From assembly GCF_006345805.1 (NCBI RefSeq), contig NC_042999.1, positions 170,190,001 to 170,254,000 on the forward strand: a stretch of DNA of 64,000 nucleotides, in the 5' to 3' direction. This DNA is from Octopus sinensis. Lineage: Eukaryota. Positions 1 to 64,000 of this stretch are shown here, piece by piece. Numbering within the stretch: the first letter of the stretch is position 1; each line of letters starts with the position of its first letter. The translations under genes were made by a program, and so were the position numbers. The notes under the pieces were generated by a model that ran no database searches, had not been told where the DNA came from, and was given only the letters and a program-made list of their open reading frames with translations.

Positions 1-13
1 CATCTTTAGCAAT

Positions 14-535
14 TTAAAATTGTAAAACCCTGCATCTTAGGTTTTTCTGAAAAGCGAACAAAAGCTGTGAAATAGGAACCTGTGGTGGAGACTGCATATT
101 GGCAACGGAGACAATAAGGGGAGACTTTTTTATAAAAGCTTCAATTTTAAATATGGAAGTAATTGAAGTGATAAAAAAAAATAAAATAAAAAGGAAAAAT
201 ATATTTAGCAAGCAAGAAATAAATAGCTAGAACTATGCTAAAACTGGCAAAAATTATTTTTTCTTTAAGCGTCAAGTTTAATTTTAAAATACATTTTGCT
301 TCAGCGCATTAAATCAAAAAGATTAATTTTCCCCAATAAATATTTCTTTGGGCTGTTCCTTGTGATTTCTTTGTTGAACTGACTTTGAAGAATAGCCTTG
401 GGTGCCAGTTCAAATTTCTATATTGATTATTTACCAAATTGAATAAAAGAAAAAAACAAAATGTGAAAATTGCTCCGTAACAAGAACCTAAGAAAGACAA
501 GATTATCCTCAGCAAGTATTGTCAAGAAACTCAAC
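14..535 (-). pseudogene. C-terminal MEI1-like relics
   Basis: Acceptor tcagttgcag at 536-537; LLRSNFHILFFSFIQFGK*SI*KFELAPKAILQ vs [29 protein letters not shown]. The 14-165 segment matches only weakly. Confidence 0.5.
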
Positions 536-616
536 CTGCAACTGAAATCAATTGATTAGTAAAATAGAAAATAACAGCTTAACTGAAAATAATAGGATTT
601 TTATTTGCTGTTCAAT

Positions 617-1107
617 TTAATGACAATAGAGATGCACTGATATGCCATCTAGCGAACATCTTTTCTCTAATCAGATATTCTCCAAAAGAAAACTACCAAA
701 TTTGACAGTTCCTGTCCATTATAACCAATCTGTTTTCTCTAAATAAATCAAACAGTTCAGTAATGTAGCAAAGAAAAATACCAATTTTATTAACAGCAAT
801 ACAAACCGATCAGTTTGGTGAAGAGGAAGACCAATAGGTATTGAACTTTCTAAAATCAATAAGCATTTCTTGATGGATTAATACGCAAACAATCAACAGA
901 GAGAAGAATGCCACACCATACTTAATATTCCTTCCTACATTCAGTTTCAAAACAAAATGGAAATTAAAAATAAGCTACCATAGGATTATCAATATATAAC
1001 TTTTTTACAGAAGTACTAACTGTTGTTGCTGTTATAGTTATAGGCAGATGTACACAACATGATAAACAAGTGAATAGTGACATCTAAGAAAGGTTTCAGA
1101 CCAGGAA
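617..1107 (-). pseudogene. two MEI1-like exon relics (1021-1107; 617-849)
   Basis: The 87-nt phase 1-1 exon joins the next in frame. The second reads ...[33 protein letters not shown] vs [25 protein letters not shown], with two in-frame stops. Confidence 0.65.
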
Positions 1108-1584
1108 CTTCAATATGAACAAAACCATGTAATTAAAGACAACTAGGAGTGGAAAGAATACATGCTATATATATATATAGTGAGGAAAATATTGAAATGA
1201 AAATAATTAAATCAGTTACTTGTTTTAATTAGTATATTTACTAGCTCAGCAGTTGATTTCAAAGAACAACAAATCTGGAAAATTACTATCCAATGTGGTG
1301 CATATCCAGTTCTAATTTTTCCGATGAAACTTAGCTGGCTCATGTTAATACCACCAATTTTTAATTACCACTGAAGACATAGATTATAAGCCCTAACTGA
1401 GAGAACAGCTCCTAGATTGACCAACAAAAGCTAAAGTGAGGCAGAGGTAGTAAGAACCAACAAGTAATTACTGCAATGACCAAACACTAAGCTCACGGTC
1501 CTTAAAATAATTTAATGTAACTACAGATATTTGGAATTCGAACACTAACAAAACTTGAATCATGTCTCTATAATGGAAGCTTAC

Positions 1585-1973
1585 ATTGAATATGGCTCTG
1601 ATAGGAACTGGTCACTGAAATCACTGCTGTATAGCAGAAGATGGTAGCTTACCCTAAAATTAGTTTTATGCAGAGAACTGACATTGACCCATAACTGTAT
1701 GATGGTGCTTACATTTAGTCCGCTTACACAAATAAATAGATCCCTATTGGTTAGCCAACAATATTTAATTGTCTTAAAATCATGCCCAATGTTTATTTCT
1801 CTCACGCTAATACCAGACATTACAATACACAGGTTCATAAACAATGAAACAAACCTGACAGTAAGTTACCTGATATTTCCCTTTCCTATATACATTACAG
1901 AATGCAGAGAGTCACTACACTTACAAAGAGAAAAACATTCAAATACAATCAACACATTCATCAAAGCCAACAC
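1585..1973 (-). pseudogene. MEI1-like exon relic(s)
   Basis: Cluster of minus-strand GTAAG donors. ORF 1581-1844 contains SLHKTNFRVSYHLLLYSSDFSDQFL vs human [27 protein letters not shown]. Exact exon boundaries unresolved. Confidence 0.55.
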
Positions 1974-2629
1974 CTGGACAATCTGATCCAAGAATTAGTG
2001 TTTTTGGGCTTTGTTTCTAGTCATTTTTACACTTTTTTAGTAGAGTACATCTTAGAAGTCTATATCAGACTAAGACCAATTCCATCACACACTGATTAAA
2101 ACCTGCTACTAATAACCACATAATGCAGTATTACCTGCTCACAGATGACTAAACTAGCCCCTACAGAGCTTGTCTAACAAGGACAGGGTGAGGGTATCTA
2201 ATAGGATGAGAAGCTAAATCAGTTAAAAGCGAATGAGCTCCTTGAGAGTCAATTGTACCCGTGCCCTAGTGCCAATGGTATAACCAAGCCAATACAAATA
2301 TATTACATTAATACTAACGTAATTGTAGCATTAAGAAAGCCCAAGATTGAAAGAGGAGAGGGGAAAAATTGGTAAAACTAAAAATTCAATGGTGGAAGAA
2401 AAGCTATGGGAAAATGGAAATATAAAAAGTGACTTTCTACTACTTGGTTGTATGAACTTGTTGAGAGCATCAGCCAAAATTGCTTAATAATTTCTCTGTC
2501 ATCTTCTGAATTAGGAACTACAAGTTATGTCCTAAATCTCAAGCCAATCTAAATCACACTCCAATATATATATGTATATACATATATATATGTATATATG
2601 TATATACATATATATATAGGGAGAATTGA

Positions 2630-2809
2630 TGAAAAAAAAACAAGATGAAGACAGGTGGTGTAGAAAACAAACAGATGTATTAGTATAACGCTCGGGAATT
2701 GAAAAAGTCTTTTACACTTCAAGCCTATGCTCTTCCACAGAAAGAAACAAGAAGAGAAAAAAAATGTGTGTAGTAGCTACCGATCTATCATGGCGACTGC
2801 CGGACAGAA

Positions 2810-2810
<1 letters not shown>
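2630..2810 (-). mobile_element. solo PLE 3' tail, degenerate hammerhead-like motif
   Basis: Minus strand tctttctgtggaagagcataggcttgaagtgtaaaagac...cccgagcgttatactaatac, homologous to the 10.4 and 11.4 kb copies. Confidence 0.65.
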
Positions 2811-2847
<37 letters not shown>

Positions 2848-2862
2848 GTGATACTTATCACT

Positions 2863-3032
2863 ACAATGTTGAAGAATTGTTTGATCAGCAATCCTTGTGC
2901 TGTACATATTTGCAATGCCAGAGTAACAACAGAACCAAGTGTATGTTTCTTTCCCTATTGCAGAAACAACTACAGCAGTTATAAATATCATCGGTAATAA
3001 TCATAGAGACATGGCTAGCTTTCTTTGTCTTT
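2863..3032 (-). pseudogene. MEI1-like exon relic
   Basis: Acceptor ctcgtaacag; LAMSL*LLPMIFITAVVVS resembles [21 protein letters not shown]; TGA at 3001-3003. Confidence 0.4.
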
Positions 3033-6000
3033 CTGTTACGAGGAGAAAGGAATGGGGGTGGGAATACAAATAAAATGAAATTCAATAGAAAATTTGAAAA
3101 CACTAATAAGGAATTCTTACTGCTATTTAACAACCCTAATTAATTAAAATTATTTTTTTTCCTTATTGTAGAACATTTATATTATAACTACTAGGATTAA
3201 TTTAATTTTTGATTGAATTTCTCATGATAATTAAAACCTAAGAGCTAAATGGCTGGGATAGAAATCAACAGAGAGGGAAACCTTAAATTAGGGGATGGGA
3301 AGCTTTTTTTGAACAAGGGACAAACTGCAAGTGCTTAAGCACTTATAGGGACACAACACAGAGAAAAATAAATCTTTAATTTTACACATTCAATAGTTAA
3401 TACGGCTAATATCAAATTACTGTTATGCTGTTAAGGCGTAAGCTAATATTTTTGTATAGGTTTTTAAGAGAACTCTAACAACAGGGAGGGGAGGGTGTTC
3501 TCAAATTTCAATGTGAGTGAAATTTTAACTGTGGGCAAAGGGTTCCTCACCCATGCTTTGAGTGCTGAACCTGCTAGAAACAGCAGATGACACCCAACCA
3601 TTAATATATATATATATATACTAAAAGCAGGATGGTCAAGACTGAAACATTCAATCATATGTCTGTTTGAGTTACCAGAATTAACTTTGGGCTGAAAACA
3701 AAACCCCTAGAGAGGTTATTGTAATAACCCAGGGTTAAAAAAAAAAACACCTCCACCACCCCATTTCATTGTTCCAAAAATCATAACAAGATAGACTGTT
3801 TTTAAAGACAAATCAAATTCAACACTTTTATGTCGGCTTTCTTCACACTGCCAAAGACATAACATTTAAAGTTGGATGTTTTCTACGGCTGGATGCCCTT
3901 CCTGACATCAACCCTTACAGCTGGATCTTTTGTTTTGGAAACAAATAATGTCACTGACAAAGTAGTGCCTTTGAGAAGATATGCAGATACTAATACACAC
4001 ACACACACACAATACTCAGAGATATCTGTATTGGCTTCCATCAACAAGATTTCACTCACAAGGCATTGGTCCGCTTGAGGCTATAATAGCAGACACTTCA
4101 CCGGTACCAGGTGCCACAAGTAGACTTTTTAAATCTATGATAATATAACTCTCACATATTTGTTTAAAATTAAAAAGTAAAGGAGTTCTTTAAAATTTAT
4201 ATAGATTCCACTTTCTACTGAACTAGCAAATCTACCCATCTACGATGGAGGCATAAAATGAGGGTGGGGAGTTATAACAGCAGTATGTATTGAGAAATGT
4301 GTAAATGGACTTTGATAGATTGCTGGGTGATGTCTTCAAGAAATCACATTGTTGTTGGTGATACAGCAGTCTATGACGTCTTTGTGACTAAGTGCCATGT
4401 GATATGATTCTCTCCGAAACTGAAATAGGCTCCCAGCCTCTGCATCATGAATCGTTATGTGGACCACTCGTAATGAAAACCAGACACTATATACTGACAC
4501 ACACTTTTTCCAATTTATTTTCGCTATTAACCATCCTCATAACCCCCTTTGTATCTATAATGGCACCACGAACTATACAATGAAAATCCATAGTTACTCA
4601 TGGTTGGTGTATTTTTAATAAAAATGTGATGGTCGTTTATCAATTCAAAAACCGATATCCACAAAATAATCATACCTTCTGATTTTTTAATGCTGAAAAC
4701 CTTCCTGGCGACCATCTTTGTAATCCCCCAAAATATCTTAACCATTGGTCCAGTCAAGAAGAGGGAACAAAGAGATAAACATAACACCCATTATAGTAAG
4801 ATAGTAAATCTACCCATCTACAATGGGAAATAAAGGGATAGTATCGCAAATCTAAACCCCTGTAAATTCATGAACTATACAGGGGTGGGGAGGGGAATCC
4901 AGAATTAATCGTAGTTGCCAGAATTTTAGCAAAAAAAAATCAAAGTTGATTTATTAATACAAAACTCAATATCCACTAAATAATCATACTTTTTTACATT
5001 TTTTTCACTAAAAACTTTCCTGATTACCTCCTTTGTAATGCCAAAAAAACATCATGACCATTGGATTAGCCATTTGACCGTGAAGAGGAAACATAGATGG
5101 ACATAATGCTCATTATAGTAAGATGACCAACAGTTTTAAGTTTTTGATAGAATTTTTTAATGGTTTAGTTAGGGGAAGAAGGGCACAACCAGGACCTTCC
5201 TCAAAGCAACTGTGGAGCAAAAGGAAGTTATCACTATCCTTAGATTAGTCCTAACTACTTGCAATACAAAGACACCATTGAAGACCCCCAGCACACAAGT
5301 GAGATATTTTTGTTAAAGTAATACTAATTACTTTGTTGATTAATCCTTTTTTCTGACTACATTTCTAATAAAACTTACAATCTATACTCGTTTATATCCA
5401 TTTATACATTTCAGTCATGTGACTGTGGTCATGCTGGAGCATCACCATGAATATTTAAATTAGTTTTGTAAAATAATATTATTTTGGACAGATTTAGTAA
5501 AATCAGGGTCTTTTCTTTCTCATTATTAATCTGGAACTTATAACTTAAAAATTTTCAATAAAATTATGACAGGTTTCACCAAATTTAAGTATAAACATTT
5601 TAAAATGGTATGTTTTATATCATAGAACTAATGAAAGTCTAAGTCAGGTTGGTATTAAATGAGTTAATCATAATAAGCTTTCAGGTATTTAAAATGTATT
5701 TTGTAATCTAGTGTATAGCACCTGGGTATCTAAACCCAACAAATATTTAACCGTCATTTACCCTCTATGACATAAACTATAAATTTCAGATCAACCCAGT
5801 TAAATATAACAAACTTCACGAGTTGAAGGAACAGCAGCAAAACAACATGGAGTGAAAAAAAAAAGAAAAAAATTAACATAGCAATAGGAAATATTCAAAA
5901 AGAAAAATCTGCAGCTCATTTCATGTTCTACTCAGTGAAACCTAGATTTTGTGCATATGGAGAAAAGCCAGCAATCAAATAAAGGCAAGTTGAAGCATAA

Positions 6001-6090
6001 TGACCAAACGCGAGACGGGAATGAAGTTCAAGTGATGCAAGGCTTTACAAAGGGTGGGCGTTTTTCTTTTGAGAACAGTTTGGAAGTTAC

Positions 6091-6306
6091 CTCGTGTAGG
6101 GTTAGGACAATAGTCATGAAGAATGAGATCAATATTCTTCTCACAGCCCTCTCTCCTCATCTCACACTCACTATTGTAAACTCGGCCATCTGAAGCACAG
6201 ACTTCGCCATCCGAAGACAGGCTCTCATGACATTCGATGTCACACTCACAGACATTATTTTTACAAGTTGCACCATATGAACAGTTACTATTGCTCGTAC
6301 ACTGAT
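6091..6306 (-). CDS. intact internal exon encoding one follistatin (FOLN + Kazal) module; agrin/tomoregulin-like secreted or membrane protein
   Basis: ttctatttcag acceptor, GTAACT donor, 216 nt, phase 1-1, no stops. DQCTSNSNCSYGATCKNNVCECDIECHESLSSDGEVCASDGRVYNSECEMRREGCEKNIDLILHDYCPNPTR has all 10 FS-domain cysteines and the VCxSDGxxYxSEC Kazal motif. Confidence 0.9.
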
Positions 6307-7167
6307 CTGAAATAGAAATAGATCAATCACAAGTTAAGGTTAGACATTAGAGACTGAGTTACATATACTGTGTGGTTTGTGAGAGACTTTGTTAATGATA
6401 TAAAAAAGAGAGTACACAGAGAGCAGAATTAAGAAACCCGAGAGATAGAAGAAAAAATAAATAAAAATAAAACCTATGTACAAAAGATGATGTGATCCCA
6501 TTAAAAAAACTGGGAAAAAAAGCAGGTATAAGACTAATAAAGAAAAAGAATGTTAACGAAAGAGAAAATAAAATATAGGTTGAAGACGAATGAAAATAGA
6601 TTACACAAATGAGGGAGACTATTTTAATAAAGGCTGCGCATTGTCTAGATATTAAAAAATTATAAAGGGAAATAACTGGAAACAACTGGGTAAAAGTTAG
6701 TGGTTTGTAATAAAGTCTGTTAAGAAATGTGTTCCCTTAAAAAAATAAATAAAAATATCTTCTTCTACTCAATAAAAAAAAGTTTACAAAACTCTGCAAC
6801 CATCACACAATAAAAAGAAAAACAACCTGAAATTGAGCAATGCATATTAACTTCAACATCTGAAACACAAAACTAATAAGCATATTTGATTTTTAATTGA
6901 TAGTAGAAAAAAGAACACAAAAGCACAAAAATAAAATAAACAAATTTGGTTGTTTACACTAAAAATTATTAAGATGTTTTAAAAATATAATGCAAAAATA
7001 AAAAACAAAAATCAATACTTTGTTGTTATGCTTTTTTAAAAAAAGCCTGTTTTGTTAAAAATGATAGAAAATAAAAGGAAAAGAATAAAACTGGATATAA
7101 GATAGAGTTAGAATTATTGGATTTACATTTCCAGAAGAACTTCGGTAAGAGAAATGCCTAAAAAATT

Positions 7168-7549
7168 TAATTAGGCAACAAACACATCTTAGTTTGCAGA
7201 TCAAGATCATTTATTTCTCCTGGCAACCCTCTAAGATAGATTTTTATAAAGTGACTATAATATACTTGTTTGTGTCTGAAATAGACACAAGTAAAAAATT
7301 TGGAGAGCAAAGAAGGACAACTGATTTCATTAACCGCAATATGTTACTGGAAACTAGTGTCTTAAAATATGTTTTCATGGCTGGTAACCTTAAATATTAT
7401 ATACATGTACTTAATGATTCTCTCATCACTACTTCAACAGGTACAGTAGATTCTTTCTGCTTCACTGAATAATACTTAAACATGACCAGAATTTTCTCCC
7501 AGATTTGAGAGTCATTAAGCCAGAGCTTCAATGTGATGAAATATAACGC
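7168..7549 (-). pseudogene. two MEI1-like exon relics (7335-7549 and about 7168-7275) separated by a 59-nt intron
   Basis: [87 protein letters not shown] vs human [27 protein letters not shown]...PPLVVFKASIYLLAIC...[26 protein letters not shown]. Phase-2 GT/AG junction is consistent. Confidence 0.7.
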
Positions 7550-7740
7550 CTAATGTAGCACTATTTTGAAATTTACAGAATTATATATATATCTGGCACT
7601 CCATCAGTTACAACAACGAGGGTTCCAGTTGATCCAATCAACAGAACAGCCTGCTTGTGAAATTAACATGGGTCCCCGCAAACTGAGGTATTACTGTATA
7701 CACACCACACACACACACACATACATCATACATACATACA

Positions 7741-7776
<36 letters not shown>

Positions 7777-7828
7777 TATGTATATATACATATGTATATG
7801 TACATACTTATATCTAAATGTATATCTG

Positions 7829-8150
7829 TATATGCATCTGTTAGGCACAGGACATCACGAAATGTGTATAACAAAAAAATACGAAGTACAAGTACATGGA
7901 ATATGAACTATTTTTTCAAACAACAAAAGACACAAACGGAAAACAAGACAAACAATTGTTGTTAAATGCTCGAAATACGAGACTAGAAAAACAGCCAACG
8001 ACTGATGAAGGGTCATTCTTTATGTTGTTTGTCTTCTTTTCTATTTGTGTTTCGTTCTCCCCAAAAATAGTTCATATTCCATGTACTCGTACTTTGTATT
8101 TTTTTGTTATACATGTTTTGTGATGTCCTGTGCCCACATATGCATATATA
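7829..8150. repeat. about 320-bp foldback / MITE-like element
   Basis: Arms 7829-7915 and 8063-8150 are closely matching reverse complements (e.g. gtacatggaatatgaactattttt / aaaaatagttcatattccatgtac); weaker pairing continues inward. Confidence 0.8.
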
Positions 8151-9929
8151 TATTATTTATGTTATTATATGACTGAATGCCACGCATTCTCTTCCAAAAC
8201 CCTGGCCGCCCCATCGTCTCCGCCTGTAACTGCCCCACGGAGCTCATCTCTAAATACCTCGACCGTGTCCTTGCCCCCCTAGTGGCATCTCTTCCCTCCC
8301 ACATCCACGATACCAACCATGCTCTCCGGCTTTTCAACTCTTTCTCCTTTCCTCCCGGCTCCTCCAAAATCCTTTTTACTATGGACATCTAAAGCCTCTA
8401 TACTGTTATCCCTCACCACGAAGGACTGCAGGCCCTTCGACACTTTCTTGACCTCCGCTCCAACCCTGTACCTGACACCTCCACACTCATTCGTCTGGCC
8501 GAACTTGTCCTTACTTTGAACTGCTTCTCGATCGCGGGCGAGTTCTACCATCAGGTCTCGGGAGTGGCCATGGGAACGCGAATGGGCCCCAACTATGCGA
8601 ACCTGTTCGTTGGCTATGTTGAGGCCCAAATATTCTCTAATTTCACTGGTCCCACTCCTGAACTATATGGTCGTTACATTGACGACATTATCGGTGCCAC
8701 CTCACTCTCCCGTGAACATCTAGATTCCTTCCTCTCTTTCGTCCAATCTTTCCATCCAGCCCTCCACTTCACTTCCACTATCTCCAACACCTCTGTCTCC
8801 TTCCTCGACATTTCGGCTAGCATTCTTCACTCCACTCTTACCACCTCCATTCACTACAAACACAGACTCACACTCATACCTCAACTTCTCTTCCTCCCAC
8901 CCAGAACACACCAAGCTTTCCATCCCCTATTCCCAATTCCTCCGTCTACGTAGGCTCTGTAGTGACGGCCATGACTTTGAGACTCAGTCTCAACGTATGG
9001 CTCACCACTTCACCCTACGTGGATGCCCCCTCACCACTATCCACACCGCCCATGCCAGAGCATGGTCCGTGGACCGTGTATCTGCTCTCTCTCCCCGAAC
9101 CCGCCCTGTAGTCTCCCGCCTCCATTTTCCCTCACTTACCACCCCACGACCCTACCTCTCCAACGCACCATTCTTCGAGCTTTCCGTCATCTCCAGTCCG
9201 ACCCGTCCACTTCACACCTCTTCCCTAACTGACCCCTCCCCTCAAATGAGCCCACAACCTTCGAGACCTTTTGGTCCATAGCTCCTTCCCTGACCCTACC
9301 TCCCAACCCGGCTCGTTCCCCTGCTCCCGCCCACGTTGCCGCACTTGCCCTTACCTCTCCAACACCATCCTCCTCACTAGCACCCATCATCGACCCTATC
9401 CCATCATCCACTCCTTCACCTGCACCTCCAGCAATATTATCTATTGCGTCTCTTGCTCTCTCTGCCATTCCTTGTACATCGGACAAACGGGACGCCGCTT
9501 GGCTGACCGGTTCGCGGAACACCTTCGTGACATCCACCTTGCGAACGACACACCGGTCTCTCGCCATTTCCGCTCCACCGGTCACTCCTTGCAACACCTA
9601 TCTGTGTTCGGTTTGTCCTTACACAGAGGCCATCCGGATTCCCGTTTGCGCCGTGAACAGGAATTAATCTTCTCTCTTCGCTCTTATACGCCATTTGGTC
9701 TCAACTCTCCCCCCTCCTCACCTACCTTTCCCCCCGACCCCTACTTCTTCAGTCCTTCATCCTTTCACCCCTACTCCCCTTCCCTTCTTCCCTCTTTCTC
9801 CATCCCTCTGCTCCCTCACTCCCCTTCTCTCTCCTCCTCCCCCTCCTCTTCTCCCCCTCCCCCTCTTCTCCTCTCTCCACACTACACCACACGACTTTAC
9901 ACATCACATCATATATGATGTGCCATACT

Positions 9930-10260
9930 AATACATACACCAACTAATACATACTAATACATACTAATACATACACCAACCCTATACATACACACGTCCA
10001 GACCTCTCATACGCACTAATACTCTCTCATACACACACACACACACCCTTATACATACTAATACGTACTAATACATACTAATACATACACTAACCCTATA
10101 CATACACACGTCCAGACCTCTCATACGCACTAATACTCTCTCATACACACACACACCCTTATACATACTAATACATACACCAACCCTATACATACACACG
10201 TCCAGACCTCTCATATGCACTAATACTCTCTCATACACACACACACACACACACCCTTAT
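9930..10260 (+). repeat. minisatellite, three units of about 90-110 bp
   Basis: Repeated accctatacatacacacgtccagacctctcatacgcactaatactctctcatacacacac at about 9980, 10092 and 10183. Confidence 0.85.
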
Positions 10261-10422
10261 GTTGGAGCTGGTCACTCAACCCTATTATCTCCCCTAATTT
10301 CGCTCTCGCGTCTCATGTTTGATCTTTGACTTCTGGCCGAAATCAGATCGCCATGTTGGTTCGTTAGTTACTGCACGCATTTTTTTTCTCTCCTTCTTTC
10401 TGTGTTTTTCTCTCTCTGTGTA

Positions 10423-10460
10423 TCTTTCTGTTGAAGAGCGTAGGCTCGAAACGTTAAAGA
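10423..10460 (+). ncRNA. minimal type-I hammerhead-ribozyme-like motif (variant core) in PLE 3' tail
   Basis: TCTTT-CTGTTGA-A-GAGC(GTAG)GCTC-GAAA-CGTT-AAAGA: stem I, stem II, GAAA and palindromic ACGT are present; core differs from CUGAnGA at A6. Confidence 0.5.
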
Positions 10461-10557
10461 CTTGTTTTATTTATATTTCCTGAGCGTCATACTAATACAA
10501 TTGTTTGTTTGTTTTCCACTTGCCTTCGTCTTTTGTCTATTTTCATAAAGCTTCCCG

Positions 10558-10622
<65 letters not shown>

Positions 10623-10625
<3 letters not shown>

Positions 10626-10850
10626 TTTACTGCCCACAAGGGGCTAAACACAGATGGGGACAAACAAGGACAGATAAAGGGATTAAGTCGATTACATCAA
10701 CCCCAGTGCGAAACTGGTACTTTATTTATCGACCCTGGAAGGATGAAAGGTAAAGCCGACCTCGGCGGAATTTGAACTCAGAACATAACGACAGCCGGAT
10801 TACCGCTAAGCATTTCGCCCGGTGCTAACGTTTCTGCCATCTCGCCTCAT
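10623..10850 (-). mobile_element. tRNA-derived SINE family 1 (other copies 15705-15935 +, tandem 18505-18915 -, 48140-48280 -)
   Basis: Shared consensus ggcagaaacgttagc (A-box-like) ... gagttcaaattccgccgaggtcgactttgcctttcatcc (B-box) ... agccccttgtgggcagtaaagaa. Confidence 0.85.
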
Positions 10851-10999
10851 TCATTCATTCATACATACATACATACACACAAACACACATACATACATAT
10901 ATATACATCCTGTAAAGTCAGTGAGAGCACACCATACTTTAGGAAAGCATGTTGTCCAGTGCTTATTTTTCCGCACATTTTCACCCCCAGGAAACTAAC

Positions 11000-11108
11000 A
11001 ATTAATTCCATAGACAGGAACTTTTTTCAAACATTACCCAAACAAGTGAATCAATAGTTAATAAAATGCCTGGCATATTATTAACAAAAAGAAAATATAA
11101 GTATGTAT
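11000..11108 (-). pseudogene. possible additional MEI1-like exon relic
   Basis: Good acceptor (gtgttttacag) and donor (GTTAGT); hydrophobic YIFFLLIICQAF only weakly resembles YCILLLFYLAYI. Confidence 0.3.
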
Positions 11109-11404
11109 CTGTAAAACACCAATTCAAAGTGCAGACAAATCAATTACTTAAAATACAAATTGCAGGTCAGTCATGATCAAGCAGATTTAAGATCAAAAGG
11201 ATTTCAATCAGGATCATCCAATCTCTTGTCTATTTAGGAGTCTCTAGGAATACATGTTTCAATGTGTCCTTCCTTCTTTCAAGGTTGTAGGATGCGATTT
11301 GAAGGAGATTTGGTTACTATTTCTAGCAAGCCAAATGACCACATAAAAGCTCTCCCAGTGATTTTGACAAATATCTGTCATCTCATCTGGTAAATAAAAG
11401 TGAA

Positions 11405-11561
11405 ATGAAGTAACCACTTTTCTGTTTTCTGTGTCCCTTTCTGTAGAAGAGCGTAGGCTTGAAACGTAAAAGACTTTTTCTATTCCTGAGCGTTATGCTA
11501 ATACATCTGTTTGTTTTGTACATCACCTGTCTTCGTCTTTTGTTGTTTTTTTGTAAACTCT

Positions 11562-11565
<4 letters not shown>
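11405..11565 (+). mobile_element. solo PLE 3' tail with hammerhead-like motif (11437-11473)
   Basis: CTTT-CTGTAGA-A-GAGC(GTAG)GCTT-GAAACGTA-AAAG; same family as 10,340-10,557; ends in (TA)n. Confidence 0.7.
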
Positions 11566-11625
<60 letters not shown>

Positions 11626-11795
11626 TCATCATCATCATCAATGCACACTTACATGGTTATAGTATAATTTTTAATGTATTGACCGGTTTCGCAATCGCTA
11701 TTCATGATACAATGTTTAATTTATATGAAAATATATTTTTTCTAAAGAAGAAAATGGGTCCATGTTGTTTATAATGAGATTCACGAGTGAGTGAA

Positions 11796-11851
<56 letters not shown>

Positions 11852-11897
11852 TATTGATTACTCATCAGTTTGTGCTTCAAGTTGTATCATTTCCTAC

Positions 11898-12206
11898 TTT
11901 TTTATGTGCGGCAAAGAAATAAACAAAAGCCATTTCCAAAATCTTGGCATAACAAATGAGGCTGGGTAATAATTTGTAAGAGAATTACTGAAACAGTTTG
12001 AAAGAAAGTACAATGAAACTATATTTGGAAAGGATTTCCTATCAACAAAATACAAACATTTTTAATCAGATTTGATTTTTAAAAGTATTTAAAATAGAAT
12101 TTTTTCTCCTATAGAAATTTTTTTCCACGATAACTGCAGTGAATTTGTCTTTAGAAGTTAAAATATGTCACAAACATATCTTAAATCTCCTAAAGTTCAC
12201 TTATGC
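11898..12206 (-). pseudogene. MEI1-like exon relic
   Basis: One frame: KDKF...F*ILLKIKSD*KC...NIVSLYFLSNCFSNSL...WLLFISLPHI vs human KEKF...FIRLTLELKARFC...NQVCSNFLYYMCLNLL...ELLQHGLPQI. In-frame stops; donor GTAGGA. Confidence 0.65.
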
Positions 12207-14255
12207 CTAAACACTGCTTGGCACTGATACAGCTGAATATATATATATATATATAATGCCATACAGTGGGATTGAACCCAGAATCAAGTGGTTGTGAAGC
12301 AAGTGCAAAAATGGCATTGTGGTTAAGAAGCTCACTTTGTAGCCATGTGGTTTTGGGTTCAGTCCCATTGTACAGTACTTTGGGCTAAACTCTTTAAGGC
12401 GATGCCCCAGCATCTATTATAGCCCTGAGTTGACTAATGCCTTTAGAGTGAATTTGGTAAAGGAAGCTTGTTGTATGTCTGTGGGTGTCTTTGTGATGTT
12501 TTCATCCCCGACCACCACAAGGCAACAAGTGTTCATTTGTTTAGCAGTTTATCAATCAGTACCAGTCTCCATGTGGACCCCTTTTTTTCTTTTTCTAGCA
12601 CCCTGCCCCAATCAACTATCTCACAGGGTTGCTAAAAGCAGCAGCAGAAGAGGAGGCGGTGGTAGCAACAACAGATGCTGGACCCTTGAGGGATGATTGA
12701 TACTATACTGACCACAGAGGGATGTAAAGTAGGTAGGTAGGTTTAGTTTGGTAAGTAGACAGATACCTCTTTTAAAAAGCAGTTTATGTTGAAGAATGTT
12801 CAAACTGACCTGACTAGGAGTTGAAAACAACTGATACTGAACTACACACACAGCTCCAGTTGTGTTTAAGAATAATCCTTTTTACTATAGGCACAAGGCC
12901 TGAAATTTTGGGGGAGGGGGCTAGTCGATTATGTCGAACCTAGTGCTTGACTGATACTTTTTTCAGTGACCCCAAAAGAATGAAAGGCAAAGTCAATCTC
13001 GGCAGAATTTGAACTCAGAACATGATGATGGATGAAATGTTGTTGAGCCTTTCGCCCAGCTCAGTGCTGTTGCGTTTAAGAACAATGAGTATAGCTTTAG
13101 TGTTTGTGTAGTAAACTACAAAATTATTACATTCTCTTGACTTCCTGTAATTCAGATTTCCTCATGGTCCCAGCAGACAAAATGGGAAAAGTGTTGCCCA
13201 AGAGGATGGCAAGAGAGATGTGTTGGAACAGCCAATCTGACTCATGGGCTCACACTTATGGATAGTCATCTCTGCCCCAATAGCGTAGAGCAGGGATACG
13301 GTCCCCTCCCCGGAAGATGAGAATGCTAGAGGTGTCCGTTGTCACAAGCTCAACCATAAACCTGCCAGGGATCTTCAGTGAACTGCTGATGTATATCTTA
13401 ATGACCTTGGTGGGGGTAGAATGTCAAGTTAACCTTATTGAGATTTGAACTCAGAATGTAAAGACATGTAACTATATACTGCAAGGCATTTGGTTTGGTA
13501 ATTCTGCCATTCACTGCATTCTTCAATGCAGTAAAAGTAGCAATAAAAGCAACAAGACTAAATATAAGATATAAAGAGGGGAAAGAGTTGAAAAAAGATT
13601 GTTGTGACTATGGTTTTAAAACTCCTAAATATGTTTATTCAAAACTGTAGACACAAGTGGCTGAGGGAACAATGGATAAGAAAGAAAAAGAAGGAGAGAA
13701 AAAAAAGACTAATTTCTAAATGGCATAACAAATAAATGTATATCAATTAATCAGCTAGGGAAAAATAACAGAGCTATTAGGGTGCAGGTTTTGATAAGCA
13801 AAGCAGGGGCTGGTACTTCTAAGTAGCTTTCCATTGTGATGTCTTATCAGTGGAGAAAAAACACAAGCAGAACAACCAAATTAAGCAGAAAAATAGTTAG
13901 CTTTGTGCCATTAGAAATCACTACATAAAAAAAAAAAGATCCTTATTGTACAGAGACAGAGCAGAGTGCAAGAGTTGAACAAACTTTGGAAATAAATAAA
14001 TGAATAAATAAAAATATTTCATGAAGGAGAAAAACAATAGTCTGTAAGCTATTGAGCAGTTTAAGAAGCTAACTAGACTAGTTGGTGACCATGATATGAA
14101 TTCAAATCATACCTTGCACACAAACTACATTGCTTTATAATGTATCATGTTTATTATACTAAGTTAAAATGCAACACACAAGGATGATTGTGTTTACAAG
14201 ATATTTTGAATAAGAAAACAGCAGACATTATTAATCAGTGTAATTAAGTAGTTAC

Positions 14256-14380
14256 TTGTTGTACAGATATAAATGGTCTCAGCAAGAGTCCATTGCTATC
14301 TCTGTGTAATGTTGGAACACCCATGTCCTGACAGGACCAAATTAGGTAAACAAAGCCACCTGTTACTGTATGATGCCACC
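14256..14380 (-). pseudogene. MEI1-like exon relic
   Basis: Acceptor ttaattttcag, donor GTAACT. SNRWLCLPNLVL vs ACDSLCIPMVMR; TAG at 14296-14298. Confidence 0.5.
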
Positions 14381-14478
14381 CTGAAAATTAACAAAGGAAC
14401 AGATTGTGTGAGGAAACCTTATTCATTCATTTACTTCAGTCACTACATTATGAGGTTTGGTGTTCAGGATGGTGACAC

Positions 14479-14540
<62 letters not shown>

Positions 14541-14541
14541 T
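14479..14541 (+). repeat. (GAT)n trinucleotide microsatellite
   Basis: About 20 perfect GAT units. Confidence 0.95.
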
Positions 14542-16274
14542 TAATGATTTGTATCTGAGATAAAAACATCCTAGAACCACAGATATGAAAGTCTTAAGAG
14601 TAAATTTTCAAATTACAAATTTTAGAAATATTACTGAATAATCTTAACAATCATAACTGTTTGTTAATTTCATCTTTTATTCATTTCAGTCGTTATACTG
14701 CGACTATGCCCGAGCACTGCCTTGAAGGGTTTCATTGAACAAATCAGCCGTAGTAATTGCATTTTTTAAGCCTGGTACTTCATCTGTTGCTATCATCTAA
14801 ATTGCAATGTTATGGGGACATAAATAAACCAACACTGGTTGTCAGGTGGTGGTAAGACAAAGAAACATACATGCCCCCAGTTTCATTTTTTTTTTTAATA
14901 TCTAGATAGAAAGTTGCACATTATAAATAGATGCTATTTATGAACATTGTCAACATAATTTTTATGCCTGACCAAACAAAACACCAGATGGTGGATTCTA
15001 AAATGTTTTTTTTTAATTTCTGAAAATTTAAAATACTATGTTTGAAATTATTAAGATTCTGATTAAAATGTTTTTTGTTTTAATTAAAAATAATTGTCAA
15101 GCACTGAATCTCTGATGTTCAAATCTAAAGACCATTAAAAACAAAAATGCATGAAAAAAGTCTGAAATTATTTTGTTTTTCTCCCCAAAAAACAACATTT
15201 AAATGATATTTTGTTTTGCTGTAGCAATATGACTATGTATATTACTGTAGAAACTCGAGAGGGAAAAAGAGCATAAACTTAAATAAGTGTACCGTCATTA
15301 TCAAAATCCAACTGATTTTCTAGAGAAAACCCCAAAAAAACCTGATCATGTGATTTCCACAAGTTGACTTTGCAGCAGCTGCACTTTTACATCAGTGAAG
15401 TTCATGAGTTAGATTCAAATGTACTTTCTTGTTTCATTTAGGATGCACGAATATTTTCAATGTACTTTATACAGTAAATGTAATAAATCTCACTAAACAT
15501 TTCCTTTCCTCGTGTATCATACCTATATACTAAAGAAAAGTTAATGTCTGTTGTAGACAGGTTTGTCTGTTGAGAAGTTTGCTTAGCAACAATGTGATCT
15601 TGGGTTGTTCCACCACGTGTCATCTTAGGCAAATGTCTTCTACATTAGCCTCCGCTGACCAAAGCCTTGTCAGTGAATTTGGTGGATGGAAACTGAAACT
15701 ATAAGGTGGCAAGCTGGCAGAAATGTTAGCACGCCGGGCGAAATACGTAGCTGTATTTCATCTGCTGTTATGTTCTGAGTTCAAATTCCGCCGAGGTCGA
15801 CTTTGCCTTTCATCCTTTCGGGTTGGATTAAATAAGTACCAGTTACGTACTGGGGTCGATGTAATCGACTTAATCCCTTTGTCTTTCCTTGTTTGCCCCC
15901 TCTATGTTTAGCCCCTTGTGGGCAATAAAGAAATAGTAAACTGAAAGCAGCCCATTGTGCATGCATGTGTGTGCGACTGTGTTGCGTTGTAGTTGTTCCC
16001 TGCCACCATTTGACAACTGATGTTGCTTTATATATATATATATATATATATCCCCATAACTCAGTGACTCGAAAGAGACCAACAGAATAAGACTTGGTCA
16101 ATCAGTTCTAGTAAGAACTTCAAGGCAGTACCCCAGTATGACCACAGTCCAATAACTGAAATGAATAAAAGATAAAAAATCCTTAAATCCTTAAAAATGT
16201 TTTAGCCCGAAGGCCGCGGCCATGCTGGGGCACCACCGCTGAGAACTTATTTTTTTTATCCGGGATTTCAGTGC

Positions 16275-16494
16275 TCATAATCAAGGGTACTCTTTTACTT
16301 GTTTCAGTCATGTGACTGTGGCCATGCTGGAGCACTGCTTTTAGTCGAGCAGATCCACCCCAGGACTTATTCTTTGTAAGCCTAGTACTTATTCTATCGG
16401 TCTCTTTTGCCGAATTGCTAAGTTACGGGGACGTAAACACACCAGCATTGGTTGTCAAGCAATGTTGGGGGGACAAACACAGAAACACACACAC

Positions 16495-16525
<31 letters not shown>

Positions 16526-16685
16526 GATGGGCTTCTTTCAGTTTCTGTCTACCAAATCCACTCACAAGGCTTTGGTTGACCCGAGGCTATAGTAGAAGAC
16601 ACTTGCCCAAGGTGCCACGCAGTGTGACTGAACCCAGAACCATGTGGTTCATAAGTAAGCTACTTACCACACAGCCGCTCCTACA
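16275..16685 (-). mobile_element. tRNA-derived SINE family 2 (other copies 27755-28135 -, 52255-52625 +, 52628-52870 -, 55610-55960 -)
   Basis: Head ggttcagtcccactgcgtggcaccttgggcaagtgtcttctac, internal microsatellite, tail ccagcatggccacagtc...gactgaaacaagtaaaag. Confidence 0.85.
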
Positions 16686-17252
16686 TTAATAATTATTGTA
16701 TGTAGTACTGAATATTATAGATACTCTGGCTACCAGGTTTCACACTTTGGGCAATACACTGTGCCACAACTGATATCATTATGAACCCTTTCAAATCAGA
16801 CAGGGTTTCTGAAGAGAGGCAAGCAAAATGCAAAAGTTCTGCATAAATTTATCGACATAATCAGAACTAGTGTTCTTTAGTTGTGGCTAAATATGTAGCT
16901 ATGACAGAACATTGACATGAAGAATAGAATTTCTTTTGATATGGGGAATGTCAGAATTAAACATCAAGGTGGAATTTTTTCCTTGCTCAGCATAATTAAG
17001 GCATTTTGCAACCACCTCTAGAAAGAAACTAATTGAAGGATGTTGACGAACATGATGGTCTAAAGGAGATAAGTTTATTTTTATGATGAGCCAGCAGTGG
17101 AGCTATAATGAAGGAACTGGTAAAAGACCATCAAAAGCAGATGGAAGACATGCATCCCGGAAAACATGAGAGATGATAGTAAATAATCTAAGACCTAAAA
17201 AGTTAGTCATTGCTGAACAAACTAGATTCATGTCAAGAATCTTTAGAGTCAG

Positions 17253-17820
17253 TTATGAAATTTTGGCCCCCATCTTCTTCATAACAGGTTTCAATACTGT
17301 GAATTTGATAAACTTGAAGGTGATTAAATTATTGAAGATTGATGGCTCCAAATGACTTGTTAAGGGCATGCACCTTGAATCAAATATGTTGGAATAACTG
17401 CATCTAGAAAATATGCAACTCAATGCAGTTGTGAACTCCATGCAACAACAGGAAATGATATTGCATAATAACAGTTTATATTTTGCATGAAGTTGAATCA
17501 AGAGTTTCTGATACTCGCAGCCTAAAATGTTTACTGTTATTTCAGCACTATCAGTAATCATTTCATCTTTTTCCAACAAAGGATTCTGCCTAAAAAAATC
17601 AGATTTTTCTTCCACATGGCAAAATAATCTATTTCACTCTGTGAACTTTTTGTACTTATATGTTGATGCAATCCATCACAAATTTTCTCAGATTCTACTG
17701 TTAAACTTTTACTTCAGTTGTCAGCTCAACTTATGCACCAGAAAGCACAAAGCTAGAGAGCAATACTTCAGAAGATCCAGCCATCAATCATTTATAAATA
17801 TTTCCTTAAGCTTCCTACAT
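17253..17820 (-). pseudogene. MEI1-like exon relic (includes ORF 17253-17615)
   Basis: L*LCAFWCIS vs LQVASAHCIT (TAG where Gln expected); ICDGLHQHISTKS vs IPEFLFEHLSSSS; VEEKSDFF vs VEEPLFF; EMITDS...KLLIQLHAK vs EAVVRS...KQGLLLFAE. At least two frame changes are needed. Confidence 0.75.
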
Positions 17821-17949
17821 CTAGAGTTGCACAATTTTTAGTAAATATCCATCTCTCAATAAATCTTTTGTGTGTTAACTTTCCTCTTATGTCATTTATT
17901 GCCATGGTATTTTTGTTTTCTTTTAACAACAAAACCAAACAAAACAAAC

Positions 17950-18238
17950 CGTTTCTAATTGCTGTTCTGCCATTCCACCATCAGAAATATGAAAGCCTGT
18001 CAATATCATGTGACCAAGCTTTCACTGCACCAGTTGTTATTAATGTAACTAACATAATATATTCTATTCTGCAGGAAGCTGTTACTGCAAGTAAATATAT
18101 ATTTATGGTTTGTTTCTGTTTCAAGTATCTTACAACTAATTACAGTTTTGCTTTACAGTCTCAGAACCATATTGAAAGCTTCACCTTTAAGGTATAGCTA
18201 TTACTTTGCAGATGTTACTTGTAAAACAAAAACGTGCA
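17950..18238 (-). pseudogene. MEI1-like exon relic
   Basis: Acceptor caattgcag. [39 protein letters not shown] vs human [42 protein letters not shown]; flanked by stops. Confidence 0.65.
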
Positions 18239-19139
18239 CTGCAATTGAAATCTAAGTAGTGTAGGTAACTGAATAATCAGGATTTTGGGCCTAGCAACTG
18301 TAATGATTAGCATCTCAACAGCCACATATTCTACACAATCCTAAATATTACAATGTTTTTTTTTTCAAGAAAACTATGGCAGTAAGTGTAATTAAAGTGT
18401 ACATTTAGAAAATAACAGAAATTCTGCTGTTTGTTACATACAAAATATCTTTTTTATGAGTGAAAAATATCTTGCTTTGGCAAACACCTAAATGTCTAAG
18501 ATATTTCTTTATTGCCCACAAGGGGCTAAACATAGAGGGGACAAACAAGGGCAAACAAAGGGATTAAGTCGATTACATTGACCCCAGTGCGCAACTGGTA
18601 CTTTATTTATTGACTCCGAAAGGATGAAAGGCAAAGTCAACCTTGGTGGAATTTGAACTCAGAACGTAACGATAGACAAAAAACCTATTTCTTTACTACC
18701 GACAAGGAGCTAAACACAGAAGAGACAAACAAGGACAGACAAACGGATTAAGTCGATTACATCGACCCCAGTGAGTAACTGGTACTTTATTTATCGACCC
18801 CGAAAGGATGAAAGGCAAAGTTGACCTTGGCAGAATTTGAACTCAGAACGTAACGGCAGACGAAATACCGCCAAGCATTTCTCCCAGTGTGCTAACATTT
18901 CTGCCAACTTGCTGCCCTTACCTAAATGTCTAAGATAGGCAGTTGTTAATTTTTTTTCCCTTCTTACAATTAGAGATGTCTTTAGAGATGAGGATGTTTC
19001 CATATATTTACATCTACATCCCATTTCAGTTAGAGCTCGCCCTTTTGAAACCTAAGGTAGATGGAAATATCTGTGAATTGTTTTCTCTGAAGATGAAATT
19101 TAAATCAATCATCATGTTTCTCATTAAATATTGTTACTG

Positions 19140-19350
19140 TTATCATCATCATCATCACCATTGTTTAATGTCTGCCTTCCATGCTGGCATGGGTTGGACA
19201 GTTTGACAGGAACCAGCCAGGTAGAAGGCTACTGTGTCTGTTTTGGCATGGTTTTTACAGCTGGATGCCCTTCCAAATGCCAACCCCTTCACAGTGTGGA
19301 GTGGGAGCTTTTATGTGGCACCAGCACTGGCAAGGCCACCAAATAACTTG
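19140..19350 (-). mobile_element. (ATG)n-tailed SINE/LINE-tail family 3 (other copies 20222-20530, 37515-37800, 40325-40580, 55970-56200, 60660-60750)
   Basis: catcatcat-ttaacgtccgctttccatgctggcatgggttggac...ggatgcccttcctaacgccaacc repeated many times. Confidence 0.8.
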
Positions 19351-20842
19351 CAAGGCAACGAATTTTGAGAGGGGTGGGGGCATTGGAGGAGGGGATCTTG
19401 TGTCAAATGATGAAAGGTTAAAGTATGACAGAAACAGGTGTATTGCTATAGAGGAGGGGACAGAGAGAGAGAGAGAGAGAGAGGGAAAGAAAGGCAACTA
19501 GAAAGAGGAGAGAAACAGGTGTGCTGATGTAAAGGAGATGATTGATTACCTGGCCAGAGGAAGAGCTATGTAAATATTGAAGATTGTCGGAAACATCATC
19601 ATTGTTTAATGTCCACATTCCTAAGCTTGCATGGATCAAATGGAATTCATTGAGGCAGATTTTCTACAGCCAGATACCCTTTCTGCCATGTACCTTCACT
19701 TGACTCCAACCAAGTTATTTCCCAGAGATTTGACACTTTTTCATGGAAGATTGGAAATGAATGACACTGCTTATAGGACAGTGATGCTTGTTTACAACTG
19801 CATGTAATCAAAATAAGGAGACATGCGTGCACACACACAAACATAACAGGTTGCTTTTTCAGTTTCCTCACAAGTGTTTGGTTGACCTGGAGCTTTAATA
19901 GAAGACACTTTCCCAAAGTGCCATGCAGTGGGACAGAATCCCAAATCGCTGGCTACGAAGCAAACTCCTTAACCACCCAATCATGTCTTACTGACACTCC
20001 TGAAATCCCACTGATATCTTTTAGTCAGCAAAGTAGTTAACGTTGTCCCTTAGAAATTGTAGTCAAGAGATGGCATAGATTTTATTACTAGACTTGTTTC
20101 CAATTTACATTAAATATTGTGAAAGTATTAGAGTTACAAAGAAGCATGAATAATGTTAGTAAGACATTCAAAGCTATTTGTATAAGATTCTCTTCTGATA
20201 TCTGTCTATAAATATAAACATTTATCATCATCATCATTGTTTAACATCCGCCTTCCATGCTGACATGAGTGGAAACGGTTTGACAAGAGCCTGCACAAGA
20301 CTTCTGTGACTGTTTTGGCAGGATTTTTACAGCTGGATGCCCTTCCTAACACCAACCACTCATCAGAGTGGGCTTAGTGCTTTTTACGTGGCACAAGTAC
20401 AGATGAGGTCAGTTTTGGCAAGGTTTTTACAGTTGGCTGCCCTTTCCGAACACCAACCACTTTACAGTGTGGATTGGGTGCCATTAAGTGGCACCTGCAC
20501 TGACAGGGCCACCGAGTACTTGCAAGACATTAAAAAAACAAAAACTTATAAATATCCTTTGTACTTATAGTAGGCACAAGGCCTGATATTTTTGGTGAGA
20601 GAGCTAGTTGATTACATCAACCCTAATTCTCAACTTGTACTAATTTCATCAACTCCAAAAGTTATTCTCAGAAGAAATTGAACTCAGAACATAAAGACAA
20701 AAAAAATGCCACTAACCATTTTGTCTGGCATGCTAATCCTGCCAGCTCACTCAACTTATATAAACATGAGTGTATGAATGCATGTATATATTTGTGTGCA
20801 TAAATATACATGCATACATACACATCTCTCTCTCTCACTCCC

Positions 20843-20846
<4 letters not shown>

Positions 20847-20916
<70 letters not shown>

Positions 20917-20925
20917 CATATATAT

Positions 20926-20966
<41 letters not shown>

Positions 20967-21005
20967 CATACATATATATATATACATACATACATATATA
21001 TATAT

Positions 21006-21080
<75 letters not shown>
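20847..21080. repeat. (TA)n/(TACA)n compound microsatellite (similar runs at 10559-10622, 11566-11622, 11799-11846, 46215-46360, 57459-57522)
   Basis: Direct reading; source of the YIYIYI ORFs. Confidence 0.95.
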
Positions 21081-21086
<6 letters not shown>

Positions 21087-21161
21087 AATATTACTTCCAA
21101 TTAAAAAAAAAACTTAACCTGTAGTTTTGTTTTGACCTAAACAATCAGTCAGGAGTTCTAC

Positions 21162-21328
21162 TTAGATCAAAAATAGCTCTGTTGAATTCTGTAAACAGCA
21201 GATAAGGTGATATGTAGTGTTTGGGACAAATCCCAAATGTAGATATTGTAATAAGCCTGTTTGTCTGACCAGCTGGCTGACTAACAACCACACTTGTCTC
21301 AATGTTTTGATTAAGGCTGTTATTTTCA
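21162..21328 (-). pseudogene. MEI1-like exon relic (also open in a second frame)
   Basis: Strong polypyrimidine acceptor (ctataattttcag). ITALIKTLRQVWLLVSQLVRQTGLLQYLHLGFVPNTTYHLICCL resembles human [48 protein letters not shown]. This frame ends in TAA at a weak GTAGAA donor. Confidence 0.65.
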
Positions 21329-24300
21329 CTGAAAATTATAGCAATGGACAGATTGAAAAGAAAGAGGCAACACATGTAATGTTTGGACATTTGGTTTCTC
21401 CATAGGCTATTGAGAAAACAAAATAGCACACATCACAGAATCATGAACAGTACATAGATCAATTATACTACAAAAGATGTGTACACACAGAAGTATGTGT
21501 ATATATACATAAATATATATATGTGTGTGTGTGTGTGTGTGTAAATGGGTGTGTATACATGTTTACAACTGACAGTGAGCTATGCTACAGACCATGACAT
21601 AGTTTATAGCTGAGCTACAGGCAACGATGTCATTGTTTCTGACTGAGCTGCAACTGGTAACTTTTCCTGTCAACAAATTGTCTAGCTCAATGCTTTTGGA
21701 TTCCTCTGGAATTAAAATACTTGTCCTTGCAAAAAAGCAAGCAAGAGTTACTAGCAGGAAAAGCATCTGACTTTAAAAATACTGCCTTAAAAGTACCTCC
21801 CCATATAATCCTTGATAGAAGGGGGGAAAAAAAACCAGGCATTAAATGAAAGAACAAATGAATACACACACAATTGTGTATGTGTGTACACACGCATACA
21901 TATATACACTTTGATCTAAGCCAAACAACTAAATGGCCCCTTTTCCATGCTTGTATGGGTTGGAAGGATTTTATCAAGGAAGATTTCCTCGGGCCTGCTG
22001 CTCTTTCTGTCTGCTTGCATGGCAGAAAAGTTACTTTCTTGAGTCATGCCAATTCATAAGGGCCAATCACCCCAGTTTCATGGCATATAAATTCCCCTCC
22101 TGGACAGGCAACACTGGTGAGTCACAGGATCACTTATATTTGCCAGCTGAGTGGACCAGAGCAATGTGAAAGTGTTTTGCTCAAGAACATAATGCATTGC
22201 CCAGTCCAGCAATCAAAACCATGATTTTACGATGAAGAGTCCAATCCTCTAACCACTGAGCCATGCACCCCCAGCTTGCATGACAGTGACAATCATTTAC
22301 TACAATTGCATGATGGCAAGACAAGGAGACAAACATACACATGTATATATTTCAGTTTCCCTCTATCAAATCCACTTACAATGCTTTGGTCGTCTCAGGG
22401 CTAGAATAGAAAACGCTTTCCCATGGTGCCACAAAGTAAGATCTAACCTGTAATCATGTGGCTAGAAAGCAATATTTTCAACCACACAGCTATGCATGTA
22501 GCTCACTTGCATGTACATATGTGTGTGCTAGTGCCACGTAAACACCATGCCAAAACAGACATAGCAAGTGTTGGTGCCATGTGAAAAGCACTCAATCCAC
22601 CTTGTAAAGAGGTTAGCATTAGGAAGATCATCCAGCCGTAAAAACTATGCCAAGCTCCTGTCAAAACTATCCAACCCATGCCAACATGGAAAGATAGTCG
22701 TTAAATGATGATCCAATGCATCATCCCCTGAACATGCACAATTTGTTGCCAAAGCAAGGCACCAGCCAAAAGAATCCCCATCATAAACATGTAAGATCCT
22801 TTCCAAATGTCCAGACATATCCCCAACATCCTAGAACAATAATAAAACAGTAACTTCCCACTCAGTCCTAACAATCTTACACTACGATAGATGCATCAGC
22901 AACAACATCAAAAACACTGGGGCCAAGATGCCACCCCCCCCCCCGTCTGAAGCAGGAACTGAAAGGAATTGTCATGACTTCACTAAGTCTGTTTTGCTCT
23001 CTTTTATTGTGACTATCACTAGATCCTCTCTCACACAAGTATCTATATGGTTGCTAGACTTGTTAAAAATAAGAAGAATGCAGTTCTAGATATATTAATT
23101 TATCTAAAGATGAGATGAGATGAACTGGAAGACGTGCATGAGTGGAGTGCCACACTGTTACACTTTTGGCTGTTATATGTGGTTGATATGAAAGGTTTGT
23201 AGAGACAATAAAAGATTTTACTTGTGTTCCTTAATTGCTTCACTGGCTTCAGATACAATATGTAAGTGAAAAAAAAAAAAAAAAAAGAAAAGAGAGAGAG
23301 AGAGAGAGAAAGGAAATGTGATGGTCAAAGCTGAAGAATTTCTCATCTTAAGCCTGCTTGGTCAGGCTTGACATGGGTCTGTATAATAACTGTATATTTT
23401 AGCCACCACCCAAATATGAAATGGACCTTTTAGTGACAAAGGAAAGGATTACTTGTAATTCTTCAATATCATACAGTTATTTATCCGAGACTGAATTTGT
23501 GATGAAAAACAATATTATCTGTTTTAAATAGCCGTCATAATTATATATATCACTGACAATTATATTATCAAATGAATGATTAAATTTGTTACAGTTTGCT
23601 TATCTTAGTAGATTTATAAAATGTGACCACACATTCACCTACTTTTACCTGTATTAACCTAAATACATCTTGGTAAATAACAAATGACTGTTTAGTATAT
23701 AAGATATGTTAGATTAGTCAATATACACATATGTGGCACAGGATGAATAGGGTTGGCTTTCAAAACTACATTTCATAATGACTGTGTTGGAAACATGTAT
23801 TCTTTACCACTAACTCATCTTAATTTCATCACCAAGACTATTTTATATCAGATTTTCCATGCTGGTATGGGTTGGACCATTTTCTGAGGTAGTGTTTTAT
23901 ATAGTCTGGCCCTTCCTACTGCCAACCCTTACAGTTGTGTCTTGTAGTATCCAAGGATACAGTGCAAATAGTGAAAAGCTGGAGCACACAAGGTAACTCA
24001 TTATCTCAATGGTTATACTGTTAAGCCTAAAACATTAAACTGTGGTAGTTTTTTCTTTTTTCTTTTTATTAAACTCACCCTGGTTAGCCCTTATCAAGCA
24101 GGCCTATGATCAAAGGTTTTCCAGCCTTGACCATCAAGTCTTTTCTTTTCAGACAAAGTTTATCTAGAACTACATTATCCCATGTTTCCTTATTTTTGAA
24201 AGGTGGTAAGGTCTAACTTAGGGGTAGATTTGGCTCCATTTCTAGCAGATCAAACAACCACATAAAGATCACCCTCTCATTGATTAACACACCTGGTTGT

Positions 24301-26235
24301 GTTTTCTCTGGGGGATTTTCTCCAATAATGGAGAGGGGATAAGGTATGTGTGTGTGTGTGCAAGCACACATATGTTTAGGAAATTGAAGGAAGTGATTTT
24401 AGAGAAGGTTTCACTGAGTATAAATATTGAGAACCATTGAATAACAGGGTGTGTGAAGGGTAGGTAACAGCTGTGTAATGTAATATACACTGAAATAAAA
24501 TGTGTTTATGGTTGAGTTGCTTGAACATCAGGTCACAGATCTAACACAGTTAAAGCCTTTGTGCTTTGTCCATAAACAATACATATTAAATTACTGACTT
24601 TAACAAGCTGAAAAACAACTATTGTTGTTGCTGCTGCTGCTGCTTAGCTCCACACCAGCCTGAATAGAAGAGGCCTATGAACAGAGGTAGTCCAGTTTCG
24701 ACCATCCATTTTTGTTTTTATTGTCTGAAGGGTGAATTGGTAGAGTTGTTGGGGCTTTAGATGAAACGCCTTTTTTTCCAGGTTCATGTACTGAGTTCAA
24801 ATCACACAGAGGATGACTACCTTTTAACCGTCTGGGGTTGATAAACAAAGTAGCTGTCTAGAGCAGTGGACAGTGGAATCATTAGAGCACTTTTTCAGCA
24901 TTTGTTCTGACTCTTAACATTTTGAGTTCAAATCCAAATGTGGTTCGCTTCTGTGGCAAACTTTGTTGCCTGGTTTAACACCACTATCAGATTCTCAGTT
25001 ATCTTTAGCAGAAGAGGTCACTCTCTTGTAACCATTTAGACTAATTTTCCAGTTTGCGGCTGCCTTCCTACCAACCTCTCACAAGCCTTAGAGGTCCTGT
25101 GAACTGCTCTTTCATCCTCCATGATAAAAAAAAAAAAAATCCATCTAGGACTACAGAATCCAATGTATTATCTTGAAATGAAGTGGTGAATTCAAAATAC
25201 TTTCAGAAGGACAAACAAGGGACCCTCAACATAACTATTCAATCTACTAAAAATAACAGCCAAATCTAACTTTCATCCACACCTTACCATTGATTACCTG
25301 TAGAGCTCAGATTTTTGTAACTGAGTTATTGGAGCAATAACGAATTACACCTTGTACTATTTATTCCAGGTTCTTTCACAAAATGGCACCCAAAGAAGCC
25401 CCACATTTACATCAGTAGTTTATTATCCGTGTTTTTCTACGTTTCCTTTAATGCTCTTAGGACACCTGGGCCAATTGATCAGCCCAAATGATACAAGCTG
25501 AAAGGACTTTCAGGCTGATCTATTGTGAATGTTTGAAGTGTAATAGCCAATCAGAGATCATCTTTCAGAAGATGTATTTCCTGTTGTCACAGAAACATTT
25601 ATGCTTATTATTTTATTTATATTTACAAGTATTGTGTTGTTTTAAGCTTTCAAAATATATATATTGCTGTGTCTGGGAAGAGTCATTCTCTTTTAGTACC
25701 TTATTATTTAACACACTCACTGGTAAACTTTCCACTCATTTAATTATTTATTTTTCCAAAAATTTTCATTGCGTCTTGCAACCTTTCCAATGGTCGTTAA
25801 CTCTGTCCATTATCCGAGATGCATTCTTTTCGTTTGTGTGTGCACATACACATGCATGTATGTGTGTGCATATGTATATACATATGCACATTTATATACA
25901 TGTATTCTGCACATTCATGTGTTTGCACCTCTGTCTCCTTGTATGTGCATGTTTGAGTGTGTCTGTGTGTCTCCATATGTGTCTTTGAGTGAAGTGAAGT
26001 GTGTGTGTATATAGTTATGTGTTTCAGTCTTCATTTGCGTATGTATGTGTGCTTGTCTGTTCATATTACCTATGTATTATCTATCTGTATGTCTGTCTGT
26101 TTACATTCATATCCATTTACCTACATATATGTGCATATACATATACGTATACATATATACACACACACACACATCTACATAACAGCCCACTAACTATTCT
26201 ACCTGTATATAAATATAAACTGTGGGTATGATCAC

Positions 26236-26790
26236 CTACGTATATTTCCTATTTAGTACTAGGGATGTTTCATTTATGAGGACGTACTCCTGTATTTGTC
26301 TAAGTGTTGGGTCTTCTGGGTACTTGAATAAAATACAGATGTCAAGTTGACCCAGGTTGCCTCCATGTTGGTAGAGTATGGAGGACTGTTGTTTGTCATT
26401 GTATTGTCTCAAATGCTCATTTAGTCTTTCTGCAAAGCTCCTAGATGTCTCTCCTATGTATGTCATGTTCATGTCCTTACAAGCACCTTCTATACATCTT
26501 ATGCTGTAGACTACATTTCTAGTTCTACAGTTAATACTAGGCTTAATCCTACATACCATGCAGTTATCACTGGTGCATATGGTATTCTCAATGAGGTATA
26601 TTCTACATAGTTGTGATCTGATGGAGTTCCCTGGCTTTTCAACAATCTTAATGTTGAGTTTGGTCTCCTTCAGAGCTTTCCTAAATCTCCATGGGTTGTG
26701 GCCTCTACAAACATCACTCCTTGATATTTGTCAGTTTTGTACCACAGAGTCACCGTTTGCTTTGTCACAAGCTTTTTGTATTCTATTCCA
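26236..26790 (-). mobile_element. decayed Penelope-like element of a different lineage (GIY-YIG C-terminus)
   Basis: CRTRNVVYSIRCIEGACKDMNMTYIGETSRSFAERLNEH; upstream WYKTDKYQGVMFVEAT linker-like segment. Confidence 0.8.
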
Positions 26791-28169
26791 GTCTTTATAT
26801 AGTTTTACATATTAATAAAGTAGTTTTAGGCACTTTATCCTTTGTTTTCTACATGACATCTATCAGTTTCAATCGCAACAGAAAAACATGTTGGTCTTTT
26901 TGGCTACACATACCAAAACACCATGCATCTCAAAAGGGGTAAGCATATGCCTCCTTTTAGAAATTTGCATTGACTACTGTCAAATGTGAAATTTTTATGG
27001 AAATTCATAGATGACTAAAGAAGTGGATGAGTTGCACAATGAGGTTATATTGGAACCATTGCTTATTGTAAGTAATGTTGCTACTCAATGATAAACACAA
27101 TGTCTTATTTATATTCTAATCCCAAGAAAAATCTTTTAGGAAACGTGCTGAAAATAGAAGTATTGGATCTGATTTAACACTTTAGCATTTAAACTAACCA
27201 CATCCAATACTTAATCTGTCTTATGCTCAAACCAGCCACATCTGGTCTCTCACACTTACCCCACAATGTCATTCTTGAAGCAAACAATTGGCTCATTGAA
27301 ATTTCAGAGCTACGAGACAATGCATGATTCGTTTCAAACAATGTGAATAAATAAGCAGTTCATTTGACTGCATAATCTGAATGCTGAATGGTTAAATATT
27401 TTATTTACAACAAAAATCAAGATTCTTCAAAACATCCAGCACCTCCTTGAGAGTGCCACTGCCTTCCTTAAGAAGCACTGATCTAAATCATAAGTTAATG
27501 GCCTCTTTTCAACTTCAGGGTAACACTGCCCTGTAAATGGGTTATTCCAGTCCCTTGCAATAGTAAAACACATTTGCCCAAAATGCTATGGAGTGGGATG
27601 AAAGCAAAGAGGTGCTTGTGAGGCAGCATCTTGTGAGGGGCTCTGACACAGTGCAGCTGAGTTGAAATCTATAAACACAATAGCAACCATATTAAACATC
27701 TTTTTAACCTTGATGAGAACATTAAAACTCCATGTTTAAAGCAGAATTATCTTTATCTTTTACTTGTTTCAGTCACTAGACTGTGGCCATGCTGGTGCAG
27801 CACCTTGAATCGTTTTAGTTGAACAGTTTGACTCCAAGACATATTTTTTTTAAAACCTGGTACTTATTCTATCGGCCTTTTTTGTTACACTGCTAAGTTA
27901 CAGGGGTGTAAACACAACATCAGTTGTCAAGCAGTGGGGGGGGGGGACAAATACAGACACAAAGACATACACACACAACAGGTTTCTTTCAGCTTCTGTT
28001 TACCAAATCCACTCGCAAAGCTTTGGTTGGCCCAAGGCTATAGTAGAAGGCACTTGCTCAAGGTACCACACAGTGTGACTGAACCTGGAACCACATGGTT
28101 GGGAAGCAAGTTTCTTACCACAGAGCCACGCCTGTGTAGCTTCTCGGCAACTTCTGTTTTTTTAACCAC

Positions 28170-28389
28170 TTAACCCTTTCGTTACCATATTTCTGTTGAA
28201 ATATACCAACTCTCTTTCAAATGATTTTAAAAATAATGAAAAATCTACTCAAATAACTGTCATTATTACGTTTGGAACATAAATCAACCAGAAATTCTGG
28301 TGGAAGATTTTGACTTAGATTACTTTACAACCAGGTTTGTATCATAAAACCAAGGGTGGCTTCGGGCAGGTTGTCATCAAAAGGCTTAA
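28170..28389. mobile_element. piggyBac-type MITE family A (related copies about 5470-5670, 38460-38650, 39555-39780)
   Basis: TTAA-CCCTT ... AAGGC-TTAA ends, about 220 bp, no ORF. Confidence 0.65.
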
Positions 28390-29223
28390 TCAAGCTGAAA
28401 TTTCTGTACCTATGGTTCTATTATTTTTTTTTCAGGGCCACTGGTAGTGTTAGAAAAAAATAGTAAACAGGAAAAAGTATGTCCACAGCCACTATTTGTG
28501 ATAGCAATTTCTCAATCGATGCCCCTCAAAGATAAAGGTTCAAAAGTTGATGAGAAAAGGAAGTGAATTTTTAAAAAATAAATAAAATTTTTGAATTGTA
28601 TTTTCTAGAAATGTAATTTCCATCATCTATAGATTCTGTTGACACAGATCTACTGGGAGAGAGAAGCATTTAAGTTATGACCATCCCAAACACTATGGCA
28701 GTAACAGAATTTTTAAAGGAAAAATATTTTAGAATTAAGTGGGGATAAATACCTTTGAATTGTATTTACAAGAGATGTAAACTTAGTCATCTATAAAGCA
28801 TGTTGTTGTTTAGTCACAGGTCAGCTGAGACAGAACAGCATTCCTGTGAATGAAAGGCATTCAAACTTTTGACCATCCCAAATATTTCAGGTGTCAGCCA
28901 ATCTGGACATCTCATGTTTGTTTTTCATTTTTAACTTAATTCTTCACTTTTATTTTTAAATAATAGGTGAGATGAGGGGGACTAAATGTTGACACTCTCT
29001 TTAAATTTCTTTTATTGTATTTAGGTGGAATATTTTACTTGGAATTTCTGGCTATTTGTAAATTCAACAATGCTCTTTCAAGGTTAATGGTTGGTGGCAA
29101 AACAGTGAGGTGTCTTCATTGGAATAGCATTTAGAATTTTACATTTCTTGACTAAACATGTACAAATCTATGACTGTAAGTCTGGATAAAATCCATACCA
29201 CAAATATAGCTTAAATTCTTATA

Positions 29224-30493
29224 TCAGGTCATCCTATAAGTTCTGTCCGATTTTACCTCTTTTAAAATTGAATGAAATTTAATAGTATTTTAGAATGTCT
29301 AATGGAATTAAAAATTATTTTTATGCATTTGTGTTCATTTAAACTAATTAAATATTATTTTACAGAATAATAGAATTAAAATTTCTTTGATTAAAACCCT
29401 TTCTAACATGGAAGTATCCAAAGAGCATTTGAGGCAAAGAGCATTGAGGAAACTCTGCAGCCGAAGCAACTCGAAACATACACTCAGTTTATGGGAAAGA
29501 ATGCTTGAATGAAAGAACTTGCAGAAGATGGTTTGCAAAATTCAGAAGTGGAGATTTCAGCCTTGAAGATGAAGATCGAACAGGACGTCCAGTTGAGTTT
29601 GATGATAAGCTCCTTGAGGCATTACTTGAAGAAAATCCTGCATTATCAGTTGAAGAATTGGCAATAAAACTTAGTTCAAACCATACGACTGCTCATCATC
29701 ATCTTCAACAACTTGGAAAGGTTCCTAAACTTGGAAAATGGGTGCCTCATGAATTGTCCAAAAGCAACCGCAAATCCCGAGTTGACATCTGCTCTTCTCT
29801 CCATTCTCGTGAACTCATTTCACCCTTTATGGATAGACTTGTGACTGGTGATGAAAAATGGATCTTCTATTGACATGTTAAAAGTCATAAACAGTGGCTT
29901 GACAAAAGGGAAAAAGCTTGACCACAATGGAGAAGGGAACTTCATGGGAAAAAGGTTCTCTCTATCTGGTGGGATTGCAAAGGAGTAATTCACTTTCAAT
30001 TGTTACCACCAAATGCAACAATCAATGCTCAAGTCTACTGTCAGCAATTAGAGTATTTGAACCAAGTTTGAAGAAAAAAAGACCCGCTTTAGTGAATAAA
30101 AAAGGAGTGATGTTTCATGAGGACAATGCGCAACCCCACACTGCAAAGATCACATCACAGAAGATCGAAGAACTTGGTTGGGAAAAAATTCCTCATCCAC
30201 CTTATTCTCCTGACCTTGCTCCTTCAGACTACCATTTGTTTCATAGTTTACAGGATCATTTGGGGGACATAACTTTCGCAAGCCAGGAGGAGATCGAAAC
30301 TGACATTTCAGAGTTCTTCGCTTTGAAATCAAAAGAATTTTACATTGATGGGATTAAAAAACTTGTAAATAGATGGAAGGAAGTCATAGATAATCAGGGA
30401 AAGTACATGGATGATTAAATTTCAATTAAATATAACATTTGATCACTTGTTTTCTTTATTCAAAATTCAGACAGAACTTATGGGATGACCTGA
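29224..30493 (+). mobile_element. full-length mariner (DD34D-type) DNA transposon, transposase disabled
   Basis: About 30-bp TIRs tcaggtcatcctataagttctgtccga / tcagacagaacttatgggatgacctga, with TA on both sides. Motifs WVPHEL, TGDEKWIFY, FHEDNAQPH, HPPYSPDLAPSDYHLF; frameshifts and stops. Confidence 0.95.
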
Positions 30494-30999
30494 TAGAAAT
30501 GAGAAGGCACATGGCTCAGTAGTTAGAGCATTGGGCTCACAATCATGAGGTAGTGAGCTCAATTCCCGGACATGGCTGTGTGTTATGTTCTTTCCCTTGG
30601 ATAACATCAGTGGTGTGGAGAGGGGGGAGCTGGTATGCATGGGTGACTGCTGGCCCTCCATAAACAACCTTGCTTGGACTTGTGCCTCAGAGAACTTTAC
30701 AGATGCAATCCTAAGGTCATTCATGACTGAAGGAGGTCTTTACCTTTATACTGGACTGGATACCACTAAGAGGAACTAGTTAAATCCAAACCATGCTATA
30801 ACAATAAAGGAAATAGAAGGAAAGTGTATTGTGTTTGTGTTTATGCTCAAACATACACCTAAAAAAGGGTTATCAAATGGGGTCATTTAACCAGCAAGAA
30901 ACAGGTGCTCATTAGAGGCTAAGCAACAGCAAGAGCACAATCCAAATTTTTTTTTGTTATATATTTTTGTTTTGGTTGGTCTCTAGAAAGGAGTTGTGG

Positions 31000-32560
31000 T
31001 TTTGTTCCCATCCATGGACGAAACTGACATGGTTAACAGTCGTCTTGAACAGTAGTAAGGAAAATGATGTTGAAGGAGAGAATTTCAGAGATGACATTCT
31101 AAGGATTAAGTGCACCATCTCAAAGTGATTAGTTCCCGTCTTGGAGGAATCTAGGTAAAGACCGCTTGAGTGGAGGCGGTACCAAAGCCAAGTAGCTATG
31201 AGAATTAGATACCATAGTAGTACAGTACAAAAAGGAGAAGAGATAGAGCATACATGGGCTACAGGTTGGGGGTACGTTTGCAAGCAACTTTACATGGGGG
31301 TAGGAGATGTGACAGCAGGATTCCTTGGCCGTCACCTCAGCTTTCTAAGGGGTAAGCAGTTGTTGGGATCTAAGATATTTTCTATCTATGAAATGAATTT
31401 ATAGCAACCATGGAAGTTTCATTGCTCGTGCAATGTCATTCTAAAAGTAAACAAACACATCATTGAAATCTCAAAGCTACGAGACGATGCATGATTAATT
31501 CAAAACAATGTGAATAAATAAGCATTACATTTGACAGAATAATCTGAAGGAGCTAAAGGGTTAAAAAGACTGAGAGATTTAAGATGTTGGACAATGTTAT
31601 TAATGGTTGTCTTCCTGTTTTTGAGATATTTGAAAGTGAATGCAGGATGACAGTCGGCAGGGCCAGAAGAGTTGCCCTTTTTTGAGACTGGACACACTAT
31701 AGCATGCTTGTAAAGAGCAGTATAAATTCATGGAAAGATGAAGAGAGAGAGAGAGAGAGAGAGATTGAATAGTTTGGTGAAGACGGGCTAACTCTAGGGT
31801 ACATGGTCTGATGATAATGGAAGGGATGCTGTCAGAGCCAATGTCCCTGCAATCAGGAGTGCTTTTGCATTCATTCTATATGTGTTGATAATAAGCCTGG
31901 TAGGGTGGAAAGGCACAGTTTTGAAGCTTGTTCACCGGACATGTACAGTGCTGAGCTGAATGCAAAGTGGGTAGGAAAGGTAGAGAAGAGGAAAAGGATT
32001 CCTCAAAGTAGGGAGAGGTATTCTGGAAAGGGACCAATAATATTGACTGCTGTTGGGAGAGTGGATTGTGGTTCAGATGATGGTCTTGTGGTGCTGGGTG
32101 GTTTATCCCACCTCTGTAGGTAGCTTTCTTTGCATGATGGCTGCTAGTGAACCACTGGTTGTGTGTGAGATGTGAAGAGACATGATTAAAAGGATGGTTT
32201 CAATTACCCACCAGGCCGTTTCTGATAGGCCAGAGATTATGCGCTTCATGAAAAGGATAACATAGAAATGGCAGAGCTGATCTGAAGAGCTGTAAAGTCC
32301 AAGAGATGAATGGGTAACTGAAATAATGTAGTCATTGGACCGTCCAAATGGTGCAGATTTGGTGACAGTTAGGTAGAAGTTAGTTTTGGAGGTGAGAAAG
32401 AGATCAATGGTGTTTGGAAAATTTGAATGTTCTCTGGAAATGCACAGGGGGGTGGGGGATAAAATTAGTTGGTGCAAAATAGTAAAAAATTTTGGTTTCT
32501 GAGGGAGAGCCAAGAAGTGTGGTGAACTTGGAATCACCACAGATGACGATCTCGAGGACA
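31000..32560 (-). mobile_element. decayed CR1/Jockey-type LINE ORF2 fragments, interrupted by a MITE at about 31,400-31,565
   Basis: PNTIDLFLTS...SAPFGRSND (endonuclease end), CPVSKKGNSSGPADCHP (RT start), LALVPPPLKRS (C-terminal). Confidence 0.7.
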
Positions 32561-33342
32561 TAGTAAAGTAAAATCGATGAGAAAGGAAGAAATTTGGTTG
32601 AATTCTGTAACTTATGTTCTTTCTCCTTTCTTGTTGAAGAACAGAAGGGTTCATTTGACTTTTCCTTGCCCTTTTTTTCTCCACAAAATGTTTGATACTA
32701 TTTTTGGGGAAAGAAAGTAAAATCTAAATACCAAGAGAGGAAGCAATTTATTACCAGCCACTAAGACTGATTGAAAATCAAACCATTGAAAGACATTTCA
32801 CATAGTCACTGAACCATAAAGAAACAAGGCCAACCTGGAGCCAAGTGGCAGAAGCAACATCTAATCAAATAGTTTATAGTATTGAGATCAATATTCAGTC
32901 AAAGCTATCTTAAGTCTTTAATAAAAAGAAAAAAAAAAAGAAAAGAAAAAGTTTAAAAAAATTCCTGGCATTGCTCCAGCATGGCTAGAGTGCATTGAAA
33001 CTTACTAAAAGAGTTCTTTGCAGTAGCCCAACAAGAAAAACAATTTAATTATTCTACAGTAAGAAATGATTAATTCAACAGCAACCCTTATCAAATGGTT
33101 CTTAATAAAGCCATTTCGCCTTGAACTAAAACTCAAGAACAATTTAGCTGCTTTATTTTCTTTTCTTTTTACCTTTTTTTTTTTATCAATTCTCATTTAA
33201 CTTTGGAATGTTATTTATGTGTTCATATAAAAAGTCTTTGCTTTTACTATTACACAAGTTTTTTCTTTTGTTTTAATTTGTTGCTAAACACATCACAGAA
33301 GGTCAACAGCTAGAAACAAGTCTCCTGCATAATCTAATATAC

Positions 33343-33373
<31 letters not shown>

Positions 33374-33828
33374 ATAAAAATTCAACCACGGACAACAGCT
33401 TCTCATCAAGAATAGAATTGTCTTCATTATTCCAGACAGTAAAGTAAAGCCATATTCACTTCCTTTATCTCTTATGATTTTATAACATATCTAATCTTAG
33501 CTTATTTTGCTTTGCTTTCCATGCAAGTTTAACAGCTCAACAAACTGCTAATATAACACACTAGTTCATTTATAACTATCTATCTAGCAATCACACTTGT
33601 TAGCCTGCTTTCTTCCACTCTTCCACCGCTCTCTCTAGCTCAGGTTTTCGCTCATTGAAAACCTGGAAAAATCAAATATAAGCAATGAAGGATTAATAAT
33701 AAAAGACTGCTTTGAAAGTACCTCCTTCCATTCCAAAATGGTTGTTTTGGACTTGTTCTTGGAACAGTCATCAATTCTCTGACCTCACAGAAATTTGCTT
33801 GTGTGTGAATTTTGTTTTTCTCTGACCT

Positions 33829-34189
33829 TTAACCCGTTAGCATTCAAACCAGCCACATCTGGCTCGAATATTCTGTTTTATGTTCAATCTAGCCAGATCT
33901 TGCCTCTCACACCTATCCTACTATGTCATTCTAAAAAAATAAACAGTCATATCATCAAAATGTTGAAACTATGAGATAATGCATGATTAATTCAAAAAAA
34001 TATGGTGTCATGTAAAAAGCACCCAGCACACTCTTAAGAAGGCCATCCAGCCATAGAAACCATGCCACAACAGACAGTTGGGGTTCAGACAGCTCCACTT
34101 CAAACTGTCCAACCCATGCCAGCACGGAGAGTGGACATTAAATGATGAACATTCTATTTTACAGAGTAATCTAAATGTTAAAAGGTTAA
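33829..34189. mobile_element. piggyBac-type MITE family B with nested SINE (uninterrupted copy 27174-27395)
   Basis: TTAA-CCCGTTAGCATT ... AATGTTAAAAGG-TTAA; a family-3 SINE fragment is inserted at about 34,005-34,150. Confidence 0.65.
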
Positions 34190-37100
34190 TACAATCATGA
34201 TAACGACCATCATCCTTTTAAACATCTACTTTTTTATGGTTCAATGGATCAAATGAGACCATGCTGGAGCAGTTTTCTACAACCAGATGCCCTTCCTGTC
34301 ACCAACCCTCACCTGTTTCCAAGGAAACAAACACTCATGACATAGTTATGCAGGAAACTGGAAACTACACCATTTGCAAACACACATGAAGAGAAAAACA
34401 AACTCATTCACACACAGATGCAGACAATAAGCTTTATCCCTTTTCTGTTAAGCAATCCCACTCACAAGGAACTGGTCAACATGAGGCTATAGTATAAAAT
34501 GTCCACATACAGAGACTGAACCCGTAACAACCCAGTTCTGAATTGAGCTTCTTAACTACAGGCCATGCCTACACCGTTGTACAACTTTAAAGGGTTTAGT
34601 CACTCTCTTTTTACCAAACTGCTAAGTTACAGAGGCATAAACAAACCAACACTATTAGTAAGGGTAGGAAGAAACAAAAACTTACGAATCTAGTGTGTGC
34701 ACATTCTTTTGTTTGTGCACCAGTTGTGAAATGTGCAGCTTAAAAGGAACATTGCTCCTTACCACCACTATCATCATTGTCTATTTCATAACCATTTTTT
34801 CTTTTTCTATGGATTAAACAGCTCTATATTATATAGCCTTTTCCCAAGATTTGTCAATCACTTCATTTTATCAATACATAAAAAAAAACCTTCAGCTTTC
34901 TAAGTTTTTGAAGAATTAATCTATATCCAGTTATTCATTCTTTGTTCTACGTCTCTCTCTCTCTCTCTCTCTCTCTCTAACACTTTCCCATTACCAATTC
35001 ATGACAGCTCTATTAAAACCTGCATGGATTATCATCCCTCAAGATGGTTGTTCTTGATGATGTACTAGAAATGTTAGAGATATCAGCCAAATCTTCTTCA
35101 TATACTAGTCTTAAAAAAAGAAAGTCTGCATTAGATCAGTGTTTAATGCATCCTTCCTGGAATGAAGAAGACTGAGGATTGAAAAGGACCAGAAAAAAAA
35201 AAATCTTATTAAACTTGTCCAATATTATGGCAAAGAAAGCAGAATCACGTGAATGCAAGTTCTACTTTGTTTTCTCAGTTTCACAAGACTTTGGTCAGCC
35301 CAGACCCGTAGCAGAAGACACTTCCTCTAAGAGCATTGCAACGAGACAGATCATGACACCATGCAGTCGAGAAGTGAACTTCTTAACCACAGAGCGATGC
35401 CTGTACCTTAGATATCTTACTAAATAGATCAGTCAATATATTTTAAACTAGTTTCTCTTAAGTTCTATATTTATAAACCAGTGTGTCACTTATCACATAT
35501 CAGATATTATAACATATAATCTACTGTATGAAACCAAGGAAAATCTTGGTCTGCATACCCATTAATCAAACGTTGGTTTGTGCTGTCTATCGCTGGCTCG
35601 ACTTTTCACATTAATTAGCAACTCTAATTAACAGGTCAATTATATCTAAGACACTAGTAGTCTATAGCAAAATAGAAGAACCCAAGGAAACTAGAGATGG
35701 TCAGTGTCAACAAATACTAAATATTGAAAAAAAAAAAAGTTCAGTAAGTGAAATAAATGGTTTTGCCACGAGGAAAAGAGAAGTTTAATAGTTCACAGTT
35801 AATTCTGTAACTCTTTAATGTTTATTAGGGATGCTGCACAAGACTGACTTTTTTTTTAATATTTATCCAATTGCAGAAGCATGTTTCATGGTGGTAGGGA
35901 GCAATCCCTTTTGTTATACTGAAGTAAGAACATGTTTCTGGAATCATTGGGGCCCAGTGCTAATTAATTCCCGATCCAAATTTTGCCCCTAACAATTTTG
36001 TCTTATTTCCAAGTCAGTAATTGCTCTTTGTTTCAGTCAAAAGTGGAACAGCCCTACAATCACAGGCATTCTAGCTGTGGCCATCCTGTCTTTGAGAACA
36101 TCTATCCTCTGTATCAATGTGGAAAGATTTGACAGCTTTTTTGTACAAGGTTGAACAAGCAATGTAGAAGTAGCTCACAGGTCAAAATAGTATGAAAAAG
36201 AGTATTTGTTACTGGAAACTTTCTTGCAACCTAATACAGTTCTTAGGGTTCTTTCTCTTTTTTTTTTGACACATACCCAATGGATTAAAAGTATGTGTGA
36301 GAGATAGAGGGGGGGGTTGTAGTCACTGGATTTGCTAGTAAAAAAATCCCTTAAATCATGTTCCGTCTTAAAAGTAAACAATAGACAATGTCATCCCTGA
36401 CATAAAAGCAAAAAAAAAAAAAAAGAAAGAAAAAAGAAAAACTTAATGATGGTCACAGTTGGAATGTCATATCTTCTCAATCAGAATTCTCCTCAGACTA
36501 AATTTTCCTTTGTCTTTATTGTAATTTATATCAATTTATTTACCTGTACATGAGGGGGAAAAAAAAACCCACTTCATTACTATCATCATTAAAAATCTCT
36601 CCTTGCAAGAGCAGTCTTCTTCTGTCCTCAGTGAGCCCCTCTCTATCATCCAATTTATTGTTAACATACACAACAAACAACTCTGAATTCCTTTCTAAGT
36701 GCTAACCAAGCACAATGTCACTTCACTTGAACTATCATATGAAAACTGGTGTTTTTAGTGTAATTACCTTGAATAGTCTCTATTCAGGGCAATTTTTCAT
36801 TGCTGTACCATTCAGAAAGTTCTGCAGGTTGCAATGTACCCATGGCTACTGTATATGATCATTCAACTACTGAGAAACATGCAGCCAAATCTCCCTCATA
36901 TCACTACTCTAGTTTCAGTCAAAAAGAGCACAGTGAGTAATGCAGCACTTGAGACACCATTACTGATTAAAAAGTCAGGATGGTTATGGCAGGAATGCCT
37001 TTATTATGTCTGCTCAACCAGAGCTCCAAACTGGATCTTAACAACAACAATCTGCTTAGATTGTATTATACACCAGATATACATTGATGTTGGACTGCTT

Positions 37101-37830
37101 TTGGAAGTATGCCAACACACTTCAAAACTTGACAAATGCAAACAGCCTGGGCCTCCTTGCAGCAGGTGAACAATGATTGACATGTAAAGACTGTCTAATC
37201 AACTTTTAACTATGTGCTGGACTGACTAGACTTCACATCAACACTACAAAAACAATGTTTTCCTGTTTCAATATGGACATATAAGTGCTGCTGTGAGGTT
37301 GGTGACAATCTCCTCAAAGTGGTGGCCAGCTCTGTTTACTTCTTTTTTTTTTTTTTCTTTTGCACCAATGGTATCATTGGTAAAACATTTCTGATAGCAG
37401 GTTACTTGCATTTCCAATGGCAGGAGTGACAAGGGAGTGTCTACACATTTTGGGTGGAATAAATATCACAACAATTTGATGTGTATTTCTCCAATATTTT
37501 CACACACACACATCATCATCATCATCATTTAACGATTGTTCTCCATGTTGGCATGGGCTGGACAGTTCGACAGGAGCCGGCAAGGCAGAAGACTCCATCA
37601 AGTTTCACTGTCTGCTTTTGGCAAGGTCTTTATAACTGGATGTCCTTCCTAATACCAGCCACCAGGTAACTTGCAAGACAAAGATCCTTTGGCAGGGGAG
37701 GATGATTGGATGAGGTGGCCTTGTGCCAGGTGAGATGAGAGCTAAGAGTGTGACAAGGATCGAAACAAGTGCCTTGTAGAGAAGCTACATGGTTAGCCAG
37801 TTAGGGGGAGAGAGCAAGGGAAAAAGAGAG

Positions 37831-37868
<38 letters not shown>

Positions 37869-37871
37869 AAT

Positions 37872-38045
37872 AAAATCGGTGGACCCACGCGAGCGGAAAC
37901 GACCACCCGGAAGGCCTCCATGACGGTGGAGTTACGATTGGGATCACGTGGTTGAGAAAGCCGCGATCCAGAGAGGAGTGGACAGCATGCTGTGACCAGT
38001 GGTGTCAAATGGACGCCTGACGGACTGGTTGGTCAAGGTGATATA
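37872..38045 (+). mobile_element. second, internally deleted copy of the same RTE 3' end
   Basis: Near-identical to 57,862-58,070 apart from two short deletions. Confidence 0.85.
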
Positions 38046-38050
38046 TATAC

Positions 38051-38114
<64 letters not shown>

Positions 38115-39989
38115 AAAGGCACCCTCCCTTCCTTCCTCTGTGTGAGATGCTCCTCTCACCAATAAGACTGACTATATAGAAAACTTTTATTTTACATTTA
38201 AATAAATACTCAGAAATTCCAATAAATACAATAAAATACATTCTAAGCAAATACAGTATTCACTGAAGAAAGTGAATCCAACCACACTTCCCAAAGTCAT
38301 TTGACCCACTAAAATTAGCAGTCAAATTTCCCTTGATATACTGTAGGGTAGGCAATGCCTGGCAAAAAAGAAGTTATGAAAAGGATGCTTTTGGTCATTT
38401 AGGCCTGTTCTGCAGATCTATGTGGACACAAGAAATAGCAGCCAAATTTCTCTTAGGTCATACCCCAAACATACCAACTCATCTGGTTCTATGATACAAA
38501 ATTGATATTCTAAAATGATCTCAATTAAAGCCTTCTTCCCTCAAATTTTCATGTAAATTTATGTTCCAGACACCAGTTTACGAATAGCAAATGAAATCAA
38601 CTGAAACAAAGGAATCGGAGCTGAACCAGGAAAAATTGTAACAAAAGTGTTAAAGGGGCGGGGGGTAAACTGGGTGGTGTAGTCTTAAATACAGTGGAGC
38701 TGAAAAGATTATTTTTAAAGGGGATGGCCTTATGGTTGGAACGCTTTGTTCATCGAACTCAATGATCAGGATTGACAAGAACATTTCAAGGGCGCCCAGT
38801 TAGAGAGACTCTCTGTTATGCATGGGCAACTATTCTTGAAAGCAAGCTGGACTACTAAAAGAATTCAAGGTAATTTCTTGTTAGCTATGCTATTCAGAAA
38901 GTCCCAAAAGCCACAGGTTGCCTACAGCTGCTCTATGCAGTCTTTAACCTGCTAGAAATAGTACCCAAATCTTCCCCAGGAGGGATGATTATAGCAAAAT
39001 CATAATTCTGCTTGTTCAGAGCTGACTTCAATGTTAAATAACAATGGTGATGAATCAACAAGCAGGGCATACAGTGGCTACTCAAAGAGCTGGAAATAGA
39101 AACCAAATTATACCACACCATCTTTCAAAAAGGAAGAACACATGAATGTAGTCCTAGAATGTACTTTACCTTAAAAATAAGCTGATCATGCTTAGAATGC
39201 CTTTGGTCATAAATCTGTTCAATCAGGCTTTACTTAGGGCTAAACAGCATTTATTCACACAAACAAAAGGCAATTTTAACCAAATGCTTGAAATAAACAA
39301 CTGAAAATTAAGATTCCTTTTATCAAGCATTTTTGTCCTTATTCCACAACAGAAATCGTTCATTCATTTTTTCCAAGCTAGAAGAGATTGGACAGGAATT
39401 GATTTTGAGACAAGATTTTACAGCCAGCTGCTTTTACTGTCACCAACCTTTACTTGCTTTTTAAAGAATGGATTTTTTTTATCCAGGGGTCTTCAAAAGT
39501 GCTGAACAACTTGTCTATAATGTCAATAAGGAATGTTAACATCATCGCTATTTCATTTAACTCTTTTGTTACTGTACTTCTGTTGAAATATATTGCCCTT
39601 GTTTCAATTAATTTCTAAAATAATGAGGTATTTAATGAACTAACTTTCTCATTATAAAACTAGTGCCTGGAGCAAATTAACGTAAAATTTTGATGGAAGA
39701 TTATAATTTAGATCACTATAAAGAAGTAAGTTTGTGTCAGAACCAGAAGTGGTCTCAGGCAGTTTGGTCTCAAAACAGTCAAACTGTCACAAATGAAAGA
39801 TCAACAGCCACTCACTACATACAATGGATTTCCTTTAGTTCCTACTTACCAAATTCACTCACAAGATGGTGGTTGGTCCAGAACTACAGAAGACTCATCA
39901 TGTCTCTGCAAAGCAAACTTCTTAACTACATAACCATGCATGTGAAATCAATACATTTCTAGAAATATTGTTCAGTTCCATCTGAATCC

Positions 39990-41400
39990 CTATCAAGCAG
40001 GAAACATTCAGAGAGTGTTTACTTGTACCTCAAGTGAACTAGTAAACAACTTATATTCATTTGCAGGCAACAGAATTCAGCAAAATGAGGTACAATTTCT
40101 TTTCTTAATTCTAAGGCCATTTTGCCAAAAATGTTTGGATCCTGTGCTTTTAGTTTCTGAAAAGTAGGAAAATGTGTACAATTACCCTTTTGAAGATGGC
40201 ATTCCTATAACTGCAGCTTGTGTGTTAGCTGATGTCTTCCTTGAAGTTATAAATTTGAGTTACTCATATTAGATGCAATGTTCACAAGAAATGTCAAGAT
40301 TGCAAATTGCAAGTCTGTCAGGAACATCATTGTTTAGCATCCGCTTTCCATGCTAGCATGGGTTGGACGGTTCAACTGGGGTCTGGGAAGCCAGAAGGCT
40401 GCACCAGGCCCAGTTTGATCTGGCAATGTTTCTATGGCTGGATGCCCTTCCTAACACCAACCACTCCATGAGTGTAGTGGGTGCTTTTTACGTGCCATTC
40501 GAGTCTGGCAAACGGCCACGATCGGATGGTGCTTTTTATGTGCCACCGGCACGGGGGCCAGGCGAGGCTGGCAACATGGAAATATGAAACACTCACACAG
40601 TTACTTTGGAGAATATTTTCAGTTCTCCATGCAATGCAAATGCTCTTTCCAGTGTTGACTTTTGGCTAAGCCAGCATACATAGCAGAAACAAAACAAGGT
40701 TCCCACATATTCTGCTGCCAATTCGAACAAACACTGGCAATGTCTTCACAACAATGTCCATAACATTCTTCAATTTCAAAGACCTGGCACAAAATGACTC
40801 AATAGATAAAAACAATGAATTTTAACCAGTTTCTGTGTGAATTTCAAAGCTTTACATCTAACCTTGAAGCAATGCATAGATGTTACTTTTTCCTCTCCCC
40901 CACCCTTGCTGGTGCCTCATCAGTAATGATGTCAATTAGCTTTGACATACTACCAAGTCTCATTTCTGTCACATCATTTTCAACAACAAACCTTCAAAAA
41001 ATGTCTGCTCCAGTAATCATATCCTTCAGAGAAATTATTTGAATAAACTCTTCAAATATTATAAAATATAAAGCTACTCTCTGTACAAACACTCTAAGTT
41101 AAGCAGTGTTTGCCTGGTCAGTGTTCTCATTAAGTGCAAATGAAAAAAAAATTGTAATCCATTACAAGAATCCCTTCAACAAATCTTGGCATCTAACATT
41201 TCTGAAACTCATCATGTGATAGTTGTTCTTGCAGAGTGATAGATGGAAATACAGAATTCATTTTAGGACAAACAATATCCACCATTGACAGTAATTTCAC
41301 TTCTTTTCCTGGCCCAAAATTAGCCTCCATTCACAAAACCTTATTTTCCCTTGTTTTAATTACAACTGTGGTGGGTGTGTAATGTTGCCTAAAATTTGCC
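39990..41400 (-). mobile_element. fossil hAT (GTF2IRD2/EPM2AIP1/ZBED5-like) transposase, split by a SINE at about 40,325-40,580
   Basis: Fragments VDIVCPKMNSVFPSITL, FALNENTDQANTA*LRVFVQRV, IITDEAPAR, KIHCF...SLKLKNVMDIVVK, WLSQKSTLERAFALHGELKIF, LTDLQFA. Confidence 0.8.
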
Positions 41401-42593
41401 ACCTTCATGCAAATGAGACAAGCTCATTTCCCAATGGGCCTGATGAAGGTGTGTTCTAGTATCCAAGTATTTTGCAAGTTTCATCTCTCAGCACCTATCT
41501 TCTAGTATTTTACACCCATTGCATGGGATTTTTTTCTGTTTTGATTTCAAAACTCAAGTTATCCCACAAGTATCATAACACATCTCCTGATATCCTGTTA
41601 TTATAAGAGATGTCAGGAAGTCACATGACATATCTACCCATGTGTGAAATGTCCCTTTAGTAAAAATGTTTAACCAACAATTCTGAGAGCATCACTACAC
41701 AAGTGGACACAGAAAAAGTGTTGATTAGTCCTAAACATTCCTTGCAAACCATTTGCATATCCAAGTAAGTCAACAAAGTACATACTTTACAAGAATTAAT
41801 CCTATTTTCTTCAAGCAGATACCTGCTGTGAATTTCTTGTTAAAACATAGGCTTCTTCATGTCTATAAACTTGAACAATCCCACCTCAAAATGAACAGAG
41901 AGTATCTAATACATATTAACAAGGTGACCCTACTTCCCAGGATTCAGATACATTAGTGTTTGGTTTGGAATTCAACTAAACCTCAAACCAGTCTAATGAA
42001 ACACATTCATGATCTATCCCTATGGTCAGGTGAAAGACAGAGAATCAGGTGAAAATATAATTTTTAGGTTGGATATGCATAGTTTTGCAATATTTACTTG
42101 TAGGCCAAAGATTGCTCACTCTTGATGTAGAAGCTCATGCTGAGGTACTCATGTCTTGTTATTAGATAATACTGATTGGATATAAATAGCAAATCTAAAT
42201 AAAGTTATTAAACATCAAATCATTTATTTCAGCTTTATGTGGGTATCCATTTATTCATATCTATATTTCAATGTAGCCCAATAGAAATTTCATTTCAAAT
42301 ATATTTACTGGTTTGGCTTTGGTTAATTTCTCTGAAATAAATCACTGCTAAGATGGTACAAGACCCATTATGCTTTTCTATTTGGTTAATTGCTGTTTAG
42401 TTTTGGGTCAGTCCTGATTTAGCAGACATTTAATGAAAGGTATTCCAACCAAGACAGCAAACGCAGACTACAGAGTGAAGTACTGTCCACACTAACATTG
42501 ATAACATTAATATTTATACTATAAACATAATCCCATGAAATGGACTAAACTATTACTAAGGATACTTTTCTAAGTCTGTGGTTTCACACTCAC

Positions 42594-42986
42594 TATTAAA
42601 AATTCCTGAATGTTTTTGTGGTTGGATCAAACAATGCTACAAGACTTCCTGTTCATATTCTTAATCAACTCTTCAATAAGGTAAACTAGTAGATCTAAAA
42701 CTTTCGTACTATGTTTTTATCTTTGCTAGTCAACAACTTATTCTATACATTTTTAATATATGATTAACACAATCTCATCAATGCTTTGTTAGAAGCAGGA
42801 GTTGAAAATCTTTCAGATACATGTAGTAAATCTGAAAGTTTATTCCATATCAACATCACATTTTAAACAATGAATCGCAAAACACACTTCAAAATCTTGA
42901 TCTACAACAAAGGTACCTAGTCCAAATTTTTTTCCTAATCACATAGCACACAATACCACTAGTATTTTGCTGACATTGATTAGTGA
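42594..42986 (-). pseudogene. MEI1-like N-terminal exon relic
   Basis: Acceptor tttgcag at 42987-42988, donor GTGAGT at 42593. RLC*SYIKNV*NKLLTSKDKNIVR/KVLDLLVYLIEEL aligns gaplessly (37 aa) with human [37 protein letters not shown]. Contains 3+ stops and a 1-nt frameshift near 42700. Confidence 0.7.
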
Positions 42987-45900
42987 CTGCAAACAAGAAT
43001 CTTTAATTTAAAACAGATGAAATCTAATCATGATGCTATTTAGCCAATTCCATTATGTTGCTTCTAGGAGAGAACCAGTGCAAGCTATTGTTCAAGTAGA
43101 AGTCTTTGTTGGTCAGTTATCAGCAGTTAGAGCAGGATACAGGAGTTCTTCCATGGAATTAACAAAATTTGCATTGTCTTGAAGTCAAATGTTATGAAAT
43201 TTTAAGATTACCAGTAGAAAATCCAGGAGGTTTTCATTGATTGAATAAGTGTGTGCCATGGGAGAGAATAGAATATTTAAAACAGAATGAAATGATGTAG
43301 AGAAGAAGCTGTGTCCTTAACATAAATTGTATACAGTTAGTAATCAACATATTGTTGACATAGAGGAGGGGGGGAAGTCAGATATTAACTGGCAAAGGAA
43401 GAAGTATATCAGAAGTTTATTAATGGGGGCCGAAAACAAGTTTTATTTTTTAAGTTGTAATTGTTTAGTTCCAGATGAATCATGATTAAGTAGACTTATG
43501 ATAAAAGGCACTCCAACCATGACCATTTTGCAATCTGCAGGACTTCTTGAATTACACACCCAATGAAAATATTACCTTCAATTTTTTTTAATGCAGTTCA
43601 GCTGACGATGAACTGTGTCTCATGTGATCTGCTTCTCAAAAAAGGTTGCTTGTGCCTGCAGTAGGGCATAATGTGAGGGAGATTTGGCAGCTGTTTCTAG
43701 TAAATACCACATAGTGGTTACCACTTTAGCATCTAAATTATAAATAGTAACATGGTTACAATTTAGGGAACATAAACTGCATGTCAAACTGAAATGGTTT
43801 TATATATTCTGAGCCTTTACTCAAGATAACAACGAAAATATAACTGTAAAGTCTAAGCAGGTTATTATCATAAAATCTTTAAAAAATTATCAACATTCTC
43901 CAGGCCCTCTGTCATGTGAAACTATGGGTCTACTCTTTGACAGTCCCTCACTAAGAAAAAAGGTGTGGGCAATGTTTTTCTGGAAGACCAACAGTTGCTC
44001 AATGCATTCAATTATCTTCTCCCACATATCACTGATGTTGCTAAAGGAAAGGGCAAGGGCCAGCACAATTTGACACCAATGTCTGAACAGTTATAAGAAC
44101 TATACCCATAGCCACTTGGTAAACATGCACTATGCTTTCACTAATTGTTTTAGATGCCTATGTATTTTCAACTAGACATATAGAGCAGTGCTCCAGCATG
44201 GCTACAGCCTTAGGGTTGAAACCTATAAAATAATATACAACTGCTACTACAGAGCATAAAGGATGTGACAGTTGGAATGAAAGAGAGCTAACTACACCAG
44301 CAATGGTCTGCTATTCATTTTCAGCTAAATGATGTCTTGCCCAATATGTGCCTTCCGTGTCCAGGAAACAAACCCACAAACTTATGATACTGAATCTAAC
44401 ACCATAACCACAAAAAGAAATGCAATAAAAGATAAGTTACTAAGTAATTAAACTAATAATTAAAAACTGTTTTTATAAAATATTCTTCGAATTGTTTATT
44501 GGAATTATACTTCATCCAATATAAGGGTGGTTAAGAAATTCACTTGGCAACATTGTTTCAAGTACAATACTGTTTTACACTATTTTGAGTAGTTTAAATT
44601 ACCATTGCTTCGGGAGTAGAATTTGAAAGACGTAAACTGTGAAGAAGAGGGCCCGAGAGGCAGTTCCTTGTTCTTGGATAATACACTTATTCCATCGTCT
44701 CAGTGTAGCAAATCCAGTGACCGTTGGGGTGCCTTCAACAGAGTCCACTCAGTCGCAAGCATTTGACTAAGCTATTAAAACATACACCTCGCGCGCGTGC
44801 ATTTACACGCACACAACTATGACGCATTAAGATTGTGTTTAAAAGGCAATAGGAATCAACGGTGTATAATATGAAGAAAAAAAATTAAATATGTATTACA
44901 AAGTAGGAATTGTATTATAAAAATGTCAAGAATTAAAATGAAACGCACGAAGCTATAGAAATGGCTGCATGGTGAAGAAATTCGTTTCGCAGCCACGTGA
45001 TTCTATGTTCATTTTCAGTGCGCAGCAAATTGGGCAAGTGTCCTCGTCTCGTCCTTATTTTGACCAAACGTCTTGGAGGATTCAGGTTGGCGGGAAGTGG
45101 CCAGAAGCCCGTCATGTGCGTGTGTGTGTACACATACATACACACACTCATACATACCATATGTGTGTCCGTGTTCGGCGCAACTCCGCCGATTAAATAC
45201 GCCAGGTTAAAAACGGTAACGCAGCCAAACGGTAAAATGTACTGAGACAAAATAAGTGCCATGTAGAAATATGTAGTAGAGGGGCTGAGATGAGATTAGA
45301 AAGCTCCGCAGGCGCTTTAGTCCAGTGGCCGAAACTCATAAAACATTAAATGGATGGCATTAGCATTTTCTCCATAATCTGGCCAACATTTAGCAATAAA
45401 GAATTAATCTTGAAATGACATTACGTAACAAACTGTCTACATACACATTGTGCCAACGAAGAAGCCTCTAAGTGGTCGCTCGAACTGCTAGAAACAGCTG
45501 CCAAATTTACCTTAAATTACACACGGTCGTCTTAAATAATGACAAGACCCACAGGACAATGTAATCCTCGTCAGAAACTGGAGTTGTTGTTTCACTGCAA
45601 GTCTACTCCATCAGGATTAACCGGGGTCTAAACAGCAAAGTCTATTAGGCATCAATGCTACTTCGGTTGGTCGTGAAATAACAAGAAATGGGAACCTAAT
45701 TTCGTTTCTTATTTTTACTTCGTTTGTTCGTATTATAAAGACAACAGACATACATACAAATATTTATACCATACAACTCCCAAGTTGGCGAAGAAACGTG
45801 ATCATCCGCCTTGCTAGAAATAGCAACCAAATCACACACCGTTTTTGAAATATGAAAAAGAAGATAGCATGATATGATAAAGTAATTTAAGATTCCTCTT

Positions 45901-46211
45901 AAAATTAAAGGTGGGGAGGTTGTCGTGGCTGACTGGCAAGCTGGAATGGCCTTTTTATTATTATCATCACGTTTATTATTATTTAAAATAATAACAACAA
46001 TAATACTAAAATAATATTGCCAATTATCGCAGTTGTTATTCGTGTACAAATAAATATATAATTCGATCGTTATTTTGAAAATTAAGGATGAAATATACAA
46101 GAAACGTGTCGAGTAAAATAAAATCTAGTTAAAAAAAAAAGATAAATGCAAATGTACAGATGGGAAGATGCAACTTAATTTGCATCGGTGTATATTTACA
46201 CACTGATGCAA

Positions 46212-46269
<58 letters not shown>

Positions 46270-46291
46270 ATATATATATAATATATATATA

Positions 46292-46338
<47 letters not shown>

Positions 46339-49300
46339 ATATATATATATATATATATACACACTGATGCAAATAACAATAAAAATAGAATTGAATCGGT
46401 ACTTATTAGATTTCAACTGATAATTTTAACTATAGCAAGAGATGGAGCGGAGGGGGGCGGGGCGACAAGGCGTAATGGTGGTGGTGGTGAGGGCGGCGGC
46501 GGCGGCTTGTGCGTGTGTCACGAGTTATTATGGTTTCTTGGTCTCTCGATATGTAATTCCGAATTTAAATGGAAAATAAATAAAACAAAAAGTAGATAAA
46601 TAAATAAAAGACTAGCGTCGGCGTATGCTATCTGCATATACCTTTAAATATCTACAAAATATGAGTATATACATATATTAAACACATGTGTGTAAATATA
46701 TATACAGATATGTGTGCGCATACATATATATATATATAATATATATATATAGGCGCGCGAGCACTCCAAATGACCGTTTTTAAATTAAGAGCTGTGGGGA
46801 GTGGAAAGAAATACCATTTCTCAGAACTACAAGCTTTCTTTTTGTACCTTTTGTTTAACCCAAGGTTGACGCAGCACGAATCGAGTGAGCAGACATGATC
46901 AATGGTAGTGACTATCCATCCATCATCTTTTTCTCAAACGTTCTACATCTACATCATTCACTGCTTCCTCTTTTAATAACGGTAGGATTTGCGATTTGAG
47001 TAAGATTTGGCTACTATTTCTAGCTTGTATATGTTCTTTTTTTCCATACCTTGAATATAAAACGTGAGTGAGTGAAGGCAAATGGGAAAGAGTAGTTAAA
47101 CTAGCACGGAACTCAGCCCATGCTTGCTTAATAAATTTATCGAAATTCTAGCATTTGGCCCATTTGAGTTATTTCCCTTGGTCGTTTTTCTTCTCAACTT
47201 TAAAATATAAATAGAATGAATCAAGGAAACCTCGACGTGGTTGCTCGACCTGGGAGAAATAGTTGCCAGATTTGCCTCAAATCACGTCCTACCAAATTCA
47301 AAAAGGGGGCGGGCACATTAGATAATGTAGTCCTAAATATTCCTTAAAATAGGAGTTGGTCACGGCTGGAACGCCTTTGATGATAGGTCTGTTCCACTAT
47401 GGTTGAGTCGGATTTGACAAAAAACAAACAAAAACAATGATAACAACATACAAACAAAATGATCACGTAGGCCATTTACCATTAACACACCACACGCAGA
47501 CATATTCTTGTGTTGTATCAGGCGATATAGTCAAGGAAAATATATTCTGCACGTGCATGTGTATATAATAAAATAATACACACGTGTGATGGTAAATGCA
47601 AGACATACAAAATAAAAGCAGAAAAACAGAAAAGATTTTCCAGAGAGACTGACAGAAAAAAAAAGTGGGGAAAAACTAGTTAAAAAAATTTAGGAAATTA
47701 CTGGAAAATATCCGAAAAAGGAAAAGTGCAGCGACCAATATCGATAAATTTTCACTTTCTTCGTTTTATTTTTCAAGCAACATGAGAAACTGAAATGAAA
47801 AATTAATTTTAAAAAAGTCAATGTACGACTAATTAAATATACAATAATTTGAATAAAGGAGATAACGGGTACTGGGTATATAATTTGCATTTTCTGAGGG
47901 ATCCATAAACGATGAATGGGAAAAGATAGTAAAATGAGAGAGTATACAAAGTATGTGAACCACATGAATATGTCGTCCTCCTGATACAGCAGAACCTTCT
48001 TCTGGAGCCAATCAAAGAACCCTACCTTGACCACCAAAGGCACGAGCCCTCGCCCATATGTTGTTCTCCAATTTACATGCGCATGCTTAATGATAACAAT
48101 AATCATCCTTTCTACTATAGGCACAAGACCTGAAATGGTACTGGTACTTATTTTATCGGCCCCGAAAGGATGAAAGGCAAAGTCGACCTCGGCGGAATTT
48201 GAACTCGGAACGTAACGGCAGACGAAATACTGCTAAGCATTTCGCCCGGCGTGCTACCGATTCTGCCAGCTTGCCACCTTCTTCTTCTTCTTAAAAATAA
48301 TAATAATTTCTACTATAGGCTCAGGTCCTGAATCTTAGTGGGAGAAACCAGTCGGTTACACCGATCCCAGTACTCAACTGGTGCTTATTTTATCGACTCC
48401 AAAGGGATGGGAAGTAGAATTGACCGGCGGAATTCGAACTCAGATAATCCAATTAAAAGACGTTGTTATTGTCAGGACAGCTCTGGCCGAGCTGTGATCA
48501 AAAAAGCGTTTTTAAAAGCCATCATCCTGTCTTTAAAAAATAACGACCTTATTTTTTAAAGACCGTAGGGTGTGATATGAAGAAATACTAGCATATCTCA
48601 CTCTAGTAAAGAAAAATCTAGGATATTATTTGATGTGATGTGAGGGCGATTTAGCTGTTATTTCAGACAGGTTGACGAACAACAGAAGTTCATGTAAATT
48701 GATAGTAATGGTATATTTAGGACTACATTATCCAATGTTCTGTTTTCTTTTTCAAGACGGTAACGTATGATATAAGGAAAACTTTTGTTATTTCTAGCAG
48801 GTTAAACGCTCCCTAGGACGGGATGGGTTGGACTGAAAACTTTAAAGTTTAAAAGACAGAACGAATTAAGTAATTCGTGGTGTTTAGCCTTACATCATCC
48901 CCTTACTGTGTAAAACTATGCCCAAAGCCATTCCAAGTAAGACCATCCCTAATCATAAACCTGGAACTGTATCTTCATTTGTTTTTAGACAGCAAGAGAT
49001 TTAGCTATTATTTCTAGCAGGTTGAGCGACCAATTAGGCACTTCTTTGGTATATTACTGGTTTGCGTTTTCAGTAAATAAGTTCTAAGATGACTGACAGT
49101 TGTTGATGCAATGTTTTGTTTACACTCCACCCAACCACACTTTTCCAGGCCAAACCTGATCGAACAAATAGAACCAAGATCGAAAGCGTTCCAGCTTTGA
49201 CCGCCCAGACTTTTCTGTAAATCAGAGAGGGATTACATCATCCAAATGTATTTTTATTTAAAACAGTGGCTATGAGTTGAGGAAAATTTGTGTACTGTTA

Positions 49301-49349
49301 TTTCTAGCGAATCGAGCAACTACGTAGAAAGCTACTTCATTTAGCTCAC

Positions 49350-49456
49350 AATGAACTATTGTAGTTTATTAATGAGATATTAAGAAGAAGAAGAAGAAGA
49401 AGAAGCAAGAACAGCCTCCATGCCAGTGGCGGCGGCGGCGGCGGGCAGCACACCAT
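49350..49456 (-). CDS. candidate first coding exon encoding a signal peptide or signal anchor
   Basis: Kozak-type acgATGG; MVCCPPPPPPLAWRLFLLLLLLLLLNISLINYNSS, then donor GTGAGC (phase 2); lies in the CpG-rich domain. The Pro and Leu runs come from (CCG)n and (CTT)n repeats, so chance is possible. Confidence 0.4.
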
Positions 49457-49682
49457 CGTTCGCTTGGATGCTGACGTTGTAAATAGGATCCACTATCTCT
49501 GCTCAATGACTGCAAGATCTTGAAATAGGTACGGACATATCAACTGCATCAAGAGTCAACCGACAAAAGTAATAGAACTGGTGTTGTTATTATGGCAGGG
49601 TGGTGGTAGAAATAGGCCTAAAATAGAAATAGCAACATAAACGATGCTTCAAGAGAGAAGCAGCAAAACATCAACACCACAC

Positions 49683-49782
49683 NNNNNNNNNNNNNNNNNN
49701 NNNNNNNNNNNNNNNNNNNNNNNNNNNNNNNNNNNNNNNNNNNNNNNNNNNNNNNNNNNNNNNNNNNNNNNNNNNNNNNNNN
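49683..49782. other. assembly gap (100 N)
   Basis: Run of exactly 100 N; true size and contiguity unknown. Confidence 1.
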
Positions 49783-52700
49783 AACTAACGATTCTGAATT
49801 CCTCATGCATTTTTTTCTATCATTTAAGTCTAAGAAAAGTATACTTTTAATTTAAAATTTAAAAAAAAACTGAGGTCGCAGATATTTTGATGTAACTTTT
49901 TCCTACTGAACTAAATCTCAAACTGTTTATGCCGAAGTGTACTTGAGGAAGTGTCCTCTTTAAAACTATTAACAGTTTGCAATTTAGTTGAGAACTGAAT
50001 TAGTAGTGAAGTTTGGAAGCTGCTGCGATTGACGAAATGTTGGACTTAAGAATATATTCAAGCACTACCGCGGTTGAATGATACATACTCGTAAATGCTA
50101 AGGAGTATTTCGACCTACTAAACATAGCAGCTGCATACCCTTCAAATAACACTTTATTGTTTTAAAAAAATATGGGATGGTCTTTGTTTAAATGGGTTGA
50201 AACAACAAACATACGAACGTAGACACTTGTGTACGTATATGCGCGCGTATATATGTAAGTCTATTTGCCTGTTATTACGTTGTACTTGACTGCTAGTTGT
50301 ATGTTTGGCCCCAGGTCAAAACCAAATCGAACAGACCTGTAACCAAACTCGTTCTAGTCGTGATCAACCCGTCTTATATATATCAGAGGCTCCATTGACC
50401 TATGTATCCCATTTTTTCTTCTATTTAAGATGGATGTCATTTGACCAAGATTTGGTTGTAGTTTCTAAGATTATTATTATTTAGGCGAAGTTTCGCATGT
50501 CGTAGCACAGATTTCCGTCGAAGTGCTACTACAACCGAAACTATGCCATTATTTATATGGTGCTGCATCAGGTGGACTACATCGTCCATGTATTCACATA
50601 CTTTGTGTACTATGTATACTTTTATCCCACAATCTTTCCCTTTCTCTTCATCTTCCCCACACACATATTGTAGACTTTCCTGGTAATGCCCCCCCCCCAT
50701 CTATGCGCCTGTGATAAATAAAAGAAATCGTTATTAGAATTAAGACACTACTTTTATTAACAATATATAATAAAAGGAAATGAAGATAGACAGAAAAAAT
50801 ACAAAAATTATATACGAGAAAGAGAGAGCGGGAAGGGAAATTGTTTTGAGTCAGTGAAGAGTTGTAATCGTAAGTCGTAGTAGCAATGTCCATTGACGAG
50901 ACAGTCAGCCACCCGTAAGAAATTTATATATATACAGTAGTGATGTGGAATATATTAGAAGTATATAGTAGAGAAGTGGAAATATACTAGAATCATAAAC
51001 ACAACACGAGCTTTCGACAACTAGGTCTAGCCTCATACGTGGTCGTTTGTCCTGCTAAAAGCACCAGTCTTATTAATAAAGACAGACAGACGGGATAATG
51101 TAGATCTAAACGTAAAATGTCTGACAAAAAAGAGCAAAGAAAACACGGAATGGTCACCTTGGAATGGTTTCGATAATAGATCTGCTCGCTTTTGGGGTTG
51201 AGTTGGGACAATCCCTTTCAAACACCCAAGTCCCGTCCCACACACACACACACCCCAAAAAACAAGAAAAAGACGAAGGGCACGTTTGCAATTCTAGTCA
51301 CTATGAATGTATGCACGTTTTTAAAAATATACTGGAATAAATCTAACACGGAATAAGTACAAGTAGAAGGCCTTTCATTACAGGGTCGATCTGGAGTTGA
51401 AGACCAACACTAGGTTTGAATATTGGCTCCATGCTGGTGGTGGTGTAGGAGACATTGTTGCGGTGGGTACTGGGTTCGAACGAGTTGTGTGGAAGCAGGT
51501 CAGCCCAGTTCGTTTAGACAGAAGACAAAAGACATTCTAGCTGCGATCTTCCCGTCTTTTGCACGTCCAATGTATCTAGGATTGCATTGTCTAATGCGGT
51601 TCTTCCATTTTTCTTCGTTAAAATGTTAGGAATGCGAGAGAATATAAGATAAATTTAGTTCTTATTTCTAGCATATCGAGAAACCTCATCAGAGGTTTCC
51701 TCGTCTAACGTGTTGTAGGTCACGTAAAGGAGTTTAGTCTCCGGTTATCAAGTATTGAGGGAGGGGGGAGTCACAAAAGTTTAAGGAACAGGCGGAGTAA
51801 ACAACATTGAAGCTCCCCCCCCCTAACAGACACACACACAAAGTTGCTTGGCTTAGTCTCTTCCTCTCACCTCCACTCTGCTGCCACTCGCTCTTTCTCC
51901 CTCTTTCTTTCTTTCTCACACAGACAACAGTTTTAAAGCAGGTTATTTATATGGCTTTAAGAAAACAAATAGTTTCTCAAGTAATCAGTCTGTATCTGTG
52001 TTTATGCATACGCACACACATATATACAAGCATAGCATACTATATATATATTATATATATATAATATATATATATATATATTATATATATATATATATAA
52101 TATATATACATATATATATATGTATATGTATATATTATAGATAGATACATAGAGAGAGAGAGAGAGATAAGCAGCCCTAAGACGGTGCCCCAGCTTGGTC
52201 ACAGCCTTAGTGCTGAAACGTATAAAAGGATAAAGCGTACGAAATATTATAAGTAGCCGTAAGAACTTGCTTCCCAACCACATGATTCCGGGTTCAGTCC
52301 CACTGCGTGGCACCTTGGGCAAGTGTCTTCTACTATAGCGTCGGGCCCTGTGAGTGGATTTGGTAGACGGAAACTGGAAGAAGCCCATCGTATATATATA
52401 TATGAATGTATGTATGTATGTGTGTGTCTGTATGTGTCCCCCCGCCATCGCTAGGCAACCGATGCTGGTGTGTTTATGCCCCCGTAACTTAGCGAAAGAG
52501 ACCGATAGAATAAGTACTATGCTTACAAAAAATGTCCTGGGGTTGATTTCTTCGACTAACACCCTCTAAGGTGGTGCTCCAGCATGGCCACAGTCAACTG
52601 ACTGAAAGAAGTAAGAGTAAAAGAATAGCACCACCTTTAGTCGAACAAATCGACTCCGTGACTTATTCTTTGTAAGCCTAGTACTTATTTTAACGTTCTC

Positions 52701-53116
52701 ATATATATATATATGACAGGCTTCTTTCAGTTTCCGTTTACCAAAACCACTCACAAGGCTTTGGTCGGCCCGAGGCTATAGAAGACGCTTGCCCATGGTG
52801 CCACGCAGTGGGACTGAACCCAGAACCATGTGGTTGGAAAGCAAACTTCTTATCACACAGCCACGCATATAGGCAAGGCCGCAGTCTAATAACTGAAACA
52901 AGATATACACATGTACACATATGCCAGCATTGAAAGGCACTGTGTGTGTGTGTATACACACACAAATGTATATACGAGTACGTATATTACATAAATATCA
53001 ATGGTGCTTAATAACTGTTGAAGAATTAGGGGACCGCCTTTGTCTCCCGTCCACTTACACACTTAGTATGCGTTATGTCGCCTGTTTATTTGCCATGCAT
53101 TTTAAAATTTAAAATT

Positions 53117-53189
<73 letters not shown>

Positions 53190-53197
53190 GATATATA

Positions 53198-54438
53198 CAG
53201 GATGCGGTGAATAAATTGTCGTCTAAATTACGCAAAAATGAAAATAACACTGACATCTCATTTTAACAGATATATTTACCAAAATTACATAAATATATTT
53301 TGAAATACTAAGAGTAAATTTATTCAATACAAACGCCATTGGCTCCAACCACGGTCTCCAGACGACTTCGGAATCTCTTGTAACTCTTCTGGACCGTCTC
53401 CCTTGTTTCAGTTGGTGAATGCTGCCATAATCCTTGCCTTCAATTTCATCTTTGCAGTACAAGAAGTTTTGTTGATCTCGCCCAACGGCGCCCCACACAT
53501 AACAATCAAGAGGGTTGCAGTCTGGGAAGTTAGGTGGCCAGGAATTGTCTGACAGCCATGACTGGGTTCTCCTGTTTGTGTGGAATGGTGTCGAGTCCTG
53601 TTGCCAGACATAGAGTCTTCCAGCAGCCACCCTCTTGACCCAGGGCAGCAGAACCTCCTCCAGGAACTTGATGTAGGCCTCCATGATGAGCCTGAGGTCT
53701 TGTGGGAAGATGAATAGAAGCATAACGTCGCCACCACTAGTGATTACTTCAAACCCCATGATATTTGATTTTTATCACTCTCGGTACATGTTTTGAGGAC
53801 ACGGCAATCCAACGGTTGTTCCGTGTATTCACCATCTCATCCTGGCACGAATTTATCTCGTCTGAGAAAAACCAAAGCATGTTCGATTGGAGAGGATTCT
53901 TAAGTTTGTTCAATAGTTTCGTAGCGCGGTCTTTCCTCTTGTACTTGACGGCTTGGGATAAAAATTGGCCTTTTCTCAACTTGTATAAGGAATACCGAAT
54001 GTCTTCGTGCACTACCTGCCTGATAAGAAACTCAGACACTCCCGACTTGGAGGGATCGTTGTCAATCATGGTCTGGATCTCACCAACAAATTCAAGACTT
54101 CTTTTCTTATCAGAATGATAAGAGAGAGTTTTCCGAGCTGCCGTACCTTCGTAAACACTATGAATTAAACTCATCTAACTCTTTCCCAATCCTGTGCACT
54201 GTCCTCAGATTGACGCCCAAACACTCTGAAATGTTCGTGTTGGAGCTTCCGACATGAATGTCAAGTAGTACAGCATATCGTTTCCAAATTTCTGGCAGAG
54301 TGAATTGCGTCATGGTGCTGTTTTTCTCATAGACGATGCTCAACTGACCCTACTATACTCTGTGGTCGACAAAATCAAAAACAATGCGCATGCGCGCAAT
54401 AAAAAAGAAATTGGCGACAATTTACCCATCGCACTCTA
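53198..54438 (-). mobile_element. Tc1/mariner-superfamily element, maT (DD37D)-like, disabled
   Basis: Diverged TIRs (caggatgcggtgaataaattgtcgtc vs revcomp tagagtgcgatgggtaaattgtcgcc) in TA context. Motifs WFFSDE, WQQDS, WPPNFPDCNPLDCYVWG across three ORF pieces. Confidence 0.85.
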
Positions 54439-54450
54439 TATGTGTATGTG

Positions 54451-54490
<40 letters not shown>

Positions 54491-54503
54491 TATAATATAT
54501 ATA

Positions 54504-54536
<33 letters not shown>

Positions 54537-57454
54537 CCTTAGCACTGCTTGGAGACACAAGGCGTGTTATAAAAACCTGCCTAGACCCGCGCCTCCAGTG
54601 CAAGACATTAGCAGCTAGTATCTTCATTCTGTGTACACTAAATGTTATTATCTCTCATTGGGTGAAGTACTTTCTTGTTGACCGCACACACACATATATA
54701 TATATATATATATACAGCTGCATGTGCGTGACAAATGTATTTATATACATCATATTACACCATATATAGAAATCAATAATAGCATAAGCGGGCGAAAATT
54801 CTGAAGACATGTACTCTTAATTTCCAGGTAGATTCAGGGTGACACCGACAAAACAGCCCTTTGAATTACATTGACAATCTATCCAAAATTCTAGTAACCC
54901 AATTTAAGTCATATGACGAGGGGCGACATGGGGCTATTTTCCTATCATTAGGATAGAGTAGGGTTGAAACTAAGACCGCACATTTCAGAAGAAAACTAAC
55001 TTGTAAAAACATCTGGCGTATATATTCCTCCTTGGATGGGACATCGTTCCAACGCAGGATTACTCATTTTCATCGATTGAATGGACTGGATCAACGTGAA
55101 ATGAAGTGTTTTGCTCAAGAACACAACGCATCGCCCCGTTCAGGAATCGAAACTACAATTATACGATGATGAGTTCAACACCCTAACCACTAAGCCACGC
55201 ACCTCTATACACGTATAAATATATGGCGAAGTTGAAAACGGGTGGTGTGCGTATTCTTTACCTCCGCCTAAATATATGTACATACGTACATGTGTATGCA
55301 CACACACACACACACACACACATATATCAATCATCATCATTGTCATTTAACGTTCGCTTTCCACGTTGACCTGGACTGGACGATTAAAAGGAGCTGGTAA
55401 GCGAGAGGACTGCGCCAAACTCTTGTCAGCTTTGGCGTGGCTTCTACATCTAGATGCCCTTTCTAATGCTATTACAAACGCAGACCCATATATGCATGCA
55501 CACACACACACACACACACGTGTCAGCCTATAACTCCCTGCTTATGTTGACCTCATCATAACTGCAATTGTCCTCTGCTAATAATAGTCAATATATCTAA
55601 GTTTATAATTTACTCATACGTGTTTCAGTTATCAGACTGCAGCCATGCTGGGGCACTGCCTTGAGGAATTTTAGTTGAACGAATCAACCTTAGTATTTAT
55701 TTACTCTTTGTAAGCATGGTAGTTATTCTATCGCTCTCTTTTACCCGGCTGCTTAAATTATGGGAACGTAAACACTCCAACACTGGTTGTCAAACACACA
55801 CAGGATAGACTTCTTTTCTGTTTCCATCTAGCAAATCCACCCACTAGGTGGTGGCCCAAGGTCATTGTAGAAGACATCTGCCCAAAGTACCACGCGGTGG
55901 GACTGGACCCAGAACCATGTGCTTGGGGTTCAAACTTCTAGCTATACAGTCGCCCCTGCGCCGATACATCATCATCACCACTAAACGTCCGGTTTCCATG
56001 CTGGCATGGGTTGGACGGTTTGACAGGAACTGGAATAGCACCAGGTTCCATTGTCTGTTTTAGCAGGGTTTCTACAGTTGGCTGCCTTCCTAACGCCAAC
56101 CACTCTCAGAGTGTAATGCATGTTTTTATGTGGCACCATCACCAGTGTTTTTTTACGTGACACCAGCACCGACAGGCTCATCAAGTACCTCGCAAGGCAC
56201 CACCACCCCTTAACTGGGAAGGGGAGTAATATTGAGAGGGTTAGGGTTAGAGAGATTTAAGGTATAGAGGGGACAAATATAAGTGTGTTGCTGTTGAGTA
56301 GAAAGGTGAGTGAATTGGGGAGTAATACAAAGAGCGTGACAGAGAGAGGATGGCAGAGCTGTGTTGGGACAAACCCTCAAGGGACATTGGTCGAGGAGAG
56401 AAAAAGTGAGGAGATGCAGAGGTCTGCATTGGATGTGTGGGCAGGAAGGGGTGGCTGTAGCAAATGATGGGAGAAAAATATAAGAGACTTGGAGTGGGGC
56501 AGAGGTTCCAGTCGATATGAGGGCATTGAGGGTGATAGCAGGTAAGCGAAGAGTTGATGATGGAGAGTAGTACAGGGATGGGAGAGTAGGTGGGGAAAGA
56601 AAGGTAACTGGGGAGGGGAATGGTAAATAAGAAAGTGAGATGGAGTAGTATGTGCCTGCTCTGAGAGAGGAAGTGATAGGAGTTAGGGGTTGAGATGTGG
56701 GTGGGAGAGAAGGTTGATAGAGCAGAGTCCCTCATGAGTTGCATGTACACATATATACATACACACAAACGTATGTGTGTGTATATATACATACACACAC
56801 ATATGTATCTGTATACATACACATATACATGTGTCCATATGAGTGTGTGCCCTGAAGAATCCTTTCTGCTATAGGCACAAGGTTTAAAATTTTGGGGAGA
56901 AAAATTTAGACGTTTGTATCGACCCTTGTGGTCAACTGGTACTTATTTCATCAATACCAAAAAGGATGAAAGGCCAAGTCAACCATCTTCATTTTGAAAT
57001 ATTTGATTACCTTGAGTCTTAGAGCTTATTAAAAGCACTCAAGTCTCTTGAGTGTCAGGAAGTTTTACTTACTATTAGTAACATAGGCCCCATGGTATTG
57101 GAGTCAATAGCCTTCTTCCATTTGTGTGCCATCAATGGAATAGATAGGCAAGTGGATTTTCATTTCTCATTGATGATCATATAGTCTTTGAGAAACCGAC
57201 TTTGGCAGCAGTATATTAAAGGGGTGTTAACAAGTCTTGCGCTTCACACATCGTGGAAGAGTTGTGAGGGTAAGATAATTGGCATAGTCATGGTCAGAGA
57301 GATACAAGCTCAACTTCTGTTTGACAGTAAGGACATTATCTTGGATGCTGTCAGACTTTGCTCAAGGCAATGGCCCAGAACAATCAGAAAAGAAAAGAAC
57401 TCCTCACAGGATTCCTGTTGGAATGTTTTTACACACACACACACACACACACAC

Positions 57455-57524
<70 letters not shown>

Positions 57525-57529
<5 letters not shown>

Positions 57530-57735
57530 GTAATCCAAACAAGAAAGCACAAAAAAAAACCACAACAACGTGAGGACGTGGAACAAATATAGTATTATTG
57601 GACGCTCAGGAAAGAAGGAAAGAAGGAGGGTTTAACGTTTCGAGCGGAGCTCTTCGTCGGAAACACAGAAGGAAAGATCCAGAGAAGAGAAGACAGAGGA
57701 AAAAAAATCACCAACGGTACACACGCGGTCACATT
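57525..57735 (-). mobile_element. second PLE-tail family with hammerhead-like motif (57630-57664)
   Basis: Minus strand GTTT-CCGACGA-A-GAGC(TCC)GCTC-GAAACGTT-AAAC, followed by the shared tttcctgagcgtc motif. Confidence 0.65.
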
Positions 57736-57789
57736 TATATATATATATATCGCTGATGATCTAGCAAGATCATCAGAAAGAAGTCCGGC

Positions 57790-58075
57790 GTGAGAGATGT
57801 CATCGCAGGGTATACACGCAGCAAGTATAGATGGGCTGGACACATCGCCTGGTTCACCGATAATCGGTGGACCCACGCAGTTGTCGAGTGGTACCCGCGC
57901 GAGCGGAACAGACCACCCGGAAGACCTCCACGACGGTGGAGTTACGATTTCAGGAGGACGATTGGGATCACGTGGATGAGAAAGGCGCGATCCAGAGAGG
58001 AGTGGACAGGGTGCTGTGACCAGCGGGTTCAATATGGACGCCTGACGGACTGGTCGGTCAAGGTGATCAAGGTGA
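57790..58075 (+). mobile_element. RTE-clade LINE 3' end
   Basis: KYRWAGHIAWFTDNRWTHAVVEWYPRERNRPPGRPPRRW, typical RTE ORF C-terminus. Confidence 0.85.
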
Positions 58076-58479
58076 GATGTATATATATCGTTGCTATTAT
58101 GTTAAACTATCGTATGTCCAAATTTGGCCAAATGGGTTTTTTTTTCATTATTTAATTTCGCTGGTTCTCTTGATCAAACTATTGTATCTCCAGTTGCTTC
58201 AGATGAAAATTGTCAAAGTGTAGTACAACGGTTTAACATTTTTCAAAAGTCTAGACAGCTCTACATACGACTTTTGCAAAAATATTTCTGACTGTTATAC
58301 ATCCATGAAGTTACAATTTTATGCACCCAATAAAGTATTATTCTTAAGCTATTATTGTTGCTAATGTAAAAAGAAAATGGAATAGAGAAACTATTTTTTT
58401 CGTTTCCTGAAAAGTCAACGTTTTGGACTTACGACACTTTTGCATAACAACGATATGTGGTATATATATATATATATAG

Positions 58480-58545
<66 letters not shown>

Positions 58546-60866
58546 ATTGTGGTTAAGAGGTTTCTTTCCCAATGATATAACTTTGAGTTCAGTTCTATTG
58601 CACAGCACCTTGAGTAAATGTCTTCTACTAAAGCCCAAAGCTAACTAAGACTTTGTGAGTGGATTTGGCAGACGAAAACTGAAAGTAAAATCATTATATA
58701 TAGATACACACTCATCACACACACGTGTGTGCGCGCGCGCATCTGCGTTTGTTTTTCGGTTTCTAGATTCAACAAGAAGTTGCAAGGTGTGGGCAGTGTT
58801 GTTGTTGTTGTCACCAGTTCTCTTGTTAACAAACCTATTCACTCTGAAGCAGTATGAATTAAGAGATCCCATAACTGAAAGACAGAGGCAACAAAAAGAG
58901 CGTCCAGCCACAGAACAATGCCTCAGTCACACATATGTCTAATCTATCCTTGCAAGGAAAATGAACATAAGGCGATTGAAAAATATACTTACACACACAC
59001 ACACACGCTTGGTTTGATAACAATTTTCCTACTTGACATTCTTATTGATAGATAGACAGACAGACAGATATAGATAGATAGATACTGGCATGAAATATAT
59101 TTTATCCAGTGAGATTCTCAACTGCAGGTGAATGACAATCTTAAGACAAATTAACAAGTTATAATGATGATGGAAGCAATTGTGTCTTATTTCTTATTCC
59201 CTACAAAGACAAAGTTATTTAAACCCCATGGAACATGTTATTAGACAGTATTCTACCATTTCTGTTACAATCCATCTTTATAAAAACTAATAAGAAATGA
59301 TATGTCACAGACTCAAAGTAACAAAATTTTGGGGAAGGTAGAATAGATTTAATCAAGCCACTGGTACATATTTTGATGATTTTCATACGATTTAAACACA
59401 GAATGTAAAGAATTAATTAAATCCAACTGAAAATGTAAAATCCCTATCCATCACTAGTTCAAGAGATGTGTCACTGAAGTTACCTGTTTAAAAAAATTGA
59501 ACTAGTCAACAACGCCACTAATGCTGTTGTATTGCTGTCTTTCATGACCTGCAAACTATTCTTAGATACCTTTTTCATTGATCAACATTGAATGTAATGG
59601 TGATTCATCATTGTCGTAACATTCATTTCTTTTTCTTTTCCATGCTGGCATGGGCTGGATACTGCAAATATCTTCATTTCTTTTGTTTTGTTTCATGAGG
59701 CTTGGTGTTTCTTAGATTTCACTTCAGCAATTTTTGTCCCATATATCATCTCTAATAAGGTACAGGCATGTAATTTGGGACTCACTCCCACTATATGGAC
59801 ATAGTTGGCTTGTGTACTCTACTATAAACACAGACTGAGGTGTGTGTGTGTGCATGGGCACACCCAAGTGTATTATTTCTCTTGTTATGACATGTATGCA
59901 AATAGTTGTGTCACTGTTCATTCAGTTTCGTTTGCAATTGTCTATGAAAGCATATCCAGGATGTTTGTTGTTTGACTGGGTAGGGGAGGGGGACAGGAAC
60001 GGTTGCTTGGAAACAGGATAGGGTTAGCAGGGAAAAAACAGTTGTTAAAATGTGTGTGTGTGTGTGTGTGTGTGTGTATAAATATAGATACACACACATA
60101 TAAACTGGCAGTCTGTCACATATGAGTTCCAGTTGATCTGATCAATGGAAAAGCCTGCATGTGAAATAAACGTGCAAGAAGCAGAGTGCTCTAGACATGC
60201 ATTCTTTTAACATAGTTCTCTGGGAAATTCAGCATGACACAGAATATGACAAGGCTGCTGGCCTTTTGAATAAAGTAGCTTGCTCAATGATGAAAGGTTC
60301 CACCAGGAATTGAACTCATGATCTAACAATCATGAATCGAATACCCCAACCACAAAGCCACACAGCTTCACATATACACATATGTATATATGCAATATAC
60401 ATATATGCATAAAGATACACATATATGCGCATACACATAAATATACTGCATACACATGCATTCTAACTCAAGGATAGTTGTTCAGAAGCCGCAACACAGC
60501 TAGGTCTACCTTCTTATCACCTGACCATATATCCTTGGCCTTCCATCCTGCTACATGTTGCTCAACCACCATCTCAGATCTCCCAATCAACTGTCCTAAT
60601 TCCAGCAACCTCATCTCTTGGCCCACTTACACTTCAACAGACCAAGACCACATCACCATCATCATTTAACATCTGTCTTCCATACTGGCATGGGTGGATG
60701 GTTTGACAGGAGCTGGCAAGCCAGAGGACTGCACCAAGCGCCATTGTCTGTGTGTTTGTGTCGGTATAAATAATATGGGTGGCTTATTTGCAATTTTACA
60801 ACCTAAAAACAGAAATACAGACGTCACTAAAGTGATAAGGGACACTGGTACTGGTTAGTGCCCTTC

Positions 60867-60905
<39 letters not shown>

Positions 60906-61092
60906 CACACACACAAATATATACATATGTTACAGCAGTATAAGTGCCATGCAGTGTTTATGCATAAGCAAACTTTAGGTTGGTTATAACATGTTTGTGA
61001 TATTCTAAATGCAAATTTATATTGAATTTGCCTTTAGAAGTTGAAATACAGCACAAACATATTTCAAAGAACTGAAAATTCACACACACACA

Positions 61093-61168
<76 letters not shown>

Positions 61169-62219
61169 TGCATTCCTCCCATGATCCAATACACTAACTT
61201 TACCATGCTGTGTTGCCAGATAGCAATACCTCACCTCTGAACCACCTCTGTAACCATCCATCACTCTCACATTAATCTCATCATGCACCTCTACATCTAT
61301 GCATCTATGTATGTGTGTGTGTGTGTGTCCCCACCTATTGCAAATAACACGTTTTACTTTCCAGCCACCTCTACAATTTCCTCTGCATTATTCCTATTCT
61401 TTCCACCACTCACCCATTCTGCTCTTTCGCATGTCATTGTTCTTTCTCTGCAAAGCCCTTCTTTGGTAACCGGTGCCAATGTCCAGCCCCATTCACTTCT
61501 TTACCACCACCTTACAAATAGCCATCTGTGTTGGCACTGCTCTTTCTCCAAATTTACATTTTCTGGCCACAAGGCACTCCATCTCACTGTCCGTACTGTT
61601 AGTGGTTCACGAAAGGAGCGGGGAAGTGTAGGCTTCTTAGGTCTTCTCACCAAGGACTACTGAATAACTCTCATGTTGGTGTCATACGGAAATGCATGCA
61701 ATACATGCTGTAAAGTGGTCGGTGTTTGGAAAGGAATCAAGCTGTAGAAATCAAGTCAAATCAAGTAGCATGGTGTCCTTGTGAAACGTAGTTCTCAAAC
61801 AGAAGTACCTTGGACTGCGATGACCAGTACAACACATGCCAGCATGGAAAATGGATACAAAAGGGATTATGATGAAATTATGTATTTATACATAAATATA
61901 CACGCCCAAATGTATATATATAAGCAAATATGTATATCCATACATATATATGTACATGCATACACATACATACAGATATACATGCATACACAAACATACA
62001 AATATATATACACACACACACATAGGTATAATATATTCAAACTACCTATTCCCTATTTCCCACTGTTGAGATGACTCTTCAGTCTTGAGATAAATGAGAG
62101 CTCCTTGGTGCAGACACAATGAACAAATACTCAGTGACCTGTAAAGTGGTTGAAGTCATGAAGGGCATCCAGGCAGAGAAACCACTGGTCAACTTGAACA
62201 CACGAGCAACATGTGTGTG

Positions 62220-62229
<10 letters not shown>

Positions 62230-62258
<29 letters not shown>

Positions 62259-62469
62259 AATATATATATATATAGTATGTATATATATATATGTATTATA
62301 TATATATATGTATGTATATATATATATATATATGTATGTATATATATAATATATATATATATTATATATTATATATATATGTATGTATATATAGGTATTA
62401 TATATTATATTATAATATATATATATGTATGTATATATATATATGTATGTATATATATATATATATAAT

Positions 62470-62506
<37 letters not shown>

Positions 62507-62831
62507 GATGTATATATATAATATATATATGTATGTATGTATTATATAATATATATGTATGTATGTATGTAATATATATAATATATATATATAATATATA
62601 TATATATATTATATGTAATATATATGTATGGTATATATATATAATAATTTAATCCAAAAGGGAAACAAAAAAACAACAACAACAGGAACAATTACAGTTT
62701 ATTATTAATAGGCGCTCAGGAGATGGAAGCAGATTATATATATTATATGTTATATATATATATATATATATATGGATATATATATATATATATATGCATA
62801 TATATATATAGTTATATATATATATGTATAC

Positions 62832-62911
<80 letters not shown>

Positions 62912-62959
62912 TATATCTATATATATATATAATATATACATATATATATATACATATAG

Positions 62960-62990
<31 letters not shown>

Positions 62991-63060
62991 TATATTCTAT
63001 ATATATATACATATATAATATATAAAAATATATATATATATATAAATATATAAAGTTAAT
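62230..63060. repeat. about 800-bp degenerate (TA)n tract
   Basis: Direct reading; interrupted at about 62,650-62,730 by a PLE-tail fragment (gcgctcaggaga). Confidence 0.95.
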
Positions 63061-63702
63061 ATATATGCACACACACAAACACACATATATACACGTGTAT
63101 ATGTGAGAATACACGTACATTCACATATATGCAAGCATATTTGAATACAATATATATATATATACACATCTTTATATACATGCTCATATATTTATGAGAT
63201 ATTCGTTAAAGTATTTTGAAACAAATAATATGAATACATATATACACATGAAGTACAATTAATTCATCTGTTACATGTATATAGATATAACAACGATATG
63301 TATTACACACGTATATATGTATGCACATCTAGATATATATTATTTACATATACACATTATATGCACATCTAGAACATTTTTGTTAGACATGTACAGTCAG
63401 ACACACACTGACACAGAATGCAAAGAGAATCAAATCCACACACACAGCCTATATATACCGTGTTTACCAATCTAATATATGGATTGGAAGAATCGCTTCC
63501 ACATCGCAGAATGGCAATTGTGCTATTTTGTTCTTGTTCCTAACGTTTTGGGTTCATATCACACCCAGATGATTTCAATTTGCCTTTGATCCCTTCATTA
63601 TCAAATATAATATTAACACCAGTGAGATACTGAAGTCGATGCTATGTCAACGATTCTACTTTCCTTAAAAATCTCTGGCCTTGAGCCTGAAAGATAAACA
63701 GG

Positions 63703-63743
<41 letters not shown>

Positions 63744-64000
63744 TATATATATGTGGTGTGGTGGTGTGTGTGTGTGTGGTGTGTGTGTGTGTGTTGTGTG
63801 TGTGTGCATATCATATGTATATACGTCAATTAGATATGAGCCACACCCCCATTTATATATATATATAGACACACATACATACATACACAGAGATAGATCT
63901 ATTATATATATATATATATATATATATACGTCCATTATATATATGGCAATACACACACACACCCACACATTCATTATAGTCATAGGTATGAAGTGATCAA

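What the first reader, a model, noticed from the sequence alone, without database searches (positions are those of the whole stretch)
6091..6306. Intact follistatin/Kazal exon interleaved on the same strand between dead MEI1 exons
Seen: a perfect 216-nt phase 1-1 exon with all 10 FS cysteines lies between MEI1-like segments at 7168-7275 and 2863-3032, on the same strand, while the surrounding MEI1 exons are decayed. Same-strand interleaved genes are rare because of splicing conflict. Inference, three options: (a) a large agrin/tomoregulin-like gene runs through the MEI1 locus; (b) the exon arrived by shuffling or rearrangement and may have caused or followed MEI1 death; (c) a new gene uses the old MEI1 transcription unit.
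Basis: partly seen in the sequence, partly recalled or inferred. Interest (0 to 1): 0.75.

Follow-up and report, generated by a model that had tools for sequence, protein, structure and literature searches.

The report
Lone follistatin/Kazal exon, agrin-like
The window holds one intact, splice-ready exon for a follistatin/Kazal protein module that most resembles those of the matrix protein agrin; it sits alone in 64 kb of transposon-rich DNA, and I found no evidence for the dead MEI1 gene said to surround it.

Summary
It lies on the minus strand at 6306..6091: 216 nt, phase 1-1, 71 full codons and 10 cysteines. It has a CTAAC branch site, a pyrimidine tract, an AG acceptor and a GTAACT donor, and it forms a GC island (43% against 27-36% in the flanks). 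It passes Pfam Kazal_2 (34.7 bits, cut-off 22.8). Its best solved-structure match is human agrin, followed by follistatin. Its best relatives among 1.84 billion proteins are agrins from many phyla, at no more than 55% identity per domain, and in arthropod agrins it matches the short seventh FS domain best. A predicted model (pLDDT 80) matches only FS/Kazal structures.

It is the only host-protein domain in the window. Everything else recognisable is transposon-derived (Penelope-like, mariner, Tc1-like) or simple repeats. No second agrin, Kazal, laminin-EGF or LamG exon is present.

The two "MEI1-like" segments have stop codons, near-background GC, no Pfam hit and no protein homologue at E<=1. 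The claim of interleaved genes therefore has nothing to rest on.

The most likely reading is one module exon of a large agrin-like gene with very long introns (at least 58 kb upstream). This is ordinary. One small oddity: no close homologue exists in the 15-billion-protein collection, so the lineage or the exon is unannotated.

The parts
6091..6306 (-). Coding exon for one complete follistatin-like (FS) module: an N-terminal four-Cys hairpin plus a six-Cys Kazal part. 216 nt, phase 1-1, 10 Cys, no stop codon.
   Evidence: Sequence and translation. Kazal_2 34.7 bits against a cut-off of 22.8. Agrin and follistatin in PDB. All invariant and near-invariant columns of 29 related FS domains are kept. 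AF2 model with pLDDT 80 matches follistatin, WFIKKN2, FSTL1 and SPARC FS domains. GC 0.43 against 0.27-0.36 in the flanks.
6307..6345 (-). 3' splice signals of the upstream intron: a CTAAC branch-site-like motif 34 nt before the exon, a pyrimidine tract (18 of 25) and the AG at 6308-6307.
   Evidence: Read directly from the sequence. Function is inferred from the general metazoan splice consensus.
6085..6090 (-). 5' splice site of the downstream intron: GAG|GTAACT. It differs from the usual (C/A)AG|GTRAGT consensus at the first exonic position and at intron position +5.
   Evidence: Read directly from the sequence.
6307..64000 (-). Presumed upstream intron of at least 57.7 kb, with no further FS, laminin-EGF or LamG exon. 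It is filled with simple repeats and transposon remnants and has a 100-N assembly gap at 49683-49782.
   Evidence: tblastn of the exon and of 150 agrin/Kazal relatives found nothing else. Pfam on 300 stop-free pieces found only transposon domains. N run located.
1..6084 (-). Presumed downstream intron of at least 6 kb, with no recognisable exon.

Best explanation
This is a normal internal coding exon on the minus strand that encodes one follistatin-like module. It most likely belongs to this animal's agrin or agrin-like extracellular-matrix proteoglycan gene. The exon would be spliced through its phase-1 borders to neighbouring module exons outside the window, so almost all of the window is intron, filled with transposons and microsatellites. 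In arthropod agrins the closest counterpart is the short seventh FS domain. Shown here: the exon, its splice signals, its FS/Kazal identity and fold, its solitude in 64 kb, and its closest relatives being agrins. Inferred: that it is transcribed, and that the rest of the gene lies beyond both window ends.
For: The exon anatomy is exact and the splice signals are canonical. It passes Kazal_2 above the gathering score. Human agrin is the best PDB sequence hit at 2.9e-18, with follistatin next. Among 1.84e9 proteins, the top named single-domain matches are agrins or agrin-annotated fragments: mayfly agrin-like (55% over 56 aa), leech agrin, Artemia, tick and spider. Of the 150 best representatives, 36 carry the laminin-EGF pair and 24 the LamG region. 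In 8 of 17 agrins, including all the arthropod ones except barnacle, the best-scoring domain is the short 64-66 aa one, which is seventh in full-length proteins. All 14 invariant or near-invariant columns of the FS alignment are kept, and with a G contributed by the previous exon the split first codon would give the consensus Asp. The model has pLDDT 80 and every top fold match is an FS or Kazal domain. The exon is a GC island. It is not part of any repeat in the window and has no flanking terminal repeats.
Against: No second exon of the gene lies in 64 kb, so the upstream intron would have to exceed 57 kb. No protein in a 15-billion-sequence collection shares even three 5-residue words with the exon. 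Its parent protein is therefore unannotated, or its lineage is unsampled, and transcription is untested. The assignment to the seventh FS domain fails for bivalve, leech, barnacle and deuterostome agrins. Identity to any agrin domain is only 35-55%, so another multi-FS family cannot be excluded. The source organism could not be identified.
Confidence: 0.6

Rival explanations
1. It is an exon of a different FS-module gene rather than agrin. Candidates are tomoregulin/TMEFF, a follistatin-like or SPARC-related protein, or one of the multi-Kazal secreted proteins common in invertebrates.
For: Many of the 499 hits are short multi-Kazal proteins without agrin's other domains. One 47.7% match (P0062, 200 aa) is unnamed, and a spider fragment in the same cluster as an 'agrin' entry is labelled tmeff1. 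Identity to agrin domains is modest, and the domain ordinal is inconsistent outside arthropods.
Against: The best named matches are overwhelmingly agrins, across six or more phyla. No EGF, transmembrane or EF-hand exon lies in the 6 kb downstream. Small FS genes would be expected to be more compact, although that is weak evidence in a genome like this.
Confidence: 0.2
2. It is an orphan exon: a piece of an agrin-like gene left behind or copied by duplication or rearrangement. It is not part of a working transcript and is intact only because it is young.
For: It is the only host exon in 64 kb. No annotated or predicted protein anywhere contains it. It has small departures from the FS consensus: one extra residue between Cys1 and Cys2, a Cys9-Cys10 loop two residues shorter, and no Gly before the last Cys.
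Against: All 10 cysteines, the other near-invariant residues, the open frame, the branch site, the pyrimidine tract, AG and GT are all intact in 32% GC DNA where stop codons arise easily. The GC island has not decayed towards background. No duplication or transposon boundaries lie around it.
Confidence: 0.15
3. One reading: the exon sits between decayed exons of a MEI1 pseudogene on the same strand, as an interleaved gene, a shuffled-in exon, or a new gene using the old MEI1 transcription unit.
For: Both named segments follow an AG, and each region has open reading pieces in some frame. My negative homology test depends on shared 5-residue words and would miss a badly decayed pseudogene.
Against: 7168-7275 is followed by no GT donor. 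GC is at or only slightly above that of their flanks. There is no Pfam hit on the pieces covering them, nor on any other minus-strand piece of 45 aa or more tested. No homologue was found at E<=1.
Confidence: 0.04

Closest known systems
Agrin, follistatin-like domain array (FS1-8 before the laminin-EGF pair, FS9 after). The closest match is the short seventh FS domain of arthropod agrins, e.g. XP_059489125.1 of Neocloeon triangulifer, residues 624-688.
   Same: It has the same 10-Cys FS framework and the short Cys3-Cys4 hairpin (CKNNVCEC against CKNGKCEC). It shares the VCASDG..Y.SECEM.R..C core, at 55% identity over 56 aa. It is a one-module, one-exon unit with phase 1-1 borders, as is general for extracellular modules; that last point rests on my knowledge of Patthy's class 1-1 modules and was not tested here.
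   Different: Only one module is present in 64 kb, and no NtA, laminin-EGF, SEA or LamG exon was seen. The Cys6-Cys7 loop is longer (HESLSSDGEV), the Cys9-Cys10 loop is shorter, and the Gly before Cys10 is missing. Bivalve and deuterostome agrins match best with other domains.
Follistatin FS domains (PDB 2b0u, 2p6a) and the WFIKKN2, FSTL1, FSTL3 and SPARC FS domains.
   Same: The fold is the same: TM 0.70/0.65 over 72 columns with the WFIKKN2 FS domain, and rmsd 2.0 A over 50 columns with follistatin. The sequence aligns over residues 1-60 with follistatin FS3.
   Different: The sequence scores are much lower than for agrin (6.9e-9 against 2.9e-18). Those proteins are small and have other partner domains, none of which is seen here.
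Classical Kazal serine-protease inhibitors (ovomucoid third domain, SPINK1).
   Same: The C-terminal six-Cys part is a Kazal domain, and the fold matches at TM about 0.4-0.5.
   Different: The exon carries the extra N-terminal four-Cys hairpin and the six-residue Cys8-Cys9 spacing seen in the aligned FS-type domains. Inhibitor function was not tested and is not implied.

Membership tests
Follistatin-like (FS) module = FOLN hairpin + Kazal domain | Ten cysteines in the FS spacing, including C-x6-Y-x3-C and C-x6-C in the Kazal half | tested here: met
   All 10 Cys align with the invariant or near-invariant Cys columns of 29 FS domains. G12, V36, G41 and Y44 are also kept.
Follistatin-like (FS) module = FOLN hairpin + Kazal domain | Kazal profile hit above the curated threshold | tested here: met
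   PF07648 Kazal_2: 34.7 bits against a cut-off of 22.8, E=1.9e-8.
Follistatin-like (FS) module = FOLN hairpin + Kazal domain | N-terminal FOLN/EGF-like hairpin recognised by a profile | tested here: inconclusive
   No FOLN family was listed at E<=1 in Pfam. However, residues 1-22 align Cys for Cys with the hairpins of follistatin FS3 and of agrin FS domains.
Follistatin-like (FS) module = FOLN hairpin + Kazal domain | FS/Kazal fold | tested here: met
   AF2 model with mean pLDDT 80. All of the top 20 or so PDB fold matches are FS or Kazal domains, with best TM 0.70; E-values are weak because the domain is small.
Agrin | Tandem array of FS modules (8 + 1) | tested here: inconclusive
   There is only one FS exon in 64 kb. 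The rest could lie outside the window if introns exceed 57 kb.
Agrin | Laminin-EGF pair, SEA, EGF and three LamG domains; NtA domain | tested here: inconclusive
   None is present in the window by tblastn with 150 relatives, 24 of which have LamG regions, or by Pfam on 300 stop-free pieces. The window may simply be too short.
Agrin | Closest relatives of the domain are agrin FS domains, with a consistent ordinal | tested here: inconclusive
   The closest named relatives are agrins. The best domain is the short seventh one in 8 of 17 agrins, and another ordinal in the other 9.
MEI1 gene or pseudogene | Detectable protein similarity to MEI1 in collinear segments | tested here: not met
   A three-frame composite of 2850-3050 and 7150-7300 gave 818 candidates, none at E<=1. 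No Pfam hit. Caveat: the search is word-seeded, and no genuine MEI1 sequence was available for a direct tblastn.
Same-strand interleaved (nested) genes | Exons of two distinct genes alternating on one strand | tested here: not met
   Only one host exon of any kind is detectable in the window.
Tomoregulin (TMEFF) | Two FS modules followed by an EGF module and a transmembrane segment | tested here: inconclusive
   No second FS exon and no EGF exon is present in the window. The stretch after the donor is not conserved: the one apparent match was to intron read-through in a metagenome ORF call.

The most novel reading that the evidence does not exclude
The exon belongs to a gene that exists in no annotated proteome: either a lineage-specific FS-module gene, or an extra agrin-like paralogue in an unsampled animal lineage. 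It would have been assembled by exon shuffling of a phase 1-1 FS module into a very long, transposon-rich transcription unit. The evidence does not exclude this, because no protein among 15 billion shares even three 5-residue words with it and no partner exon is visible.
Probability: 0.1. Interest if true: 0.35.

Novelty: new member of a known kind. Interest (0 to 1): 0.15.

Why it matters
It matters little beyond annotation. The exon gives a precise anchor (6306..6091, minus strand, phase 1-1) for building the agrin-like gene model in a genome where it appears to be unannotated. It also illustrates how far apart module exons can lie in a repeat-rich animal genome. The more exciting claim, two genes interleaved on one strand, has no support. 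If it were confirmed by a real MEI1 alignment and by cDNA, it would be a modestly interesting case of gene nesting after pseudogenisation.

Tried and rejected
- **Close-homologue search:** a word-indexed search with the exon peptide found nothing, so the parent protein could not be fetched.
- **MEI1 test:** a composite three-frame query of both segments gave no hit at E<=1. I could not obtain a MEI1 sequence by any tool, and I did not type one from memory.
- **Species identification:**
  - Exact look-ups of four window ORFs found no record.
  - The Tc1-like transposase has relatives of at most 62% identity across most of its length, all but one unnamed; the one organism name is a gammaproteobacterial MAG, which does not help.
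  - The contigs of two of those relatives carry only sample codes.
  - Rfam and tRNA scans were empty.
- **Read-through past the donor:** I considered whether the exon is really longer, because the open frame runs on to 5978. I rejected this. The only apparent similarity beyond Cys10 was to intron read-through in a prokaryote-style ORF call, and the exon ends five residues after Cys10, where the aligned FS-domain segments also end.
- **Transposon-captured gene fragment:** rejected, because there are no repeats or terminal repeats around the exon.
- **Bacterial promoter/terminator scan:** irrelevant for this eukaryotic DNA.
- **Literature searches:** searches on agrin exon phases and on cephalopod agrin gave nothing usable.

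Full report
**The observation**

Read 5'->3' on that strand, the sequence is ...tctaaccttaacttgtgattgatctatttctatttcag|ATCAGTGTACGA...ACCCTACACGAG|gtaacttcc....

- The exon runs 6306..6091 and is 216 nt long.
- Only one of its three frames is open. That frame starts at the third base and leaves one base at the end, so both borders are phase 1.
- The 71 full codons give QCTSNSNCSYGATCKNNVCECDIECHESLSSDGEVCASDGRVYNSECEMRREGCEKNIDLILHDYCPNPTR, with 10 cysteines.
- Upstream there is a CTAAC branch-site-like motif 34 nt from the exon, a tract with 18 of 25 pyrimidines, and AG. Downstream is GTAACT.
- The exon is a GC island: 0.43 against 0.27 and 0.32 in the adjacent 1 kb on each side, and 0.36 and 0.29 in the adjacent 300 nt.

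**What the exon encodes**

- Pfam gives Kazal_2 at 34.7 bits, above the curated 22.8.
- Against all PDB sequences the best hit is human agrin (8s9p, E=2.9e-18, eight FS domains matched), then follistatin (6.9e-9). The follistatin alignment runs over residues 1-60 and includes the N-terminal hairpin cysteines.
- An exhaustive HMMER search of 1.84 billion representatives gave 499 proteins at E<=1e-3.
- Ranked by single-domain match, the best are a mayfly agrin-like protein (55% over 56 aa, residues 629-682), an unnamed 200-aa protein (48%), leech agrin, spider Kazal fragments filed as agrin or tmeff1, and Artemia and tick agrin-like proteins.
- Further named hits are agrins of a hemichordate, Trichinella, two bivalves, a barnacle, a spider, amphioxus and a mite.
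- Of the 150 best representatives, 36 carry the laminin-EGF pair and 24 the LamG region.
- In an alignment with 29 related domains, the exon keeps every invariant and near-invariant column (nine invariant Cys plus C3, G12, V36, G41, Y44). If the previous exon ends in G, the split first codon gives the consensus Asp. Its differences are one extra residue between Cys1 and Cys2, a longer Cys6-Cys7 loop, a Cys9-Cys10 loop two residues shorter, and no Gly before Cys10.
- An AlphaFold2 model built on that alignment has mean pLDDT 80. Its PDB fold matches are all FS or Kazal domains: follistatin, the WFIKKN2 FS domain (TM 0.70/0.65 over 72 columns), FSTL1, FSTL3, SPARC and ovomucoid.

The exon therefore encodes one complete FS module.

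**Which agrin domain it resembles**

I located all FS domains in 17 agrins with a profile built from the hits and scored each against the exon. In 8 of the 17 the best-scoring domain is the short 64-66 aa one, which is the seventh in full-length proteins. These eight are tick, mayfly, Artemia, spider, mite and three unnamed proteins. In the hemichordate, leech, barnacle, two bivalves, amphioxus and three unnamed proteins, another ordinal scores best. The FS7 assignment is a lead, not a result.

**The surroundings**

The exon is alone in the window.

- tblastn of the exon peptide, and of all 150 relatives, found no other FS, laminin-EGF or LamG segment.
- I scanned 300 stop-free pieces of 45 aa or more (56 aa or more for the plus strand) against Pfam.
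  - The 150 minus-strand pieces from 1 to 53.7 kb gave only Kazal_2 (this exon), a GIY-YIG domain and a weak chance-level hit.
  - The second set, made of plus-strand pieces plus most of the remaining minus-strand pieces (up to about 59.7 kb), gave only transposon-type domains (HTH_48 of Mos1, DDE_3, RVT_1) and weak chance-level hits.
- The window is about 35% GC and rich in microsatellites. It holds a GC-rich Penelope-like remnant at 8.1-9.9 kb, a GIY-YIG piece at 26.2-26.7 kb, a mariner at 29.4-30.4 kb, a Tc1-like element at 53.2-54.2 kb and a 100-N gap at 49683-49782.
- The exon and its flanks are not repeated elsewhere in the window, and no terminal repeats bracket it.

**The MEI1 claim**

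Segment 7168-7275 follows an AG but has no GT after it. The GC of both segments is at or only slightly above that of their flanks. The stop-free pieces covering both segments were in the Pfam scan and gave nothing. A composite of all three minus-strand frames of 2850-3050 and 7150-7300 was searched against 5.8 billion protein clusters: 818 candidates shared words with it, and none scored E<=1.

I could not fetch a genuine MEI1 protein with the tools, and I did not write one from memory. A direct tblastn is therefore still missing, and a badly decayed pseudogene could escape a word-seeded search. As it stands, nothing supports MEI1 here, so nothing supports interleaving, a splicing conflict, or re-use of a MEI1 transcription unit.

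**A small oddity**

The word-indexed search with the exon itself found no protein sharing three 5-residue words, and the best single-domain identity anywhere is 55%. The parent protein and any close orthologue are therefore absent from a 15-billion-protein collection. Either the lineage is unsampled or unannotated, or the exon has been missed by annotation.

I could not identify the organism. Exact look-ups of four window ORFs failed. The Tc1-like transposase has relatives of at most 62% identity across most of its length; all but one are unnamed, and that one is a gammaproteobacterial MAG. Two of those relatives traced back only to sample codes. Rfam and tRNA scans were empty. The exon is in fact closer to arthropod than to bivalve agrin domains.

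**Explanation**

- **Most likely (about 0.6):** an ordinary internal exon of a large agrin-like gene on the minus strand. It would be joined through phase-1 borders to module exons more than 57 kb upstream and more than 6 kb downstream, with the window being almost all intron.
- **Rival, about 0.2:** an exon of another multi-FS gene.
- **Rival, about 0.15:** a young orphan exon left by duplication or rearrangement.
- **Rival, about 0.04:**

That FS modules are single phase 1-1 exons, and so shuffle easily, is established knowledge about extracellular modules (Patthy). I recalled it and did not test it here.

**Verdict**

The exon is real, well defined and ordinary: a new member of a known kind. 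The unusual part of the finding, same-strand interleaving with a dead MEI1 gene, is not supported. Interest is low (0.15). The decisive work is to extend the locus, obtain cDNA junctions, and run a direct MEI1 tblastn.

Noticed in passing
window 8100-9950 (+): A GC-rich (51%) Penelope-like retroelement remnant sits in 32% GC DNA. It has a reverse-transcriptase piece (8393-8950) and an ORF with a GIY-YIG-type motif (IIYC...LYIGQTGRRL, 9271-9918; identified by eye, not scanned against Pfam). An 89-nt inverted repeat lies just upstream (7844-7932 / 8046-8134), and a 90/114-nt tandem repeat lies just downstream (9943-10246).
   Followed up: partly
window 26239-26730 (-): A 164-codon open frame carries a GIY-YIG domain (Pfam E=6.9e-7). 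It is probably a second Penelope-like fragment.
   Followed up: partly
window 29448-30415 (+): A Mos1-type mariner transposase split into two frames by one frameshift (HTH_48 E=1e-14).
   Followed up: partly
window 53226-54174 (-): A Tc1-like DDE_3 transposase in two frames. Its best relatives among 5.8 billion protein clusters reach only 62% identity across most of its length, and all but one are unnamed metagenome or Logan ORFs; the one organism name is a gammaproteobacterial MAG. The host lineage therefore looks poorly sampled.
   Followed up: yes
window 49683-49782: A run of exactly 100 N, i.e. a scaffold gap of unknown true size. An exon could be hidden there.
   Followed up: no
window 2564-2762, 10405-10613, 11418-11619: Three copies (78-86% identical) of a roughly 200-nt interspersed repeat, SINE- or MITE-like.
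   Followed up: partly
window 17256-17633 (-): A 126-codon stop-free stretch in AT-rich DNA with no Pfam hit and no exact record in the collection. About one stretch of this length is expected by chance in the window.
   Followed up: partly
P0111 / P0155 (ENA metagenome contigs): These are prokaryote-style ORF calls on what is evidently animal DNA. They hold three or four FS domains in one open frame and then run on into low-complexity, intron-like sequence. They are a reminder that 'metagenome proteins' matching this exon may be read-through artefacts.
   Followed up: partly
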